The notes under the pieces were generated by a model. It was not told the DNA's origin and did not search any database. It was given only the letters and a program-made list of their open reading frames with translations. Both the position numbers and the translations under genes were made by a program. DNA of 64,000 nucleotides from Alphaproteobacteria bacterium (GTDB lineage: Bacteria; Pseudomonadota; Alphaproteobacteria; UBA828): positions 96,001-160,000 of the forward strand of contig CAXXVO010000014.1 of the NCBI GenBank assembly GCA_963422645.2, read 5' to 3'. This document shows positions 1 to 64,000 of the stretch, one piece after another. The number at the start of each line of letters is the position of its first letter. Position 1 is the stretch's first letter.

Positions 1-476
1 AGCCCGGCGCCATCGAGGCGGTGACGGACGCGAAGCCCGACGTCTACAACCACAACCTGGAGACGGTGCCGCGCCTCTATACCGAGGTGAGGCCCGGCGC
101 GCGCTACTATCACTCGCTCCGCCTGCTGGACACGGTGAAGCGCCGCGATCCCTCGATTTTCACCAAGTCCGGCGTCATGGTGGGCCTCGGCGAGGAGCGC
201 CGCGAGATCCTCCAGGTGATGGACGATCTGCGTTCGGCGGACGTGGATTTCTTGACCATCGGCCAGTACCTGCGCCCGACCGAGCGTCATCACGAAGTGA
301 TGCGCTACGTCACACCGGACGAGTTCGCCGAATACGAGCGGCTGGCCTACGCCAAGGGCTTCCTGATGGTCTCGTCCTCGCCGCTCACGCGCTCCTCCTA
401 CCACGCCGGCGACGACTTCCAGACCCTGCGGGCCAACCGCGAGGTCAAGCTCGCTGCCGCTTCCGCCGACTCTTGA
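1..476 (+). CDS. lipA: Lipoyl synthase, C-terminal part (5' end outside window)
   Basis: Motifs [31 protein letters not shown] and RSSYHA are characteristic of LipA. Confidence 0.95.
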
Positions 477-491
477 GTACCCGCTTCGCCC

Positions 492-956
492 ATGCCGCAG
501 CACGTCGAGCGCCGCTTCCTGCCCTATAGCTCGGCCCAGATGTTCGATCTCGTGGCTGAGGTCGAGCGCTATCCCGAGTTCCTGCCCTGGTGCCTCGGGA
601 CCCGCGTTACCAGGCGAGAGCCCGGCGAGCCCGGCATCGTGGAGGCCGACATGCTGATCGGCTTCATGATGTTTCGCGAGCGCTTCGGCTCACGGGTCCA
701 GCTACACCGCGACGAGTACCGGATCGAGGTCAACTACACTCACGGGCCATTCCGCTACCTGATCAACCGCTGGCGCTTCGACGAGCGCAACGACGGCTGC
801 GAGGTCGATTTCTTCGTCGATTTCGAGTTCCGCTCCAGGCTGCTCAAGCGCGTCATGGGCGGGCTCTTCGCCGATGCCGTGGACCGCATGGTGCGCGCCT
901 TCGAAGTCCGCGCCCGGCAGCTCTACGGCACCCCGGCCGTCGAAGCAGCAGGCTAA
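492..956 (+). CDS. RatA/Coq10 START-domain protein
   Basis: MFDLVAEVERYPEFLPWC, GPFRYLINRWRF and FEVRARQLYG; usual neighbour of lipA in alphaproteobacteria. Confidence 0.9.
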   Translation: MPQHVERRFLPYSSAQMFDLVAEVERYPEFLPWCLGTRVTRREPGEPGIVEADMLIGFMMFRERFGSRVQLHRDEYRIEVNYTHGPFRYLINRWRFDERNDGCEVDFFVDFEFRSRLLKRVMGGLFADAVDRMVRAFEVRARQLYGTPAVEAAG

Positions 957-1024
957 GGAACAGAGTCAATTCACTTCGCGCGCGTTCCCGGAGCCAGGCG
1001 GGACGCGGCGAGGGGAGGGCAGCC

Positions 1025-2545
1025 ATGGCGATCAAAGCACCCACCACCGACCAGATCGTCGAGGTCGGCACGCAGCTTGGCATGCACCTCAGCGAGGACG
1101 AGGCTGCCCAGTATCTCGCCGCAATGCAGCCCATGCTCGCGGGCTACGGCGTCGTGGACTCCATGGCGGACGAGCTGCCGGAGGTCAGATACCCGCGCGT
1201 TCCCGGCCACCGGCCCACGGGCGAGGAGAACCCACACAACGGCTGGTACTGGAAGACCGCCATCAAGGGCGCGGCGGGCGGAAAGCTCGCCGGCAAGCGG
1301 GTCGCGATCAAGGACAATGTCTGCGTCGCCGGCGTGCCGATGATGAACGGCGCCTCGGTTCTCGAAGGCTACGTGCCGGAGGTGGACGCCACCTTGGTGA
1401 GCCGCATCCTCGACGCGGGCGGCGAGATCGCGGGCAAGACCGCGTGCGAATACCTCTGCTTCTCCGGCGCGAGCCATACCAATGCAACCGGCCTTCCCGT
1501 GCACAACCCCTGGAAGCGGGGCTACACCTCCGGCGGCTCCTCGTCGGGCTCAGGCGCGGTGGTCGCGGCCGGCGACGTAGAGATGGCCATCGGCGGCGAC
1601 CAGGGCGGCTCGATCCGGATTCCTGCGTCCATGTGCGGCATCGTCGGGCTCAAGCCCACCCATGGCCTCGTGCCCTATACGGGCGTGATGCCCATCGAGC
1701 TCACCATCGATCACGTCGGGCCAATGACCGACACCGTCGCCAACAACGCGCTCCTGCTCGAGGCGACCGCCGGCGTCGACGGCCTCGACCCGCGCCAGAT
1801 TGGCGTGCCGGAGATCCCGTCCTATACGGCTGCGCTCGGCCAGGGCGCGGACGGGATGACCATCGGCGTCGTGACCGAAGGCTTCGGCCATCCCAACTCG
1901 GAGCCCGCCGTGGACCAGACGGTCCGCGCCGCCACCGCCCGGTACGAGGCGATCGGCGCCACCGTGCGCGAGATCAGCATCCCGGAGCATCTGGTCAGCG
2001 GCGCCGTCTGGACCCCGATCGGGCTCGAGGGCACGGTCGATTTCATGATCAACGGCAACGGCTTCGGCACCAACTGGAAGGGCCTCTTCGTCACCAGCCT
2101 GATCGACCGCTACGCCCGCTGGCGCGAGCGCGCGGACGAGTTCCCGCACACGCTGAAGTACGCGATCCTGCTCGGCCAATACATGCTGAACCAATACGGC
2201 GGGCGCTACTACGGCAAGGCGCAGAACATCGCCCGCCGCATTCGCGCGGCCCACGATCGGGCGCTCGACGAATGCGACGTACTGGTCATGCCGACGCTGC
2301 CGATCGTAGCGACGCCGATCGCGCCGGCGGACGCGCCGATCGACCTCTACATCCAGCGCGCCCACGAGATGCTGACCAACACCGCCTGCCACAACATCAC
2401 CGGCCACCCGGCGCTCACCATTCCATGCGGCCTGCACGACGGCTTGCCGGTCGGCCTCCAGCTGATCGGCAAGCACTTCGACGAAGCGACCATCTACCGC
2501 GCCGCCCACGCCTTCGAGCAGTCGGTCGACTGGAAGACGCTCTGA
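1025..2545 (+). CDS. Amidase signature family protein
   Basis: IKDN, GGSSSGS, GGDQGGSIRIPA catalytic motifs; start moved to ATG 1025 after RBS GGAGG. Confidence 0.92.
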   Translation: MAIKAPTTDQIVEVGTQLGMHLSEDEAAQYLAAMQPMLAGYGVVDSMADELPEVRYPRVPGHRPTGEENPHNGWYWKTAIKGAAGGKLAGKRVAIKDNVCVAGVPMMNGASVLEGYVPEVDATLVSRILDAGGEIAGKTACEYLCFSGASHTNATGLPVHNPWKRGYTSGGSSSGSGAVVAAGDVEMAIGGDQGGSIRIPASMCGIVGLKPTHGLVPYTGVMPIELTIDHVGPMTDTVANNALLLEATAGVDGLDPRQIGVPEIPSYTAALGQGADGMTIGVVTEGFGHPNSEPAVDQTVRAATARYEAIGATVREISIPEHLVSGAVWTPIGLEGTVDFMINGNGFGTNWKGLFVTSLIDRYARWRERADEFPHTLKYAILLGQYMLNQYGGRYYGKAQNIARRIRAAHDRALDECDVLVMPTLPIVATPIAPADAPIDLYIQRAHEMLTNTACHNITGHPALTIPCGLHDGLPVGLQLIGKHFDEATIYRAAHAFEQSVDWKTL

Positions 2546-2576
2546 CCGGCGGCAGCCACCCAAGGAGACCCAAGAG

Positions 2577-3209
2577 ATGAAGCTCTACGAATTTGCAATA
2601 GCGCCCGGCCCGCGCCGGGTGCGCATCTTCATCGCCGAGAAGGGGATCGAGATTCCCTCCGTCCAGATCAACACCCGCGAGCGGCAGCAGTTCACCGACG
2701 AGTACCGCGCCGTGAACCCCAACTGCGTGGTGCCCACGCTGGTGCTCGACGACGGCACCAGCATCGGCGAGACGGTGGCGATCTGCCGCTACCTGGAGGA
2801 GACCCATTCCGATCCCAACCTGATGGGCCGCGACGCCAAGGAGAAGGCGGTGATCGAGATGTGGAACCGGCAGGCGGAACTCGAGGGCTATCTGGCGGCC
2901 GTCGAAGCGGTGCGGAACAGCGCCCCGCTGTTCGAGGACCGCGGGGTGGCCGGCGTGACGGGCGGCGTTCCCCAGATTCCAGCACTGGCCGAGCGGGGCA
3001 AGCAATCCATGGGGCGCTTCTTCGCCAAGCTCGACCGCCGGCTTGCTGACAGCAGCCATCTCGCGGGCGACAGGTTCTCCATCGCCGACATCACTGCGTT
3101 CGTGACGATCGACTTCGCCAAGCGCGCCGAAATCGAGATCCCGGATGACTGCTCCAACGTCGCCCGCTGGTTCGCCGAGGTGGGCGCCCGGCCCAGCGCC
3201 GAGGCCTAA
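2577..3209 (+). CDS. Glutathione S-transferase family protein
   Basis: PRRVRIFIAEKG, NPNCVVPTL, ETVAICRYL, FSIADI. Confidence 0.92.
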   Translation: MKLYEFAIAPGPRRVRIFIAEKGIEIPSVQINTRERQQFTDEYRAVNPNCVVPTLVLDDGTSIGETVAICRYLEETHSDPNLMGRDAKEKAVIEMWNRQAELEGYLAAVEAVRNSAPLFEDRGVAGVTGGVPQIPALAERGKQSMGRFFAKLDRRLADSSHLAGDRFSIADITAFVTIDFAKRAEIEIPDDCSNVARWFAEVGARPSAEA

Positions 3210-3303
3210 AGCGGCTTCAGCCCCGGGCCGAAGGTCCGGAGCGCGCGACTGCGCGCCGCGCCCAATGGCGCGTAGGCAAGCGAACGGAGTGAGCGCCCGC
3301 CGT

Positions 3304-3350
3304 TGAGGGAAATGACTAAACCAGCGCCCGGCGACTGAGGGAAATGATTG
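3304..3350. repeat. Imperfect ~30-bp tandem repeat (core TGAGGGAAATGA) interrupted by the IS66 insertion
   Basis: TGAGGGAAATGA at 3304-3315 and 3336-3347; the second unit continues after the IS as AACCGCCCGAGAC (5278-5290). Confidence 0.6.
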
Positions 3351-3464
3351 GTAACTGCCCAGGTCGTCTGATTTGTCATTTTGGGCCAGTGGATTGAGGC
3401 GTTTCTCGTTCGGAGTTGGTGGAAAGGGCTTGACGGGAATTTCGGGAAATGACTCAACAACGAC

Positions 3465-4970
3465 ATGAGCAATCCCGAGTCGCCGCGCGGCCCTTCGACG
3501 GGAGCAGCGCCCGAAACGCCCGCGCAGAAGATCGCCCGCCTGGAGGAGGAGAACGCCCGGCTTCGGGAGGAAAATGCCTGGCTTCGGCAGCAGAACGCGC
3601 GGCTGGAAGAGCAAGTCGCGCGTCTCGTCGAGCGCATCGAGGAGTTGGAGCGCCGTCTCGGCCTCAACAGCGGCAACAGCGTCAAGCCGCCTTCGAGCGA
3701 TGGGCTGAGGAAGCCGAATTCGAAGCGGCGAACCCGAAGCCTGCGCGGCAAATCGGGCCGCAAGCCCGGTGGCCAGCCCGGCCACAAGGGCAAGACGCTG
3801 CGCCGCGCCGATCACCCGGATCGGGTGAAGGATCACGTCCCGGCTTCCTGCAAGGGATGCGGTTCGCCGCTTTCGGACGCGGCCAGGGCGGGAACGCCCG
3901 TCGCCCGCCAGGTGTTCGATCTGCCCGAGCCGAGCCCCCTGGAGGTGACCGAGCACCGGGCGCATGCCAAGTGCTGCGGGCATTGCGGGACGGTGACCCG
4001 GGCGGCGTTCCCCGACGGGGTGTCGGCGCCGGTGCAGTACGGCCCGCGCATTGCCGGGGTGGCGGTCTACCTTCAGCACGCTCACTTCCTGCCGGAGGAT
4101 CGGCTGTCGCAGGTGATGGCCGAGCTCTTCGGCGCGCCGGTGACGGCTGCGACGTTGGCGACGATGAGCGAGAGGGCGGCCGAGCGGCTGCGGGACGCGG
4201 CCTTGCACATACAGGACCTGGCGGCGGGCACGGCGCGGGTGAAACACATGGACGAGACCGGCTTGCGGATCGGCGGTCAGACGCAGTGGCTTCATGTGAT
4301 CTGCACGCCGCTGCTGGCGGCGTACCGGGTCAGCGGCAAGCGCGGCGCCCTGCTCTCGGGTGTCTCCGGCATCGTCGTGCACGATCACTGGAAGCCGTAC
4401 TTCGCGATGGAAGGGGTGGAGCACGGCCTGTGCAACGCCCATCACCTGCGGGAGTTGCAGGCGCTGGTGGACATCGAAGGGGAGGCTTGGGCCCGGCGGA
4501 TGCAGCAGCTCCTGCGCCGAGCCAATCGCGCCGCCCGCATCGCGCTGGACAAGGATATCGCCGTTCCGGCGAGGCTTGTGGCGCTGATCGAGCGCCGATA
4601 CGACGAGATCATCGCCGATGCGCTGGCCTTTCACGAGAGCCAACCACCGTTCTCGCCTGGCAAGAGGAAGAAGCGCCGGAAGCGAAGGATCGGTCACAAT
4701 CTGGCCTTGAGGCTGCGCGACCACAAATGCGCGGTGCTCCGGTTCCTGATCGACCTCGAGGTCGGGTTCACGAACAACGAGGCCGAGCGCGACCTTCGGA
4801 TGATGAAGCTGCGCCAGAAGATCTCCGGGGGCTTCCGGTCCGCGCAGGGGGCCGAGAACTTCGCCATCCTGCGCAGCGTCATCACCACCGCCAGAAAGCA
4901 GGGCTGGAATATCATCGAAGCCCTGACCAGCCCATCGGATCGGCTCATCGCCACCGTCAAGTGCGCGTAA
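3465..4970 (+). CDS. IS66-family transposase (intact, 501 aa)
   Basis: N-terminal coiled coil, NSxKPPSSD, GGQPGHKG, CxxC zinc finger, DETG, CNAHHLREL, TNNEAERDLR. Confidence 0.95.
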   Translation: MSNPESPRGPSTGAAPETPAQKIARLEEENARLREENAWLRQQNARLEEQVARLVERIEELERRLGLNSGNSVKPPSSDGLRKPNSKRRTRSLRGKSGRKPGGQPGHKGKTLRRADHPDRVKDHVPASCKGCGSPLSDAARAGTPVARQVFDLPEPSPLEVTEHRAHAKCCGHCGTVTRAAFPDGVSAPVQYGPRIAGVAVYLQHAHFLPEDRLSQVMAELFGAPVTAATLATMSERAAERLRDAALHIQDLAAGTARVKHMDETGLRIGGQTQWLHVICTPLLAAYRVSGKRGALLSGVSGIVVHDHWKPYFAMEGVEHGLCNAHHLRELQALVDIEGEAWARRMQQLLRRANRAARIALDKDIAVPARLVALIERRYDEIIADALAFHESQPPFSPGKRKKRRKRRIGHNLALRLRDHKCAVLRFLIDLEVGFTNNEAERDLRMMKLRQKISGGFRSAQGAENFAILRSVITTARKQGWNIIEALTSPSDRLIATVKCA

Positions 4971-5207
4971 GCTCACCTGGCACGGGTTCTCCAACAGCGG
5001 AGCCATTCTCATAAACGATCATGGTCGACGCCGTGCTGGACCACCCCATAGAATGAAAATCGGTGCCCGTCGCGCGGGCGGACTTCGGGCCACATCGGGG
5101 TAGCTTACCGGTCGCAGTCCGCAAGAGGGGCATCGTGAGCTGTGAAACCCGGCGACCACAGAGGAGCACACGGGCGTCGCGTGGGTAGCGTTGTGCCGAA
5201 TCCCAGA

Positions 5208-5269
5208 GAATTTTCACAGCAAGAACCTGGGCAGTTACGAATTTTCACAGCAAGAACCTGGGCAGTTAC
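5208..5269. repeat. Perfect 31-bp tandem duplication of the IS66 right end
   Basis: GAATTTTCACAGCAAGAACCTGGGCAGTTAC at 5208-5238 and 5239-5269. Confidence 0.95.
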
Positions 5270-5290
5270 AATGATTGAACCGCCCGAGAC

Positions 5291-5319
5291 TTGCCGCCAT
5301 CGCCCCGCCGCGCTATGAG
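5291..5319 (+). promoter_or_regulatory. Possible sigma70 promoter for the complex I subunit gene
   Basis: TTGCCG-17 bp-TATGAG ending 8 bp before ATG 5328. Confidence 0.35.
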
Positions 5320-5327
5320 GCCGGACG

Positions 5328-5615
5328 ATGGACGTGCGCATCTACAGGCCGGCGAAAACGGCCACCCAGTCGGGCCGGGCGAAGATCAACCGCTGGGTGC
5401 TTGAGCACGCGCCGCGCGGCCACCGCTCGGTGGACAGCCTGATGGGCTGGACCGGCTCCGACGACACCACGCAGCAGGTCAAGCTGAGCTTCGCGACCAA
5501 GCAGCAGGCAATCGCCTACGCCAAGCGCAAGGGCCTCGCCTACGTCGTGGAGGAGCCGCAGTCGCGCCCCACCCGGCCCAAGTCCTACGCCGACAACTTC
5601 ATCCGCAAGACCTGA
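5328..5615 (+). CDS. ETC complex I subunit (NDUFS4-like)
   Basis: RIYRPAKTATQSG, LMGWTGSDDT, QVKLSFAT, KSYADNF. Confidence 0.92.
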   Translation: MDVRIYRPAKTATQSGRAKINRWVLEHAPRGHRSVDSLMGWTGSDDTTQQVKLSFATKQQAIAYAKRKGLAYVVEEPQSRPTRPKSYADNFIRKT

Positions 5616-5625
5616 GGCAGCGTCC

Positions 5626-5709
5626 TCAGGTCTGAACGCGACTGGCCTGCGACGATAAGGCAGGCCACACGGCGAGTCCCATGTTTGGAAAAGGCCGTAT
5701 CTCTACCAT
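5626..5709 (-). pseudogene. Decayed mazF toxin N-terminal fragment
   Basis: MVEIRPFPNMGLAVWPALSSQASRVQT* follows the MazF start pattern PxxGxxVW...QAGxEQxGxRP; its ATG overlaps the last mazE codons. Confidence 0.5.
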
Positions 5710-5905
5710 TGCTCATTGCCCTGTGGTTCGCCGGTGTCTTGCTCGGGATGCAAGTTGTCGTCGGTAACGCGGCTCAACAAGTCGGCGAGGTCGTAGGGCC
5801 TCTTGCGCATCTCTGAGAAATCGCTCTGCGAAGCCGTCTCGACAGCCGCACTTTCAGAAGCGCTCGACTGGTCGGAAGTTTCCTCGGGGATGTGCACGGT
5901 CGGGC
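5703..5905 (-). pseudogene. Decayed mazE (AbrB/MazE antitoxin) fragment
   Basis: C-terminus YDLADLLSRVTDDNLHPEQDTGEPQGNEQW* matches the MazE tail; the upstream VHIP...AVET resembles a degenerate AbrB core; no start codon for a full-length gene. Confidence 0.7.
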
Positions 5906-5908
5906 CAC

Positions 5909-6826
5909 TCACCCCGCGAATCGCGGCTCGGGGATCCCTCTGATGCCGAGGCCGGTGACTGCAAACAGGCCGCCCGCGAGGAACTGCGGCTTGGCCTCCA
6001 CCGCGAACATGTCGTGCACCGCCGGGTGCTGCACGCGGGCCATGGAGGTGACGTAGAGCACGTCGAGGTCGTCGCCGCCGAACATGACGCTGGTGACGTT
6101 CTTCACCGGCATCCCGATGCGGCGCTCGACCGAGCCGTCCGGCGCGTAGCGCACCATCTCGCCGCCGATCACTTGCGCGTTCCAAAGGCAGCCCTCCTCG
6201 TCCACGGTCGAGCCGTCTGCGACGCCGGCATCGTCCTTGGTCGAGGCGAAGACCCGCTTGTTGGCGAGCGTGCCCGTCTCGATGTCGTAGTCGTAGGCCC
6301 AAAACTCATCCTGGAAGCTGTCGGCGAGGTAGAAGGTCTTGTCGTCCGGGCTCCAGCACGGGCCGTTGGTGCAGATGATGCCGTCGTCCACCTTGGTGAC
6401 GGAGAGGTCGGGATCGAGCCGCCACAGGCCGCAGATGGTGAGCTCCTCCTTGTCGTCCATGCCGCCCGCGAAGAAGCGCCCGCGCCGGTCGCACTTGCCG
6501 TCGTTGAGCCGGGTGCGCGGCTGTTCGGCATCGACCTTGGTAATCAGTTCCATCTCTGCCTTGTCGTAGTCGAAGAAGTAGAAGCCGTCGTCGAGCGCCA
6601 TCACCGCGCCGCCGCCGGCACGGAGCGCCATCGCGCCGACATCGTGCTCGCCGAGGGTCCAGTTCTCGACCTTGCCGCTCTCGGGGTCCATGCGCCAGAG
6701 CTCGGGCTTGCCGACCCGGCGCCCGGTGCCGTCCACCCAGTAGAGCCGGCCTTCGTCGACGTCCCACACCGGGCCTTCGCCCAGATGGTTCCCGCAGTCG
6801 AGGATGCACTCGATCTTGATGCTCAT
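5909..6826 (-). CDS. SMP-30/gluconolactonase/LRE family protein
   Basis: LGEGPVW, RLNDGKCD, NGPCWSPD, DGSTVDEEG, FGGDDL. Confidence 0.93.
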   Translation of the reverse strand: MSIKIECILDCGNHLGEGPVWDVDEGRLYWVDGTGRRVGKPELWRMDPESGKVENWTLGEHDVGAMALRAGGGAVMALDDGFYFFDYDKAEMELITKVDAEQPRTRLNDGKCDRRGRFFAGGMDDKEELTICGLWRLDPDLSVTKVDDGIICTNGPCWSPDDKTFYLADSFQDEFWAYDYDIETGTLANKRVFASTKDDAGVADGSTVDEEGCLWNAQVIGGEMVRYAPDGSVERRIGMPVKNVTSVMFGGDDLDVLYVTSMARVQHPAVHDMFAVEAKPQFLAGGLFAVTGLGIRGIPEPRFAG

Positions 6827-6936
6827 GCGTGTCACCCCTTTGTTTGCCGGATGGTGGCGGCGGTGGGCGTCGCGTGCAAGACCGCGCACATTGTCAGCGG
6901 GCGGTGCGGCGGCTAAGAGGGAGCAGGGAGGATCAC

Positions 6937-7623
6937 ATGACCGCTCACGACATCGATCTCGCGGCGCTCGGCCGCTACGATACGGCTACCATCTGCAACG
7001 CGCTCCTGGCGATCGCGCCGGGGGCCGCGGGGCGCTCGACCAAGATAACGCTTCACTGTGCGCGGCCCGACCTGCCGCCCATGGTGGGCTTCGCGCGCAC
7101 AACGCTCTACCGCACGCAGGAGCCCGGCGCCCTCGACGCCGAGGCCGAGAAGGCGCAGGACCTCGCCTGGTTCGACTACGTCGCCGCCGGGCCCGAGCCC
7201 CGCATCGTCGTGGTGCAGGACGGCGACACGCCCCACGCCGCCAGCAACGCGATCTTCGGCGAGGTCATGAGCTTCATGCACAGCGTGCTCGGCTGCATCG
7301 GCCTCCTCACCAACGGCGCCGTCCGCGACGTGGCCGGCATGGCCGAGGGCTTCCAGGTGCTTTGCGGCGGCATCGCGCCCAACCGCGCCGGCTTTCACCG
7401 GGTCGACTTCGACTGCGAGATCAACGTCGCGGGGCTCTATGCGCGCACCGACACCCTCATCCATGCCGACGTCAACGGCGCCGTCGTCGTCCCGCTCGAG
7501 CTGGTGCCGGAGATCCTGGAGGCAGCGGCCGCGGTCACCAAGAAGGAGCAGAAGATCATCGACTTCTGCCGCGACCCCGGTGTCACGGCCGAGAGCTTCA
7601 AGCGCTTCTGGCGCGAGGGCTGA
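6937..7623 (+). CDS. RraA/HMG-aldolase family protein
   Basis: DTATICNAL, FGEVM, TNGAVRD, IHADVNGAVVVP. Confidence 0.88.
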   Translation: MTAHDIDLAALGRYDTATICNALLAIAPGAAGRSTKITLHCARPDLPPMVGFARTTLYRTQEPGALDAEAEKAQDLAWFDYVAAGPEPRIVVVQDGDTPHAASNAIFGEVMSFMHSVLGCIGLLTNGAVRDVAGMAEGFQVLCGGIAPNRAGFHRVDFDCEINVAGLYARTDTLIHADVNGAVVVPLELVPEILEAAAAVTKKEQKIIDFCRDPGVTAESFKRFWREG

Positions 7624-7629
7624 ACGCCG

Positions 7630-8370
7630 GTGCGCATCCTTCTGCTCCAGAACCACGAGAGCTCCGGACCGGGTTACCTGGAAGAGCCGGCGGCCCGCCG
7701 CGGCGCGCGCTTCGAGGCCTGCATGCCGCACCTCAATGCCGACCACCGCCTGCCCGAGGACGACGCCGGCTACGACGGCTTCCTCCTCATGGGAGGCGCG
7801 ATGCACGCGGGCCACGTGGAGGAGCATCCCTGGCTCGAGGATGCAGCGGCGCTGGTGCGGTGCTTCACCGAGGCGGAGAAGCCGGTGCTCGGCGTCTGTC
7901 TCGGCTCGCAGATCGTCGCCCGCGCCTTCGGCGGGCGCTGCTACGACATGGCGGTGCCCGAGGTGGGCTTCGTACCGGTCCGGCTGACGGTGGCGGCGGA
8001 GACCGATCCGCTGCTCGGCCAGTCCTTCGACAATCCCGTCCACCTCGCCGAATTCCACAGCCAGACCTTCGATCTGCCCGAGGGCGCGACCCGGCTCATG
8101 GTCGGCGACGCGGTGCCCAACCAGGCCTTCCGCATCGGAGCCGCGACCTATTCATTCCAGCCCCACTTCGAGGTGACGCCCCAGATGATGACGTACTGGG
8201 TCTCGATCTCCGACGAGGTCGTGCCCAAGTACGCACCGACCCTGCCCGAGGCGCTGCCGCACCAGCTGCACCTCCACCACCACGCCTCCCACGATTTCTG
8301 CTACCGCGTAGGCGACGCCTGGCTCGACCTTGTCGCGGCGCGGGCGAGGCGGGAAGGGGAGGACGGTTGA
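7630..8370 (+). CDS. Type 1 glutamine amidotransferase
   Basis: Nucleophile elbow GVCLGSQ and QPHFE His-Glu dyad. Confidence 0.92.
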   Translation: MRILLLQNHESSGPGYLEEPAARRGARFEACMPHLNADHRLPEDDAGYDGFLLMGGAMHAGHVEEHPWLEDAAALVRCFTEAEKPVLGVCLGSQIVARAFGGRCYDMAVPEVGFVPVRLTVAAETDPLLGQSFDNPVHLAEFHSQTFDLPEGATRLMVGDAVPNQAFRIGAATYSFQPHFEVTPQMMTYWVSISDEVVPKYAPTLPEALPHQLHLHHHASHDFCYRVGDAWLDLVAARARREGEDG

Positions 8371-8388
8371 CGGCGGTGATCGCTACGG
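8104..8388. repeat. Direct repeat copy A (3' end of GATase gene plus degenerate tRNA-Glu 3' end)
   Basis: Matches 9833-10117 at constant offset 1729; about 8 substitutions over the first ~270 bp by eye and 4 in the last 16 bp. Confidence 0.92.
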
Positions 8389-8433
8389 TTTGAGTGGGCG
8401 CGCAGCTTCTCCGACCCAGCCTGTCCCACACGT

Positions 8434-8528
8434 CGTCATGCCCGGACTCGTTCCGGGCATCTTTCTCAGCCAGGCCCGCCTTCCGTCATGCAAACGCGTG
8501 GATGGCCGCAACAAGTGCGGCCATGACG
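8434..8528. repeat. REP-like double-hairpin palindromic element
   Basis: CGTCATG-CCCGGA-ctcgt-TCCGGG-CATC ... GATG-GCCGCA-acaag-TGCGGC-CATGACG; outer CGTCATG/CATGACG are inverted. Confidence 0.8.
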
Positions 8529-8690
8529 TGTTGGGGGCGCTGTGCAAATGGACAGAAACTTCTCGAACGGGACATTAGGCCGCGTCAACGCGTTCGATCT
8601 GTATCGTCTGCTCGAGGTGGCGGGACCGCGCGAGACTAAGGTGGGCCTTGGGATCGGCCAGTTTCAGGCGGCCGACTTGCCCCCCGCCGG

Positions 8691-9635
8691 TCATGCGTCC
8701 TCCCCGGAATTCACGTGGGCGAGTGTCGCAGCCCCGAGGTCCGCGAGCGCGGAACCGGTGGACTTGAAGAACGTGATTTTCTGTTCGTCGCCGCAGCCGG
8801 CCGCAGTTCGTTGGCAGAGGCCGGACAGGTCGCCGGCGATCTGCTCCTCCGTTAGCGCGCCGGACCGGATCGGCCCAATGAGGTCGCCGCTCTCTTTCAG
8901 GGCTCCCTTCGTATCGATATAGACGCGCGCGCGGCTCACCGCCGCGTCGTCGGCCTCTCGCATGTGGGGCCTGAAGCTGCCGATCAGGTCGAGATGCTGT
9001 CCTGGCCTGAGCCACGCGCCCGCGATCAGCGGATCGATTGCCAGCGTCGCGCAACTGATGATGTCGGCGGCCGCCACCGCAGCCTTGAGGTCCGTCGAAG
9101 CCGCGGCGCGAAACCCCGCGTCGTTCAGCCTTCGCGCCAGCTTTTCGGCGTTCTCCGCGTTGATGTTCCAGACCGCGACGTCCTCGATCGGACGCACCGC
9201 CCGAAACGCATCCGCCAGGTTGCCGGCGACCCGCCCCGCCCCAACCACCAGGAGCCGCCGCGCATCCGCGGGCGCCAGGTAGCTTGCTGCCAGCGCCGCG
9301 GTGGCTGCTGTGCGCCGGTCGGTAAGTTCACCACCGTCCAGCATCGCCAGGTGCCGCCCGGTCTTCGCATCGAAGAGAAGATAGGAAGAGGACACCGAGG
9401 GCATTCCGGCGGCCGCGTTACCCGGATTGACGTTCACAATCTTGACCCCGCCCAGGCCCGCCGGGTTCCACGCGGGCATCAGGAGCAGCGCCGCGTCCGG
9501 CTCCCCGTCGAGCGCGATGGTGTGGTGATGCCGCAAGGGAGCGGCGGCGCCGGATCGGAACATTTTCCGTAGCGCCTCGATCAGCGCATCGAAGGGCAGC
9601 AGGTCTCGGGTCTCTTCGGCACTGAAGACGCGCAT
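8691..9635 (-). CDS. Ornithine cyclodeaminase/mu-crystallin family protein
   Basis: LLMPAW, GVKIVNV, LTDRRTAA, GAGRVA, GSFRPHMRE, FKSTG. Confidence 0.92.
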   Translation of the reverse strand: MRVFSAEETRDLLPFDALIEALRKMFRSGAAAPLRHHHTIALDGEPDAALLLMPAWNPAGLGGVKIVNVNPGNAAAGMPSVSSSYLLFDAKTGRHLAMLDGGELTDRRTAATAALAASYLAPADARRLLVVGAGRVAGNLADAFRAVRPIEDVAVWNINAENAEKLARRLNDAGFRAAASTDLKAAVAAADIISCATLAIDPLIAGAWLRPGQHLDLIGSFRPHMREADDAAVSRARVYIDTKGALKESGDLIGPIRSGALTEEQIAGDLSGLCQRTAAGCGDEQKITFFKSTGSALADLGAATLAHVNSGEDA

Positions 9636-9832
9636 GGTTCAGTTCCTCGATTACGTCGCGGGGGAGACGAAGCCCCTCGGGCCGGCGCTCCCCACCGGCC
9701 TCCGCCGCACTGCGGCGGAGGTTACGACCCTGATTTTATGCCACCGTCCTCGTTGGTGCAGAGCGCGTCGCCGGTCCTGAAGGGTGGGTCCACTATGACC
9801 AGGATCGGAATTGCGTCCCAGCTCATCTGACG

Positions 9833-10117
9833 GGCGACGCGGTGCCCAACCAGGCCTTCCGGATCGGGGCCGCGACCTATTCATTCCAGCCCCACTTCGA
9901 GGTGACGCCCGAGATGATGACGCACTGGGTCTCGATCTCCGACGAGGTCGTGCCCAAGTACGCGCCGACCTTGCCCGAGGCGCTGCCGCACCAGCTGCAG
10001 CTCCACCACCACGCCTCCCACGATTTCTGCTACCGCGTAGGCGACGCCTGGCTCGACCTTGTCGCGGCGCGGGCGAAGCGGGAAGGGGAGGACGGTTGAC
10101 GATGGTGACCCCTACGG
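9833..10117. repeat. Direct repeat copy B (non-functional GATase 3' fragment running into the tRNA-Glu 3' end)
   Basis: ORF 9842-10099 repeats the last ~85 aa of the GATase 7630-8370 with 4 amino-acid differences; no 5' part of the gene. Confidence 0.92.
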
Positions 10118-10177
10118 GAATTGAACCCGTGTCTCCACCTTGAAAGAGTGGTGTCCTAACCTCTAGACGAAGGGGTC
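10103..10177 (-). tRNA. tRNA-Glu (TTC)
   Basis: Reverse complement GACCCCTTCGTCTAGAGGTTAGGACACCACTCTTTCAAGGTGGAGACACGGGTTCAATTCCCGTAGGGGTCACCA folds as a cloverleaf; anticodon TTC; encoded CCA. Confidence 0.96.
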
Positions 10178-10220
10178 GGTGGCTTGGGCCGCGCTATGTA
10201 GCGGGCGTGGCGCCTCAAAA

Positions 10221-12029
10221 TCAAGGGTTTGATGGCGCCGGCGCAGGCGCGCCGTCGTCGATGTGCAGCTCGACGGCGCGGGTGCCCCGGCGGCGGTCTA
10301 GGCGGAGACGGCCTGCCAGGTGGAAGGGGTGCTCCGCGCCCGCGAGCAGCGCGTGGCCCAACGCGTTGTCGGCGGCGCGGAAGGCGATACCCTTGAGTCG
10401 CTTGCCCGAGCGGCCCGCAAGCTGGCAGCGCACGTGGCCGCGGCCCACGATATCGGCGCGCAGCAGCTGGGCGCCGGCGATGGCGAAGCGGGGCTCCGGA
10501 TTGCCGGCGCCGTAGGGGCCGGCCGTCTCCAGCATCTCCAGGAGCTCCGCTGTCGCGCCTTCGACGCCGAGCGCGCCATCGAGGCCGAGGGTCGGAGTCC
10601 GGGCGGCCTCGTCTGCGTCCACGCCCAGGCGGTGGTGCAGGAAATCCTCCAGCGGCGAGAGCTTCGCCCTTTCCACGGTGAAGCCCGCCGCCATCGGATG
10701 GCCGCCGCCATTGACCAGCAGCCCAGCCTGCCGCGCCGCGGTGATCGCGGCGCCGATATCGATGCCCGGCACCGAGCGGCAGGAGGCCTTGCCTATGCCG
10801 TCCGCGCCATCCTCCCAGGCGACGACGACCGCTGGCCGGTTGTAGCGCTCCTTGAGCCGGCTCGCGACGATGCCGATCACCCCGGCATGCCAGCGCTCTT
10901 CATGGGCGAGGACCAGGGGCGCCGACGCCGGCGTGCCGCCACTTGCCGTCTCAACCTGCTCGATGGCCTCCTCCAGCACCGCCTGCTCGATGGCCTGGCG
11001 CTCGCGGTTGAGCGCATCGAGACGCTGCGCGATCTCCCGCGCCTTGTCGTCCTCCTCGGTGGTCAGCAGGCGCGCGCCCAGACTGGCCTCGCCCACCCGG
11101 CCGCCGGCATTGACGCGCGGCCCCAGAATGAAGCCCAGGTGGTACACCCCCGGCGCTTCCTCCAGCCCGGCGACGTCGCCGAGCGCCCTGAGCCCGACGT
11201 TGCGGCGTTGCCGCATCATCGTGAGCCCTTGGCGCACGAAGGCGCGGTTGACTCCGGTGAGCGGCACCACGTCGCAGACTGTGCCGAGCGCCACCAGGTC
11301 GAGCCATTGTAGGAGATCCGGCTCCGCCCGGTCGCGGTACCAGCCTGCCTCGCGCAGGTGGCGGTTGAGCCCCACGACGAGGAGGAACGCCACGCCCACG
11401 GCGGCGAGCTGGCGGTGCGGGCTCGCGTCGTCCAGCCGGTTGGGGTCGATCACGGCGCAGGCCTGGGGCAGCCGCGCCTCGGCCACGTGGTGGTCCACCA
11501 CGATCACGTCGAGGCCCGCGTCGGCGGCGTCATCCAGCGCATCGAAGGCGCTGATTCCGCAATCCACGGTGATGACCACACGCACGTCCTGCGCCGCGAG
11601 TATGCGCATGGCCGTGCCGTTCGGGCCGTAGCCCTCGCGCAGGCGGTCGGGGATGTAGATCGTCGGCGGGTCGGCGACGGCCTCGAGGAAACGGCTGAGG
11701 AGCGCGGCCGAAGTCGCGCCGTCCACGTCGTAGTCGCCGAAGATCGCGATCTTCTCGCCCGCTTCCAGCGCGCGGGCGAGACGTGCGATGGCCTTGTCCA
11801 TGTCCAGCAGGTGGAGCGGGTCGGGCAGGAGGCGGCGCAGCGTCGGGTCGAGATAGTCCGGCGCGTCTTCCGCCGCGATGCCGCGGGCCGCGAGCACGCG
11901 CCCGACCAGCTCCGGCGCCTCGATGGCCTGGGCGAGAGAAAGCCCGGCCATCGAATCGGCAAGGCGCGCGCGCCAGCGCTTGCCGAGCAGCGATCGCTCG
12001 ACCCCGAGCATCGCCGCTCCGTCGCTCAT
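10221..12029 (-). CDS. recJ: Single-stranded-DNA exonuclease RecJ
   Basis: GDYDVDG, EGYG, TVDCG, DHH, GTVCDV, GGGHPMAAG. Confidence 0.97.
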   Translation of the reverse strand: MSDGAAMLGVERSLLGKRWRARLADSMAGLSLAQAIEAPELVGRVLAARGIAAEDAPDYLDPTLRRLLPDPLHLLDMDKAIARLARALEAGEKIAIFGDYDVDGATSAALLSRFLEAVADPPTIYIPDRLREGYGPNGTAMRILAAQDVRVVITVDCGISAFDALDDAADAGLDVIVVDHHVAEARLPQACAVIDPNRLDDASPHRQLAAVGVAFLLVVGLNRHLREAGWYRDRAEPDLLQWLDLVALGTVCDVVPLTGVNRAFVRQGLTMMRQRRNVGLRALGDVAGLEEAPGVYHLGFILGPRVNAGGRVGEASLGARLLTTEEDDKAREIAQRLDALNRERQAIEQAVLEEAIEQVETASGGTPASAPLVLAHEERWHAGVIGIVASRLKERYNRPAVVVAWEDGADGIGKASCRSVPGIDIGAAITAARQAGLLVNGGGHPMAAGFTVERAKLSPLEDFLHHRLGVDADEAARTPTLGLDGALGVEGATAELLEMLETAGPYGAGNPEPRFAIAGAQLLRADIVGRGHVRCQLAGRSGKRLKGIAFRAADNALGHALLAGAEHPFHLAGRLRLDRRRGTRAVELHIDDGAPAPAPSNP

Positions 12030-12050
12030 CGAGTCAGGTGCCGGGGCTAA

Positions 12051-13049
12051 TCACGCGCCGATGCGCTCGGGCGCGCGTGAGAAATCGTGCTCGGCCTCGA
12101 TCATGCGCAGGGTGCCGGTGCGCGAGCGCATGACCACCGAGCTGGTATGTGCACCGTGCGGAACCCGCGAGACACCGCGCAGCATCGCCCCATCGGTAAC
12201 ACCGGTCGCGCAGAACATCACCTCGCCGCCCGCGAGCTCGTGCAGGGTGTACTTGCGGCTCAAGTCGGTGACGCCCATCGCCCGCGCGCGCCGCTTCTCG
12301 TCGTCGTTGCGGAAAACCAATCGACCCATCATCTGGCCGCCGATGCAGCGAAGCGCCGCGGCGGCGAGCACCCCTTCGGGCGCGCCGCCGATCCCCATGT
12401 AGATGTCGACGGTGCGGTTGAGCCGCGTGGTCGCGATCACGCCCGCGACGTCGCCGTCCCTGATCAGCTGGATGCGCGCGCTGGTCTCGCGCACCTTGGC
12501 AATCAGCTCTTCGTGCCTGGGCCGGTCCAGAATCAGGACAGTGAGCTCGTTAACGTCGCAGTGCTTCGCCTTGGCGAGCTTGGCCAGCGTCGTGGCCGGC
12601 GGGTCGTCGAGGTCGACCAGCTCGTCCGGCAGCCCGTCGCCGACCGCGATCTTGTCCATGTAGGTGTCGGGCGCGGCGAGGAAGCCGCCCTTCTCCGCCA
12701 TCGCGAGCACGGCAAGCGCGTTGGGGCCGCCGGTGGCGCAGATGGTGGTGCCTTCGAGCGGGTCGAGCGCGACATCGAGGCTGGGCCCCTTGCCGGTGCC
12801 GACGGTCTCGCCAATGAAGAGCATCGGCGCCTCGTCCCGCTCGCCTTCGCCGATCACGACCGTGCCGTCGATGTCGAGCGCGTTGAGGCCGCGCCGCATG
12901 GCGTCGACCGCGGCTTGATCTGCCGCCATCTCGTCACCGCGGCCGATCAGCCGGGCCGCCGCGCGGGCCGCAGCTTCGGTCACGCGTACCGCGTCTAGCG
13001 CCAGGTTCCGGTCGAGGGAGACGATCTCCTCTGCGCTCTGCTTCCCCAC
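12051..13049 (-). CDS. glpX: Class II fructose-1,6-bisphosphatase
   Basis: VIGEGERDEAPML, DPLEGT, DRPRH, GGAPEGVL. Confidence 0.97.
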   Translation of the reverse strand: MGKQSAEEIVSLDRNLALDAVRVTEAAARAAARLIGRGDEMAADQAAVDAMRRGLNALDIDGTVVIGEGERDEAPMLFIGETVGTGKGPSLDVALDPLEGTTICATGGPNALAVLAMAEKGGFLAAPDTYMDKIAVGDGLPDELVDLDDPPATTLAKLAKAKHCDVNELTVLILDRPRHEELIAKVRETSARIQLIRDGDVAGVIATTRLNRTVDIYMGIGGAPEGVLAAAALRCIGGQMMGRLVFRNDDEKRRARAMGVTDLSRKYTLHELAGGEVMFCATGVTDGAMLRGVSRVPHGAHTSSVVMRSRTGTLRMIEAEHDFSRAPERIGA

Positions 13050-13058
13050 CGGTGCCTC

Positions 13059-14366
13059 TTAGAACGCTTCGATCCGGATCATGCGCGGCGGCTCCAGCAC
13101 CGCATCGAGCCGGTCGATCGCGGCGAGCGCGCCCACCACCGCCGCCTCCTGCGCCTCGTGGGTGGTGAGCACCACGGGCACAAGCTCGCCGGGGTTCCGT
13201 CCGCGCTGCAGCATGGCCTCCACGGAGACCTGCTCGTCGCGCAGGCAGGCGGCGATGCCGGCAATCACGCCCGGCTTGTCCACCACCATCAGGCGAATGT
13301 AGTAGGCGCCGACGTGGTGGTCCATGGGCTTCGCCGCCGCCCGGGGCGTGCCTGCCGCTGCGGCGGGAAAGGCCGGCATGATCTGGCCGCGGGCGATGTC
13401 CACGAGGTCGGCGACCACGGCCGATGCGGTCGGCCCGGCCCCGGCGCCGGGGCCCTCGAAGAGCGCGCTGCCGATCCGGTCGCCCTCCGCCACCACGGCG
13501 TTGAACACACCGTCGACGCGGGCAATTGGCGCGGTCTCACGGATCATGCAGGAGTGCACGCGCTGGGTGATGCCATGCTCGCCGGCGCGGGCGATGCCCA
13601 AGAGCTTGACCCGGTAGCCGAGCTCGATGGCGAAGCCGATGTCGAGCGCGCTGACGTGGCGTATGCCCTCGACGTGCACGGCGCCGAAGTCGACCGGGCA
13701 GCCGAAGACGACGCTGGTAAGGATGGCGAGCTTGTGTGCGGCGTCGATGCCGTCGATGTCGGTGGAGGGATCGGCCTCCGCGTAGCCGAGCTCCTGCGCC
13801 TCCTGCAGCACGGACTCGAACTCCCGCGTCTGGCCGGCCCGCACCGACTCGTGCATCGCGGTCATGATGTAGTTGCAGGTGCCGTTCAGGATGCCGTAGA
13901 CGCCGCCGAATCGATTGCCGGCGAGGCCCTCGCGCAGCGCCTTGACGATCGGGATGCCACCGGCCACCGCGGCCTCGTAGCCAAGATGGCGCTCCGCTTG
14001 TCGGGCGGAGTCCGCGAGCGCGGCACCATGGTGGGCGAGCAGGGCCTTGTTGGCGGTCACCAGGTGCTTTTGGTTGGCAAGCGCGGTCTCGGAGAGTACC
14101 CGGGCCGCACCCTCGGCACCGCCGATCAGCTCGACCACGACATCGACGGCGGGGTGGGCCGCGAGCTCCCGGGCATCGTCCCGCCAGTCGAGCCCGTCGA
14201 GCGAGATCCCGCGATCCTTGCCCTTGTCGCGTGACGAGACCGCCACAACCTCGATCGGCCGGCCGGTCCGTTGCTTCAGCAGCGTGGCGTTGTCGCGAAG
14301 CAGCGCCAGCACGCCGCAGCCGACCGTACCCAGCCCGGCGATGCCGATTCGTAGCGGCTCAGGCAT
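13059..14366 (-). CDS. hom: Homoserine dehydrogenase with C-terminal ACT domain
   Basis: GLGTVG, VTANK, EAAVAGGIP, NGTCNY, GYAEADP, GPGAG. Confidence 0.96.
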   Translation of the reverse strand: MPEPLRIGIAGLGTVGCGVLALLRDNATLLKQRTGRPIEVVAVSSRDKGKDRGISLDGLDWRDDARELAAHPAVDVVVELIGGAEGAARVLSETALANQKHLVTANKALLAHHGAALADSARQAERHLGYEAAVAGGIPIVKALREGLAGNRFGGVYGILNGTCNYIMTAMHESVRAGQTREFESVLQEAQELGYAEADPSTDIDGIDAAHKLAILTSVVFGCPVDFGAVHVEGIRHVSALDIGFAIELGYRVKLLGIARAGEHGITQRVHSCMIRETAPIARVDGVFNAVVAEGDRIGSALFEGPGAGAGPTASAVVADLVDIARGQIMPAFPAAAAGTPRAAAKPMDHHVGAYYIRLMVVDKPGVIAGIAACLRDEQVSVEAMLQRGRNPGELVPVVLTTHEAQEAAVVGALAAIDRLDAVLEPPRMIRIEAF

Positions 14367-14593
14367 GTGTGCGTGCTGCTTTCTGTTCGTTTCGCAACGA
14401 GAGGGGAGGGCGGCCAGCTCGATCCTGGTCGCCCGGCACACCGTGAAAGCGACGGATCACGACGGGGTAAGGGTCTCGGCGAGCCGGTCGCGTGGTGGGC
14501 TGCGGGGCACGCCGCCGGCGGCCCGCATGCCCTTTTCACAAGCTAAGAAGGCGGCTGGCGCGATCATCCGCCGTTCACCGGAGCAGGCTCCGC

Positions 14594-15007
14594 CTACTCC
14601 TCCGCCGGCTGATACACGGCGCGCACCTGCATCATTGGCTCTTCCTCCTCCACGCGCGCGCGGAGTTCCTCAGCCGTGTGCTGCGCCTTCTCGCGATCCG
14701 CCACCAGGCCGGCCGTCAGCTCAATACGCTCTTCCTTGCTCGCGACAGCAGGCGCTTCGTTCGGCACCTCGCTGAGGGATCGGTAGGACTCGTCGCCGCC
14801 GGGAACGGCATCGCTGCCGAAGACCTCGTCGTCGTCCTCGACATGGCTGAACAGGTCGCCGACGTAGTCGGTCGTGTCCTCGATCGCCGAGCATCCGGTA
14901 ACCAGGAGGCCGAGAGCGATCGGCCCGATTGCGAGTAGCGCGAGCGGCCGCGTCCGCCGATGCTGGCGAGTCCGCGTTGTCGTCTGATGGCTCCGAGAAT
15001 CGTGCAT
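14594..15007 (-). CDS. Putative lipoprotein (resembles the N-terminal part of alphaproteobacterial OmpA-family lipoproteins)
   Basis: Basic N-region, hydrophobic stretch and lipobox LVTG-C; SLSEVP...EERIELTAGLVADRE segment. Confidence 0.6.
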   Translation of the reverse strand: MHDSRSHQTTTRTRQHRRTRPLALLAIGPIALGLLVTGCSAIEDTTDYVGDLFSHVEDDDEVFGSDAVPGGDESYRSLSEVPNEAPAVASKEERIELTAGLVADREKAQHTAEELRARVEEEEPMMQVRAVYQPAEE

Positions 15008-15161
15008 GGGGCATTCTCCTGGTTGGCTGGCGATGCCATGCAACCGCCAGCATTGAGGACCGTTCGACTCGCGAGTAGCATATACTCAATTCCGATCATT
15101 CGCATTGGCCGGTGGCCGACAGGTGCGCCCGCCAACACACTCCACACGGACTCGGCTCACG

Positions 15162-16952
15162 ATGCCTGACAACTCTCCCGCCGCAGACGCGACGGAACAC
15201 GACGCGGCCGACCATCTCGCCGCCATCACGGAACAAAGCCAGCGGATCGCAGCGCGCTTTTTCAGCGGGCAGGGCGCGACCGGCACCGGGGCGGCTTCCG
15301 ACCCCCTCAACCTGAGCGCCGCCTTGGGGGCGATGGCGCGGAGCCTGGCCAACGATCCGTCGCCGCTGATCGACGCTCAGATGAGGTGGTGGGACGGCTA
15401 TCTCAGGCTGTGGCAGCAAGGCGCGGAGCGCTTGCGAGGCGAAGAGCCTGAGCCGGTGGCCGCGCCCGAGCCCGACGACCGGCGTTTTCGCGATCCGGCC
15501 TGGACCGAGAGCTGGGTCTTCGATCATCTCAAGCAGTCATATCTGCTGACGGCTGCCTGCGTGCAGTCGACGGTGGGGAACCTGCGCGGCCTCGACGAGA
15601 GGGACGCCGCGAAGCTCGCCTTCTACACGCGCCAATTCGTCGATGCGCTGGCGCCGACCAATTTCCTCGCCACCAACCCCGCCGCACTGAAGGAGACCGC
15701 CGAGACCAAGGGCGAGAACTTGCTAAAGGGCCTGCGCAACGTGCTCGACGATCTGGAGCGTAATGACGGTCGCTTTGCGCCCCGAATGTCGGACGAGGAT
15801 CATTTCAGCCTGGGTGAGACCATCGCCACGACGCCCGGAAAGGTCGTCTTCCAGAACGAGCTCATGCAGCTGATCCAGTACGCCCCGAGCACCGAGACGG
15901 TGTTTCGCCGGCCGCTCCTCATCGTGCCGCCCTGGATCAACAAGTACTACGTGCTCGATCTGAGGCCGAAGAACTCGTTCGTCAGGTGGGCCGTATCGCA
16001 GGGCTATACGGTCTTCGTGATCTCGTGGGTCAACCCGGACGAGCGCCTCGCGAAGAAGACCTTCGAGGACTACATGGTGGAAGGCCCGTTGGCTGCGCTC
16101 GATGCGATCGAGCAGGCGACAGGCGAGCGCGATGTCACGGCGATCGGCTACTGTTTGGGCGGCACGCTGACGGCGGCGACGCAGGCGTACCTCGCGGCCA
16201 AGGACGACAAGCGGATCAGGAGCGCGACCTTCTTCGCCTCCCTCGTCGACTTCACCGAGCCCGGCGAACTCGGCGTCTTCATCGACGACGCCCAGCTCGA
16301 GTCGCTCGAGGCCATGATGGCGGAGCAGGGCTATCTCGAAGGCCGCCACATGGCGACGACCTTCAACATGCTGCGGGCCAACGACCTGATCTGGTCATTC
16401 GTGGTTAACAACTACCTGCTCGGCCGCGAGCCGCTGCCCTTCGACCTGCTCTTCTGGAATTCGGATTCGACCCGGATGCCGGCGGCGATGCACGGCTTCT
16501 ACCTGCGCAAGATGTATCAGGAGAACCTGCTCGCCCAGCCGGAGGGCCTGAGCCTCGCTGGCGTTCCCATCGACCTCCGTCGCGTCGACATCCCCACCTA
16601 TATCGTGGCGACGCGGGAAGACCACATCGCACCGTGGCAGTCCTGCTTCGCCGCGTGCGGGCTCTACCGGGGGCAGCGCCGCTTCGTCCTCGGCGCTTCC
16701 GGTCATATTGCCGGCATCATCAACCCGCCGGCGGCCGGCAAGTACGGCTACTGGACCGGACCGGTCGTGGAGTCGCAGGACGCCAACGCCTGGCTTGCCG
16801 CCGCCGAGCAACACGATGGCTCCTGGTGGAACGACTGGCACGCCTGGCAGCGCCGCCGCTCAGGCGGCAGGAAGGTACCGGCGCGGGTTCCGGGCGACGG
16901 CGGGCTTACTCCGATCGAGGACGCGCCGGGCGCCTACGTCCTGGCGGGGTAG
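15162..16952 (+). CDS. phaC: Class I polyhydroxyalkanoate synthase
   Basis: DRRF, PTNF, TPGKVV, PPWINKYY, catalytic box GYCLGG, DHIAPW, SGHIAG. Confidence 0.97.
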   Translation: MPDNSPAADATEHDAADHLAAITEQSQRIAARFFSGQGATGTGAASDPLNLSAALGAMARSLANDPSPLIDAQMRWWDGYLRLWQQGAERLRGEEPEPVAAPEPDDRRFRDPAWTESWVFDHLKQSYLLTAACVQSTVGNLRGLDERDAAKLAFYTRQFVDALAPTNFLATNPAALKETAETKGENLLKGLRNVLDDLERNDGRFAPRMSDEDHFSLGETIATTPGKVVFQNELMQLIQYAPSTETVFRRPLLIVPPWINKYYVLDLRPKNSFVRWAVSQGYTVFVISWVNPDERLAKKTFEDYMVEGPLAALDAIEQATGERDVTAIGYCLGGTLTAATQAYLAAKDDKRIRSATFFASLVDFTEPGELGVFIDDAQLESLEAMMAEQGYLEGRHMATTFNMLRANDLIWSFVVNNYLLGREPLPFDLLFWNSDSTRMPAAMHGFYLRKMYQENLLAQPEGLSLAGVPIDLRRVDIPTYIVATREDHIAPWQSCFAACGLYRGQRRFVLGASGHIAGIINPPAAGKYGYWTGPVVESQDANAWLAAAEQHDGSWWNDWHAWQRRRSGGRKVPARVPGDGGLTPIEDAPGAYVLAG

Positions 16953-17499
16953 CCGCAGGCGCTCGCCGCGGCGGGCCCGAGGATGCCCGGTACTCGCCGG
17001 CGCGGTTCGCGTAGCGCCGGGCGATGGAGGTGATGGTCTCGCGCTCGGCGTTGCTCACCATGCGCACCGCCTTCGCGGGCCGTCCCATCCACATCTCGCC
17101 GCTCTTGACCCGCTTGCCCGGCGTCACCAGCGCGCCGGCGGCGACCCAGGCACCGGTCTCCACCACCGCAAAGTCCATCACCGTGGCGCCCATGCCGATC
17201 ATGCAGGCGTCCTCCAGAATGCAGGCGTGCAGCAGGCACATGTGACCCACCACGACGTCATCGCCGATGAACGTGGGGCCGTCTGCCGTAGCGGTGTGGA
17301 CGATGGTGCCGTCCTGGACGTTGCTGCGTGCGCCGATGCGGATGTAGTTCACGTCCCCGCGCAGGACGCAGTTGAACCAGATGCTCGATTGGTCCCCGAG
17401 CACGACATCGCCGATCACGTTGGTGCCGGCGGCGACGAAGGCGTTCGGCGCCACCTGTGGCCAGCGGTGGTGATAGGGGAGCAGCAGACCGGCTGACAT
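16906..17499 (-). CDS. Gamma carbonic anhydrase family protein
   Basis: LRGDVNYIRIG, NVQDGTIVH, GHMCLLHAC hexapeptide repeats; 3' end overlaps phaC. Confidence 0.92.
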   Translation of the reverse strand: MSAGLLLPYHHRWPQVAPNAFVAAGTNVIGDVVLGDQSSIWFNCVLRGDVNYIRIGARSNVQDGTIVHTATADGPTFIGDDVVVGHMCLLHACILEDACMIGMGATVMDFAVVETGAWVAAGALVTPGKRVKSGEMWMGRPAKAVRMVSNAERETITSIARRYANRAGEYRASSGPPRRAPAATPPGRRRPARPRSE

Positions 17500-17513
17500 G
17501 GGCTCCCGACTCC

Positions 17514-18572
17514 CTAAGGGAAGAGCGGCGCCTGCTCGAGCCCGGTCGTCTCCGGCAGGGCGTGCATCAGGTTCATGTTCTGGATCGCCTGGCCGGAAGC
17601 GCCCTTGACCAGATTGTCGATAGCCGAGATCAGAATCGCGCGTCCCTCGATCCGGTCGTCGAAGACCCCGATGAGGCAGTGGTTGGAGCCCCGCACGTGC
17701 CGCGTCGCCGGCGCCGCGCCCGTCGGCAGCACGCGTACGAAGGGCTCGTCCGCGTAGCGCCGGGCGAGGGCCTCGCGCAGGGCATCGGCACCCGCACGGC
17801 TGCGCACGTAGATCGTCGCCAGGATGCCCCGGTTCATGGGTATGAGATGGGGCGTGAAATTGACCCGCACCGGCGCGCCGGCTGCGGCCGAGAGCCCCTG
17901 CTCGATCTCGGGCGCGTGGCGGTGGGCGGCGATGCCGTAGGCGTGCACGCCCTCGCCGACCTCGGCGAAGAGGCTTCCCTGTTTGGCTTCGCGCCCTGCG
18001 CCGGAGACTCCAGACTTGGCGTCAATGATGATGTCGTCGTTCTCGATCAGCCCGTCTTCGAGCAGCGGCGCCAGCGGCAGCTGCGCGGAGGTGGGGTAGC
18101 ACCCGGGGTTCGCCACCAGCCGGGCGCTGCGGACCTCATCGCGGGCGAGCTCCGTCAGCCCGTAAACCGCCTCGGCCTGAAGCGCCACGGCGCCGTGCGC
18201 CCGCCCGTACCATTCGGCATAGACCTCGGGGTCTTCGAGCCGGAAGTCTGCCGAAAGGTCCACCACCTTCAGATGGTCGGGGAGCGCGGCGATGACCTCC
18301 TGCGTGGTGCCGTGAGGCAGGCAGCAGAAGACCGCGTCGAGCGAATCCCAGGCGGCGTCCTCGATCTTGACGAGATCGGGAAAGCCCGCGCCGTGGAGAT
18401 GGGGAAAGACTGCGCCCAGGCTCTGGCCCGCGCGGCGTTCGGCGGTGAGCAAGCCGACCGAGAAGCCGTCGTGAAGCGTCAGCAGGCGCAGCAGCTCGCC
18501 GCCCGTATAGCCGCTCGCGCCCAGCACGCCGACGCGCGCGGTGTTGCCCGTACCGGAGGGGGAGGGGCTCAT
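17514..18572 (-). CDS. argC: N-acetyl-gamma-glutamyl-phosphate reductase
   Basis: GASGYTG, DLSADFR, ANPGCYPT, SGVSGAG, HRHAPEI, DNLVKGASGQA. Confidence 0.97.
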   Translation of the reverse strand: MSPSPSGTGNTARVGVLGASGYTGGELLRLLTLHDGFSVGLLTAERRAGQSLGAVFPHLHGAGFPDLVKIEDAAWDSLDAVFCCLPHGTTQEVIAALPDHLKVVDLSADFRLEDPEVYAEWYGRAHGAVALQAEAVYGLTELARDEVRSARLVANPGCYPTSAQLPLAPLLEDGLIENDDIIIDAKSGVSGAGREAKQGSLFAEVGEGVHAYGIAAHRHAPEIEQGLSAAAGAPVRVNFTPHLIPMNRGILATIYVRSRAGADALREALARRYADEPFVRVLPTGAAPATRHVRGSNHCLIGVFDDRIEGRAILISAIDNLVKGASGQAIQNMNLMHALPETTGLEQAPLFP

Positions 18573-18645
18573 TGGAGGTCTGCCGTGATCGCTGGAGCCG
18601 GAGCGGGGGACGCACATCAGCGCAGCCGCGCCGGCGACGCCCGGG

Positions 18646-19128
18646 CTAGCGTTTGGAGAACTGGAAGCTGCGGCGGGCCTTGCGCTTGCCGTACTTCTTG
18701 CGCTCCACGACGCGGCTGTCGCGGGTGAGGAAGCCGCCGGACTTGAGCATCTTGCGCAGTTCCGGCTCGCGCGCCGCAAGCGCCCGGCTGATGCCGTGAC
18801 GAAGTGCCCCGGCCTGGCCCGAGAGGCCACCGCCCTTGACCGTGCAGATGACGTCGTACTGGGTGCGGCGCCCGACCAGCTCCGCCGGCTGATTGATGAT
18901 CATCTGGAGCGCCGGGCGGGCGAAGTAGTTCTCCACCGGGCGCTTGTTGACCGTGATCGTGCCGATACCGGGCCGCAGCCACACGCGCGCAACCGCATCC
19001 TTGCGCTTGCCGGTCGAGTAGGTGCGGCCGAGCCGGTCGATCTGCGGTTCCGGCTCGATGTCGGCGTCGGGCCGGGCGACCTCGCCGAGCTCGGCAAGGC
19101 TGGTCAGGGTCTTCGGCTCGTCAGCCAC
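18646..19128 (-). CDS. rpsI: 30S ribosomal protein S9
   Basis: [22 protein letters not shown]-terminal [10 protein letters not shown]. Confidence 0.98.
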
Positions 19129-19594
19129 GGAGCGTGCTCCTCGCGTTCTTCGGATTCATCGCGGCGATGTCGAGAGGCTCAGGCTGCTGCGCCTCGTGCG
19201 GATGGTCCGAGCCAGGATAGACCTTGAGGTTCGCCATCTGCTGGCGGCCCAAGGGGCCCTTGGGGATCATCCGCTGCACCGCCTTGATCACCACCTCCTC
19301 GGGCCGCTTGCTGCCGAGGATGCGGGCCGCCGTGCGGGTCTTGAGGCCGCCGGGATATCCGGTGTGGTGATGGTAGAGCTTGTCTTCCCGCTTGCGCCCG
19401 GTGAGCCGGACCTTCCCGGCATTGACGATGATGATGTTGTCGCCGCAATCCATGTGCGGGGTGTAGCTTGGCTTGTGCTTGCCGCGCAGACGGGTCGCGA
19501 CGATGCTGGCGAGCCGACCGAGGACGATGTCCTCGGCGTCTACCAGCATCCACTTCTTCTCAATCGTGGCAGGCGTTGCCGAGAAGGTTTTCAT
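19121..19594 (-). CDS. rplM: 50S ribosomal protein L13
   Basis: [41 protein letters not shown]. Confidence 0.98.
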
Positions 19595-19939
19595 TTCGCT
19601 CACGACGATGGGATATGACGTAACGGCGCACGGACCCGTTCGGCTCTCGCCAGCCAGCGCGCCGCCGGGAGTATGCCACAGGACGTCGCCCAGTCAACGG
19701 CAGCGTTGCGGGGCCTGGGGCGTTCGCCTCGTTGGCCGACTGCACCGCGCAGCCCCTCACTCTTGGGAGAGATCCCTGCCGAGCGGCCTTTACGACAGTG
19801 ACGGGCTCGGAGACCCTGGCTTCTAGCCCACGTCTCACTCTTGAATGCCCCGGCTGGGAGCGAAGAAAACGAAGTTGTATGCTAGTATCAATCACTTATC
19901 CAGCATCGTTGTTTGATGACGTCGAGTGGCGGGGGTGTG

Positions 19940-20680
19940 ATGTCGATCTTGATTTCAGGCGGAACCAAGGGCATCGGGCGGGCCATCGGTCTCGCCTTCG
20001 CCGAGCCCGGCGTCGACGTGTTTCTCAACTATCACGGCGATGACGATGCGGCGGACGAGGCCCGGACACTGGTCGACTCGAAGGGTGCGCGCTGTCATCT
20101 GATCAAGCAGGATGTCTCGACGCCGGGGGGCTGCCGGGCTGTGCTCGCCCAAGTGGCGGAGCGCGTCGACCGGCTCGACCAGCTCGTGCACTGCGCGGTC
20201 CGCGCCATTCCGAAGCCCGCGCTGGACTGCGACCCGGACGATTTCACCGCCGCGGTCAATCTCAACGGCACGGCGCTGCTCTATCTCGTGCAGGCGGCCG
20301 ATCCGCTGCTCCAGCGCGGCAGCACGGTGTTCTTTCTCACCAGCCGGGGCGGGCGCACCGTGGTCCCCAACTACGCCGCCATCGGCATCGCCAAGGCGCT
20401 GGCGGAATCTTTGGTGCGCTATCTCGCGAGCGAGCTTGCGCCGCGCGGCGTGCGAATCAACAGCGTCGCTCCCGGCGTGGTAGATACGGATGCGGTGCGG
20501 GCGTTGTTCGGCGACCAGGCGAGCGAGATCGTGAAGCACGCCGCCGAGACGAACCCGAGCGGACGCGGCGTGCGGGACGAGGACTACACCAGCGTGATCC
20601 GCTTCCTCGCGAGTCCGGAGGCCGCGTTCGTCCAGGGGCAAACGATTTTCGTCAACGGCGGCCACTACCTGGCGGCGTAG
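19940..20680 (+). CDS. SDR oxidoreductase, FabL/enoyl-reductase-like
   Basis: SGGTKGIG NAD(P) motif; Y-x6-K catalytic motif (YAAIGIAK). Confidence 0.85.
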   Translation: MSILISGGTKGIGRAIGLAFAEPGVDVFLNYHGDDDAADEARTLVDSKGARCHLIKQDVSTPGGCRAVLAQVAERVDRLDQLVHCAVRAIPKPALDCDPDDFTAAVNLNGTALLYLVQAADPLLQRGSTVFFLTSRGGRTVVPNYAAIGIAKALAESLVRYLASELAPRGVRINSVAPGVVDTDAVRALFGDQASEIVKHAAETNPSGRGVRDEDYTSVIRFLASPEAAFVQGQTIFVNGGHYLAA

Positions 20681-20689
20681 GCGGCGCCC

Positions 20690-21871
20690 TCAACCCAGCC
20701 GCTCGATCAGCGTCGCGTTGGCCATGCCGCCGCTCTCGCACATGGTCTGAAGGCCGAGGCGGCCGCCGCTCTCCTCCAGGCTCCCGATCAGGCTGGCCGT
20801 GAGCCGGCCACCCGATGCGCCGACGGGATGGCCGAAGGCGATGGCCCCGCCGTTGACGTTGACGCGGTCGAGGTCGGCACCCAGCGTCTCCGCCCAGGCC
20901 AGCACCACCGAGGCGAAGGCTTCGTTGACCTCGAAGCGGTCGATCTCGCCCAAGGTCCGGCCGCTTCGCGCCAGCAGCTTTTCCGTTGCCGGGATGATCC
21001 CCGTCAGCATGAGCAGGGGGTCGTCGCCCGAGACCGCGAAATGCGTGATCGCCGCACGCGGCGTCAGGCCCAGCCGCTGCACCGACTCCTCCGACGCGAT
21101 CAGCAGTGCCGAGGCGCCGTCGGAGACCTGGCTCGAATTCCCCGCCGTCACCACCCAGCCGATCTCGGGGAAGCGCTCGGCCTTGCCGGCATCCACGAAC
21201 GCGGGCTCCAGCGCGGCGAGCTTTTCCGCACTCGTATCGGGGCGGATGCCTTCGTCCGTCGAGGCCCCGTCGATGGGCAGGATGTCGCGCGCGAAGACGC
21301 CGCGCTCCTCGGCCGCCGCCGCGCGCCGGTGCGAGCGCAGCGCGTAGGCATCGAGGTCGGCGCGCGAGAGCCCCCAGCGGGCCGAGATCAGCTCGGCGGA
21401 AATGCCCTGGTGCACCAGACCGTCGGCGTAGCGCCGGCGCAGCATCGGCCCGAGATGGTCCTTGCCGCGCCGGTTGCTGCCCATCGGCACGCGGCTCATC
21501 ATCTCGACCCCGCAAGCGATGACGAGGTCGTAGGCCCCCGCCATCACGCCCTGCGCCCCAAAATCCATCGCCTGCTGCGCCGAGCCGCACTTGCGGTCGA
21601 TGGTGACGGCGGGAACGGTCTCGGGAAAGCCCGCCGCGAGCCAAGCCTGGCGGCCGATGTTGGCGGCCTGCTCGCCCGCCTGGATGACGCAGCCCGCGAT
21701 CACGTCGTCGACCGCGCCGGGATCGACGCCGGTGCGCGCGACCAGACCCTCGAGCGTCATCGCAAGCAGGTCGACCGGATGAACCGCGCTCAGCGCACCA
21801 TCCGCCCGCCCCTTGGCGAAGGGAGTGCGGACCACATCGATGATGAGGGCGCGGCGCATCCTAGCCGGCAC
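20690..21871 (-). CDS. Thiolase (acetyl-CoA C-acyltransferase)
   Basis: IDRKCGS (Cys), NEAFA, GHPVGASG, TMCESGG. Confidence 0.95.
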   Translation of the reverse strand: MPARMRRALIIDVVRTPFAKGRADGALSAVHPVDLLAMTLEGLVARTGVDPGAVDDVIAGCVIQAGEQAANIGRQAWLAAGFPETVPAVTIDRKCGSAQQAMDFGAQGVMAGAYDLVIACGVEMMSRVPMGSNRRGKDHLGPMLRRRYADGLVHQGISAELISARWGLSRADLDAYALRSHRRAAAAEERGVFARDILPIDGASTDEGIRPDTSAEKLAALEPAFVDAGKAERFPEIGWVVTAGNSSQVSDGASALLIASEESVQRLGLTPRAAITHFAVSGDDPLLMLTGIIPATEKLLARSGRTLGEIDRFEVNEAFASVVLAWAETLGADLDRVNVNGGAIAFGHPVGASGGRLTASLIGSLEESGGRLGLQTMCESGGMANATLIERLG

Positions 21872-23321
21872 GACGGAGCGAAACCGAGAGATTGGCGCTT
21901 TCCACCTCCACGTACTTCGAGGTGGAAAGCGCCATCAACTTGCGCACGTGTTCGAGCTCCGGCGTGGAGAGAATCGGGAAGTCGCGCTTCACCGGGCCCG
22001 CGGCCCGCATCCTCTCCAGGTCCGCCGCCGGGACCAGGGCGCGCAGGATCAGCTCGTCGTCATCGTCGGTGCCGTGGCGCTTGCGAAGCTCGGCCAAGGT
22101 GGGCTGCTCCGGCGGCTCGGCCAGCACCTCCTTGGCACGGGGCGCGGCCATGATCCGGTCCAACACGTCCGGATCGATGGGCGCTACCGGCTCGCCGTAG
22201 TGCCCGCCGGCATACTGGATCACCTCGTCCGGAATCACGGCGTAGCGCTCGCCGGTGACAATGTTGAGCACAGCTAGGGTGCCGACGAGCTGGGAGAAGG
22301 GCGTCGCCATGCCGGGGTAGCCCAGCTCGCGGCGCACGCGGCCGGTCTCCTCCAGCACGTCGTCCAGCCGGTCCGCCATCTCGTGCTGGACGAGCTGCGC
22401 CTTCAGCGTCCCCATCATGCCGCCCGGCACCTGGTGGTGCACGGAGAAGAGGTCGTATTCCTGCGGCACGCCCACGGGGAAGCCCGCCGCCGTGGCGACG
22501 CCCTCGAAGTGCTCCGCGATCTGCGGCAGGAGCGATCGATCGATATTGTGGGTATGGCCGAGATGCTCGACGTTCCGTGTCATCACCTCGACCGAGGGGA
22601 CGGAAGGGCCGTTCGCCATCGGCCCGCAGGCCGTGTGCAGGATACGGATGCCGAGCTCGATCGCCTCGACGTAGGCGCGGCCGGAGGCGCCCAGGAGGTT
22701 ATTCGAGTGGAACTCGATGGGCTTGCCGCGCGCGTTCGCCATGATGGCCGGCACCAGCGTGCGCATGCGGTCCGGCTCCAGCACGCCGCCCGTGTCGTAG
22801 AGCAGGAGCGTGTCGATATCCGGCGAGGCCGAGAGCCTGTCCGCTTTGTCGGCGTAGTAGTCGTCGGTGTGCACCGGGCTCAGCGTGAACATGATGGCGC
22901 CTGCCACCTCCGCGCCGAACTCCTTGGCCACCCTGGCGAGGCGGTGTGTCTTGTCGATGTTGAAGAGCACGTCGTAGATCCAAAAACTGCGGCAGCCGTG
23001 CACGCAGAGCTGCCGCATCCAGACGTCCATCAGCGCATCGGGCGTGACGCCGAAGGTGACGCTCGCATTGCTGCGCATGCCGCCCCGGATCGTGCTCTTG
23101 GGCATGGCGTCGACCAGGAGGTCGAGCCCCTCCCACGGATTCTCGCGGCATTGGCGGATCAGGACCTCGAAGAGGCTCGAGCCGGTGAGGTCCACCACCC
23201 GATAGCCGACCCGGTCGATCACCGGTGCAATGGGGAGCGCCATGCCGGCCTGCATGCGCATGCCCCACAGGCTCTGCTGTCCGTCCCGCATGGTCTCGTC
23301 GAGGAATTCGATGTGCGCCAT
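21861..23321 (-). CDS. Carboxyltransferase subunit, pyruvate carboxylase B/OadA-like with altered active site
   Basis: RDGQQSL, ENPWE, HQVPGGM, LGYP..ATPFSQLVG; YDTGG in place of KDMAG; HSN in place of HxH. Confidence 0.88.
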   Translation of the reverse strand: MAHIEFLDETMRDGQQSLWGMRMQAGMALPIAPVIDRVGYRVVDLTGSSLFEVLIRQCRENPWEGLDLLVDAMPKSTIRGGMRSNASVTFGVTPDALMDVWMRQLCVHGCRSFWIYDVLFNIDKTHRLARVAKEFGAEVAGAIMFTLSPVHTDDYYADKADRLSASPDIDTLLLYDTGGVLEPDRMRTLVPAIMANARGKPIEFHSNNLLGASGRAYVEAIELGIRILHTACGPMANGPSVPSVEVMTRNVEHLGHTHNIDRSLLPQIAEHFEGVATAAGFPVGVPQEYDLFSVHHQVPGGMMGTLKAQLVQHEMADRLDDVLEETGRVRRELGYPGMATPFSQLVGTLAVLNIVTGERYAVIPDEVIQYAGGHYGEPVAPIDPDVLDRIMAAPRAKEVLAEPPEQPTLAELRKRHGTDDDDELILRALVPAADLERMRAAGPVKRDFPILSTPELEHVRKLMALSTSKYVEVESANLSVSLRRAG

Positions 23322-23332
23322 CGTCGCTCCGC

Positions 23333-24691
23333 TCAGTGCATCAGCGAGGGCATGAAGACGTCCTCCAGCCAGCGCGTGTTGAGCCTGTTAGCCGTGAAGT
23401 CAGGGTGCCGCACCAAGTGCGCCTGGAACGCGAGGTTGGTGTCGATCCCGCCGATCTGAAATCGGTCCAGCGCGCCGCCCATGCGCTCCACCGCTTCGGC
23501 GCGGTCGCCAGCGCGCACGATCAGCTTCGCGATCATGCTGTCGTAGAAGGGAGACACGAAGGCACCCGGGCGGCAGTGGCTGTCTATGCGAATGCCCTGT
23601 CCCTCCGGTGCGCACCAGGCGTCGATCAGACCGGGCGAGGGCGCGAAGTCCCGCTCCGGCGCCTCGGCGTTGATCCGGCATTCGATGGCGTGGCCGGCAA
23701 GCGCGATGTCTTCCTGCGCGACGCTGAGCCCGCCGCCGCCCGCGATGCGCAACTGCTCCTCGATCAGGTCGATGCCGGCGACCTCCTCGGTCACGGGATG
23801 CTCGACCTGGATGCGGACATTGGCTTCGATGAAATAGGCCTCGCCGCGGTCAACGTCGTAGAGGAACTCGACCGTGCCGGCGCTCCGATAGTCGAGGTGC
23901 CGGGCGAGGCGGCAGGCGGCGTCGTGAATCTGCGTGCGCGCTTCGGCCGGCAGCGCCGCCGCCGGCGCTTCCTCCACCATCTTCTGGAAGCGCCGCTGCA
24001 CAGAGCAATCCCGCTCGCCGAAATGGACGACCGCGCCGTCGCCGTCGCCCATGATCTGCACCTCAACATGGCGCGCGTCCTCGACGAAGCGCTCAACGAA
24101 GAGCGTACCGTCGCCAAAGGCGGCCTTGGCCTCCGTCGATGCACGCTCGAAGCCATCGTCGATGTCCGCATCCCTTCGTGCGACGAACATGCCGCGCCCG
24201 CCGCCACCTGCGCTGGCCTTCATCAGCACCGGGTAGCCGACGGAGGCGGCGAAGGAGCGGGCCTCGGCTGCCGAATGGATACGGTCGGAGCCGGGGACGA
24301 TGGGCACGCCCGCTTCGATCGCGATGGTGCGGGCGGTGAGCTTGTCGCCGAGCCGCTCGATGGTCTCGGCCCGCGGCCCGACGAACGCGATTCCCTCCCG
24401 CTCGCACAGGCCGGCGAGAGCCGGGGACTCGGAGAGGAAGCCGTAGCCCGGATGCAGTCCGTCGCAGGCGGTGGCCTCGGCCGCATGCACAAGCAGGTTG
24501 GCGTTGAGGTAGCTCTCGCGCGCCGGCGCCGGCCCCAGCACCACCGCGCGGTCCGCGAGCTCCGCCGCCAAGCCCTCGCGGTCCGCGTCGGAGACCCCGA
24601 CAACGCACTCGAGCCCGAGCGCGCGGCAGGCGCTGACGATGCGCACGGCGATCTCCCCCCGGTTGGCGACGAAGACGCGCGAGAGGGCCAT
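23333..24691 (-). CDS. Biotin carboxylase subunit
   Basis: ANRGEIA, HPGYGFLSE, GGGGRG, ERDCSVQRR, RIQVEHPVTE, YDSMIAK. Confidence 0.95.
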   Translation of the reverse strand: MALSRVFVANRGEIAVRIVSACRALGLECVVGVSDADREGLAAELADRAVVLGPAPARESYLNANLLVHAAEATACDGLHPGYGFLSESPALAGLCEREGIAFVGPRAETIERLGDKLTARTIAIEAGVPIVPGSDRIHSAAEARSFAASVGYPVLMKASAGGGGRGMFVARRDADIDDGFERASTEAKAAFGDGTLFVERFVEDARHVEVQIMGDGDGAVVHFGERDCSVQRRFQKMVEEAPAAALPAEARTQIHDAACRLARHLDYRSAGTVEFLYDVDRGEAYFIEANVRIQVEHPVTEEVAGIDLIEEQLRIAGGGGLSVAQEDIALAGHAIECRINAEAPERDFAPSPGLIDAWCAPEGQGIRIDSHCRPGAFVSPFYDSMIAKLIVRAGDRAEAVERMGGALDRFQIGGIDTNLAFQAHLVRHPDFTANRLNTRWLEDVFMPSLMH

Positions 24692-25161
24692 CACGCCGTC
24701 TCGGCCGCTTCGGCCTCCGGCTCGACCAGAAAGAGCGGTACGCCAAACTCCACCATCTCGCCGTCCTCGACGCAGGCCTTGGCGATCCGGCCGCTGATCC
24801 CGGCCCGCACCGGCGTGAACAGCTTCATGACCTCGATCAGACAAACCTCGGTTGCCTCGCTGACCTGCTGGCCGACCTCCACGTAGGGCGCGATCCCCGG
24901 CTTGGGCGCGCGGTAGAAGGTGCCGAGATTGGGCGCCGTGATCGGCACAAGCCCATCGGCCGGCGCCGCTTCGGCCGGATCGGGAGGGGCCTGCTCCTCC
25001 GAGGCTACGCCAGCCTCCGTCGCCGCCGATCCGAGTGCCGCCGCATCCGCATCCTTCGAGAGCACCAGCTTCAGGCCGTCGGTCTCGAGCCGGAGCTCGT
25101 GCCAGTCCGAGCGGTCGAAGATGCGGATCAGCGCCTCGACCTCCTTGCGGTCGACGGTCAT
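24691..25161 (-). CDS. Biotin carboxyl carrier protein
   Basis: GTFYRAP and biotinylation motif EVMKL. Confidence 0.93.
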   Translation of the reverse strand: MTVDRKEVEALIRIFDRSDWHELRLETDGLKLVLSKDADAAALGSAATEAGVASEEQAPPDPAEAAPADGLVPITAPNLGTFYRAPKPGIAPYVEVGQQVSEATEVCLIEVMKLFTPVRAGISGRIAKACVEDGEMVEFGVPLFLVEPEAEAAETA

Positions 25162-26918
25162 GCAGCGGTCTCCGCGCGCGCGGCGGCACAGGCCGCAAGC
25201 AGTGCCGGCAGGGCGTGGCGCACGACGATGAAATCGAGACCGGCGGCGACGGCGGCCGCGACACCCGCATCGCTGGCGAGCGCGCCGCCCTTTGCGCCGG
25301 GAGTCCCCTCGAGCAGCGCGGGCAAGCGCTCCGGGTCCGCACCGCCCGGCAAGCGGTCGAGATCGACCGCGCCCTCCGGCGCCGCGTCGCCCGCGCGATA
25401 GACCGCCATCGGCGCGGCCGCGCGGGCCCATGACGTGATCTGGCGGAGGTAGGGATCGTCCGTCTCCGAAGGAACGCTCACCGGCAATGCGCCATCGAAC
25501 ACCTTCCCCGCCTTGCCGTCCACCGTCACCTCCCTGCCCGCAAGCGCTGCGTCCACGCCTTCGCCGCAGCCGACGACGCAGGGAACGCCGAGGGAGCGGC
25601 TTACCACGGCGGCGTGGGAGGTCGCACCCCCGGTCGCCGTCACGACAGCGCGGGCGGTGACCATGCCGTGCACGTCGTCCGGGCTGGTGGTCGGGCGCAC
25701 CAGCACAACGTCCTCGCCGGACGTGCCGCGCGCCTCGGCCGCATCGGCGTCCAGCACGACTTTGCCGATGCCGACACCGGGGCTCGCTCCCTCTCCCTCG
25801 GCGAGCAGGGAGGCGTTCTCCCCGGCGCCGTCGTCAAGGCGGGGCATGAGCAGCATGCGGACCTGGGCCGCGCTGACGCGGGCGAGTGCCTCGTCCGTGG
25901 AGATCCTTCCCTCATTCACCAGGTCGACCGCGACGCGCATGGCCGCGGCGGGAGCCCGTGCGGCGGTGCGGGTCTGCAACAGGTAGAGCGCGCCCTCTTG
26001 TACCGAGAACTCGATGTCCTGCACATCCCGGTTCAGCGCTTCGAGCCGGCGCGCGGCGTCGATCAGTGCGGCGTGCGCCTCCGGCAGGGAAGACGCCAGC
26101 GCATCCAGTCCCTGCGGCGTCCGCTGGCCGGAGACCACGTCCTCCCCCTGGGCGCGGGCGAGATACTCGCCGTAAGGCGCAGGCGCCCCGGTGAGCGGGT
26201 TGCGGCTGAAGAGCACACCCGTTCCGCTGTTCTCGCTGAGGTTGCCGAACACCATGGCTTGAACCGTGACGGCGGTCCCTGCGTCGTCCGGAAGCCCGTG
26301 ATGCCGGCGATATCGCTTCGCGCGCCGTCCGTTCCAGGAGTCGAAGACGGCGCGGACCGCGCCGAGAAGCTGATCGGCCGGCGCGTCCGGCACGCTACCC
26401 GCCGCCCCCGTCTCCGCAACGGTTGCGCGCCATGTCGCTGGGGTCCCTTGGGAAGGCAGCCCGTCGATCGCCGCCTTGAGCACGATGCGCGCGTACATCT
26501 CGTGGAAGCGCCGATGCGTGTCGCGGGCGAAGACAGCGTCGCCGCTCTCGGCTGCGAGCGCTGCCTCGATTTCCTCGTCGATCCCGAGATTGAGCACCGT
26601 ATCCAGCATACCCGGCATGCTGACGTCGGCGCCGGAGCGAACGGCCAGCAGCAAGGGGCGTTCGTGCGCGCCGAAGCGGCGCCCGGTCTCCGCCTCCAGC
26701 ATGGCGATGCCGGCGTGAAGCTCGTCGACGAGGCCGTCCGGCAGCGCGCCTTCGGCGAGATAGGCGCGGCAGGCCTCGGTCGTCGCCACGAAGGCGGGCG
26801 GCACCGGCAGGACTGCGTGGCGCATGACGGCGATGCCCCACGCCTTGCCGCCGATCAGCGCGCGGTCGGGCTGCGCCGCGCCGTCGAGGAAGAGCACCCA
26901 GCGGCCGACAGCACCCAT
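25158..26918 (-). CDS. PPDK-like dikinase: ATP-grasp plus phospho-His domain, lacking the pyruvate-binding barrel
   Basis: GGK, VPPAF, VRSGA..SMPGMLDTVLN, QAMVFGN, QGEDVVSG, DIEF, LLQTR, GGATSHAAVVSR; ends ~90 aa after the His domain. Confidence 0.92.
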   Translation of the reverse strand: MGAVGRWVLFLDGAAQPDRALIGGKAWGIAVMRHAVLPVPPAFVATTEACRAYLAEGALPDGLVDELHAGIAMLEAETGRRFGAHERPLLLAVRSGADVSMPGMLDTVLNLGIDEEIEAALAAESGDAVFARDTHRRFHEMYARIVLKAAIDGLPSQGTPATWRATVAETGAAGSVPDAPADQLLGAVRAVFDSWNGRRAKRYRRHHGLPDDAGTAVTVQAMVFGNLSENSGTGVLFSRNPLTGAPAPYGEYLARAQGEDVVSGQRTPQGLDALASSLPEAHAALIDAARRLEALNRDVQDIEFSVQEGALYLLQTRTAARAPAAAMRVAVDLVNEGRISTDEALARVSAAQVRMLLMPRLDDGAGENASLLAEGEGASPGVGIGKVVLDADAAEARGTSGEDVVLVRPTTSPDDVHGMVTARAVVTATGGATSHAAVVSRSLGVPCVVGCGEGVDAALAGREVTVDGKAGKVFDGALPVSVPSETDDPYLRQITSWARAAAPMAVYRAGDAAPEGAVDLDRLPGGADPERLPALLEGTPGAKGGALASDAGVAAAVAAGLDFIVVRHALPALLAACAAARAETAA

Positions 26919-26920
26919 GC

Positions 26921-27523
26921 CTATTCCTGCCGCGTGCGGCCGAGGATTCGCAGCAGGTCTTCGTGAAGCTCGAACCACACCGTGTGATAGGACTCGATCC
27001 GTGCGCCGCTGACCCACTCGATAGCGCCGTCCTCGGCCTTCTCCAGCGCCGCTTCCAGCTTGCACGCGTAAATCGCGAGGCGCGGCAGGCCGGCGCTCAG
27101 TTGCTGGAGGATCGCCTCCGCCCGCTCGTGCAGGGCGCCCAGACGATCGATCAGCCTATCGTCATAGTCCTTGTTGGTGTGATCGTTCAGCACGCTCTCG
27201 CCGTCGATCTCGATGGTCTGCCACGCGGTCATCAGCGCCTTGAGGTCTCGATTGATCGCCTCGAAGCGCTCGCAGGCGGAGGCGAACGCCGGGTCGGCCC
27301 GTTGCGCGGCAAAGAGCCTGGAATAGGCGCCGTCGAGGGCCACGCGCGCGACAGGCGTCAGGGAATACGCCTCGCCGGCGCGCAGGGCGCGGCCCTTGGC
27401 CACCGCCTCGTCGAGCGCCGCCTGCACCTCGGTCTCGTCGAGTCCGACTGCTTTGGCGATCGCCGCGGCGTCCGCATGCTTCTTGATCGCGAGGCCGTGG
27501 AGGACGAGATAGGTGTCGGTCAT
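26921..27523 (-). CDS. MarR-like winged-helix protein of the type found beside truncated ppdK genes (Rv1126c-like)
   Basis: N-terminal HTH; C-terminal W..., NDH.D..YD and SYHTVWFELHEDL motifs. Confidence 0.75.
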   Translation of the reverse strand: MTDTYLVLHGLAIKKHADAAAIAKAVGLDETEVQAALDEAVAKGRALRAGEAYSLTPVARVALDGAYSRLFAAQRADPAFASACERFEAINRDLKALMTAWQTIEIDGESVLNDHTNKDYDDRLIDRLGALHERAEAILQQLSAGLPRLAIYACKLEAALEKAEDGAIEWVSGARIESYHTVWFELHEDLLRILGRTRQE

Positions 27524-27526
27524 GGC

Positions 27527-29020
27527 TCAGGCACTCTCCCGCTCGGCCGTCGTGTCGGCCGAGGCGAGGACGCGGTCTCGGACCGCGCGGCGCAGGAGCT
27601 TGCCTGCCCCGCTCTTGGGCAGCGTGTCCCAGATCTCGACGCTCTTCGGGCACTTGTAGCCGGCGAGCCTCTCGCGACAGAACTGCCGCACTGCCTCCGG
27701 GTCGAGACCCGGCCGCCCGGCAACGACGGCATGGACGCGATCGCCCCACTTCTCGTCGGGCAGTCCCACCACGGCGGCCTCGACGACGCCCTCGTGGGCC
27801 AGCAGCACATCCTCGATCTCGCGCGGGTAGACGTTGTAGCCGCCGCTGATGAGCATGTCGTTCTTGCGGTCGAGAATGTAGAAGAAGCCGTCCTCGTCGA
27901 TGCGGCCGATGTCGCCGGTATGGAGCCAGCCGTTGCGGAAGGCCCTGGCGGTCTCCTCCGGGCGCTTCCAGTAACGGGCCATGAGCTGGGTCCCGCGGCA
28001 GACGATTTCGCCCCGCTCGCCGGTCGGCACCGGCTTGTCGTCCTCGTCGAAGACCGCCACGTCCGCGGTGGTGTAGGGCCGCCCGCACGAGCCCACGCGG
28101 TCGTGATCCTCCGGCCCGAGATAGGTAATCACCATGGGGGACTCCGCCTGGCCGTAGGTCTGGGCGAAGACCGGGCCGAAACGGGCCATGGCGCGCTCCA
28201 GCAGGCTCGGCGCGATGGGCGATGCGCCGTAGCAGATGCGTTTGAAGCGGAGGTCCGCCGTCTCCAGCGCGGGCTCCTCCATGATCATCGCCAGCATGGT
28301 CGGCACCAGAAAGGTGTGGGTCGCGCGCGCCTGCGCAGCCATGGCGATGAAGCCGACGGCGTCGAAGTGCGGCATGATCCACTGGTGCACGCCCCGTACC
28401 AGCGCGGGCAGGAAGAAGGCGCCACTCGCGTGCGCGATGGGGGCGGCGTGGAGGAAGCGGTCGCCCGACGCGAGGTCGGGCACCAGGTCCATGAGAAAGG
28501 CCGAGAGCTCCGCAGTCTCGCCCAGCGTGGTGAGCGTGACCGCCTTGGGCGCGCCGGTGGTCCCGCCCGTGAAGCCCAGGCGATAGGGCGCCTCAAGCTC
28601 GCGGTCCACGCAGCAGACGCCGGGTGGTCCCTCGTCGATGAGCCGGCGGAGCGCGTCGGCGCCGTAGACCATGGCCGCGCCGAAGCCCTTGGCGCCCTCG
28701 ACATCGTCGTGGATGAGGCCGCGGGCGCCGCTGTCGCCCAGCTTGTAGCGATGGTCCGCCGCCGTCTCGCGCACGTTGAGCGAGACCCGCACGAGGCCGG
28801 ACTTGGCGATCGCGTAGTAGGCGATCAGGCAATCGATCCCGTTGGGCAGCAGCACGCCGACGCGGTCGCCCAGCTCGAAGCCTTCCGCGAGCAGCGCGTT
28901 GCCGAGCCGGTCCGTCGCCGCGTCGAAGGCGCGGAAGCTCAGCGTGCGCGTCCCTTCGGTCAGCGCCGGTGCCTCGCCGTACATGAGCGCCGCGCGCCGG
29001 ATGTACTCGCCGATCTGCAT
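27527..29020 (-). CDS. Acyl-CoA synthetase (AMP-binding)
   Basis: FTGGTTGAPK, YGQAE, LHTGD, DRKNDMLISGG, GYKCPK, GK. Confidence 0.95.
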   Translation of the reverse strand: MQIGEYIRRAALMYGEAPALTEGTRTLSFRAFDAATDRLGNALLAEGFELGDRVGVLLPNGIDCLIAYYAIAKSGLVRVSLNVRETAADHRYKLGDSGARGLIHDDVEGAKGFGAAMVYGADALRRLIDEGPPGVCCVDRELEAPYRLGFTGGTTGAPKAVTLTTLGETAELSAFLMDLVPDLASGDRFLHAAPIAHASGAFFLPALVRGVHQWIMPHFDAVGFIAMAAQARATHTFLVPTMLAMIMEEPALETADLRFKRICYGASPIAPSLLERAMARFGPVFAQTYGQAESPMVITYLGPEDHDRVGSCGRPYTTADVAVFDEDDKPVPTGERGEIVCRGTQLMARYWKRPEETARAFRNGWLHTGDIGRIDEDGFFYILDRKNDMLISGGYNVYPREIEDVLLAHEGVVEAAVVGLPDEKWGDRVHAVVAGRPGLDPEAVRQFCRERLAGYKCPKSVEIWDTLPKSGAGKLLRRAVRDRVLASADTTAERESA

Positions 29021-29060
29021 GAGTTCAGGCCGCCTGGACGTGTGGGAGCGGGGCGCGTCT

Positions 29061-30614
29061 CTAGTCGCGGGGGAGCGCCGCCAGCTCCGCAGCGCCGAGC
29101 GATGCCCCGCGACCCTGGATCTTGCGCGCCCGCTCCTGCTCCAAATGGTACATCTCGTCCGCGCGCGCCGTGTCGTGGTTGTACTTGAGCCAGGTCTCGT
29201 CCAGGAAACGATAGCGGTCGGACTGCGGCGCGAAGGCGCGGACCCGCGCGTTGTACTCCTCCAGCGTCAGCACGCCCTGGCTCGTGCGGTAGCGGTCGGC
29301 CTTGGCCGGGAGCGTGGTGGCGCCGGGATAGACCGGGCCGCAAGTGGGCACGTACTCCTCGCCGTCCAGGATCGCGTAAGGGATCGGCGTATACATGCGG
29401 GTCGGGCCGTTGCCGTGCTGCATCATGCTGTAGGACGAAAGGCGATGGCTCGCCAGCGTCAGCAGTCCCACCAACTCGCCCAGGCAGTCGCGGCTGAACT
29501 CGTCGTTGAGCAGGGGGCGGAAGCGCTCCGCCCGCTCGTCGATCAGCATCCAGTCCTCTCGGGCGTAGACGCCGGCGACGTGGGCGAGGTCCTTGCAGAT
29601 GCCGAAGTAGGTGAGCGCGCCGGCGTCGAGCATCTGGTCGCGGCTCCAACCGGCGATGCGCCTCCAGAGCCGCGCCGTCGCTTCCTTGAAGAGCCCGTCC
29701 AGCGTGCGGAATATCTCGGTCAGGGTCTCGCGACTCTCCATCCCCACCGGAACGTGCCCCTCGGTGAGCGGGTCGGAGGTGTAGAGGCCGACGCCGATGA
29801 TACTCTCCGCCCTGAACTCAGGCTCGGATTCGAAGCTTCCCCAGTCGTCGACCAGGTAGAAGTGGCAGTCCTTCACCAGCATCGGGACGGTGAGGTTGTT
29901 GTAGGGAATGTCGGCCGCCACGTCGTCGAGCCAGGGGAAGTCGCCTTCGCCGAGGTCCATGAAGTCGCGGACGATCATCTCCACGCCGTCGGCGACTTTG
30001 TAGGGCCCGGTGTTGAGCAGACTGATGCGGCTCTCGCAGCTCACCAGGAAGCCGTATTGCGCCGCAGAAGCCATGAACTGGGTCGCCGCGCTGTGCAGCG
30101 CATCGCCGGCCTCGCAGCCGTAGGCGTCGGACTCGAAGACCTGAAGCCGCCGCTCCGGCAGGATCTGGCAGCGGTGGCCGAACTCCTTATTGGTGATGTG
30201 GCCGTCGTTACGGTGCCAGGAGAGTTGCAGGCGTTTCCAGAAGTCCATCAGGTAGACGAGGTCTTCCACGGCGTCCTGCGGGCGCAGAAGGCCCATATTG
30301 ATGAGCCACTCGCGGCCGAGCAGGTAGAAGCCCGGCATTCCCCAGCCCATGGCGCTCTTGCCCGGCGGGCGTCCCTCCCGAGCGCGATCGCCGATCTCTT
30401 CCGCCGTCATCACGCTCTCCACCTTTCGCAAGAGCGAGGGGTAGCGGTAGAAGGCGTTGAGGTAGGAGAGCAGCATGTAGGGCGGCACCGGAAAGAGCTT
30501 GGATTCCTGCACGGTGCGCGTGACGCAGAGCCAGTAGGTCTCGTCGGTGAAGGTTTGCAGGAGGTTGTTGGTCTCCAGCAGCTGAGCGTAGGAGAGGCGA
30601 GGCGCGCCGACCAT
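29061..30614 (-). CDS. Hypothetical protein (517 aa), translationally coupled to the His-domain gene
   Basis: Long ORF with protein-like composition; TGATG stop/start overlap at 30612-30616; no motif I recognise. Confidence 0.8.
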   Translation of the reverse strand: MVGAPRLSYAQLLETNNLLQTFTDETYWLCVTRTVQESKLFPVPPYMLLSYLNAFYRYPSLLRKVESVMTAEEIGDRAREGRPPGKSAMGWGMPGFYLLGREWLINMGLLRPQDAVEDLVYLMDFWKRLQLSWHRNDGHITNKEFGHRCQILPERRLQVFESDAYGCEAGDALHSAATQFMASAAQYGFLVSCESRISLLNTGPYKVADGVEMIVRDFMDLGEGDFPWLDDVAADIPYNNLTVPMLVKDCHFYLVDDWGSFESEPEFRAESIIGVGLYTSDPLTEGHVPVGMESRETLTEIFRTLDGLFKEATARLWRRIAGWSRDQMLDAGALTYFGICKDLAHVAGVYAREDWMLIDERAERFRPLLNDEFSRDCLGELVGLLTLASHRLSSYSMMQHGNGPTRMYTPIPYAILDGEEYVPTCGPVYPGATTLPAKADRYRTSQGVLTLEEYNARVRAFAPQSDRYRFLDETWLKYNHDTARADEMYHLEQERARKIQGRGASLGAAELAALPRD

Positions 30615-31366
30615 CACGAAGCCTCCTGGGCCAGCTTCCAGATGTTGGCGGTCACTTCCTCGCCCTTCTGATAGGCCTCCGCCGTTTTCGCCGCCGCGGC
30701 GGTCTCCATCTCCAGGCGCTGACCTTCCTTGATCCCGGTGATCTTGGCGTTCATGAGGCAGGGAATACCGTATTCCCGCGCGAGAATCCCGAGGTGGGAA
30801 CGCACGGTGCCGCCCATGCAGATGATGCCGGTGAATTGCTCCAGGATCGGCGCGGTGAGGGTGCCGCCGGAATCGTCGATGATGGCGATGGTCTCGGGCG
30901 GCACGCCGTCGCCGAGATAGCGCATGACCTGGCTGCTGGAGCGGACGTAGCGCGCGGTGCCTACGGTATTCTCGGCGACGCGCATCACGTTGTCGCCGAC
31001 GCCGCAAAGCGCCCTGCCCTCTGCATCGGCCTCGCCGGAGGGCGCGTCCGGGTGCTCCATGGTCCAGTCGGGGTCGTCACCCAGGATGCCTTCGGCGGGC
31101 TTATAGGCCTCGGGCCGTTCGTTCACCGAAATCACCGCCGAGAAGTCGTAGCGGTGGCCGGCGTCGAGCAGCTTCCTTTCGATCTCCTCGAAATCGGCCG
31201 CGGTGATCAGATCGTAGGACTTGTCGAAGACGAAACTGTTCCAGTCGACCCCGCTCTCGCCCAGGCGGCGCCTCACCAGGTCCTTGATCGCGCTGTGGAA
31301 GGCCTCGACGGTGGGCGAGTGTGCCTGATCGCCGTACTTGTCCGTGTCCACGTAAAGCTTGGCCAC
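30614..31366 (-). CDS. Stand-alone PEP-utilising mobile (phospho-His swivel) domain protein with N-terminal extension
   Basis: GIICMGGTVRSHLGILAREYGIPCLM; GTG start with RBS GGGGAG. Confidence 0.85.
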   Translation of the reverse strand: MAKLYVDTDKYGDQAHSPTVEAFHSAIKDLVRRRLGESGVDWNSFVFDKSYDLITAADFEEIERKLLDAGHRYDFSAVISVNERPEAYKPAEGILGDDPDWTMEHPDAPSGEADAEGRALCGVGDNVMRVAENTVGTARYVRSSSQVMRYLGDGVPPETIAIIDDSGGTLTAPILEQFTGIICMGGTVRSHLGILAREYGIPCLMNAKITGIKEGQRLEMETAAAAKTAEAYQKGEEVTANIWKLAQEAS

Positions 31367-31404
31367 TTTCTCCCCCAGGGCAGGCTCGCCGGAACGGAGG
31401 CGCC

Positions 31405-31433
31405 AACATGCGGATTGGCCTATCAGCTGTCAA
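31405..31433 (-). promoter_or_regulatory. Putative sigma70 promoter for the dikinase/carboxylase operon
   Basis: Minus strand TTGACA-17 bp-CATGTT. Confidence 0.55.
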
Positions 31434-31513
31434 TCTGGCTATCGATCTTGCGCCAGGCGGAAGCCCCGAAGAGACTGCGGCCCCCGCCGCGCCCGCCCGA
31501 AAGGATCCCCGCC

Positions 31514-32302
31514 ATGCCAGCGGAGAGCGATCTCTCCCACCACCGCATCCTGGTCACCAATGACGACGGCATCCATGCCAGGGGGCTGAAAATTCTCGAG
31601 GCGATCGCGCGGAGCCTGTCCGACGATGTCTGGGTCGTCGCGCCTGATCACGAGCGGAGCGGCGCCGGCCATTCCATCTCGATGCACACGCCGATCCGCC
31701 TGCGCCAGATGGGGGAGAAGCGCTACGCGGTGGACGGTACGCCCACCGACTGTGCGCTCATGGCGATCCACGAGCTGATGACCGAAAGCCCGCCCACGGT
31801 CCTCCTCTCCGGCATCAATCGCGGCGCCAATCTCGCGGATGACATGACCTATTCGGGCACCATCGCCGCCGCGATGGAGGGGACCCTGCTCGGCATCCGC
31901 TCGATCGCGCTCAGCCAGGTGTTCACCATGGGCGGTGAGGCGCTCTGGGCCACGGCGGAGGCCTTCGCGCCGGACGTGATCCAAACCCTCATGCGCCTGC
32001 CGGACTGGCCCTCCGGCACGCTGGTCAACGTCAACTTCCCGGATGCGCTGCCGGAATCTGTGAGCGGCGTCCGCATCACCACCCAGGGGCAGAGGCCGCC
32101 CGGCTCCTTCACCATCGACGGGCGGATCGACACGCGCCACGTGCCCTACTACTGGGTGGAGATCAGCTACAAGAACGGCGGCAAACACCCCGGCACCGAT
32201 CTCTTAGCAATCCACGAGAACGCGATATCGGTCACGCCGATCCAGCTCGACATGACCAATCATGGCTGGCGCGGCCACTTGACGGAGGCGTTCGGCTCGT
32301 AA
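31514..32302 (+). CDS. surE: SurE-family 5'/3'-nucleotidase/phosphatase
   Basis: ILVTNDDGI, DGTPTDC, SGINRGAN, YSGT, NVNFP, ISVTPI. Confidence 0.93.
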   Translation: MPAESDLSHHRILVTNDDGIHARGLKILEAIARSLSDDVWVVAPDHERSGAGHSISMHTPIRLRQMGEKRYAVDGTPTDCALMAIHELMTESPPTVLLSGINRGANLADDMTYSGTIAAAMEGTLLGIRSIALSQVFTMGGEALWATAEAFAPDVIQTLMRLPDWPSGTLVNVNFPDALPESVSGVRITTQGQRPPGSFTIDGRIDTRHVPYYWVEISYKNGGKHPGTDLLAIHENAISVTPIQLDMTNHGWRGHLTEAFGS

Positions 32303-32314
32303 CCGGAGCGTCGT

Positions 32315-32343
32315 TTGACACCCCAAGGGGCGCTCACCATACT
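32315..32343 (+). promoter_or_regulatory. Putative sigma70 promoter of the ABC transporter operon
   Basis: TTGACA-17 bp-CATACT. Confidence 0.65.
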
Positions 32344-32404
32344 CCGCTGCGAATTTTGTGCGGTTTCGCATGATGCGCGTGGCGCTGAATAAGGGGAGAG
32401 GGAG

Positions 32405-33784
32405 ATGACACTATCATTTGGTGTAATTCGGGCAGGGCTGCTTGGCGCAGCCCTGTGTGTGGGCCTCGTGGCCGGCCCGCAGCTGGCCAAGGCCGAGGAC
32501 ACCTTCAAGTTCGGCGGCGTCTTCACGCTCTCGGGTCCGGCCTCCTTCCTTGGTCTCTTCGAGGAAGCGGCCGTGAGGCTCGCCGTCGAGCAGTTCATGA
32601 AGGGCGATTGCATCGTCGAGGCCGTTCCGCCGCAGCCCTGCGAGGGCGGCGGGCTCAAGATCGGAGACAAGGTCGTCCCCATCGAGTGGACGGCCTACGA
32701 CGACGTCTCCGAGGACAAGAAGTCGATCGACGCCGTCATCCGCCTGGTCGAGCAGGACGAAGCCCGGGCAATCTGGGGCCCGCGGATGAATTCGGCGTTG
32801 CTCTCGGCTGCGTCGATCCTCGATCCGCAGGGAATCATCAGCATCTGCGCGATCTGCTCGAGCCCGGCGATGACCGTGGGCCGCGAGTACGGCCACGACA
32901 TCACCGACACCGGCGTGATCGAGAAGCACGGCATGGGCGAGCTCATCCACGAATCGTCCGAGAGGCTGGCGGAGCACGGCATCGATCCCGCGCTCTTCGA
33001 TGGGCGCAAGAAGCTCGGCTTCATCGGCCGGAACGAGCTTTACACCGTGCATGGCTCCATCGGCTGGCAGGAAGCGGTGGAGAAGGGCGGCGGCAGGTAC
33101 GAGTACCAGCACGACTGGGCGGTGCTCTATCCCTTCGGCACCACCGACTTCGCGCCCCACGTCGCCAGGCTCGCCGAGCAGGATCCCGACATCGTCCTGA
33201 TGGATGCCTACATCTTCCCCGACATGCTGGCGATCATGAGTGAGATGAAGAAGCAGGGGCTCGACTATGAGACCGGCGAGATCATTCTGCTCGGCAACGA
33301 CGTGCTGATGCTGCAGGTCTTCGTCGACGTGGCCAAGGATCAAGGCATCAACATGTCGTCGGGCTACGTCTGGGGTTGGCAAGAGCATAACCCGGCGCAG
33401 GACGAAGCCACGCTGGCGCGGGTCGAGAAATACGTGCCCATCTACAACGCGAAGTACGGCGACACCGAGGTCGGGAGCTCGAGCCCCTTCGATCGCGGCG
33501 CCTACGACGCCGCCATCTGGTTCCTCTACGGCGTGCAGGCCTCGGGCGATCACACCGACAACGACAAGATCGTGGAAGCCTGGCGCAGCCTGAAGATCAA
33601 CGGCCTGCGCGGGCCGACGAACGAGTTCTTCACCCGGCCCGATACCGGCGAGAAGACCGGCCAGCTGTTCGCGACCGAGTACATCATCGGCGTCGCGGAC
33701 GACAAGGTCTTCTACACCGGCATCAGCTATCGCGACGAGCTCTTCTACGGGCCCTACGTCTACGGCGACAAGCTGCCGAAGTAG
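32405..33784 (+). CDS. ABC transporter substrate-binding protein (LivK-like)
   Basis: Signal peptide, LSGPA, TTDFAP, YDA; lies upstream of LivH/M/G/F-type genes. Confidence 0.88.
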   Translation: MTLSFGVIRAGLLGAALCVGLVAGPQLAKAEDTFKFGGVFTLSGPASFLGLFEEAAVRLAVEQFMKGDCIVEAVPPQPCEGGGLKIGDKVVPIEWTAYDDVSEDKKSIDAVIRLVEQDEARAIWGPRMNSALLSAASILDPQGIISICAICSSPAMTVGREYGHDITDTGVIEKHGMGELIHESSERLAEHGIDPALFDGRKKLGFIGRNELYTVHGSIGWQEAVEKGGGRYEYQHDWAVLYPFGTTDFAPHVARLAEQDPDIVLMDAYIFPDMLAIMSEMKKQGLDYETGEIILLGNDVLMLQVFVDVAKDQGINMSSGYVWGWQEHNPAQDEATLARVEKYVPIYNAKYGDTEVGSSSPFDRGAYDAAIWFLYGVQASGDHTDNDKIVEAWRSLKINGLRGPTNEFFTRPDTGEKTGQLFATEYIIGVADDKVFYTGISYRDELFYGPYVYGDKLPK

Positions 33785-33836
33785 CCCTGCGGCGGGGGCG
33801 GTCTAGGCCGGGTTCCGCAGGTTGAGAAGACGCTGG

Positions 33837-33876
33837 GGCGGCGCCTGCCCGCGAGGGCGCGCGCCGCCTCTCTTTT
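33837..33876 (+). terminator. Intrinsic terminator-like hairpin after the SBP gene
   Basis: GGCGGCGC..GCCC-GCGA-GGGC..GCGCCGCC followed by TCTCTTTT. Confidence 0.55.
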
Positions 33877-34018
33877 GCCCTCAATCGCCGGGCGCTCGCT
33901 CCGCGAGCTTGGCTCCGCGCCATGCGGCGCGCCGGCGCGGTCGCGCCGGCCAGACCGCTTCGCGGCCCGGTTTTTCTGACGTCCATACTTTGTCGCCTGC
34001 CGGCAAGGTCGGGATTCC

Positions 34019-34894
34019 GTGACCGCGTTCGCTCAGCAGCTCATCTACGGCGCCTCCTACGGCATGAACCTTGCCGTGGCGGCGGCGGGGTTGGCCCTCA
34101 TCTTCGGCGTCTACCGGGTCATCAATCTCGCCCACGGGCAGCTCATCATGCTCGGCGGCTTCGTGGCCTACGTGGTCGCGACGCAGCTCGGCACGCATTT
34201 CTTCGTCGGCTTCTTCGCCGCCATGATCGTCATGGGGCTGCTCAGCATCGTGCTGGAGAACGCTGTCTTCCGCTTCCTCCAGCGCCGTCCGCTCACCGAC
34301 CAGCTGCTGGCGTCGCTCGGCATCTACATGGTGCTGGGCACCACGGCGCTGCGTATCTGGGGGGACTTCGAAGCCCGGCCGATCAACATGCCGGGCGAGG
34401 ACTGGGCGCTGACAGCCGGTGAAATCCGTATCGACGGTGCGCGACTGGTCACCATCGCCATTACTCTCGTCCTGTTCGCATTGCTCTATTTCGTCGTCTA
34501 CCGCACCCATCTCGGGCGGACCATGCGCGCCACCGCCCAGGGGGAGGAAACCGCCGCCCTGATGGGCATCAAGAAGCGCCGGGTGGCGGCCATCGTGTTC
34601 TTCCTCGGCGGCGCGCTCGGCGGCGCTGCCGGCGCCATGCTCGGCGCGCTCTTCAACGTGCGGCCGGACATGGGCTTCCAGCCGCTGCTGATGGCGCTCG
34701 TCATCATCATCTTCGGGGGCATGGGCAGCATCGCGGGCTCCATCGTCGCCGGCCTCATCCTCGGCATTCTCTACAACCTCACGGTGTTCTACGTCGGCTC
34801 CAAGCTCGGCGATCTGGTGCCCTTCCTGGTGCTTCTGGCGATTCTGATGATCCGCCCTCAGGGGCTCTTCGGCCTGCCGGATCGGAACGCATGA
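34019..34894 (+). CDS. Branched-chain amino acid-type ABC permease (LivH-like)
   Basis: GLALIFG..VINLAHG, GRTMRATAQ, A.LMGI, GGMGS. Confidence 0.93.
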   Translation: MTAFAQQLIYGASYGMNLAVAAAGLALIFGVYRVINLAHGQLIMLGGFVAYVVATQLGTHFFVGFFAAMIVMGLLSIVLENAVFRFLQRRPLTDQLLASLGIYMVLGTTALRIWGDFEARPINMPGEDWALTAGEIRIDGARLVTIAITLVLFALLYFVVYRTHLGRTMRATAQGEETAALMGIKKRRVAAIVFFLGGALGGAAGAMLGALFNVRPDMGFQPLLMALVIIIFGGMGSIAGSIVAGLILGILYNLTVFYVGSKLGDLVPFLVLLAILMIRPQGLFGLPDRNA

Positions 34895-35928
34895 CGATGC
34901 TCCAGGGTCGCCAGCTATCGCTTCGGGACCGCCGCACGCGGGCCGTGATCGGCTGGCTCGTCCTGCTCGCCTTCCTCGGCATCCTGTGGGCGACGGTCGA
35001 CAACAACTATCACCTGCGCCTGCTGGTGGGCGCGGGCACGGCGATGATCGCGGTCATCCCCTTCGGGCTGCTCATGGGCCACATGGGCTACCTCGCCATG
35101 GGGCAGGGCGGCTTTGTCGGCGTCGGCGCCTACGTGGTGGGCGTGCTCACGGTGCAGCAGTTCGAGTTCGACTTCTGGGCCGCGCTGCCCTGCGCCATCA
35201 TCATTACCGGCGCGCTCGCCTATCTGCTGAGCTATCCGCTGTTCCGGCTGCGCGGCTACCACTTCGCCATCGGCACGCTCGCCGTGGGCCAGCTGCTCTA
35301 CATCATGTTCGACAGCTGGGAGTGGTTCACCGGCGGCCCGCACGGCACCGCCGGCATCGCGCGGCCGGCGCTCGGCGACTACGCCTTCGTCACCAATGCG
35401 CGCTTCCTCATCGTGGTGCTCGTCTTCCTCGTGATCGCGGCGTTCTCTTCATGGTGGCTCGCGCGCGGGCATGTGGGCCGCGCCTTGAGCGCGATCCGCC
35501 AGGACGAGGATCTCGCCGCCGCGCGCGGCCTCGATGTCTTCCGTTACAAGCAGCTTGTCTTCGTCTTTGCCGCCGGCTTCGCGGGCCTCTCCGGGGCACT
35601 CTATGCCTCCATGCAGATCGCCATCGACCCGAGCTCGTTCACCATCTGGAGCTCCTTCCAGTACGTGATCTACGTCATTATCGGCGGCTCGGGCACGCTC
35701 TTAGGGCCCGCCATCGGCGTCGTCTTCCTGGTGGTTCTCGATCAGTTCATCCAGGACTTCGGCAAGTGGAACCAGATCGTGCTCGGCGGCCTGATCGTGG
35801 TCACGGTCCTGTTCTTCCGCGGGGGTCTCTGGGGCGGCGCTAATCTGCTTTGTCGCTTCGCCCTCGAAGCCGTCGGCATCAGGCAGAGAGTGGCCGAGGC
35901 GCTCGGCGCCGCACCGAGGGGGCGGTAG
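34891..35928 (+). CDS. Branched-chain amino acid-type ABC permease (LivM-like)
   Basis: RLRGYHFAIGTL, TGGPHG, GRALSAIRQDE, IGGSGTLLGP. Confidence 0.93.
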   Translation: MTMLQGRQLSLRDRRTRAVIGWLVLLAFLGILWATVDNNYHLRLLVGAGTAMIAVIPFGLLMGHMGYLAMGQGGFVGVGAYVVGVLTVQQFEFDFWAALPCAIIITGALAYLLSYPLFRLRGYHFAIGTLAVGQLLYIMFDSWEWFTGGPHGTAGIARPALGDYAFVTNARFLIVVLVFLVIAAFSSWWLARGHVGRALSAIRQDEDLAAARGLDVFRYKQLVFVFAAGFAGLSGALYASMQIAIDPSSFTIWSSFQYVIYVIIGGSGTLLGPAIGVVFLVVLDQFIQDFGKWNQIVLGGLIVVTVLFFRGGLWGGANLLCRFALEAVGIRQRVAEALGAAPRGR

Positions 35929-35934
35929 CGGCCA

Positions 35935-36684
35935 ATGGACGCGATCCTCGCGATCCGCAACCTGAGCAAGCGCTTCGGCGGCGTCGAAGCCGTGCGCGAA
36001 GTGAGCTTCGACGTGCCACGCGGCGCGCTGGTCGGCTTGATCGGGCCCAACGGCGCCGGCAAGACGACCCTCGTCAACCTCGTCACCAAGCACGCGACGC
36101 CCGATGCTGGCACGGTGACGCTGGACACGAAACCGATCCACCGCCTGCCGTCCTACAAGGTCGCGCGCAGTGGCCTCAGCCGCACCTACCAGAAGAACCG
36201 CCTCTTCACCGAGGAGTCGGTGGAGGAGAACATCAGGACGGCGATGATCTGGGGCGGCCGGCACGGGGGCCGTGACCTCAGCTATCCCGGCTGCGCCGGC
36301 GACGAGGATGCCCGATGCGACGCGCTGCTCGAATTCTTCGAGCTGGAGGCGGTCCGGGGCGACCTGCCGACCGATCTCAGCCACCTGATGCGCCGGCGCG
36401 CGGAGATCGCACAGGCGCTGGCGCTCGGCCCCAAGGTCCTGCTGCTCGACGAGCCCTTCGCCGGCTTCAGCCGCGAGGAGTCCTTCGACCTGATCGAACA
36501 TCTGCGCGAATGCCAGCGCGGCGGCCTCACCATGCTCCTGATCGACCACAACATGGAAGTGGTCATGGACGTCTGCGAGTACCTGTTCGTCATGCATCAC
36601 GGCGCGCTGCTGGTCTCGGGCACGCCAGAGGAGATCCGCGCCAACGAGCAGGTGGTCAGCATCTATCTCGGCGGCGAGCACTGA
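35935..36684 (+). CDS. ABC ATPase (LivG-like)
   Basis: Walker A GPNGAGKTT, Walker B LLLDEP, C-terminal YLG. Confidence 0.93.
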   Translation: MDAILAIRNLSKRFGGVEAVREVSFDVPRGALVGLIGPNGAGKTTLVNLVTKHATPDAGTVTLDTKPIHRLPSYKVARSGLSRTYQKNRLFTEESVEENIRTAMIWGGRHGGRDLSYPGCAGDEDARCDALLEFFELEAVRGDLPTDLSHLMRRRAEIAQALALGPKVLLLDEPFAGFSREESFDLIEHLRECQRGGLTMLLIDHNMEVVMDVCEYLFVMHHGALLVSGTPEEIRANEQVVSIYLGGEH

Positions 36685-36685
36685 G

Positions 36686-37393
36686 ATGCTGGAGATCGAG
36701 GACCTGACGCTCGCCTACGGCGTGAACCGCGTGGTGCGGGGCGTGAGCCTTTCGGTCGAGCAGGGCGAGGTCTGCGCGCTGCTCGGCCCCAACGGCGCGG
36801 GCAAGACCTCGATCCTGCGCGCGATCAGCGGCCTCATGCAGCCGGTCGACGGACAAATCAATTTCGAGGGAAAGTCGCTGCTCAGGCGCGCGCCGGACAG
36901 GATCGTGCTGGACGGAATCGCCCACGTGCCCGAGGGGCGGCGCATCTTCCCGGAGATGAGCGTGCTCGACAATCTGCTGGTGGGCGCCACGGTGCACATC
37001 CGTGCGCGCCAGAAGACGCGCGAGCTGATCGAGCGGAACTACGCGATGTTCCCGATCCTGAAGGAGCGCGCCCGGCAGGCGGGCGGCACGCTCTCCGGCG
37101 GCGAGCAGCAGCAGCTCACCATCGCGCGCGGCCTGATGGCGCAGCCCCGGCTGCTCATGGTGGATGAGCCGACGCTGGGGCTCGCGCCCGCCATCATCAA
37201 CACGCTCGTCGACACCTTCCGCGCGCTCAAGTCGCTGGGCCTTACCATCATCGTTGCCGAGCAAAACGCCGAGTTCGCATTTCGGGTCGCCGACAACGGG
37301 ACCGTCATCTCCGGCGGCGAGGTGAGCTTCCGCGGCACCGTGGACGCGCTCAAGGATTCGGACCGTCTCAAACGCGCCTATCTGGGCGCCTGA
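36686..37393 (+). CDS. ABC ATPase (LivF-like)
   Basis: GPNGAGKT, VPEGRRIF, LSGGEQQ, DEPTLGLAP. Confidence 0.94.
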   Translation: MLEIEDLTLAYGVNRVVRGVSLSVEQGEVCALLGPNGAGKTSILRAISGLMQPVDGQINFEGKSLLRRAPDRIVLDGIAHVPEGRRIFPEMSVLDNLLVGATVHIRARQKTRELIERNYAMFPILKERARQAGGTLSGGEQQQLTIARGLMAQPRLLMVDEPTLGLAPAIINTLVDTFRALKSLGLTIIVAEQNAEFAFRVADNGTVISGGEVSFRGTVDALKDSDRLKRAYLGA

Positions 37394-37428
37394 GCGACGC
37401 TCGCCGCCCGAAACAGGAGGATCGCGCC

Positions 37429-38202
37429 ATGGGCTTCGTGAAAACGCCCGAGGAGGTGCAGCGCATCGAGGCGGTGCTGAAGCGGCCGCGCTTCGTCGGC
37501 GCCGAGATGCTCATGATCGAATTCCTCACGCGGCCGGAGATCGTGGCCGAGGTGCTGCCGCCCGGGCTGGAGCCCGTGACGGAGCCGCTGGTAACGGCGA
37601 TGGTGGGCCGCTGGCGCTCCAACTGCGTGGCCGACTTCGCCGGCGGCGCGATCTACGTCATGGCCCGGCACGGGGACATCGAGGCGCCCTACGTGCTCTC
37701 GATGTTCATGGATCAGGACCACGCGATCATCTTCGGGCGCGACCTCTTCGGCGAGCCCAAGAAGCAGGCCACGACGCGCCTGCAGCGGGGCGGCGATGCC
37801 ATGCACGGCTACGTCGAGCGGCTCGGCACACGCGTGATCGAGATCGAGGCGACGCTGCCGGACGAGCGCGAGCCCAGCCGCGAGAAGGGCGCCAACTTCA
37901 ACATCAAGGCGCTGCCGTCGTGCACCGGCACAGGCCTCGAGGACGACCCCGTCCTCACGCTGGCCGAGTTCGACAACCACCTGACCGTGCGGCGGGAGGG
38001 AACGGGCACGCTCGCACTCCGCTCGACCGTGCACGATCCGCTGGCCGACATCGAGGTCTGCGAGGTGCGCGGCGCCTCCTACATCGAGGGCGACCTGCAC
38101 TCGACCTGCCGACCGCTGGCCCGGCTGCCGGCCGATGAGTTTGTGCCCTACCTCTACGGCCGGCTCGACGACTGGTCAGCGCTCGACACGGAAAACGGCT
38201 AG
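37429..38202 (+). CDS. Acetoacetate decarboxylase family protein 1
   Basis: LPPGLEP and GRDLFGEPKK (Schiff-base Lys motif). Confidence 0.85.
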   Translation: MGFVKTPEEVQRIEAVLKRPRFVGAEMLMIEFLTRPEIVAEVLPPGLEPVTEPLVTAMVGRWRSNCVADFAGGAIYVMARHGDIEAPYVLSMFMDQDHAIIFGRDLFGEPKKQATTRLQRGGDAMHGYVERLGTRVIEIEATLPDEREPSREKGANFNIKALPSCTGTGLEDDPVLTLAEFDNHLTVRREGTGTLALRSTVHDPLADIEVCEVRGASYIEGDLHSTCRPLARLPADEFVPYLYGRLDDWSALDTENG

Positions 38203-38221
38203 GCGCTCAGGGAGACGCACG

Positions 38222-39010
38222 ATGGATATCGACACCTTCAAGCGCCATTTCAGCATGCCGCTCGGCGGCCCGATGTATGAGGCCCCGCCCTATCCCTTCC
38301 GCAACGTGCAGGACCTCATGATCCGTTACGAGGCCGACAGCGCCGCAGTAAGCGAGCTCTTGCCGCCCCATGTCGAGCCCGCCGACGATCCCGCGATCTG
38401 CACCGCCTGGGCTCGCTGGATACCCTTCTCGGCCTTCGGCCCCTACCACGAGGCCTTCGTCATGGTCGACGTGATGCTGCACGGCACGCGCTACATGTAT
38501 CAGCCGACGATCCTGGTGGATAACGACATTCCCCTCGGCGCGGGCCGCGAGATCTGGGGCTACGCCAAGAAGATCGCCGTGATCGAGCACAACTGGGGCG
38601 GCGATGTCATGCCCTATATGGAGCAGCTCCTGCTCACGGTGGAGCGGCCGCGCGGGCAGCGCCTGTTGACCGCCTCGATGGTGTGCGACCGCAAGGCCTC
38701 GCCCGACGAGCTGGCCGAATCGCCGGTGCTCTCCTACCGCCATATCCCGAGCGCGGAAACTGCCGAGCGGCCGAGCGTCTCGGAGCTGGTGCGCCTGGAC
38801 GTCACCGGCGCGCTGCGCAAGAGCGCCGACGGCAGCCCCGAGCTCTACGCCGGCCGTGCTGCGCTCACGCTCGCGAGCACCGCCGCCGACTCATGGCATC
38901 AACTGGCGCCCCTGCGCATCCTCGGGGGCTTCTTCGCCGTCGTCGACTTCGACCTCGACTTTGGCCGCGTAGTGCACGACTACCTCAAGGACCCGGCGGT
39001 CTGGGGCTGA
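38222..39010 (+). CDS. Acetoacetate decarboxylase family protein 2
   Basis: SMP..., PPYPF, GPYHE, GREIWGYAKK, VVHDYL. Confidence 0.88.
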   Translation: MDIDTFKRHFSMPLGGPMYEAPPYPFRNVQDLMIRYEADSAAVSELLPPHVEPADDPAICTAWARWIPFSAFGPYHEAFVMVDVMLHGTRYMYQPTILVDNDIPLGAGREIWGYAKKIAVIEHNWGGDVMPYMEQLLLTVERPRGQRLLTASMVCDRKASPDELAESPVLSYRHIPSAETAERPSVSELVRLDVTGALRKSADGSPELYAGRAALTLASTAADSWHQLAPLRILGGFFAVVDFDLDFGRVVHDYLKDPAVWG

Positions 39011-39561
39011 GGATCGGCGGCCGGCTCGATCGGGCAGCGCGTCTCTTCGAGCTGGAGCATCGCGAGCATGCGGCCGAAACCGATGTACTGGCCGATCATC
39101 ATGAGCAATTCCAGTGTCTCAGCCTGGGAGAAGTGCTGCCGCAACACACGCATCGCCGCATCGTCGAAGGCGTGATGATCGAGCGTCATCTGCTCGGCAA
39201 TTCGGAGCGCCGCTCGTTCCCGGGGCGAGAATGCCGCCTCGGCCGGCTCATCGACCCCGATCGCGGCCTCGCGCTCGCTCACGTCGCTCGGCGCGAGCCG
39301 CGCCGCCTTGCAGGTCTTGCAGCCGTTGAGGGTCGCGATGCGCAGTCTCACCAGCTCCTTGATGCGGCTCTCCAGCAGGCTTCCCGGCTCGCTCGCGTGG
39401 AAGGGATAGTAGAAGGCGAGATATCGCTCGAGGATGTCCGGATGCGCCGCGAAGGCGCGCGCGCAATGGCGGGTGGACCAGTCGTTCTCCGCCGCACCGT
39501 CGTGCATGGTCTTGAGGAAGGGCGGCAAGTCTTGCGGATCGGCGAGCGGCAGTCTGGACAT
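38980..39561 (-). CDS. Carboxymuconolactone decarboxylase/AhpD family protein
   Basis: KELVRLRIATLNGCKTC (CxxC), FSPRERAAL. Confidence 0.88.
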   Translation of the reverse strand: MSRLPLADPQDLPPFLKTMHDGAAENDWSTRHCARAFAAHPDILERYLAFYYPFHASEPGSLLESRIKELVRLRIATLNGCKTCKAARLAPSDVSEREAAIGVDEPAEAAFSPRERAALRIAEQMTLDHHAFDDAAMRVLRQHFSQAETLELLMMIGQYIGFGRMLAMLQLEETRCPIEPAADPQPQTAGSLR

Positions 39562-39635
39562 TCGCAACGCTCCTTCGACGAGGCAGGGGCGACGTGTGAC
39601 ACTATCGCACGGAATCACGAGGGAGATTTGAGAGC

Positions 39636-40448
39636 ATGTCCGACGTAGCGGGGAAGGTTGCACTCATCACCGGCGGCGGCACCGGGATCGGCAAGGGCAT
39701 CGCGCTGCTCTTCGGGCGGGAGGGTATGAAGCTCGCCCTCAACGGGCTGGAGCATGCGCCGACCGACGACAATCAGTACGAAACGAAGCACATCGGCGGT
39801 TACTCCGCGGCGCAGGCTGTGGCGGACGAGATCGGCGGCGACGCCATCGCCATCGATGCGGACGTGGCCGACGCCGCAGCCGTCGAGGCCATGTTCGCGC
39901 AGACGGTGGAGCACTTCGGCCGGGTCGATGTCGTGGTCAACGCGGCCGGCGTGATCACCGCCCGCCCGATCGCCGAGATGAGCGAGGCGGAGTGGGACAA
40001 CATCATGGACGTGAACGCCAAGGGCACGTTCCTGGTGAACAAGGCGGCGGTCATCCGGATGCGCGCGCAAGGGGACGGCGGCCGGATCATCAACATCTCA
40101 TCGGTTGCGGGAAAATTCGGCACGGCGACTCTCGCGCACTACTGCGCGTCCAAGTTCGCTGTGATCGGTTTCTCGAACGCGCTCGCCAAGGAAGTCGCGC
40201 GCGAAGGCATTACAGTGAACTGCATCTGCCCCGGCATCGTGGGCACGCAGATGTGGACGCTGCTCAACGACTCCTTCGCGGAGCCGGGGGAGACGCCGGA
40301 GCAAGTCTATGCCCGCGCCATCGAGCACTTCATTCCCCAGGGCATTCCGCAGACCGAGGAAGACATGGCGGAGCTCGCGCTCTATCTCGTGCGCGCCCCC
40401 CATGTCACCGGCCAGGCCATCAATCTCGACGGCGGCGCCGCGCTGTAA
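39636..40448 (+). CDS. SDR family oxidoreductase
   Basis: TGGGTGIG, NAAG, YCASK, CPGIVGT. Confidence 0.93.
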   Translation: MSDVAGKVALITGGGTGIGKGIALLFGREGMKLALNGLEHAPTDDNQYETKHIGGYSAAQAVADEIGGDAIAIDADVADAAAVEAMFAQTVEHFGRVDVVVNAAGVITARPIAEMSEAEWDNIMDVNAKGTFLVNKAAVIRMRAQGDGGRIINISSVAGKFGTATLAHYCASKFAVIGFSNALAKEVAREGITVNCICPGIVGTQMWTLLNDSFAEPGETPEQVYARAIEHFIPQGIPQTEEDMAELALYLVRAPHVTGQAINLDGGAAL

Positions 40449-40475
40449 AGCCGGAGCCGGGCCGCCCCACCCGAG

Positions 40476-42086
40476 TCACGACGTGCGGATCAGGTCGGCG
40501 GCCTTCTCCGCGATCATGATGACAGGCGAGGCGGTGTTGCCCGAGGTGATCCGGGGCATGATCGAGGCGTCCACGACGCGAAGACCCTTCAGCCCGTGCA
40601 CGCGCAAGTCCGAGTCCACGACCGCGTGCGGGTCTTGCCCCATCTTGCACGTCCCGACCGGGTGGAAGATCGTGGTCGCGATGTTGCCGACCTCTTTCAC
40701 GAGGTCGTCGTCGGACTGGACCTCGGGTCCGGGGAGCAGCTCCTTCGGCGCGTAACGCTTCAACGCCTTGGCCGTCATGATCCGGCGGACCTGGTGGATG
40801 GACTTGACCGCGATGTTGCGGTCGTGCGCGGTCGAGAGGTAGTTCGGCTTGATCTCCGGCTGTGTGGCTAGATCCGTGGTGGTCACGTGACAGGTCCCGC
40901 GGCTCTCCGGGCGCAGGTTGCACACCGACATCGTGATGGCGGGGTAGGGGTGGAGCGGGTCGCCCAGCCGGTCGGTGGAGAGCGGCTGGACGTGATACTC
41001 CAGGTCGGGCGTCGCGAGCGCGGGATCGGACTTCGTGAACATGCCGAACTGGCTCGGCGCCATCGACATCGGGCCGCTCCGGCGCAACGCGTACTCGAGG
41101 ACGATGCCCGCCTTCCCCCAGAGACTGTTCGCGAGCGTATTCAGAGTCTGCGCGTCCTGCACCCCGTAGACCGTGCGGATCTGCAGGTGATCCATCAGGT
41201 TCTCGCCCACGCCAGGGTTCTCGTGCGCGACCTCGATACCGAGCCCGGCGAGCCGCTCGGGCTGACCGATGCCGGACAGCTCCAGAATCTTGGGCGAGTT
41301 GATGGACCCTGCGGCCAGCAGCACCTCGGCATCGGCGTGCGCCTCACGCCGGGCCCCCTTGTGGCGATAGACAAGGCCGTGCACCGCGCGGCCTTCGAGG
41401 ATCAGACGCTCGGTCTCTGCCTGGAGGACGACGCGCAGGTTGGGCCGCTTCATCGCCGGCTTGAGGAAACCCCTGGCCGTGGTCCAGCGCACGCCCTTGC
41501 GCTGGTTCACCTCGAAGAAGCCCGAGCCCTCGTTGTCACCGTCGTTGAAGTCGGCGCGGGGCTCGATGCCGAACTCTTTCGCGCCCTCCTGCACCGCTTC
41601 CAGGATGTCCCAACTCAGCCGCTGCGTCGTGACCTTCCAGCCGCCGCCGGTGCCGTGCATCGGGCTTGCGCCGGCGTAGTGGTCCTCGGACTTGAGGAAG
41701 TAGGGCAGGACATCGTCCCAGCCCCAGCCGAGGTTGCCCAGCTGGCGCCAGAGATCGTAGTCCGCCGCCTGCCCGCGCATGTAGATCATGCCGTTGACCG
41801 CGGTGCAGCCGCCCAGCACCTTGCCGCGGGGGTAGACCAGGCTGCGCCCGTTGAGACCGGGCTCGGGCGCCGTCTTCATCATCCAGTCGGTGCGCGGGTT
41901 GCCGATGCAGTAGAGGTAGCCCACCGGAATATGGACCCAGTGGTAGGCGTCGCTGCGCCCGGCCTCGAGCAGCAGCACACGTGTGCGAGGGTCTTCGGTC
42001 AAGCGGTTGGCGAGCACGCACCCGGCCGTGCCGGCGCCCACGATGATGTAGTCGTAGCGGCCGTCGAGCGGTACGGGGGCTGCCAC
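40476..42086 (-). CDS. GMC oxidoreductase (choline dehydrogenase-like)
   Basis: [32 protein letters not shown]. Confidence 0.94.
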
Positions 42087-42101
42087 GCGAGATCCTACGC
42101 G

Positions 42102-44801
42102 CTACATCGAAAGGCCGAGCCGGCCGCGGGTGAGCTGGAACTCGGTCACCCCGCGCGACCAGAGCGCCGGCCGGTAGCGGGCGGACGCGACGTCGGCGAT
42201 CAGCGCAGCCAGCGCGGCGACCGTTTCCTGGATACTCTGTTCCGGCACCAGGACGCGATCCAGGTCCCTGCCGTACTGTGCCGCGATCTCAGGCTCGGCC
42301 GTCACCTGGACGAGGGGGAGCATCGGATGCCCCTGCAGCGGGGTTTGCCCGACGTGGCAGAGCATCAGATCGACCCCCGTCGCGCCGAGGCCCGTGAACG
42401 CCTCCACGGGGTTCTGCGTCGGGGTCTCCATGATGTGGAACCCGGCGTCGGCCGCGGGCCGGCCGAACGCGAGCGAGGTCGGGGGCGCTACGCCATCGGG
42501 GAACACGGCGCGTCGGAACCCGTCGTTGCCGAGCAGACCTTCATTGTCGGGCACGACCACCGTCGCGCCGGCCGCGACGAGGCTCGTGGCGAGGCGGCCG
42601 AACGCTTCCCCCATCGCTCGTGTCAACGGCCCATGCGCGGCAAGCGCCACGCGCACCTCATCCGCGCCGACGCGCCGCCGCTCGGATGCAGGCGCGGCGT
42701 GGGCCGCCGCCATTGCCTCGAGCTGCCCGGTCACCTTGTCCTTGACGCTGGCGATGCCGCCGTCTAGCTGCACGCTCGCCCAGCCGAAGCGCTCCGCCGC
42801 GACGCCGTGTTCGGCCAGGTGATTGCGCACCGCGTCGTTGTGGGTCATCTCGCAGCCGTGCTCCAGCAGCACCGCGTGGCGCACGCTCCGATGCGCGAGG
42901 TGGCCGGTAAGCGTGTCGAGGTAGAGGCCGGCACCGTTGGCCGAGCCGCAGCCTTCCGTGTGCACGAGTGCCACGAAGCGCGACACGTCGCTCCATGCTG
43001 GCGGGTTGGCATCGAGCTCCTCGGCGATGAGGCGCGCGACCTGGCCGGAGCAGAGGCTGGTCGGCATCACCAATGCAATCTGATCCGAGGCCACGCCCTC
43101 CTCGGTGACCACCGCGTCGAAGGCGAGGTCGAGGGGCGGTGCGTTCTTTACCGCCACGGGCCGCCCGTTGGGGACAGGATGCCCGCGCGCCTCCTCCAGC
43201 CCATGCCCGTCGGTGCGCGGCCAGTCGCGCCAGATCGAGACCTGCGCGTGGCCGGCAAGCTCCCCCTTGCTGCGCTGCCCGGACGCGATGTCGAGCGCGA
43301 GCTCGAAGGTCTCCGCGCCGAGCGCGTCCATCTCCATGCCGTCGTTATAGCGGCCGGCGTTTACGTCCATCTCGTTTGCGAGCAGCTCGAAGCGCCCGGT
43401 GGTGGTCACGAACTTGAGCGTCGGCACGAAGGGGAAGTTGGTGATCGAGCCGTTGCCGGTGATGAAGAGGATGAGGTTGGAGCCCGCCGCCACTTGGCCC
43501 GCGATGCTCTCCAGGTCGTTGCCGGGGCTGTCCATGAAGTAGTAGCCCGGCTCGCGCATGGGCTCGCCGTAGTCGATGACGTGGTCGAGCCGGACCTCCG
43601 GCGCCTTCTTGCGGGCGGCGCCGAGCGACTTCAAAGCTATGTTGTAGAGCCCGCGAAAATTATTCCCGCCCGTGGGGTTCCCTTCCGCCGTGGCCCCGTG
43701 ATTCGCCGCATAGCGCTTGAAGTTCTCGATCTTCTGCAGGAACGCGCCGGCCGTGGCGGCGTCGCGGACGTTCTCCAGCACGTAGGGCTCCGCGCCGATG
43801 AGCTCGTCGGTCTCGGCCAGGTTCGCGGCGCCTCCATGGCGGATGACCTCCTTCGCCACCCAGCCGGCGAGCGCGTTGCCGGAGACACCTGAGAACGCGT
43901 CCGAGCCGCCGCACTGAAGGGCGAGACGAAGGTTGCCTGCGGGCTCCGCTGTGCGGCGCGCGGCCGCGACCTCCGGCAGCCAGCCTTCGATCAGCGCCGT
44001 CGCGCGCCCGACCTCCTCCTCGAACCCGCCCTCGATACGCAAGAACGCATGCGGCACGTGGTCGAGCCGGTCGTTGCGGTCTGCCATGAATCGCTGCAGG
44101 TCGTCGTTGGTGTAAGCGCCTGCGCCGTCATCGGCCGCGAGCACTGCGCCCACGTTAGGGTGCACCATGAAGCCCGCGAGCACCCGGAGCACGTGACCAA
44201 GATTGTTCGACCGACCGGCGCCGCCGCCTTCGGTATGGGTGACCGCGACCACGCCGTCGATCCCAGCGGGCGCCCTGGCCGCTGCGCGGTCCGCCACCGC
44301 GCGTACGAAGCCGTTGGCGCGTGACGTGGTGGCCACCACCACGACGAAGTTGCGGGTGCCGACGCCCCGCCCGCCGGGGCGGCGGAAGCCCTCGAAGGTG
44401 GCGCCGTCATCGGCAGGCGCGACCTGCGCGCCCGGCGCGAAGCTGGCCTTGTCCAGCGAATAGGTCTCCATGGTGTCAACGAAGTTGGCGGTGTCGGGCA
44501 GCGCGAAGTCGATATCGCGGGCCGCCAGCGCCGCCAGAATCCTCTCGTTGCAGACGTATTCGCCGGGCTCCAGGGCGCGGGTTGCGATGCCGAAGGGGAG
44601 CCCCCAGGAGGTGACCTGCGCGCCTTGCCGGACCGGCACGCGGACGAAGCGATGCCCTTCGAGTACCGTGTGGGGCAGGCGGAACTCCCCCCTCCCGTCC
44701 CCAACGAGGGTGCTGGCTTCCAGGCGCCGCGTCGCGATCGCGACGTTGTCTGCCGGTGCCGGAACCCGGGCCACCCGGTCGAATTCCAAACGGTCACGCA
44801 T
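42102..44801 (-). CDS. UxaA/GarD-family dehydratase with tandem-duplicated catalytic region
   Basis: SAF domain (DNVAIA), GTRN, CGGSD, DSPGND; second copy with HTEGC, HGCE and TGLGATG. Confidence 0.88.
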
Positions 44802-44977
44802 CGCGTCTTCCCTGGTTCGGCGTGCCGCCTGTGGCACGGTCGCCTTCATTATCGGGAAACGCCGCCGAAGGGGAGTCTCAGAGAGTCGCGGGATGCTGCC
44901 TCGCCCCGGTTTACGCCCGCATCGCTGCGCCCTATCGTCCGCCGCAAGAAGGATCCAATGGCAGAGGGCGGCGGCGC

Positions 44978-46147
44978 ATGGCGATCCACTTCACGAGGGA
45001 CGAGTTCGACCAGCGTCGCGACTCGGTGGTACGCGCGCTCAAGGGGCGCGGCCTCTTCGGCATCCTGCTCTTCAAGCAGGAGAGCATGTACTACCTGACG
45101 GGCTACGACACCTTCGGGTTCTGCTTTTTCCAGTGCCTCTGGCTCGGCAGCGACGGGCGCATGACCCTGCTCACCCGCGCGCCGGACCTCAGGCAAGCGC
45201 AGCACACCTCGATCATCGACGACATCCGCATCTGGGTCGACGAGGCCGGCGCGGACCCCGCCGGCGCGCTGCGCGACGTGGTCACCGGGCATGGCGGGGC
45301 CGGCACGCTGATCGGCGTTGAGCGCGACACCCAAGGGTTAACGGCGGCGAACTGGCTCAAGGTTGAGCGGGCGTTCGGCGAGTTCTGTACGCTGGAGGAC
45401 GCGTCGGACCTGGTCTCCGCGCTCCGTCGGGTCAAGAGCGACGATGAGCTCGCCCATGTGCGTCGCGCGGCCGAACTCGCCGACGATGCCCTGGCGGAGG
45501 CCGAGCGGCTGGCCGCGCCGGGCGCGTTCGAGGGCGATATCCTGGCGGCGATGCAAGGCGCGGTCTTTCGGGGCGGCGGCGAGTATCCCGGCAATCCCTT
45601 CATTCTCAGCTCCGGTCCCGACGCGCTGCTGTGCCGGGACAAGGCCGGGCGCCGCCGGCTCGCGGAGCAGGACCAGCTCACCCTCGAGTTTGCCGGCGCG
45701 TATTGCCGCTACCACGCCGCGCTGATGCGCACGCTCGTGATCGGCCCGGTCTCCGACGCGCACAAGGCCATGCACCGCGCGTGCAGCGACGCTCTCGACG
45801 CGTGCCGGGACACGCTGCAACCCGGCCGGCGCTTCGGCGAGGTCTTCGACGCCCATGCGCGGGTGCTCGACAAGGCGGGCTATCGCAAGCATCGCCTCAA
45901 CGCCTGCGGCTACAGCCTGGGCGCGACCTTTGCACCGTCGTGGATGGACGGACCCATGTTCTATACCGGCAATCCGCAAAGCGTGGAGCCCGGCATGGTG
46001 CTCTTCGTTCACATCATCCTCGCGAACAGCGATGACGGGCTCGCCATGACCCTCGGCGAGACCTACGCCATCACCGATGACGGCCCGGAGTGCCTGAGCC
46101 GGGCGCCTCACAATCTCGCGCCGGGCGGTGAGGAGGCCGCCGGATAA
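44978..46147 (+). CDS. M24 (Xaa-Pro peptidase/creatinase/ectoine hydrolase-like) amidohydrolase
   Basis: YYLTGYD, RRVKS..E, RYHAALMRT, GYSLG; the usual metal ligands appear replaced. Confidence 0.88.
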   Translation: MAIHFTRDEFDQRRDSVVRALKGRGLFGILLFKQESMYYLTGYDTFGFCFFQCLWLGSDGRMTLLTRAPDLRQAQHTSIIDDIRIWVDEAGADPAGALRDVVTGHGGAGTLIGVERDTQGLTAANWLKVERAFGEFCTLEDASDLVSALRRVKSDDELAHVRRAAELADDALAEAERLAAPGAFEGDILAAMQGAVFRGGGEYPGNPFILSSGPDALLCRDKAGRRRLAEQDQLTLEFAGAYCRYHAALMRTLVIGPVSDAHKAMHRACSDALDACRDTLQPGRRFGEVFDAHARVLDKAGYRKHRLNACGYSLGATFAPSWMDGPMFYTGNPQSVEPGMVLFVHIILANSDDGLAMTLGETYAITDDGPECLSRAPHNLAPGGEEAAG

Positions 46148-46150
46148 GCC

Positions 46151-47773
46151 ATGTACGAGGTCGCGCTCACCGAGGCCTACTTCCCGGCGCAGACGGATAT
46201 CGACGTTCGCGACATCACCGTCGGCGGGTTGCTGCGCGAGATGGCGGCGCGGCGTCCCGATGCGGAGGCGCTGGTCGAGGTCCGGCAATCCGGTGAGATC
46301 GGGCGACGCTGGAGCTATGGGGCGTTGCTTGCCGATGGCGAGCGGCTGGCCGGCGCGCTGACGGCGCGCTTCCGCCCGGGCGAGCGGGTCGTCGTCTGGG
46401 CGCCCAACAGCCCCGAATGGGTGCTGATGGAATACGCCTGCGCCCTCGCCGGGCTGGTGCTGGTCACGGCGAACCCGGCCTACCAAGTAGGGGAGCTTCG
46501 CTACGTGCTCGAGCAATCGGGGGCCGTGGCGTTGTTCCTGGTCCGTGAATTCCGGGGCAACCCGATGGCCGAGATCGGCGCCGCTGCCGCCGACGGCCTG
46601 GGCGCGGTTCGCGAAATCGTCGACATGAACGATGCGGCGGCACTCCAAGCCGCAGCCGGGGAGGGGGCGCAGGCGTTGCCCGATGTCTCGCCCGGCGATG
46701 CGGCGCAGATTCAATACACCTCGGGCACGACCGGCTTCCCCAAGGGCGCGGTACTGAGCCATCGCGGACTGGTCAACAATGCGCGCTACTACGCGGGCCG
46801 CTGCGGCGTGACCGAGAGCACCACCTGGATCAATCCCATGCCGATGTTCCATACCAGCGGGTGCGGCATGTTGACCCTGGGCTCGCTCCAGGCCGGCTGC
46901 CGGATGGTCCTGGTCAGCCTCTTCGACCCGCACGCCATCGTCGGCCTGATCGAAAGCCAGAAGGCCAGCATCGCTCTCGGTGTGCCGACGATGATTCTCG
47001 CCATGCTGGACGCCCAGGAGGCGTCTCCCCGCGATGTCTCCACCCTGGAACTGATCAGCAGCGGCGGCGCCATGGTGGCGCCCGAGCTGGTGCGCCGCAC
47101 GCAGCGGACCTTCGGTTGCGCGTTCTCCACCCTTTATGGGCAAACCGAGCACAGCCCGGTCATCACCCAGCACCATGACGGCGACAGTATCGACGACATC
47201 AGCAACACGGTGGGGCAGCCCATTCCGCAAACCGAAGTCTCGATCCGGCGGGTTGCCGACAACCGGACCGCAGCCATCGACGAGATCGGCGAAATCTGCG
47301 CCCGCAGCCCCAGCGTCATGCTGGGCTATCACGACAACGACGCGGCGACGGTCGAGGCCATCGACGCCGAGGGCTGGCTGCATTCCGGCGACCTCGGACG
47401 CATGGATGCGCGCGGCTACGTCACGATCACCGGCCGGGTGAAGGAGATGATCATCCGTGGCGGGGAGAACCACTTTCCCGCCGAGATCGAGAACGTCCTG
47501 CTGGAGCACGCAAGCGTGGCCGAGGTCGCCGTGGTCGGGCTGCCCGACGAGACCTGGGGCGAGGTGATCGCCGCCTTCGTTCGGACCGAGGGCGGCCAGG
47601 AGCTCGACCGGGACGCCCTGCACGCCCATTGCCGGGCGCGCCTCTCGCCCCAGAAGACGCCCACCCTCTGGTGCCGTGTCGACGCGTTTCCGATGACTGG
47701 CTCGGGCAAGATCCAGAATTTCAGGCTGCGGGACGGCTACATCGCAGGGCAGTACCGGGGAGGGCCACGATGA
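46151..47773 (+). CDS. Acyl-CoA synthetase (AMP-binding)
   Basis: YTSGTTGFPKG, YGQTE, SGDLG, GRVKEMIIRGG, GKIQ. Confidence 0.95.
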   Translation: MYEVALTEAYFPAQTDIDVRDITVGGLLREMAARRPDAEALVEVRQSGEIGRRWSYGALLADGERLAGALTARFRPGERVVVWAPNSPEWVLMEYACALAGLVLVTANPAYQVGELRYVLEQSGAVALFLVREFRGNPMAEIGAAAADGLGAVREIVDMNDAAALQAAAGEGAQALPDVSPGDAAQIQYTSGTTGFPKGAVLSHRGLVNNARYYAGRCGVTESTTWINPMPMFHTSGCGMLTLGSLQAGCRMVLVSLFDPHAIVGLIESQKASIALGVPTMILAMLDAQEASPRDVSTLELISSGGAMVAPELVRRTQRTFGCAFSTLYGQTEHSPVITQHHDGDSIDDISNTVGQPIPQTEVSIRRVADNRTAAIDEIGEICARSPSVMLGYHDNDAATVEAIDAEGWLHSGDLGRMDARGYVTITGRVKEMIIRGGENHFPAEIENVLLEHASVAEVAVVGLPDETWGEVIAAFVRTEGGQELDRDALHAHCRARLSPQKTPTLWCRVDAFPMTGSGKIQNFRLRDGYIAGQYRGGPR

Positions 47774-48642
47774 CGACGCCGGTCCTCTACGAACGCGACG
47801 GACGAATTGCGCGGATCACCCTGAACCGCCCCGAGGTGCTGAACGCCATCGACGGCGAACTGCCGGGCGCGCTCGCGGGCGCCGTCGCGCAGGCCGATGC
47901 CGATCCCGCAGTCCATGTGATGGTGCTCTCGGGCGCCGGTCGCGCCTTCTGCGCCGGCTACGACCTCACGCGCTATGCGAGCGGAGACGTTAGCGCCGAC
48001 GACGGCGGATACAGGGGCCAGGAGATGCCCTGGGACCCCATCCAGGACTACGCCTTCATGTGGGCGAACACCCAGCACTTCATGGCGCTCTGGCGGGCTT
48101 TGAAGCCTGTGATCTGCAAGGTGCACGGCTTCGCGCTCGCCGGCGGCTCCGACATCGCGCTCTGTGCCGACCTCACGCTCGTCGCAGACGACGCTGAGAT
48201 CGGCTACATGCCGGCGCGGGTCTGGGGCTGCCCCACGACTGCCATGTGGGTCTATCGGCTGGGGCCCGAGAAGGCGAAGAGGATGCTCTTCACCGGCGAC
48301 AGTATCACCGGCAGGGAGGCCGCCGACATGGGCCTCGTCTTGAAGGCCGTGCCTGCGGCTGAGCTCGACGACGAGGTGGAGGCGCTGGCCCGGCGCATGG
48401 CGAGCGTGCCGATCAACCAGCTGGCCATGCAGAAGCTGGTCATCAATCAGGCGATCGAAGCCAGCGGCCTCATGAATACCCAACGGCTCGCCACGATCTT
48501 CGACGGCATTACGCGCCATTCGCCGGAAGGGATGAACTTCAAGAAGCGGGCCGAAGAGGTTGGCTGGAAGCAAGCCGTGCAGGAACGCGATACCGGCACC
48601 TTCGATTGGACTTTGGATGAGCCGATCGAAGACTCAGATTGA
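47770..48642 (+). CDS. Crotonase/enoyl-CoA hydratase family protein
   Basis: ITLNRPEVLNA, AFCAGYD, KVHGFALAGG; ATGA overlap with the upstream gene. Confidence 0.92.
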   Translation: MTTPVLYERDGRIARITLNRPEVLNAIDGELPGALAGAVAQADADPAVHVMVLSGAGRAFCAGYDLTRYASGDVSADDGGYRGQEMPWDPIQDYAFMWANTQHFMALWRALKPVICKVHGFALAGGSDIALCADLTLVADDAEIGYMPARVWGCPTTAMWVYRLGPEKAKRMLFTGDSITGREAADMGLVLKAVPAAELDDEVEALARRMASVPINQLAMQKLVINQAIEASGLMNTQRLATIFDGITRHSPEGMNFKKRAEEVGWKQAVQERDTGTFDWTLDEPIEDSD

Positions 48643-48666
48643 CCCCCATGTTGTACCAGCAAGCAG

Positions 48667-48942
48667 ATGCTGGCGATCGCCCGCGCGCCGATGTCGGAGC
48701 CCCACATCCTGGTGATCGACGAGCCCTCCGTCGGGCTCGCGCCGATCCTGGTCAGCCGGGTGATCGCCAAGATCAGGGAGCTGAAGGAGCAGCGCAGTCT
48801 GACCGTGCTGATGGCCGAGCAGAACTTCAACCAGGCGATCAAGATTGCCGACCGCGGCTACATCATCGTACACGGCGAGATTGCCTTCGCCGCCGATCTC
48901 TCCGAGAACGAGATGGTCAAGCAGTACTACCTCGGCGCCTGA
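48667..48942 (+). pseudogene. 5'-truncated LivF-like ABC ATPase fragment
   Basis: Only QMLAIAR..DEPSVGLAP..EQN..YYLGA remains; Walker A is absent and the upstream gene ends at 48642. Confidence 0.85.
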
Positions 48943-49852
48943 GGCGGGAGGCGGCAGAGCGCGTCCCCTTCGCGCTATCAAATTGAAGTCTTGGCCAGGT
49001 GGTGTTGCCGAACCACTATGACCAGCGTGCGCTCGCTCGAACTTGCTCCACACTCGGCGAAGGTGCGACCAAAAAAATGTTGATGGCGTTACCGTGCTCT
49101 GCAATAGTTGCAGTGTACGGCCAAGGGAATTCCGGACAGCGTCGGATTGGCAATGCTATCAACAGGTAACTGCCCAGGTTCTTGCTGTGAAAATTCTCTG
49201 GGATTCGGCACAACGCTACCCACGCGACGCCCGTGTGCTCCTCTGTGGTCGCCGGGTTTCACAGCTCACGATGCCCCTCTTGCGGACTGCGACCGGTAAG
49301 CTACCCCGATGTGGCCCGAAGTCCGCCCGCGCGACGGGCACCGATTTTCATTCTATGGGGTGGTCCAGCACGGCGTCGACCATGATCGTTTATGAGAATG
49401 GCTCCGCTGTTGGAGAACCCGTGCCAGGTGAGCTTACGCGCACTTGACGGTGGCGATGAGCCGATCCGATGGGCTGGTCAGGGCTTCGATGATATTCCAG
49501 CCCTGCTTTCTGGCGGTGGTGATGACGCTGCGCAGGATGGCGAAGTTCTCGGCCCCCTGCGCGGACCGGAAGCCCCCGGAGATCTTCTGGCGCAGCTTCA
49601 TCATCCGAAGGTCGCGCTCGGCCTCGTTGTTCGTGAACCCGACCTCGAGGTCGATCAGGAACCGGAGCACCGCGCATTTGTGGTCGCGCAGCCTCAAGGC
49701 CAGATTGTGACCGATCCTTCGCTTCCGGCGCTTCTTCCTCTTGCCAGGCGAGAACGGTGGTTGGCTCTCGTGAAAGGCCAGCGCATCGGCGATGATCTCG
49801 TCGTATCGGCGCTCGATCAGCGCCACAAGCCTCGCCGGAACGGCGATATCCT

Positions 49853-52365
49853 CAGACTTCCTGACCTCGTGATGCTGGCTGTTCTGGGCAGCGTGCCGGG
49901 AACTCCTTGAATTCTGATACATTTCGGTTGTTTCAGGCGGTTTTTCGCTGGGTGTCGCGCCCGAGGTCTGATATTATAATTTGATACCAATTGCACGGTC
50001 TCAACCATGCCCAGTACCCTCCCAATGTGCCCTCCAGAGGCGGTCTCGATCGGCAACAGCTGCTTCGCCGTCCTGATCTCGGACGACACCTTCACCTACT
50101 TTTCCAACCTCATTCCCTTTGACAGCCACGCCGCCGATGACCGCACGGCCATGCTCTTGCGGATCGGCCGCCTCGCGGCGATCAGCGCGGTCTCGCCGCA
50201 GGAACTGGCTGACGCTTTCGCTGTCTCGCGCGCGACGGTGCAGCGCGCACGACGGCGCTACCTGGCCGAGGGCGAAGCGGGGTTCATGAAGCCCCGGCGC
50301 GGTCGCGGGCCGTCGGTGTTCACTCCGGAGTTGGCGGAGAAGGCGACGGCGTTGCTGGCATCGGGCCTGAGCGGCTCTGCGGCGGCCCGGGTTCTCGGCG
50401 TGTCAGCGCCATCGGTCAACAAGTGGCGCCGTCAGGGACTGATCGGCAACACGGAGGCGGATGGGGAGCCCGGACGCTCAGCGCTGGCTGCGCCGCCTGA
50501 CGCGGGTGCGGCTCCTGAAGGCCGTGTCGATGAAGAGAGTACCGGTGCCCCGGGGCCGGAGACGGCGCCGGGGCTGGAAGCGCAGCCGCAAACGGATCGC
50601 AGCGCGCGCGATCGGCGGGACCGGCAGGCGCCGATGGGGCGTGCGACTTGCGATGTTCCGGCTCGGGTTCTGGCCAGTTGTGGACAGGCGGGGCCGGTCG
50701 AACCGCAGTTCGCCGCCGCCGCCCGCGGTGTCCGCTTCGGCGGCGTGCTCGCCGCCCTGCCGGCCCTGCTGAAGGAAGGTCTTCTCTCCGAGACCGGTCT
50801 CCTGCCATTGCTGCCGAAGGGCTATTACGGCTTGCCTACGATCCTGCTCTTCCTGGCCTTCATGACCTTGGCGCGGGTGCGCAACCCCGAGAGCCTGCGC
50901 TACCAGGCGCCGGGCGAATGGGGCGCCATTCTCGGCCTCGATCGCTGCCCCGAGGTCAAGACGCTGCGCCGCAAGATCGCTCTCATCGCCGACGACGAGG
51001 CCGGCGTGCGGGCGTGGCAGCTCGCCCTTGCCAGGCGCTGGCAGGCGCCGACGAGCCGGAGCTCTGGGCGACGCTGGCCATCGACGGGCACGTCAAGGTC
51101 TACTCCGGCCGCAAGGGGCGCTTGCCCAAGCACTTCGTCTCGCGCGAGAAGCTGTGCCTGCCGGCGAGCGCCAGCTACTGGATCAACGCTCTGGGCGGCA
51201 AGCCGCTGCTCTGTCTGCACAAGCCGCTGGACCCGAAGATGGTCGCGGCCATCGAAGCCGACGTGGTGCCGGCGCTGCAGGAGCTTGGGATCGTTGGCGC
51301 CGGGGCGCCGGACCTGACCGCCGAGCATCCCGGCCAGCCGGCGCTCACCCTGGTCTTCGACCGCGAGGGCTGGAGCCCGGATCTGTTCCGCCGGCTGGCG
51401 AGGCGCGGCGTCGCCTGCCTGACCTGGCACAAGAACTTCAGGGGCGAGGACTGGCCGGCCGAGGACTTCGGCGCGATGACCGTTCCCATTCACGGACCGG
51501 CGGCGGACGGCAGCGCCACCATGCGGCTGGCTGAGAAGCCGGTGACGTTGCCGAACGGCTTCAGGGTGCGCCAGATCCGCCGCCTGCTCGACAACGGCCG
51601 TCAGGTGCCGCTGATCACCACCGATCCGCACAAGCCGATGGCTGAGGTTGCGGGCGCCATGTTCTCGCGCTGGTCGCAGGAGAACTTCTTCAAGTACATG
51701 CGTGACGAGTTCAATCTCGACGCCCTGCCGACCCACGAGCTCGAGCCTCTCGATCCCGCCGCCATGGTCGTCAACCCGCTGCGGCGGGCCTATGACAAGG
51801 CAATCCATCGCCTCGACCGCCAGCTTGGCCGCCTGCGCAACCGCATCGCCGACACGGCCCGGAAGAAGCAGCCGACGGCGGAACTCAGGAGGGAAGTCAG
51901 GGACCTCCAGGATGTCCGCGACATCGTCAGGGCCAGCCGCAGGGAGACGCCCAAGCACTGCCGGGCCGGCGACCTCGACGAAGCCGAGCAGCTCGATGCC
52001 TTGCCCGCGCGCGAGCGCCTCCTCCTCGACGTCATCCGGATGATCGCCTACCGCGCCGAAACCCGCATGATGCTTCCCGTCATGCAGGCGCAGGGCCACA
52101 AGCCCCATCCCCGGAAACTGCTTCAAGCGCTGCTCACCGCCGATGCCGACATCCTGCCGGATCCTGGCAATGGCCTCCTGCGGGTCCACATTCTTGGCCT
52201 CGCAAACGACGCCTGCGACCGTTGGATCGATGCGGTTCTGAGCGACCTGAACGCCACCGAAACGGTCTTCCCCGGCACCCGTCTGCGCATAGTCTACGAC
52301 ATCGACGGGGCCTCGGAATCCGCGCGGCTCGTGTCACCTAAAATCAGCAGAGGTCAGGAAGTCTG
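49853..52365 (+). mobile_element. Unclassified ~2.5-kb IS nested in IS66 copy 2
   Basis: Perfect IR CAGACTTCCTGACCTC; TSD ATCCT at 49848-49852 and 52366-52370 (alternative reading: 17-bp IR with TCC TSD). Confidence 0.9.
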
Positions 52366-52366
52366 A
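50007..52366 (+). pseudogene. Large putative DDE transposase with N-terminal HTHs, frameshifted near 51045
   Basis: Two HTH-like segments, GLDRCPEVKTLRRK, then in the -1 frame IDGH, FDREG and RWSQENFFKY; about 786 aa if repaired. Confidence 0.8.
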
Positions 52367-54011
52367 TCCTTGTCCAGCGCGATGCGGGCGGCGCGATTGG
52401 CTCGGCGCAGGAGCTGCTGCATCCGCCGGGCCCAAGCCTCCCCTTCGATGTCCACCAGCGCCTGCAACTCCCGCAGGTGATGGGCGTTGCACAGGCCGTG
52501 CTCCACCCCTTCCATCGCGAAGTACGGCTTCCAGTGATCGTGCACGACGATGCCGGAGACACCCGAGAGCAGGGCGCCGCGCTTGCCGCTGACCCGGTAC
52601 GCCGCCAGCAGCGGCGTGCAGATCACATGAAGCCACTGCGTCTGACCGCCGATCCGCAAGCCGGTCTCGTCCATGTGTTTCACCCGCGCCGTGCCCGCCG
52701 CCAGATCCTGTATGTGCAAGGCCGCGTCCCGCAGCCGCTCGGCCGCCCTCTCGCTCATCGTCGCCAACGTCGCAGCCGTCACCGGCGCGCCGAAGAGCTC
52801 GGCCATCACCTGCGACAGCCGATCCTCCGGCAGGAAGTGAGCGTGCTGAAGGTAGACCGCCACCCCGGCAATGCGCGGGCCGTACTGCACCGGCGCCGAC
52901 ACCCCGTCGGGGAACGCCGCCCGGGTCACCGTCCCGCAATGCCCGCAGCACTTGGCATGCGCCCGGTGCTCGGTCACCTCCAGGGGGCTCGGCTCGGGCA
53001 GATCGAACACCTGGCGGGCGACGGGCGTTCCCGCCCTGGCCGCGTCCGAAAGCGGCGAACCGCATCCCTTGCAGGAAGCCGGGACGTGATCCTTCACCCG
53101 ATCCGGGTGATCGGCGCGGCGCAGCGTCTTGCCCTTGTGGCCGGGCTGGCCACCGGGCTTGCGGCCCGATTTGCCGCGCAGGCTTCGGGTTCGCCGCTTC
53201 GAATTCGGCTTCCTCAGCCCATCGCTCGAAGGCGGCTTGCCGCTGTTGCCGCTGTTGAGGCCGAGACGGCGCTCCAACTCCTCGATGCGCTCGACGAGAC
53301 GCGCGACTTGCTCTTCCAGCCGCGCGTTCTGCTGCCGAAGCCAGGCATTTTCCTCCCGAAGCCGGGCGTTCTCCTCCTCCAGGCGGGCGATCTTCTGCGC
53401 GGGCGTTTCGGGCGCTGCTCCCGTCGAAGGGCCGCGCGGCGACTCGGGATTGCTCATGTCGTTGTTGAGTCATTTCCCGAAATTCCCGTCAAGCCCTTTC
53501 CACCAACTCCGAACGAGAAACGCCTCAATCCACTGGCCCAAAATGACAAATCAGACGACCTGGGCAGTTACATCAACAGAGCGTTTCCGGGTTTCCATCT
53601 GTTGTGGAAATTTGTGGAAATGCTTCAGACAGCGGGAGGCAGTCATGCAGACAAAAAATTTGGCTAGAGGCGTACTTTTCGCGCTTACTATTTTGTGTTT
53701 GCCGATTGCGGGCGCCTTTGCCGAAGGCGAGCTGGACGGCACGTGGAAAGCGCCTCCGATCGGCACCAAGGCCGCATACAATTATGGTGCGAATTGGGAA
53801 GTCGTCGCAGTCAAGAGTGACAGAGTATTTGTCATAGGTGACCCCGGTAACAAAATACAGAACGTCTCTTGGCATAAGTATAAGGGGATAATCGACAGCA
53901 TAAATGATGAAGGATGGAAGAGATCGATCAATGAGGCAGCGATTGATAAACTTTTCCCACTCAAGGTGGGAATGAACCGCCCCGGCTTTCCCGGAGGCAG
54001 TTTGGTTTGAG

Positions 54012-54917
54012 TCATGCAGCCATATTGAGGTTCTCGCTGGCGGCATAGTGATTTGCTTCGGCCTCAGCGGGCGGGATGTTACCGATGGGGCCGAGCAGGC
54101 GTTGATTATTGAACCAGTCCACCCATTCGAGGGTGGCGTATTCGACGGCCTCGAACGATCTCCACGGGCCGCGCCGGTGGATCACCTCGGCCTTGTAGAG
54201 GCCGTTGATCGTTTCGGCCAACGCGTTGTCGTAGCTGTCGCCGACACTGCCGACCGATGGATCGATCCCGGCTTCGGCCAGACGCTCGGAGTATTTGATC
54301 GACAGGTATTGGACGCCGCGGTCGCTGTGATGCACGAGGCCCGATCCCCTGGCGGGCTTCCGGGCGTGTATCGCCTGTTCCAGGGCATCCAGAACGAAGC
54401 TTGCATGAGCCGTGCGGCTCACCCGCCATCCGACGATCCGGCGTGCGAAGGCATCGATCACGAAGGCCACATAGACGAACCCGGCCCAGGTCGCGACATA
54501 GGTGAAGTCCGCCACCCACAGACGATTGGGCCCGGGCGCCTGGAACTGCCGGTTCACCTTGTCGAGCGGGCACGCCGCTCCCTTGTCGCTGACCGTGGTC
54601 TTCACCGGCTTGCCCCTGATCGCCCCGGCAAGGCCGAGATCGCGCATCAGCCGCTCGACGGTGCAGCGGGCAACGTCCAGGCCTTCGCGCCGTAGCTGGC
54701 GCCAGATCTTGCGGGCGCCATAGACCGAGTAGTTCGTCTCGAAGACGCGCTCGATCTCCGCCATCAGTACCAGATCACGCCGGGCACGATCCGGCAGCAG
54801 CGACGGATCGCGCTGTCTGCCGGCATGAAGCCGGTACGTGGACGGGGCGATCGGCAGAACCTTGCAGATCGGCTCGACCCCATAGGTATCGCGATGCTCG
54901 TCGATGAAGGCGATCAT
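54012..54917 (-). CDS. IS3-family transposase OrfB
   Basis: YGVEPIC, WVADFTY, HHSDRG, DNALAE (DDE). Confidence 0.95.
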
Positions 54918-55240
54918 CGCTTGAGTGGGCGGTCGAGCTCCGCCTGGGCAAAATAGGCACTGGCTTTGCGCAGAATCTCGTTCGCCTGGCGCAGCTCGCG
55001 AACCTCGCGTTCCAGCGCCCTGACCCGCGCACGATCGTCGCTGGTCATGCCCGACCTGGCGCCGCTGTCTTGTTCAGCCCGACGGACCCACCGCCGCAGC
55101 GTCTCGGTCGTGCAGCCGAACTTCGCCGCGATCGAACACATCGCCGCCCATTGCGAGCCATGCTCGCCCTGGTGCTCGAAAACCAGCCGGACAGCCCGTT
55201 CGCGAACCTCCGCCGGATAACGTGTCGAATGTCTTCCCAT
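54914..55240 (-). CDS. IS3-family transposase OrfA
   Basis: HTH plus [22 protein letters not shown]; ATGA overlap with orfB. Confidence 0.93.
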
Positions 55241-55839
55241 AACGGCTCCTCCTTCTCACAAGATGGAGCCTCCGGGAAAGCCGGAGCGGTTCAGAAACAA
55301 AACGACTGTGTCTGCTCCCTCAGGGGATTGGGATCTTAGGGTCACATACAAGGTCACTGGAATCAAACAAATCGAGACTCTCGCCGGGGTGAGGACAGTA
55401 TATCGCATTGCATTCTTGGAAAGGGGAGACGATAATCACAGAGCAAAGGGCTTCGGATATTTCGATCCAGAGTTGGGAATTTGGCATCGCGGAATCTACA
55501 CATACCAAAACAACGATCCGTACAAATGGAAGCTAATTAGCCTGGAGCTCCCTGAGTAATCGAGAACAATCTCGACGCCAACGCCCAGGTTGGGTGCACT
55601 GACCGTCCACGTCCATTAAGGGAGCGGGTCCCGCACGGTTGCTCCCAAGAGGTAACTGCCCAGGTCGTCTGATTTGTCATTTTGGGCCAGTGGATTGGTA
55701 ACTACCCAGGTACCCCAATCCTGAGTTGAGGACGGTGATTATGGCGGCGGCCGCGGCCTGGTTCTGCCACCGCGATTGGTTCTTGACCTCATAGAGTTGC
55801 GGGACTATGGACTGCTCTCTCGCGTGACGGGAGCGGTCC

Positions 55840-56505
55840 ATGGGGTATTTCGGCTCGAAGGCGACAGCAGGTCTGTGCCAAGCGCTGATTGCGCTGATGC
55901 CGCCGCACTCCGTCTACATCGAAAGCCACCTTGGGGGCGGGGCGCTGACGAAGCGCAAGCCGCCGGCCGTGCGTTCGATCGGCATCGACCGCGATGCGCA
56001 GGCGCTCGAGGCCTTCGTCTGCGACTACCCGGTCGATCTGGTTCACGGCTGTGCCCATGACTTCCTGGCCTCGTTCCCGTTCCTGGGCCCGGAGCTGGTT
56101 TACAGCGATCCGCCCTATCTGCACGCGACCCGCCGCTCGGCGCAGCGCTACCGCTTCGAGTACGAGGAGGCCGGCCACGTCGCGCTTCTCGCGCTGCTCA
56201 AGGCTCTGCCCTGCCAGGTCATGATCTCGGGCCATCCGTCGGCGCTCTATGACGAGGTGCTGGCGGGATGGCGCCGGCTGGCGCTGCAGGTCACGACCCA
56301 GGGTCTGGTGCGAACCGAGGTCGTCTGGTTCAACTACGCCCCCGACCGGATGCATTGGGCCAGCCACGCAGGCCGGAACTTCACCGACCGCCAGCGCATC
56401 AAGCGCAAGGCAGCCAACTGGGGCCGGCGCTACCAGGCCTTGCCGCCGGGCGAACGCCTCGCCGTGCTCGCCGCCATGATGGCCGTCGAGGCCGAAGACA
56501 CGTGA
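55840..56505 (+). CDS. Compact N6-adenine DNA methyltransferase (Dam/D12-like)
   Basis: YFGSK (motif X), ESHLGGG (motif I variant), IGID (motif II), YSDPPY (motif IV). Confidence 0.85.
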   Translation: MGYFGSKATAGLCQALIALMPPHSVYIESHLGGGALTKRKPPAVRSIGIDRDAQALEAFVCDYPVDLVHGCAHDFLASFPFLGPELVYSDPPYLHATRRSAQRYRFEYEEAGHVALLALLKALPCQVMISGHPSALYDEVLAGWRRLALQVTTQGLVRTEVVWFNYAPDRMHWASHAGRNFTDRQRIKRKAANWGRRYQALPPGERLAVLAAMMAVEAEDT

Positions 56506-58040
56506 CGGTGTCGCACTGGCACGAAGACCTCGCCGCCCGTAACGAGGCCTTCTGCTGCCTGAAGGAGCTTCTCGAGCCATCATCCCTCGCAACCACTGTC
56601 GTCGTTGCCGTCCGGGAATGGGGGCAGGGGCTGCTGCGATCAGCCACCGCGCTCGCCCGGGAAAATGCCGCACTCGAGCAGGAGAACGCGGCCCTGCGCG
56701 AGCGCATCGCCGAACTCGAGCGCAGCGCGGCCCTCAACAGCACCACAAGCAGCAAGCCCCCCGCCAGCGACGGGCTCAAGAAGAAAAGCGGAGCCCAGAG
56801 GCGCACCCAAAGCCAGCGCGGAAAGTCCGGCGGGCCCAGTGGCGGCCAGCCCGGCCACAAGGGAACCACCCTCGCGCGGAGCGACAGCCCGGACCGTGTC
56901 GTCGATCACCACCCCTCCACCTGTTCCGGCTGTGGCGTCGAGCTCTCGGACGCCGACCGGCAAGGCGCGCCCGCCTGTCGGCAGGTCTTCGACGTACCCG
57001 AGCCGCAGCCTCTCGAGGTCACCGAACACCGCGCCCATCGCTGCCTCTGCGGCGCATGCGGCACGCTGACACGAGCCGCCTTCCCGCCGGGCGTCACCGC
57101 CCCGGTCCAGTACGGCCCTCGCATCACCGCTTGGGTGAGTTACCTGCTGTACGCCCAGTTCGTGCCCGAGAAGCGTCTGGCCGAACTCATGAGCGACATC
57201 TTCGCGGTGTCCATCTCCACTGCCACGATCGCCGCCATGGGCCGGCGCACAGCGCAGCGCTTCGAGGGCTTCCTCGACCATGTCGCCGATCTGATCCGCA
57301 CGCAGGCGCCGGTCAAGCACCTCGACGAGACCGGCCTGCGTATCGCCGCCCGTACCCGCTGGCTCCATGTGCTGTGCACCCCGTTGCTCACCGTCCTGCG
57401 CATCGGCGAGGGACGCGGCGATGTCGAAAAGAACCTGAAAGGCATCCTCGTCCACGACGACTTCGCCCCCTACTTCACCATCAAGGGCGTCCGCCACGGC
57501 GCCTGCAACGCACATCACCTGCGCGAACTCCAGGCCCTGATCGACATCGAGAAGGAGGAATGGGCGGCGAGCATGCACCGCCTGCTTCAGCGCGCGCGCA
57601 GGGCCGCCCGCTTCGCCCGTGAGAAAGACCGTCAAGTCCCCGCCTCCCTGGTGGCCCGCATCTCAAGGGCATGGGACCGTATCCTCGAAGAAGCCATCGC
57701 CTTCCATGAGGCCCAACCGCCGCTCCAGATCGCAAAGCGAGGGCGAAAGAAACGCCGCATCGGCCACAACCTCGCGCGCCGCCTTCAAAAGCATAAGGAG
57801 GGCTGCCTGCGCTTCCTCACCGACATGCGCACGCCGTTCACGAATAACGAGGCGGAGCGTGACATCCGTATGAACAAAGTGCATGAGAAGATCTCAGGCG
57901 GCTTCCGCTCCCTGCAAGGCGCCTGCAACTTCGCCGGAATGCGCAGCGTCATCGTCACCGCTCGAAAGCAAGGCTGGAACATCCTGCAAATCCTGGCGCA
58001 CCCGGAACCGATGCAGCTGATCCCTATACTGCGCTCCTGA
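56502..58040 (+). CDS. IS66-family transposase, second type
   Basis: SSKPPASDG, GGQPGHKG, DETG, CNAHHLREL, TNNEAERD; GTG start overlaps the MTase stop (GTGA). Confidence 0.92.
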   Translation: MTVSHWHEDLAARNEAFCCLKELLEPSSLATTVVVAVREWGQGLLRSATALARENAALEQENAALRERIAELERSAALNSTTSSKPPASDGLKKKSGAQRRTQSQRGKSGGPSGGQPGHKGTTLARSDSPDRVVDHHPSTCSGCGVELSDADRQGAPACRQVFDVPEPQPLEVTEHRAHRCLCGACGTLTRAAFPPGVTAPVQYGPRITAWVSYLLYAQFVPEKRLAELMSDIFAVSISTATIAAMGRRTAQRFEGFLDHVADLIRTQAPVKHLDETGLRIAARTRWLHVLCTPLLTVLRIGEGRGDVEKNLKGILVHDDFAPYFTIKGVRHGACNAHHLRELQALIDIEKEEWAASMHRLLQRARRAARFAREKDRQVPASLVARISRAWDRILEEAIAFHEAQPPLQIAKRGRKKRRIGHNLARRLQKHKEGCLRFLTDMRTPFTNNEAERDIRMNKVHEKISGGFRSLQGACNFAGMRSVIVTARKQGWNILQILAHPEPMQLIPILRS

Positions 58041-58224
58041 ACTTCTCCGGCTCATCCTGAGTATCGCTGTCCTCTCATCTTGTTCGCGACGCGGCGTTCA
58101 TCATCCTCTCGCGCTCAAGAGAGTAGGCACCCCCGCGGCGTGGGGGCGTTGACGCAAAAGGAACTGGCTTGTTCCATAAGAGAGAGGGGGTACCTGGGCA
58201 GTTACGAAATGACTCAACAACGAC

Positions 58225-59731
58225 ATGAGCAATCCCGAGTCGCCGCGCGGCCCTTCGACGGGAGCAGCGCCCGAAACGCCCGCGCAGAAGATCGCCCGCC
58301 TGGAGGAGGAGAACGCCCGGCTTCGGGAGGAAAATGCCTGGCTTCGGCAGCAGAACGCGCGGCTGGAAGAGCAAGTCGCGCGTCTCGTCGAGCGCATCGA
58401 GGAGTTGGAGCGCCGTCTCGGCCTCAACAGCGGCAACAGCGGCAAGCCGCCTTCGAGCGATGGGCTGAGGAAGCCGAATTCGAAGCGGCGAACCCGAAGC
58501 CTGCGCGGCAAATCGGGCCGCAAGCCCGGTGGCCAGCCCGGCCACAAGGGCAAGACGCTGCGCCGCGCCGATCACCCGGATCGGGTGAAGGATCACGTCC
58601 CGGCTTCCTGCAAGGGATGCGGTTCGCCGCTTTCGGACGCGGCCAGGGCGGGAACGCCCGTCGCCCGCCAGGTGTTCGATCTGCCCGAGCCGAGCCCCCT
58701 GGAGGTGACCGAGCACCGGGCGCATGCCAAGTGCTGCGGGCATTGCGGGACGGTGACCCGGGCGGCGTTCCCCGACGGGGTGTCGGCGCCGGTGCAGTAC
58801 GGCCCGCGCATTGCCGGGGTGGCGGTCTACCTTCAGCACGCTCACTTCCTGCCGGAGGATCGGCTGTCGCAGGTGATGGCCGAGCTCTTCGGCGCGCCGG
58901 TGACGGCTGCGACGTTGGCGACGATGAGCGAGAGGGCGGCCGAGCGGCTTGCGGGACGCGGCCTTGCACATACAGGACCTGGCGGCGGGCACGGCGCGGG
59001 TGAAACACATGGACGAGACCGGCTTGCGGATCGGCGGTCAGACGCAGTGGCTTCATGTGATCTGCACGCCGCTGCTGGCGGCGTACCGGGTCAGCGGCAA
59101 GCGCGGCGCCCTGCTCTCGGGTGTCTCCGGCATCGTCGTGCACGATCACTGGAAGCCGTACTTCGCGATGGAAGGGGTGGAGCACGGCCTGTGCAACGCC
59201 CATCACCTGCGGGAGTTGCAGGCGCTGGTGGACATCGAAGGGGAGGCTTGGGCCCGGCGGATGCAGCAGCTCCTGCGCCGAGCCAATCGCGCCGCCCGCA
59301 TCGCGCTGGACAAGGATATCGCCGTTCCGGCGAGGCTTGTGGCGCTGATCGAGCGCCGATACGACGAGATCATCGCCGATGCGCTGGCCTTTCACGAGAG
59401 CCAACCACCGTTCTCGCCTGGCAAGAGGAAGAAGCGCCGGAAGCGAAGGATCGGTCACAATCTGGCCTTGAGGCTGCGCGACCACAAATGCGCGGTGCTC
59501 CGGTTCCTGATCGACCTCGAGGTCGGGTTCACGAACAACGAGGCCGAGCGCGACCTTCGGATGATGAAGCTGCGCCAGAAGATCTCCGGGGGCTTCCGGT
59601 CCGCGCAGGGGGCCGAGAACTTCGCCATCCTGCGCAGCGTCATCACCACCGCCAGAAAGCAGGGCTGGAATATCATCGAAGCCCTGACCAGCCCATCGGA
59701 TCGGCTCATCGCCACCGTCAAGTGCGCGTAA
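58225..59731 (+). pseudogene. IS66 transposase of copy 3, +1 frameshift
   Basis: Extra T at 58949-58950 (CGGCTTGCGG versus CGGCTGCGG in copy 1). Confidence 0.88.
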
Positions 59732-60128
59732 GCTCACCTGGCACGGGTTCTCCAACAGCGGAGCCATTCTCATAAACGATCATGGTCGACGCCGTGCTGG
59801 ACCACCCCATAGAATGAAAATCGGTGCCCGTCGCGCGGGCGGACTTCGGGCCACATCGGGGTAGCTTACCGGTCGCAGTCCGCAAGAGGGGCATCGTGAG
59901 CTGTGAAACCCGGCGACCATAGAGGAGCACACGGGCGTCGCGTGGGTAGCGTTGTGCCGAATCCCAGAGAATTTTCACAGCAAGAACCTGGGCAGTTACC
60001 CCAAGAGTTTCTGGACGCTGCGCTAAGCGTTGCTGTGTGGGGCACGCTGACATACGCTTGCCGGCCCGGCTGCCGTCTGGTCCGACCATTGCGGCGGCTT
60101 GCCCGCCCTCGAACATTGGAGACGCAGC

Positions 60129-61526
60129 ATGTCGCTCGATCAGGCCCAGAACATCTCGCTGGAGGAGCTCGACAAGCAGGTCATGCTCCACCCGGTCACC
60201 TCGATCGCCGAGCATCAGGACGCTGGTCCGGTCATCTACGGCAAGAGCGGCGGGGTGAAGGTCTACGACCGCCAGGGCAAGGGCTACATCGACGCGGCGG
60301 CGGCGCTCTGGTGCGTCAATATCGGCTACGGGCGGACCAGGCTCGCCGAGGTCGCGGCCGAGGAGATGACGCGCATCGGCTTCTTCCACACCTTCGGCGG
60401 CGCCTCCAACGAGCCGCAGATCAGGCTCGCCGAGAAGCTGCTCTCGCTGCTCCACGAGCACGCCGATTGCCACCACATCGGCAAGGTGTTCTTCGGCCTC
60501 TCGGGCTCGGACGGCAACGACACCCAGTTCAAGCTGGTCCGCTACTACAACAACCTGCGCGGCCGGCCGGAGAAGAAGAAGATCATCTCGCGCCTCGGCG
60601 CCTATCACGGCGTCACCGCGGCGGCCGGAAGCCTCACCGGTATTCCGCTCTACCACAAGGCCTTCGACCTGCCCTTCGAGGGAGTGCTGCACACCGATTG
60701 CCCGCACTACTGGCGGGAGGGCCTGGAAGGCGAGAGCGAGGAGGAGTTCGCCGATCGCATGGCCGCATCGCTGGAAGCCATGATCGAGCGGGAAGGGCCG
60801 GAGACCATCGCGGCCTTCATCGCGGAGCCGGTGATGGGCACCGGCGGCGTGATCATCCCGGGCGGCGGTTACTACGACAAGGTGCAGGCGATCCTCAAGA
60901 AGCACGACATCCTCTTCATCGCCGACGAGGTGATCTGTGGCTTCGGGCGCCTCGGCACCTGGTTCGGCGCGAGCTACTTCGGGCTCAAGCCCGATTTGAT
61001 GACCTTCGCCAAGGGGCTCACCAGCGCCTACTTCCCGATGTCGGCGGTGGCGATCTCGGACGAGGTCTGGCAGGTGCTGGCGGACGGCACGCCCGAGGTC
61101 GGCATGTTCGCCCACGGCTTCACCTATTCGGGCCACCCGGTTGGCGGCGCCGTCGGCCTCGCGAACCTTGAAATCATGGAGAGCGAGAACCTGGTCGCCA
61201 ACTCGGCCGAGGTCGGCGCCTACTTCAAGCAGTGCCTGATCGAGCGGGTGGGCGATCACCCCAATGTCGGCGATATCCGCGGCGCGGGCCTGATGCTCGG
61301 CGTCGAGTACGTCGCCGAGCCCGGGAGCAAGGCCGCGCCGGACATGACCCCGCCGGCGCATCGGCGCGTCTCGGCCGCGGCGCAGGAGCGTGGTCTGCTC
61401 ACCCGAGGGCTGCCCTTCCTGCCGGTCAACGCCTTCTCGCCGCCGCTCACGTTTACGCGGGCGGATGTCGACGAGACCGTCGGCATCTTCGGCGAGGCCG
61501 TGGAGAGCGTCTTCGGCAAAGGCTGA
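60129..61526 (+). CDS. Class III (omega) aminotransferase
   Basis: [48 protein letters not shown]. Confidence 0.95.
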
Positions 61527-61550
61527 GCCCTCGCCTACAGGGGCTCCGCC

Positions 61551-63623
61551 ATGGGGCTCCGCATCTCCGTCGATACCGGCGGCACCTTTACCGATGTCGT
61601 AGCCGGGGGCGACGGGCGGGAGGTGGTCGGCAAGGCGCCGACCACGCCCGACCGCATCTTCGTCGGCATGCGCGGCGCTCTGGAGAACGCAGCCGAGCAG
61701 CTGGGGCTGAGCCTGCCCGCGCTGCTGGGTGAGACCGACCTCATGATCTACGGCACGACGCGGGCCACCAACGCGATCGTGCAGGGCGCGGTGGCCAAGA
61801 CCGCGTTCCTGGTCACCGCCGGCTTCCCCGACATTCTGGTGCTGAAGGAGGGCGGCAAGCACGGGGTCCACGACTTCGAGACCGACTATCCGGACCCCTA
61901 CATCCCGCAGGCCCACACCTTCGAGATCGACGAGCGGATCGACGCCGAAGGCGGCGTGGTGACCCCGATCGATCGCGCGCAGGCGCGTGCGGCGCTGGGG
62001 CTGGTCAAGGAGCGCGGCTTCGAGGCGGTCGCCGTCTGCCTGTTGTGGGCAGTTGCGAACCCGGCGCACGAGCAGGCGCTGGCCGCGCTAATCGAGGAGG
62101 TTCTCCCCGGCCTTCCCTACACGCTCTCGCACCGGCTTATCCCCATCGTGCGCGAATACCGGCGCGCGTCCGCCACCGCCATCGACGCCTCGCTCAAGCC
62201 GCTGATGCAGGCGCACCTCCAGGGTATGGAGGACGATCTGCGCGACGCCGGCTGCAAGGGCGAGATCCTGGTAAGCACCTCCGTCGGCGGTTGCATGCAT
62301 GTGGACGAGCTGGTCGAGCGCCCCATCCACACGGTCAAGTCCGGCCCCGCGATGGCGCCAGTGGCGGCATTGGCCTATTCGCAGATAGAGGGCTTCGGCG
62401 ACGATGTGATCGTCTGCGACACCGGCGGCACCACCTTCGATGTCGGCCTGGTTCGCGATGGCGCAGTCAAGCAGACCCGCGAGACCTGGATCGGCGGGCA
62501 GTGGGTTGGCCATATTCTCGCGATCTCGTCGGTCGACGTGCGCAGCATCGGCGCCGGAGGCGGCTCGATTGCCTGGATCGATCCGGGCGGCCTGCTGCGG
62601 GTGGGCCCGCGCAGCGCAGGCGCGGTGCCCGGCCCGGCCTGCTACGGCACCGGCGGCGCCGAGCCCACGGTGACCGATGCGGCCCTGCTCCTGGGCTATC
62701 TCGACCCCGACTATTTTCTCGGTGGGCGCCTTACCCTCGACATCGACGCGGCGCGGCGTGCTGTGGGCACGCTCGCCGATCAGCTCGGCAAGTCCCTGGA
62801 CGACGGCGCGCATGCCGTCATGAGCCTCGCCAACGAGCTGATGATCAAGGCGATTCAGGACATCACCGTGACCGAAGGCTTCAATCCCCGCGAGTGCACG
62901 CTGGTCGCGGGTGGCGGCGCGGCCGGCCTCGGCGTCATGGCCATCGCGGGTGAGCTCGGCTGTGAGCGGGTAGTCCTGCCGCGCACGGCCGCGGTGCTCA
63001 GCGCCTGCGGAATGCAGGTTTCGGACGTGATTCACGAGCACTCAGCGAGCATGGTCACACGCTCCGCCGGCTTCGACTTCGAAGGGGTGAACGCCGTGCT
63101 CGATTCGATCGACGCTGAGCTCGAGCGCTTCGCTGCAACGCTCGGCGATCGCGGGCTCGAGACCATGCGGATCGAACGCTTCGTCGAGGCCCGCTACCTG
63201 TTTCAAGTGTGGGAGCTCGACGTGGCGCTGCCGATCGAGCGCTTCGAGAACGAGCGCGACGTCGCCGCCCTGGTCGAGCGCTTCCACGCCACCCACGAGC
63301 AGGTCTTCGCCGTGCGCGATCCCGACAGCATCCTCGAATGCCTCAATTGGAAGGGGCGGGTTTCGGTCGGCCTCGACGCGGCGGCCCGCCCGCCGTCGAT
63401 GGCCGGCGCCGGCGGGCCGCCAGTGGCTGACAGCCGCCGGCCCGCCTATTTCGGCGGCGGCGCGCGCGTGGACACGCCGATCTATCTCGGCCGCAACCTG
63501 AGCACCGGCGCCGCGATCCAAGGGCCCGCGATCATCGAGGAGCCGACCACCACCATCGTGGTCGATCCCGGCACGCGGACCCGCTTGAGCGAGGCCGGCA
63601 ACTTCATCCTGGAGGCCTGCTGA
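61551..63623 (+). CDS. Hydantoinase/oxoprolinase A subunit
   Basis: DTGGTFTD, GTTRATNA, SGPA, DTGGTTFD, GAGGGS, SAGAVPGPACY. Confidence 0.94.
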   Translation: MGLRISVDTGGTFTDVVAGGDGREVVGKAPTTPDRIFVGMRGALENAAEQLGLSLPALLGETDLMIYGTTRATNAIVQGAVAKTAFLVTAGFPDILVLKEGGKHGVHDFETDYPDPYIPQAHTFEIDERIDAEGGVVTPIDRAQARAALGLVKERGFEAVAVCLLWAVANPAHEQALAALIEEVLPGLPYTLSHRLIPIVREYRRASATAIDASLKPLMQAHLQGMEDDLRDAGCKGEILVSTSVGGCMHVDELVERPIHTVKSGPAMAPVAALAYSQIEGFGDDVIVCDTGGTTFDVGLVRDGAVKQTRETWIGGQWVGHILAISSVDVRSIGAGGGSIAWIDPGGLLRVGPRSAGAVPGPACYGTGGAEPTVTDAALLLGYLDPDYFLGGRLTLDIDAARRAVGTLADQLGKSLDDGAHAVMSLANELMIKAIQDITVTEGFNPRECTLVAGGGAAGLGVMAIAGELGCERVVLPRTAAVLSACGMQVSDVIHEHSASMVTRSAGFDFEGVNAVLDSIDAELERFAATLGDRGLETMRIERFVEARYLFQVWELDVALPIERFENERDVAALVERFHATHEQVFAVRDPDSILECLNWKGRVSVGLDAAARPPSMAGAGGPPVADSRRPAYFGGGARVDTPIYLGRNLSTGAAIQGPAIIEEPTTTIVVDPGTRTRLSEAGNFILEAC

Positions 63624-63624
63624 G

Positions 63625-64000
63625 ATGACGCAGCCCGCGCAACCGACCGAGGCGTTGGACCCGGTCCTTCTCTCGGTGCTCTCCAACCGGCTCGACGGCA
63701 TCGTGCGCGAAATGTCGAACACGCTGCTGAAGGCCGCGCGCTCGGCGGTGATCGCCGTGGCACGGGATTTCTCCTGCGCGATCTGCACCGCCGACAACCA
63801 GCTTCTTGCGACGGCGGAGGGCCTGCCGGTCCATATCTTCGGCTCGCACCTGCAGACAAAGGCCATGACCGAGCTGCACGACGATCTCGCCGAGGGAGAC
63901 GCCTTCCTCCACAACGACCCCTACCTCGGCAACACGCACCCGGCCGATCATGCGGTGATCGTGCCGGTCTTCATCGACGGCGAGCATATGTTCTCCGCCT
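63625..64000 (+). CDS. Hydantoinase/oxoprolinase B subunit (runs off the window)
   Basis: Read directly from sequence: LDPVLLSVLSNRL...EMSNTL...RDFSCAI...NDPYLGNTHPAD. Confidence 0.9.
   Translation, partial: MTQPAQPTEALDPVLLSVLSNRLDGIVREMSNTLLKAARSAVIAVARDFSCAICTADNQLLATAEGLPVHIFGSHLQTKAMTELHDDLAEGDAFLHNDPYLGNTHPADHAVIVPVFIDGEHMFSA

Follow-up and report, generated by a model that had tools for sequence, protein, structure and literature searches.

A nine-gene operon pairing a putative four-protein kinase with a biotin carboxylase may encode catabolism of a hydroxyl-bearing ketone

Mapping of open reading frames (ORFs) in a 64,000-nt stretch of alphaproteobacterial DNA, referred to here as the window, places nine tightly packed, co-oriented genes on the minus strand between positions 20690 and 31366. 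The gene junctions, read in operon order from g1 to g9, measure -1, +40, +3, +2, -4, -4, +11 and -11 nt, the first of these being a 1-nt overlap between the g1 stop and the g2 start. This range of -11 to +40 nt matches the description in an earlier note on this DNA, which reported nine co-oriented genes with junctions that mostly overlap or span 2–11 bp and a largest gap of 40 bp. All nine ORFs exhibit high third-position GC, as in real genes, and the GC content of the window is 68%. Domains were assigned to g1–g9 by Pfam and NCBIfam profile searches, which upheld the gene assignments made in that note. The nine genes are listed below, together with two linked plus-strand genes that the note had left out.

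30614–31366, minus strand: g1, 250 aa, an N-terminal domain of about 150 aa without a family and a C-terminal PEP-utilizers swivel domain
29061–30614, minus strand: g2, 517 aa, no family and no known fold; putative substrate-binding phospho-acceptor part of the kinase
27527–29020, minus strand: g3, 497-aa AMP-forming acyl-CoA ligase of FadD type; proposed to activate a beta-keto acid with CoA
26921–27523, minus strand: g4, 200 aa, winged helix and helical bundle; no Pfam or NCBIfam family above cut-off
25158–26918, minus strand: g5, short PPDK homologue with ATP-grasp and swivel (H435) domains, lacking the PEP/pyruvate barrel
24691–25161, minus strand: g6, biotin carboxyl carrier protein (BCCP); Biotin_lipoyl, TIGR00531
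23333–24694, minus strand: g7, biotin carboxylase (BC); Biotin_carb_N, CPSase_L_D2, Biotin_carb_C
21861–23321, minus strand: g8, 5S-type carboxyltransferase (CT); PYC_OADA and a weak HMGL-like match
20690–21871, minus strand: g9, degradative thiolase; Thiolase_N and Thiolase_C
31520–32302, plus strand: SurE-family phosphatase paralogue, divergent from g1; PF01975, 199 bits; start codon not fixed
19913–20680, plus strand: short-chain dehydrogenase (SDR), convergent with g9, stops 9 nt apart; adh_short_C2, 190 bits

A separate hydantoinase A/B pair occupies positions 61527–64000, beyond the operon.

A scan of species genomes revealed a relative of g2 encoded in 379 of them. The earlier note had named co-occurrence of the genes in other genomes as a test beforehand, and the carriers indeed encompass alpha-, beta- and gammaproteobacteria as well as Rhodococcus plasmids. 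Among the 45 loci counted, each having no less than 9.8 kb of sequence downstream, 28 preserve the complete set of nine in unchanged order, with identities of 40% or higher, and most of the remaining 17 are short of one gene only. Distant orthologues of the operon proteins exhibit median identities of 46–73%, and the nine-gene arrangement is far beyond chance. Aromatic degraders are found among the carriers (Novosphingobium resinovorum, Sphingobium estronivorans and the Rhodococcus plasmids), and freshwater and marine MAGs are common. Roseiarcus fermentans, Pseudooceanicola atlanticus and R. pyridinivorans P23 are examples of carriers in culture. In N. resinovorum the locus is rearranged and SurE is still adjacent. 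A search of the literature found no description of such an operon.

The g5 protein matches PPDK_N (143 bits) and PEP-utilizers (83 bits) in Pfam, and no third Pfam domain was found in it. Its score exceeds the cut-off for NF004531 (708.9 versus 456 bits) and falls under that for TIGR01828 (494.7 versus 843 bits), where profile positions 191–538 of 865 are covered. The ATP-grasp and central phospho-histidine domains are homologous to those of PPDK (385 bits against PPDK in the PDB; TSH motif), and the PDB alignments end at PPDK residue 537–538; therefore, the C-terminal PEP/pyruvate barrel of PPDK is absent from g5. The swivel histidine H435 is invariant in 57 of 57 sequences. Such a protein would act as an ATP-using phosphodonor, with the acceptor function of PPDK proposed to be supplied in trans by g1, g2 and g4. 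Elsewhere, the same genome carries a full-length PPDK frame and also a classical two-component dikinase.

The PEP-utilizers swivel of g1 (PF00391, residues 158–218) includes a phospho-histidine, H191, that is invariant in 76 of 76 sequences. For g2, no Pfam or NCBIfam match was found. The protein has 998 matching relatives at E≤0.001, with identities of 63–99% among the 120 of these 998 that were listed. Its predicted structure is of high confidence (pLDDT 91.2, pTM 0.91), yet a Foldseek search of the PDB returned no match at E≤0.001, the best VIA Z was 2.3 and no RPH-like structure was matched, although a missing fold match alone is not decisive. The predicted structure of g4 (pLDDT 95.3) has a winged helix at its N terminus and finds only weak winged-helix matches in the PDB.

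Natural fusions link these three proteins. The g4 sequence is fused onto the C terminus of g2 in one protein (P0068; 62% identity, E 1e-72), and two others (P0177 and P0189) join a swivel to g2-like domains. In Rhodococcus opacus B4, a 793-aa protein combines swivel, g2-like and g4-like parts, and a separate short PPDK adjoins it. Furthermore, of 12 metagenome loci inspected, 4 have small swivel ORFs adjoining g2-like genes that are short. These arrangements suggest that g1, g2 and g4 constitute one phospho-acceptor unit, and the same fusions, rather than a known fold, are the basis on which we propose g2 as the substrate site. The earlier note had called g4 an HTH protein; the winged helix stands, but a plain stand-alone regulator does not, because g4 is found fused to g2 and is thus better viewed as a kinase subunit.

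The most similar characterised systems are Hpe of Rhodococcus rhodochrous GD02 and Acv of Sphingobium sp. SYK-6, which comprise a kinase (HpeHI/AcvAB), a carboxylase (HpeCBA/AcvCDE) and a phosphatase (HpeD/AcvF). Their chemistry runs in the order proposed here (PMC9618137): a His-swivel dikinase that uses ATP acts first, followed by a biotin carboxylase of three subunits whose CT is 5S-type, by a phosphatase and by CoA-dependent removal of acetyl-CoA. The Hpe/Acv kinase, however, is RPH-like, consisting of an ATP-grasp-only subunit and a swivel/rifampin-binding-like subunit. In contrast, g5 is a PPDK-like ATP-grasp protein that carries its own swivel, accompanied by a second swivel protein, a protein without known fold and a winged-helix protein. 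Comparison with an AcvA/AcvB-type pair yields a swivel match of 33–39% over 91–100 aa and a weak match along an ATP-grasp stretch, and g5 matches HpeI (9goj) with only 24 bits (E 9.6e-5). In MarK-type Acv clusters, such as Saro_1862-1858 of Novosphingobium aromaticivorans, the ketone-carboxylase module is served by an unrelated kinase (PMC12624787). We also find clusters of this type on pBAR1 of Sphingomonas bisphenolicum and on a plasmid of P. putida YC-AE1. In place of the His-swivel relay here, MarK consists of one UPF0261 (Tm-1-like) ATP-binding protein, and its clusters keep an HAD phosphatase and the K/HxH site of the CT, unlike the present operon.

The carboxylase genes resemble the Hpe/Acv system most. 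The biotinylation motif of g6, EVMKL, is invariant in 52 of 52 sequences, g7 matches NF006367 with 597 bits, and the BCCP, BC and CT are homologous to those of an AcvAB-type cluster, used as a stand-in for the characterised Hpe/Acv proteins (39%, 50% and 41% identity, respectively). Pfam assigns PYC_OADA to g8 with 96 bits and HMGL-like with 23 bits, the latter under its cut-off. The protein aligns over roughly 390–420 residues with 2nx9, 5ks8 and 1rqb (204 bits for OadA, 2nx9) and lies under the cut-off of every NCBIfam model for pyruvate carboxylase, OadA or 5S. A biotin-independent, hydantoinase-type acetone or acetophenone carboxylase was rejected as a candidate, with none of the nine proteins matching Hydantoinase_A/B in Pfam. 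In the CT tree, g8 belongs to a clade of 17 rows (support 100/99) distinct from an Acv-type clade of four rows (100/100). The two clades are neighbours within a 96/93 group whose internal branching order the tree does not settle, and OadA and pyruvate carboxylase split from this side with support of 100/100.

This placement bears on the possibility that the short PPDK and the carboxylase simply act on pyruvate, forming PEP or oxaloacetate, with the ligase and thiolase as unrelated neighbours. The NCBIfam names for g5 and g8 are indeed those of pyruvate enzymes, but g5 lacks the pyruvate-binding barrel, the genome has its full-length PPDK frame elsewhere, and g8 misses every pyruvate carboxylase and OadA cut-off, lies outside the OadA/pyruvate carboxylase group and lacks the catalytic lysine. 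Given also that the ligase and thiolase genes are translationally coupled to the rest and conserved with it, we regard a role in central metabolism as very improbable. A carboxylase acting on pyruvate or acetyl-CoA, which the earlier note had named as a refuting outcome, is probably not what g8 represents, judging from its grouping with Acv/Hpe-type CTs and its missing carbamyl-lysine.

The g8 active site departs from that of its relatives. Tyr175 aligns with the carbamylated lysine of OadA (Lys178), and tyrosine is found at this position in all 53 proteobacterial g8 sequences, with glutamate in the Rhodococcus sequence. The HxH metal ligands are replaced by H205-x-N207, where N207 is present in 48 of the 53 proteobacterial sequences; the Rhodococcus CT retains HxH, and nine of nine comparator CTs retain both K and HxH. 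Because every Acv-type CT compared keeps the lysine that g8 lacks, the chemistry of g8 may differ from that of Hpe/Acv.

One such difference would arise if the substrate were an unfunctionalised methyl ketone, whether acetone, butanone or a longer ketone of the aliphatic or keto-acid kind, which the kinase turned into its enol phosphate just as PPDK does for pyruvate. A modified CT would then couple phosphate loss to carboxyl transfer from carboxybiotin with no separate phosphatase, and the resulting beta-keto acid would undergo CoA ligation and thiolysis. Among the CTs compared, only g8 has lost the carbamyl-lysine, and most g8 sequences have also lost the second histidine at the Lewis-acid metal site; both losses would fit a substrate for which enolisation is unnecessary. 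Other points in favour are that g5 is genuinely homologous to PPDK, whose natural acceptor is an enol, that acetoacetate or a longer beta-keto acid requires exactly a ligase and a thiolase, and that freshwater and marine MAGs are frequent carriers. However, the compound used by the closest CT relatives bears its phosphate handle at a remote position, and the metal site may persist in the Rhodococcus CT, with its HxH and its glutamate at the lysine position. We consider this enol-phosphate chemistry possible though unlikely, also in view of the phosphatase and kinase linkages described below.

Downstream chemistry is suggested by g3 and g9. The g3 protein matches AMP-binding (223 bits) and AMP-binding_C in Pfam, has FadD8 and a feruloyl-CoA synthetase as its closest solved structures, and is absent from its operon position in 7 of 45 loci. 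It is of FadD type, as opposed to the acetoacetyl-CoA-synthetase type of Hpe/Acv, and the acetoacetate-CoA ligase of the AcvAB-type cluster, 671 aa long, is not matched by g3 at E<0.01. The thiolase g9 scores 433.5 bits against TIGR01930 (cut-off 240.55), and in the Rhodococcus versions an OB-fold protein and an SCPx-type thiolase take its place. Cleavage by a thiolase differs from the use of a beta-ketoacyl-CoA hydrolase in Hpe or VceAB in Acv. Across the whole operon, g2, g3, g4 and g9 have no match at E<0.01 in the Acv/Hpe-type cluster, and only the BCCP, BC and CT resemble it. Close orthology to an already characterised pathway, another refuting outcome named in the earlier note, is therefore not seen.

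A phosphatase accompanies the operon in some lineages. Of the 28 alphaproteobacterial loci with long enough flanks, 23 have SurE near it, and the second SurE copy of this genome, 46% identical to the operon-linked one, resides in a housekeeping serS-surE-LysM/M23 context. Both annotated Rhodococcus versions (2/2) carry Y_phosphatase3 inside the operon. These families contrast with the HAD type (NagD-like) of Hpe/Acv: no HAD gene was found in the window operon, all inspected Acv-type clusters have one, and SurE does not match the HAD proteins of those clusters. In Alphaproteobacteria and Rhodococcus the operon is accompanied by phosphatases of two unrelated families, which argues against enol-phosphate chemistry. 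In contrast, SurE is near only 2 of 23 non-alphaproteobacterial loci, which counts against a removable phosphate handle and for the enol phosphate, as most gamma- and betaproteobacterial loci lack a nearby phosphatase and have beta-oxidation genes. In 12 loci (11 gamma/beta, one Sphingopyxis), the 73 flanking ORFs included no other phosphatase family, and genes for acyl-CoA dehydrogenase, enoyl-CoA hydratase and SDR are present in these flanks. Of 58 long loci, 35 have an SDR adjoining the operon; in gammaproteobacterial loci it follows immediately downstream and is co-oriented. The SDR may provide an alcohol-to-ketone or beta-oxidation step if it belongs to the system.

Such beta-oxidation-type flanks suggest an aliphatic chain and not necessarily a phenol. 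Together with the finding of no ring-cleavage genes within the window, this counts against our preferred reading, and it bears also on the proposal that the substrates are those of Hpe/Acv (4-hydroxyacetophenone, acetovanillone or close aryl methyl ketones), with the kinase a third solution for a known pathway. The neighbouring CT clades, the tolerance of the Acv module for two unrelated kinases, the aromatic degraders among the carriers and the membership of Y_phosphatase3 in a tyrosine (aryl) phosphatase family all favour it. Nevertheless, the CT is only 37–41% identical to Acv types and has a changed active site, no pobA, van or ring-cleavage genes were found in the window or the inspected flanks, those flanks encode acyl-CoA dehydrogenase and hydratase, and the same genome has its classical two-component dikinase elsewhere. 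We therefore view these substrates as quite unlikely.

Two further known pathways resemble parts of the system. The Cre pathway of Corynebacterium glutamicum, comprising the CreHI kinase, a P450, dehydrogenases and a phosphohydrolase, places a phosphate handle on a phenol and takes it off after side-chain oxidation, with no carboxylase known to take part. In the anaerobic p-ethylphenol pathway of Aromatoleum aromaticum EbN1, the SDR Hped, the AcsA ligase and the TioL thiolase stand beside the XccABC carboxylase, and by description the likeness to the present locus extends to SDR, biotin carboxylase, CoA ligase and thiolase. A cluster on pROB02 of R. opacus B4 has a Cre-like layout (P450, ADH, ALDH and phosphatase) with the g5/g1-g2-g4 type of kinase, a setting that a stable phosphate ester suits better than an enol phosphate. 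According to PMC9618137, CreHI is of the RPH-like two-component type, and the Xcc genes cluster with dikinase homologues, the Xcc-linked kinase being of the HpeHI type, unlike the kinase here.

With the genes co-occurring in other genomes, a carboxylase that appears not to use pyruvate or acetyl-CoA, and no close orthology between the proteins and a characterised pathway, the logic of phosphorylation, carboxylation, CoA activation and cleavage put forward in the earlier note is the best reading. In this scheme, g5 would use ATP to phosphorylate its own swivel at H435, and the phosphoryl group would pass to H191 of g1 and on to a substrate that g2 holds together with g4. The g6, g7 and g8 proteins would then turn the phosphorylated compound into a beta-keto acid by carboxylating the carbon beside its keto group; the Acv/Hpe carboxylase takes a phosphorylated ketone only, according to PMC9618137. 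The handle would be removed by a phosphatase, the SurE paralogue here and Y_phosphatase3 in Rhodococcus, as their linkage suggests. Finally, g3 is expected to form the beta-ketoacyl-CoA, and the g9 thiolase to cleave it to an acyl-CoA and acetyl-CoA. This scheme gives no account of why there are two swivel histidines, which counts against it.

Overall, comparison of sequences gives about an even chance that the operon is a catabolic route for a hydroxyl-bearing ketone, following Hpe/Acv logic with different parts. The Acv carboxylase module has already been found with two unrelated kinases, a precedent for a kinase swap (PMC12624787). On the best reading, the kinase described here would be a third type, unrelated to both.

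The nine genes between window positions 20690 and 31366 all lie on the minus strand and are called g1 to g9 in operon order. Third-position GC bias typical of real genes is present in every one of these open reading frames, and the successive junctions from g1 to g9 measure −1, +40, +3, +2, −4, −4, +11 and −11 nt, in agreement with the tight, co-oriented packing described in the earlier note. Pfam and NCBIfam assignments of the nine proteins, together with the two genes that flank them, are as follows.

20690–31366, minus strand: the nine-gene operon, made up of g1 to g9
g1, minus strand, 250 aa: PEP-utilizers swivel domain at residues 158–218, after a 150-aa N-terminus without assigned family
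g2, minus strand, 517 aa: no match
g3, minus strand: AMP-forming ligase
g4, minus strand, 200 aa: none above cut-off
g5, minus strand: PPDK_N and swivel domains (short PPDK homologue)
g6, minus strand: BCCP
g7, minus strand: biotin carboxylase (BC)
g8, minus strand: PYC_OADA and a weak HMGL-like match (carboxyltransferase, CT)
g9, minus strand: thiolase
31520–32302, plus strand: SurE, divergent from and adjoining g1
19913–20680, plus strand: SDR

GC content ranges from 61 to 72% across the window (2-kb windows) and is roughly 68% around the locus. A promoter and terminator scan returned zero promoter-like and two terminator-like sites, which is not above shuffled sequence. Contigs 90–95% alike in a single metatranscriptome library (X20) touch 29 of the 30 bins of the locus; they derive from a relative, may reflect DNA carry-over and give a weak hint of operon expression.

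Among the candidates scored, 998 relatives of g2 were recovered at E ≤ 0.001; with each species represented by a single genome, 379 genomes encode a g2 relative. The 120 relatives listed are 63–99% identical to g2, include alpha- and gammaproteobacterial records and are all unnamed or labelled ‘hypothetical’. All nine window proteins were placed by tblastn in the best 80 loci, and gene order was counted in the 45 loci that extend 9.8 kb or more past g2 downstream and 0.8 kb or more upstream of it. The neighbourhood is conserved across genomes, a check that the earlier note had called for: in 28 of the 45 loci the nine genes are complete, co-oriented and unchanged in order at 40% identity or more. 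In the remainder, the ligase alone is missing from its place (7/45), BCCP falls below 40% identity (3/45), the thiolase is absent (2/45), BC has no match (2/45), g5 lies elsewhere (1/45) or the set is rearranged or partial (2/45). Median identity between the window proteins and those of distant loci (L013–L080) is lowest for BCCP (46%) and highest for CT (73%).

Carriers of the operon are alpha-, beta- and gammaproteobacteria, and named examples include Roseiarcus fermentans, Pseudooceanicola atlanticus, Chachezhania sediminis, Marinibaculum pumilum, Sphingopyxis sp. J-6 and Sphingobium estronivorans. In Rhodococcus oxybenzonivorans S2-17 and R. pyridinivorans P23 the gene order is retained on plasmids, and a Novosphingobium resinovorum megaplasmid carries a rearranged version.

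Phosphorylation of a ketone followed by biotin-dependent carboxylation was first described in 2022 and has been thought rare. In the Hpe pathway of Rhodococcus, as outlined in PMC9618137, the phenol of 4-hydroxyacetophenone or acetovanillone is phosphorylated first, only the phosphorylated form is then carboxylated, on its acetyl group, and dephosphorylation and removal of acetyl-CoA via CoA esters follow. The carboxylase module of the Acv pathway of Sphingobium SYK-6 is described in PMC12624787 also with an unrelated kinase, MarK. We give roughly even chances that the window operon follows the Hpe/Acv logic with a third type of kinase, acting on an unnamed hydroxylated ketone. The locus pairs a His-swivel kinase of new composition with a carboxylase homologous to, yet distinct from, that of Hpe/Acv, and adds a linked phosphatase, ligase and thiolase; for this set, it is the most economical reading.

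The comparison with known systems used an AcvAB-type cluster from a Rhizobium leguminosarum plasmid as a stand-in for the characterised Hpe/Acv enzymes; Hpe, Acv and Xcc were represented by annotated homologues. Against this cluster, the window BCCP, BC and CT are 39, 50 and 41% identical, respectively, whereas g1 and g5 share with it only the swivel (33–39% over 91–100 aa) and a weak ATP-grasp stretch. For g2, g3, g4 and g9 there is no match in the cluster at E < 0.01. HpeI, described in PMC12167813 as the ATP-grasp subunit of the Hpe kinase (PDB 9goj), matches g5 at an E value of 9.6e-5 only. The CTs of MarK-type clusters (Sphingomonas bisphenolicum pBAR1 and a Pseudomonas putida YC-AE1 plasmid) are 37–41% identical to g8.

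The alignment of g5 with solved PPDKs (385 bits) ends at PPDK residue 537–538, and g5 therefore lacks the PEP/pyruvate barrel. Model NF004531 is unspecific in that full-length PPDKs also score (229 of 301 Alphaproteobacteria at E ≤ 1e-50, genome G240 included); the short, high-scoring form occurs in only four genomes, namely that of the window (G000), G048, G222 and G263. Another contig of the genome from which the window comes bears a full-length PPDK frame, and this genome also has a classical two-component dikinase (L176, G000:C7:50000-69000, positions 7661–14473), which consists of a 494-aa C-terminal-swivel protein and a 365-aa PPDK_N protein. Thus, g5 is distinct from the housekeeping PPDK and is not the sole aromatic-type kinase of this genome. 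The two-component dikinase is preceded by two transposases and followed by FAD and molybdopterin subunits of the xanthine dehydrogenase family.

Natural fusions link the other proteins of the putative kinase. Relatives of 717–728 aa are g2–g4 fusions; in one of these, P0068, residues 529–723 are 62% identical to g4 (E 1e-72). P0068 had been considered a g1–g2 fusion, which was rejected because it has no g1 match. Two distant relatives (P0177 and P0189) have a swivel domain ahead of the g2-like domain, and a 793-aa protein of Rhodococcus opacus B4 plasmid pROB02 combines a swivel with g2-like and g4-like parts in a single polypeptide, near a separate short PPDK that is 45% identical to g5. Soil metagenomes were scanned for g2-like proteins with an 8-sequence alignment as query, and Pfam was run on 118 ORFs of the resulting loci; a small swivel ORF adjoins a shorter g2-like gene in 4 of the 12 loci examined. 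On the strength of the fusions, g1, g2 and g4 would constitute one acceptor component, with g5 as the ATP-using component. The swivel histidines are invariant (H191 of g1 in 76/76 sequences, H435 of g5 in 57/57), which suggests a phosphate relay from g5 to g1 and on to the substrate.

The predicted structure of g4 (pLDDT 95.3) has a winged helix at the N-terminus, which explains both the ‘HTH protein’ label of the earlier note and the ‘MarR’ annotation of a Methylibium relative. The fold behind that label stands; the fusions to g2 argue for a role of g4 as a subunit and against one as a regulator. Foldseek with g4 returned weak winged-helix matches only, and the g1 profile gave only weak swivel matches in the PDB (E ≥ 0.04). 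The g2 model is of high quality (pLDDT 91.2, pTM 0.91, from a 45-sequence alignment), and Foldseek against the PDB yielded no match at E ≤ 0.001 (best E 0.064, TM 0.08). The VIA wide search reached a best Z of 2.3, the PDB sequence profile gave one match at E 0.63, and the ESM Atlas search gave a best score of 0.79; none of these searches offered a usable lead. As modelled, g2 appears to match no known fold in whole-chain searches, which for a chain of 517 residues may miss a single-domain or distant match.

Related modules occur in other settings. Immediately upstream of the main operon, plasmid pRB98 of R. oxybenzonivorans carries two extra swivel/g2-like modules, of which one is a fusion (L083, 5902–10272); only one short PPDK is annotated in this 25-kb stretch, and one phosphodonor might serve several acceptor modules. 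A Methylibium petroleiphilum PM1 plasmid (L084, 9890–12779) has a g2-like gene, a small hypothetical gene, a small swivel gene and the g4-like gene annotated MarR, a few kilobases from genes resembling 2-hydroxyisobutyryl-CoA mutase (B12-binding, AMP-ligase, MeaB and mutase). In 5 of the 12 metagenome loci examined (L111, L115, L138, L141 and L149), genes of a g2-like subfamily of roughly 370 residues precede one for a DUF7064/DUF7065 protein, near malate dehydrogenase, fumarase, succinate dehydrogenase and glycerol kinase genes. The swivel and DUF7064/7065 partners of this short subfamily in the 12 loci gave no substrate clue. The pROB02 cluster (L085, 114–13636) comprises a reductase, a ferredoxin, the short PPDK, a P450, aldehyde and alcohol dehydrogenases, an ADP-forming CoA ligase, two APH-family kinases, the 793-aa fusion and a tyrosine-phosphatase-family gene, a layout that resembles the Cre pathway. 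By analogy, this cluster supports a general ‘phosphate handle’ role for the kinase family of g5 and g1–g2–g4.

A CT tree was built from 26 sequences chosen by hand from 52 orthologues and 150 plasmid records, and was rooted at the midpoint only. OadA and pyruvate carboxylase (PC) split from all others (100/100), the operon CTs form one clade of 17 (100/99) and the Acv-type CTs another of four (100/100). Both clades, together with a single kinase-free Sulfitobacter sequence, fall in a 96/93 group without resolved internal order, and the kinase-free clusters of Burkholderia and Cnuibacter lie outside it. The Cnuibacter physcomitrellae plasmid cluster (L091, 7926–14610) holds a related CT, BCCP and BC with BioY, 3-oxoacid CoA-transferase and thiolase. 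That of a Burkholderia sp. THE68 plasmid (L089, 7980–11392) has related CT, BCCP and BC genes near acetoacetate decarboxylase, acetate symporter, carbonic anhydrase and biotin synthesis genes. Both could encode biotin-dependent carboxylases for unphosphorylated ketones.

Tyr175 of g8 aligns with Lys178 of OadA, which PMC2881705 presents as the proposed carrier of the carboxyl group. Relative to OadA, g8 also has RDGQQS for RDAHQS and H-x-N for HxH. Tyrosine occupies the lysine position in all 53 proteobacterial CTs, and asparagine replaces the second histidine in 48 of the 53; the Rhodococcus orthologue has glutamate at the lysine position and keeps HxH. Lysine and HxH are both kept in the nine comparators (four Acv-type, three kinase-free, OadA and PC). 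The four active-site residues concerned are metal ligands in the 5S subunit. A pyruvate-centred role for the operon is barely credible and is rejected on the missing barrel of g5, the missing lysine of g8 and the CT tree.

A linked phosphatase accompanies many copies of the operon. Of the 28 alphaproteobacterial loci with room, 23 have a SurE gene in the flank fetched, as do only 2 of the 23 others, and the gene still adjoins g1 in N. resinovorum, where the locus is rearranged. The window SurE is 50–63% identical to operon-near SurE proteins of the distant loci L013–L080 and 46% identical to the second SurE of its own genome, which has serS and a LysM/M23 gene on its two sides, the housekeeping context. 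Both annotated Rhodococcus versions have a Y_phosphatase3 gene inside the operon, after the thiolase. The linkage of two unrelated phosphatase families to the same genes argues for a dephosphorylation step. Among 73 flanking ORFs of 12 loci (eleven gamma- or betaproteobacterial, one Sphingopyxis), which include SDR, acyl-CoA dehydrogenase, hydratase and MacB-type permease genes, the only phosphatase found was SurE in one locus.

Carboxylation of an enol phosphate would account for the loss of the Lewis-acid site from the CT and for the many gamma- and betaproteobacterial loci without a nearby phosphatase; it leaves the phosphatase linkage in other loci unexplained, and we regard this mechanism as unlikely. 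A fuller scheme, which we hold to be quite improbable, is a PTS-like small-molecule phosphorelay through g5, g1, g2 and g4. The PPDK-derived protein would act as a general phosphodonor: phosphate would move from the swivel histidine of this protein to that of a second swivel, and from there to a substrate bound in the new-fold protein. The enol phosphate so formed would be carboxylated, with phosphate loss, by the lysine-less CT, making the latter a biotin-dependent ‘phosphoenol-ketone carboxylase’.

A rival to the preferred reading is that the operon acts on the Hpe/Acv substrate itself. We hold this to be quite improbable, given the active-site change in the CT, the nearby beta-oxidation genes and the lack of ring-cleavage genes in the window. 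Across 58 long loci, recurrent neighbours are an SDR (35/58), a second AMP ligase directly upstream (25/58), an SCPx-type thiolase (22/58), a GntR/FCD regulator (22/58), ADC-family proteins (13/58) and enoyl-CoA hydratase (10/58). Sequence searches of the PDB with the ligase and SDR gave no substrate clue.

Elsewhere in the window, positions 32405–39010 hold a Liv-type ABC transporter (binding protein, two permeases and two ATPases) followed by two tandem acetoacetate-decarboxylase-family genes. A class-III aminotransferase and a hydantoinase A/B pair (oxoprolinase/acetone-carboxylase superfamily) occupy 60051–64000, the pair crossing the window end. Whole or partial IS66-family transposase copies lie at 3453–4970, 49434–49973, 52354–53469 and 58928–59731. 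Three 93-codon ORFs of identical composition figures (4694–4972, 49432–49710 and 59455–59733) look like repeated IS ends.

Full-text literature searches found no description of this gene set; overlapping clusters may be listed in SI Fig. S5 of PMC9618137 and in Datasets S2 and S3 of PMC12624787. The pathway logic is already known, unlike the g2 family, the make-up of the kinase and a CT without the lysine.

Phosphorylation–carboxylation routes are of practical interest for converting lignin-derived aromatics. The operon would add to this logic a third, unrelated kinase, a highly conserved g2 family without Pfam model or structural match, a CT that functions in the absence of a lysine considered central in its enzyme class and a possible histidine-to-histidine relay between two swivel domains. 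Cultured strains carry the operon, which makes the substrate question directly testable. If the PTS-like phosphorelay were true, it would represent a new carboxylation mechanism and an unrecognised acetone or methyl-ketone route in aquatic and symbiotic proteobacteria. The related Rhodococcus kinase modules suggest a wider family of ‘phosphate-handle’ catabolic kinases, now annotated only as ‘hypothetical protein’ and ‘PEP-utilizing enzyme’.

Follow-up and report, generated by a model that had tools for sequence, protein, structure and literature searches.

A conserved bacterial operon places a truncated pyruvate phosphate dikinase homologue, a second swivel histidine and two proteins outside known families beside a biotin-dependent carboxylase

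A nine-gene operon on the minus strand (positions 20690–31366) of the window, the 64,000-nucleotide stretch of alphaproteobacterial DNA analyzed here, looks from its gene content like an undescribed route to activate and carboxylate a small molecule. Profile searches and reading of the open reading frames in the window gave the gene order sw250, p517, acyl-CoA ligase, p200, PPDKt, BCCP, BC, CT and thiolase. Two swivel proteins each carry a histidine, His191 in sw250 and His435 in PPDKt. The pairing of sw250 with p517 and the presence of both histidines are more than chance, since sw250 lies directly 5′ of p517 in 78/78 loci that contain both, and each histidine is retained in at least 98% of the sequences compared (76 for His191, 58 for His435). 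An earlier note on this DNA had described an operon built around the swivel proteins; that operon is real, but its extent was drawn too small, as it continues to position 20690 through BCCP, BC, CT and thiolase. The acyl-CoA ligase between p517 and p200 had also been overlooked, as had the biotin carboxylase and the thiolase, and the presence of these three enzymes gives the dikinase genes a pathway context.

The arrangement was compared across 80 related loci on contigs taken from one genome per species, a subset of 59 being 12 kb or longer. Alpha-, beta- and gammaproteobacteria share this order, as does the plasmid pRB98 of Rhodococcus oxybenzonivorans, where the encoded proteins are 42–54% identical and an OB-fold protein, a thiolase and a Y_phosphatase3 protein close the operon. 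PPDKt is present in 55 of the 59 longer loci, p200 stands directly 5′ of it in 57/59 loci, and PPDKt is followed by BC in 50/51 loci and BC by CT in 47/49. Thiolase follows CT in 44 of the 59 longer loci. The acyl-CoA ligase is 3′ of p517 wherever both occur (63/63 loci); in L063, L068, L075 and L079 no ligase gene separates p517 from p200.

PPDKt (586 residues, 25158–26918) is a truncated pyruvate phosphate dikinase (PPDK) homologue. Pfam analysis identified PPDK_N (143.5 bits, cut-off 27) and PEP-utilizers (83.5 bits, cut-off 23.1) domains, with no match to the PEP-utilizers_C barrel (PF02896). The protein also matched NCBIfam NF004531/PRK05878 over profile positions 8–532 of 534 (708.9 bits, cut-off 456), a family that we take to include Rv1127c (VadK), and fell below the full-length PPDK equivalog TIGR01828 (495 bits versus a cut-off of 843). 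The earlier reading of this gene as an ATP-grasp domain with a GGATSHAA swivel and without the barrel is thereby borne out. Compared with pyruvate phosphate dikinase and PEP synthase, PPDKt is alignable (residues 2–538 of the 874-residue PPDK chain 9pzl, E 4.5e-114) but stops short of that barrel. Its swivel spans residues 402–471 (25506–25715), with His435 encoded at 25614–25616, and is followed by a poorly conserved C-terminal tail of about 100 residues. The PPDKt stop codon overlaps the BCCP start codon as ATGA. A separate PPDK match occurs elsewhere in the genome; it lies in an open frame of 898 aa on contig C3, as long as a full PPDK.

The second swivel protein, sw250 (250 residues, 30614–31366), is stand-alone, as had been proposed: it contains one PEP-utilizers domain (PF00391) at residues 158–218 (30713–30895), scoring 32.9 bits against a cut-off of 23.1. 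Its swivel motif is GGTVRSHLGILAREYGIPC, in which His191 is encoded at 30794–30796; relative to the G-G-x-x-S/T-H pattern, GGTVRSH holds one additional residue following GG. The triad R189-S190-H191 is invariant across 20 aligned sequences; loss of the second histidine among homologues, which the earlier note named as refuting its two-histidine dikinase, is not what was seen. The N-terminal portion (approximately residues 1–150) belongs to no known family, and the best sequence alignment of sw250 among PDB entries, to the rifampin phosphotransferase swivel of 5fbs, is weak (E 0.21). The TGATG coupling to the 517-aa protein was confirmed at 30616–30612, where the final A of the sw250 stop codon TGA (30616–30614) is also the first base of an in-frame ATG (30614–30612).

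From that ATG, p517 comprises 517 residues (29061–30614), or 518 if the GTG at 30617, one codon upstream, is the start. It matched no Pfam or NCBIfam family and no sequence among PDB chains. With the whole 518-residue confident model as query, Foldseek and VIA wide matched no solved fold, and no rifampin phosphotransferase (RPH) entries were among the fold matches; the ESM Atlas yielded nothing for p517 (best score 0.81). Among 401 genomes sampled from the phylum, a profile of distant p517 relatives matched one, namely the genome of the window itself. Distant homologues are either fused to a swivel domain or encoded directly 3′ of one: we found swivel and p517-like fusions in P0177 and P0189 (Gordonia otitidis), and triple fusions of swivel, p517-like and p200-like regions in P0333 and on Rhodococcus opacus B4 pROB02. 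Short swivel and p517-like pairs had no ATP-grasp, p200 or carboxylase gene nearby in 7/7 long metagenome loci, and the swivel and p517-like loci of Methylibium PM1 and R. opacus B4 likewise had no ATP-grasp gene nearby. Such pairs stand alone, so the module's core can function in the absence of both PPDKt and carboxylation. The view of p517 as a novel acceptor domain thus holds as regards its swivel partner, supported by the fusions and a complex model, and its separation from known families; p517 is the proposed acceptor or substrate domain of the dikinase, a role that the model is consistent with.

The 200-aa product of the gene between the ligase and PPDKt, p200 (26921–27523), had been labeled an HTH protein. 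Its AF2 model (pLDDT 94.5) shows a winged helix at residues 3–55, in agreement with that label, followed by a helical bundle bearing the invariant motif SYHTVWFELHED; Foldseek matches were restricted to winged-helix pieces and were weak (E ≥ 0.033). The regulatory role that the label implied did not hold. Fusions join p200 to p517 in P0068, P0098 and P0121 (Burkholderia ambifaria), to swivel and p517-like regions in P0333 (hhalign probability 98.8%, E 1.2e-16), and to a PPDK-like chain in P0369 (hhalign 99.3%, E 8.6e-21). Because of these fusions to p517 and to PPDK-like chains, p200 is, judged from sequence, a dikinase subunit and not a regulator of the operon, a candidate function that they contradict.

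Structure prediction of a complex, of the kind suggested in the earlier note, was carried out on p517, p200 and sw250 and returned an interface with a score of 0.87, compared with 0.24 for the best control. In the calibration, 116 of 157 solved complexes attained that mark, as did 2 of 215 mismatched pairs; the calibration is only rough here because the model was given our own alignments. Contact agreement between runs was at least 86%, and partner pLDDT was at least 85. The modelled interface brings together sw250 residues 189–191 and p517 residues 33–46 and 179–197, so that the His191 loop is predicted to rest on conserved p517 surfaces, the score being the model's own confidence.

PEP-utilizing dikinases employ one histidine that swings between two active sites. 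A design with two swivel histidines and a 200-aa subunit would extend this one-histidine picture by a relay step, and a His-to-His relay between PPDKt and sw250 appears plausible from the sequences. Comparable designs recur elsewhere. P0405 (Mycobacterium sp.) carries an ATP-grasp domain, a swivel, a middle domain and a second swivel in a single chain, and P0369 combines an acceptor domain, a swivel, an ATP-grasp domain, a further swivel and p200. Plasmids of M. avium and M. branderi encode a truncated PPDK (48–50% identical to PPDKt), a p200 homologue (200/201 aa) and a separate swivel-bearing “PEP-utilizing enzyme”. The truncated PPDK with its own histidine, together with p200, is thus found with other swivel-bearing acceptors in both domain orders and in independent fusions, which makes His-to-His transfer more plausible.

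This recurrence beside second-swivel acceptors, along with the retention of His435 and the T-S-H motif in at least 98% of PPDKt sequences, weighs against a single-carrier scheme, in which the ATP-grasp domain of PPDKt charges His191 directly and the PPDKt swivel is a leftover or regulatory element, with no His-to-His step. Known two-component dikinases do act in this way: they use one swivel histidine (PMC12167813), and PpsB and HpeI charge PpsA and HpeH directly (PMC12167813; bioRxiv 10.1101/2022.04.28.489975). The sw250 swivel is also nearer to swivels of the rifampin phosphotransferase type. The ATP-grasp component of PpsAB, HpeHI, AcvAB and CreHI is, however, swivel-less, a feature by which such systems are recognized and which PPDKt, with its own swivel, does not share. 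We consider direct charging of His191 unlikely. Rifampin phosphotransferase and the phenylphosphate synthases PpsAB and CreHI resemble the operon in having an ATP-grasp domain, a swivel histidine and a separate substrate domain, but contain one histidine only, and it is with the former that the sw250 swivel aligns best, if weakly. A literature search found no description of swivel-to-swivel phosphotransfer, which does not prove its absence; an obligate swivel-to-swivel relay, if true, would be a mechanism new to PEP-utilizing enzymes.

A close described counterpart of PPDKt in domain content is the truncated PPDK of M. tuberculosis, VadK (Rv1127c), which likewise has an ATP-grasp domain and a swivel histidine and no PEP/pyruvate domain. 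VadK is reported to autophosphorylate its swivel His422 with ATP and Mg and to gain about 80 Da in the assay, corresponding to one phosphate; it is presented as a kinase with a regulatory role that has methylcitrate-cycle enzymes among its interaction partners (PMC13400623). Separation from its operon partner, Rv1126c, is reported to need 2 M NaCl. By gene arrangement, this pairing matches that of the truncated PPDK and p200 homologue on the M. avium and M. branderi plasmids. PPDKt and p200 could by the same token form a VadK-like regulatory histidine kinase with the carboxylase or other enzymes as its targets, leaving sw250, p517 and p200 as a separate phosphotransferase with another donor, and the swivel and p517-like pairs without a nearby ATP-grasp gene are compatible with this. 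We regard it as quite improbable: fusions tie p200 to p517 as well as to PPDK-like chains, PPDK-like and acceptor modules are combined in single chains, and PPDKt is translationally coupled to BCCP and rarely missing from the longer loci. Whereas VadK is a methylcitrate-cycle regulator without a known phospho-acceptor, the gene partners of PPDKt point to a small-molecule kinase. The operon in this way offers a working model for VadK; if the model is true, the VadK acceptor is still to be found. A broader proposal, which we advance tentatively and with some doubt, is that a truncated PPDK and p200 constitute a generic phospho-donor pair that would relay phosphate obligatorily from swivel histidine to swivel histidine, serving exchangeable acceptors (p517-type here, RPH-like in mycobacteria), with p517 as a phospho-acceptor of new fold and VadK–Rv1126c in the same class.

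Downstream of PPDKt, Pfam identified all the domains of a biotin-dependent carboxylase with a PycB/OadA-type carboxyltransferase. BCCP, the biotin carboxyl carrier protein (156 residues, 24691–25161; Biotin_lipoyl 55.5 bits, cut-off 22.1), contains the Met-Lys biotinylation motif as EVMKL; the biotin carboxylase BC (450 residues, 23333–24685) matches CPSase_L_D2 (234 bits), Biotin_carb_N (126.5 bits) and Biotin_carb_C (129.5 bits); and the carboxyltransferase CT, of PycB/OadA/5S type (486 residues, 21861–23321), matches PYC_OADA (96.1 bits, cut-off 27), with an HMGL-like score below the cut-off (23.1 versus 29 bits). The thiolase gene (393 residues, 20690–21871; Thiolase_N 212.6 bits, Thiolase_C 130.2 bits) overlaps the end of the CT gene. 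The ligase (497 residues, 27527–29020) is an AMP-forming acyl-CoA ligase, with AMP-binding (223 bits) and AMP-binding_C (71.7 bits) domains. We take the canonical CT metal site to consist of an Asp, a carbamylated Lys and two His, and assigned these ligand roles to the positions aligned with V. cholerae OadA (2nx9). Asp17 and His207 are kept in CT (D13 and H205), while Lys178 and His209 are replaced by Tyr175 and Asn207, so that two of the four ligands are gone; among the CTs of the cluster, Tyr occupies the Lys178 site in 59/59 and Asn the His209 site in 48/59. A CT without the carbamylated lysine is of enzymological interest by itself. Two acetoacetate-decarboxylase-family genes lie nearby and could mean decarboxylation instead of carboxylation.

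The gene content recalls two ketone-carboxylating systems, Hpe of Rhodococcus rhodochrous GD02 (HpeHI, HpeCBA, HpeD, HpeE, HpeF) and Acv of Sphingobium sp. SYK-6 (AcvAB, AcvCDE, AcvF). The phosphorylated aryl ketone is reported to be the sole form carboxylated by HpeCBA and AcvCDE, with a phosphatase and a CoA ligase acting next (PMC9618137; bioRxiv 10.1101/2022.04.28.489975). On gene content alone, the likeness extends to a PEP-utilizing-family dikinase beside BCCP, BC, a PycB-like CT, a phosphatase and an acyl-CoA ligase. The Hpe/Acv kinase pairs a swivel-less ATP-grasp protein with an RPH-like substrate domain bearing a single swivel histidine; here, in contrast, the protein with the ATP-grasp domain itself bears a swivel histidine, and the acceptor is distributed over three proteins, sw250, p517 and p200, of which the last two fall in no known family. 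The phosphatase is of SurE or Y_phosphatase3 type instead of HAD, and thiolase stands where Hpe and Acv have a hydrolase. Orthology of the carboxylase with Acv/Hpe was considered and is unsupported: the Acv-like CT on Sphingomonas bisphenolicum pBAR1 retains the Lys and His that the operon CT has lost, which indicates that the carboxylase is no straightforward Acv/Hpe orthologue and may have another mode of action. A literature search found no paper on the operon, p517 or p200, although supplementary hpe-homologue clusters (PMC9618137 Fig. S5; the bioRxiv preprint) may include relatives, and a search on XccABC found nothing.

A SurE-family phosphatase gene (31520–32302, plus strand; 196.6 bits) is divergent from the operon and is the second of two copies in the genome. 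Housekeeping synteny was rejected as an explanation for its position because the other copy occupies the usual serS-surE-M23/LysM context, and the operon-side protein is a candidate pathway phosphatase. A divergent SurE gene is upstream in 26/59 loci and likewise on Novosphingobium resinovorum pSA1; Y_phosphatase3 occurs in 13/59 loci and also 3′ of the R. opacus triple fusion. PPDK and PEP synthase form a pyrophosphoryl-histidine and normally discard the γ-phosphate. PPDKt might instead split such an intermediate between two parallel carriers, leaving one phosphate on His435 and passing the other to His191, for two substrate sites or two substrates, and in 13 loci the cluster is found with two unrelated phosphatase families, SurE and Y_phosphatase3. 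Near the operon in the window, only a SurE copy is found, and the mass gain of VadK corresponds to a single phosphate (PMC13400623); we view two parallel carriers as very improbable.

Under the relay reading, the ATP-grasp domain of PPDKt would bind ATP and phosphorylate its own His435, as family membership and the behavior of VadK suggest. p200, fused to either side in other proteins, would be the structural or catalytic subunit tying PPDKt to p517. sw250 would sit on p517 through its N-terminal domain, and the His191 loop would swing into a conserved arginine-bearing p517 surface where the substrate is phosphorylated, as the fusions and complex model suggest. The phosphoryl group would most likely travel from His435 to His191, the alternative being that the ATP-grasp domain charges His191 directly. 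BCCP, BC and the divergent CT would then carboxylate the phospho-intermediate with biotin, the SurE paralogue, or the Y_phosphatase3 protein in other genomes, would remove the phosphate, the acyl-CoA ligase would make a CoA thioester, and the thiolase would cleave it. This pathway reading follows Hpe/Acv logic because of the parallel phosphorylate-then-carboxylate gene content. We give slightly better than even chances to its being a catabolic module in which a four-protein dikinase phosphorylates a small substrate, probably a methyl ketone or hydroxy-ketone, followed by carboxylation, dephosphorylation, CoA activation and thiolysis. Such a module would represent a third kinase type and extend the recently described strategy of phosphorylation followed by biotin-dependent carboxylation for inert ketones. 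p517 and p200 are two sizeable new families, currently annotated as “hypothetical” or “MarR/transcriptional regulator”, and the operon is carried by bacteria of sponges, soil, lakes and the sea.

The minus strand of the window carries a tight run of genes from sw250 to a thiolase; the window also shows many spurious ORFs because of its G+C content of about 68%. The run consists of sw250 (30614–31366), a 250-aa protein with a PEP-utilizers swivel domain (32.9 bits against a cut-off of 23.1); p517 (29061–30614), a 517-aa protein without a Pfam or NCBIfam match; an AMP-forming acyl-CoA ligase (27527–29020); p200 (26921–27523), a 200-aa protein without a credible match; PPDKt (25158–26918), a truncated homologue of pyruvate phosphate dikinase (PPDK) with PPDK_N and PEP-utilizers domains; the biotin carrier protein BCCP (24691–25161); biotin carboxylase (BC, 23333–24685); a PycB/OadA-type carboxyltransferase (CT, 21861–23321); and the thiolase (20690–21871). 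PPDKt passes NF004531 with 708.9 bits (cut-off 456) and fails the full-length PPDK model, reaching only 495 of the 843 bits needed. The sw250/p517 junction is a TGATG overlap and the PPDKt/BCCP junction an ATGA overlap, and the CT and thiolase genes share 11 bases. The earlier note had given the motifs and coordinates of both swivel proteins correctly, and the operon genes that it described are present, but the operon extends further than it had proposed. Housekeeping genes flank the cluster at 13059–19603, namely homoserine dehydrogenase, a semialdehyde dehydrogenase family gene, the PHA synthase gene phaC (15105–16952) and rplM-rpsI (18646–19603). Elsewhere in the genome (G000 contig C3, 119412–121031), the truncated-PPDK model matches a second time (505 bits), in an 898-aa open frame of full-PPDK length.

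The PPDKt swivel is PPDK-like, its alignment with a C. symbiosum-type PPDK reaching residue 538, and the nearest relative of the sw250 swivel is, weakly, that of rifampin phosphotransferase. His435 of PPDKt (TSHAA) is retained in at least 98% of 58 sequences. Loss of the second histidine in homologues had been named as a refutation of the proposed His-to-His relay; we found no such loss, with His191 of sw250 (RSHLGIL) retained in at least 98% of 76 sequences and R189-S190-H191 invariant across a 20-row alignment. Sequence comparison shows two swivel domains, each with an invariant histidine, in a conserved operon. In our model, PPDKt would autophosphorylate and the phosphate would reach a substrate on p517 via His191. 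Within this model, we tentatively favor a relay from His435 to His191; direct charging of His191 by the ATP-grasp domain and parallel carriage of phosphate by both histidines are the alternatives. Two observations speak against the model: in 7/7 long metagenome loci, short swivel and p517-like pairs have no ATP-grasp or carboxylase gene near them (in R. opacus B4 and Methylibium PM1 an ATP-grasp gene is likewise missing from the surroundings), and acetoacetate-decarboxylase (ADC)-family genes lie close to the operon.

Of 8000 scored candidates, 987 are p517 homologues at E ≤ 0.001; the 120 best share 63–99% identity and are all unnamed or annotated as "hypothetical". The p517 family is rare: when 401 sampled genomes of the phylum were searched with a profile of distant p517 relatives, the only match was the genome from which the window comes. 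Scanning one genome per species for a pattern yielded 248 relative-encoding stretches, of which the best 80 loci were kept. These originate from alpha-, beta- and gammaproteobacteria, with cultured carriers including Roseiarcus fermentans, Rhodosalinus halophilus, Marinibaculum pumilum, Antarcticimicrobium luteum and Sphingobium estronivorans. Among these best 80 of 248 loci, adjacency was preserved for sw250 and p517 (78/78), p517 and the ligase (63/63), p200 and PPDKt (57/59), PPDKt and BC (50/51), and BC and CT (47/49). Four loci (L063, L068, L075 and L079) lack the ligase in the interval from p517 to p200. Of these loci, 59 span 12 kb or more, and among them ORF clusters were present for sw250 in 59, p517 in 57, PPDKt in 55, the ligase in 54, CT in 51, p200 in 49, BC in 47 and BCCP in 46, with a thiolase after CT in 44; as loci cut by contig ends were counted too, each value is a minimum. 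Tandem CT paralogues follow PPDKt or BC in some loci from betaproteobacteria, Marinibaculum and Sneathiellaceae, with three copies each in L039, L055 and L061 and two in L069; no biotin carboxylase was seen within the stretches analysed of L039 and L055.

The gene order is repeated at 42–54% identity on plasmid pRB98 of Rhodococcus oxybenzonivorans, where the operon ends with genes for an OB-fold protein, an SCPx-type thiolase and a Y_phosphatase3. Upstream of this full operon (L128, 2851–7221), pRB98 carries two further short swivel and p517-like units, of which one is split into parts of 125 aa and 398 aa and the other is a 542-aa fusion; a hypothetical protein comes after each unit. Another carrier is Novosphingobium resinovorum SA1.

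Domain fusions indicate that p517 and p200 belong to a single acceptor module as its subunits. Specifically, p517–p200 fusions of 717–728 aa are P0068, P0098 and P0121, the last of these from Burkholderia ambifaria AMMD and relatives. An exhaustive search returned 430 p517 relatives, including ~370-aa forms that match p517 residues 15–370 at 25–34% identity. Two proteins of this type, P0177 and P0189 (the latter from Gordonia otitidis), bear a swivel domain at the N-terminus, and in metagenome loci of the same type the swivel and p517-like parts are either fused or encoded by adjacent overlapping ORFs. Two longer proteins of 768–773 aa, P0333 and P0335 (the latter from a Pseudonocardia MAG), also start with a swivel, which in P0333 is followed by a p517-like part (26% identity, E 3e-16), with a p200-like part coming last (hhalign 98.8%, E 1.2e-16). 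A 793-aa protein with this same composition, followed by a Y_phosphatase3 gene, is encoded on pROB02 of R. opacus B4.

The structure model of p200 (pLDDT 94.5) shows a winged helix at the N-terminus together with a helical bundle, and its fold matches were weak and confined to the winged helix. In a three-chain complex prediction of sw250, p517 and p200, sw250 scored 0.87 versus 0.24 for the best control; the score mark is reached by 116/157 solved complexes versus 2/215 mismatched pairs, a calibration that is only rough here, given the custom alignments and the folding of three chains. Contacts agreed by at least 86% between runs, with partner pLDDT of at least 85. The predicted interface involves residues 1–88 and the His loop 185–191 of sw250, together with p517 residues 33–46, 106–113, 179–197 and 361–381, which include the near-invariant R34 and invariant R197 of the family alignment. 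Separately, a plasmid of Methylibium petroleiphilum PM1 (L130, 6681–9570) carries p517-like and p200-like genes, the latter annotated as a MarR regulator, along with the gene for a small swivel protein, all adjoining a B12-dependent acyl-CoA mutase/MeaB/AMP-ligase cluster; no ATP-grasp gene was seen in these surroundings.

PPDKt and p200 also recur as a pair together with other swivel-bearing acceptors. Four of the 120 listed PPDKt-related proteins with a length of 1027 aa or more have no PEP/pyruvate barrel, and all four carry PF27448. In P0405 (Mycobacterium sp., 1063 aa), a PPDKt-like part (residues 27–538, 43% identity, swivel GGLVSHAAV) is followed by a middle region matching rifampin phosphotransferase chains (residues 772–1059) and then a second swivel (GGAMSHGAII). 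The order is reversed in P0369 (1321 aa), in which an acceptor domain and swivel precede a PPDKt-like part (46% identity) that holds a swivel of its own, followed by a full p200 domain (99.3%, E 8.6e-21). By sequence, the fusions in this family join sw250, p517 and p200 to one another and connect p200 with PPDK-like chains. On M. avium and M. branderi plasmids, a truncated PPDK, 48–50% identical to PPDKt, is directly followed by a 200/201-aa p200 homologue, with a separate "PEP-utilizing enzyme" bearing a C-terminal swivel nearby. The nearest ESM-Atlas clusters to p200 are 201-aa actinobacterial proteins (score 0.99). VadK (Rv1127c), the truncated PPDK of M. tuberculosis, autophosphorylates with ATP/Mg on swivel His422, and its operon partner Rv1126c raises solubility and requires 2 M NaCl for removal (PMC13400623). 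As a lead, Rv1126c is a candidate p200 homologue.

Precedent for the pathway comes from the Hpe pathway (PMC9618137), its kinase (PMC12167813) and the Acv system (bioRxiv 10.1101/2022.04.28.489975). In these systems, a dikinase of the PEP-utilizing family transfers phosphate to an aryl methyl ketone (PMC9618137; PMC12167813; bioRxiv 10.1101/2022.04.28.489975), and a BCCP/BC/PycB-like carboxylase takes the phosphorylated form only, after which a phosphatase and CoA ligase act (PMC9618137; bioRxiv 10.1101/2022.04.28.489975). By its gene content, the window operon follows this pathway logic with different component proteins; its phosphorylated product would be carboxylated, dephosphorylated, CoA-activated and thiolysed. 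We found no publication on the operon, p517 or p200 in the open-access library searched. The operon would fall into an already known kind of system, in which a dikinase of the PEP-utilizing family is coupled to a biotin carboxylase, with three unusual features: a second swivel histidine, an acceptor whose predicted fold has no match, and a p200 subunit seemingly common to VadK-type proteins, the link to Rv1126c itself being a lead.

Of the two SurE genes in the genome, one lies in the usual serS-surE-M23/LysM housekeeping context (G000 contig C14, 143526–144071), and a second copy is divergent from and beside the operon (31520–32302, plus strand). A divergent SurE gene adjoins the operon in 26/59 related loci, and this second copy is a candidate for the pathway phosphatase. 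Y_phosphatase3, found in 13/59 loci and in the Rhodococcus operon, is a further candidate. Downstream of the second SurE, the plus strand (32405–40448) encodes an ABC transporter of the Liv type (binding protein, two permeases and two ATPases), with two ADC-family genes (37429–38202 and 38135–39010) and an SDR (39636–40448); ADC-family genes occur in 19/59 related loci. A GntR/FCD regulator also neighbours the operon.

We aligned CT to V. cholerae OadA, whose Asp17, carbamylated Lys178, His207 and His209 we take, from the structural literature, to be metal ligands. Asp17 and His207 are kept, whereas the Lys178 position is Tyr (Tyr175) in 59/59 cluster CTs and the His209 position is Asn (Asn207) in 48/59. 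The Rhodococcus pRB98 CT has Glu in place of Lys. In contrast to the operon CT, the Acv-like CT on plasmid pBAR1 of Sphingomonas bisphenolicum, annotated as 'biotin carboxyl carrier protein', retains Lys and HxH, so that the reading of CT as a plain Acv-type orthologue is not supported. On pBAR1 (L134, 3972–9357), a 'Tm-1-like ATP-binding domain' protein precedes the Acv-like BCCP-BC-CT-HAD set, replacing the PpsAB-like kinase.
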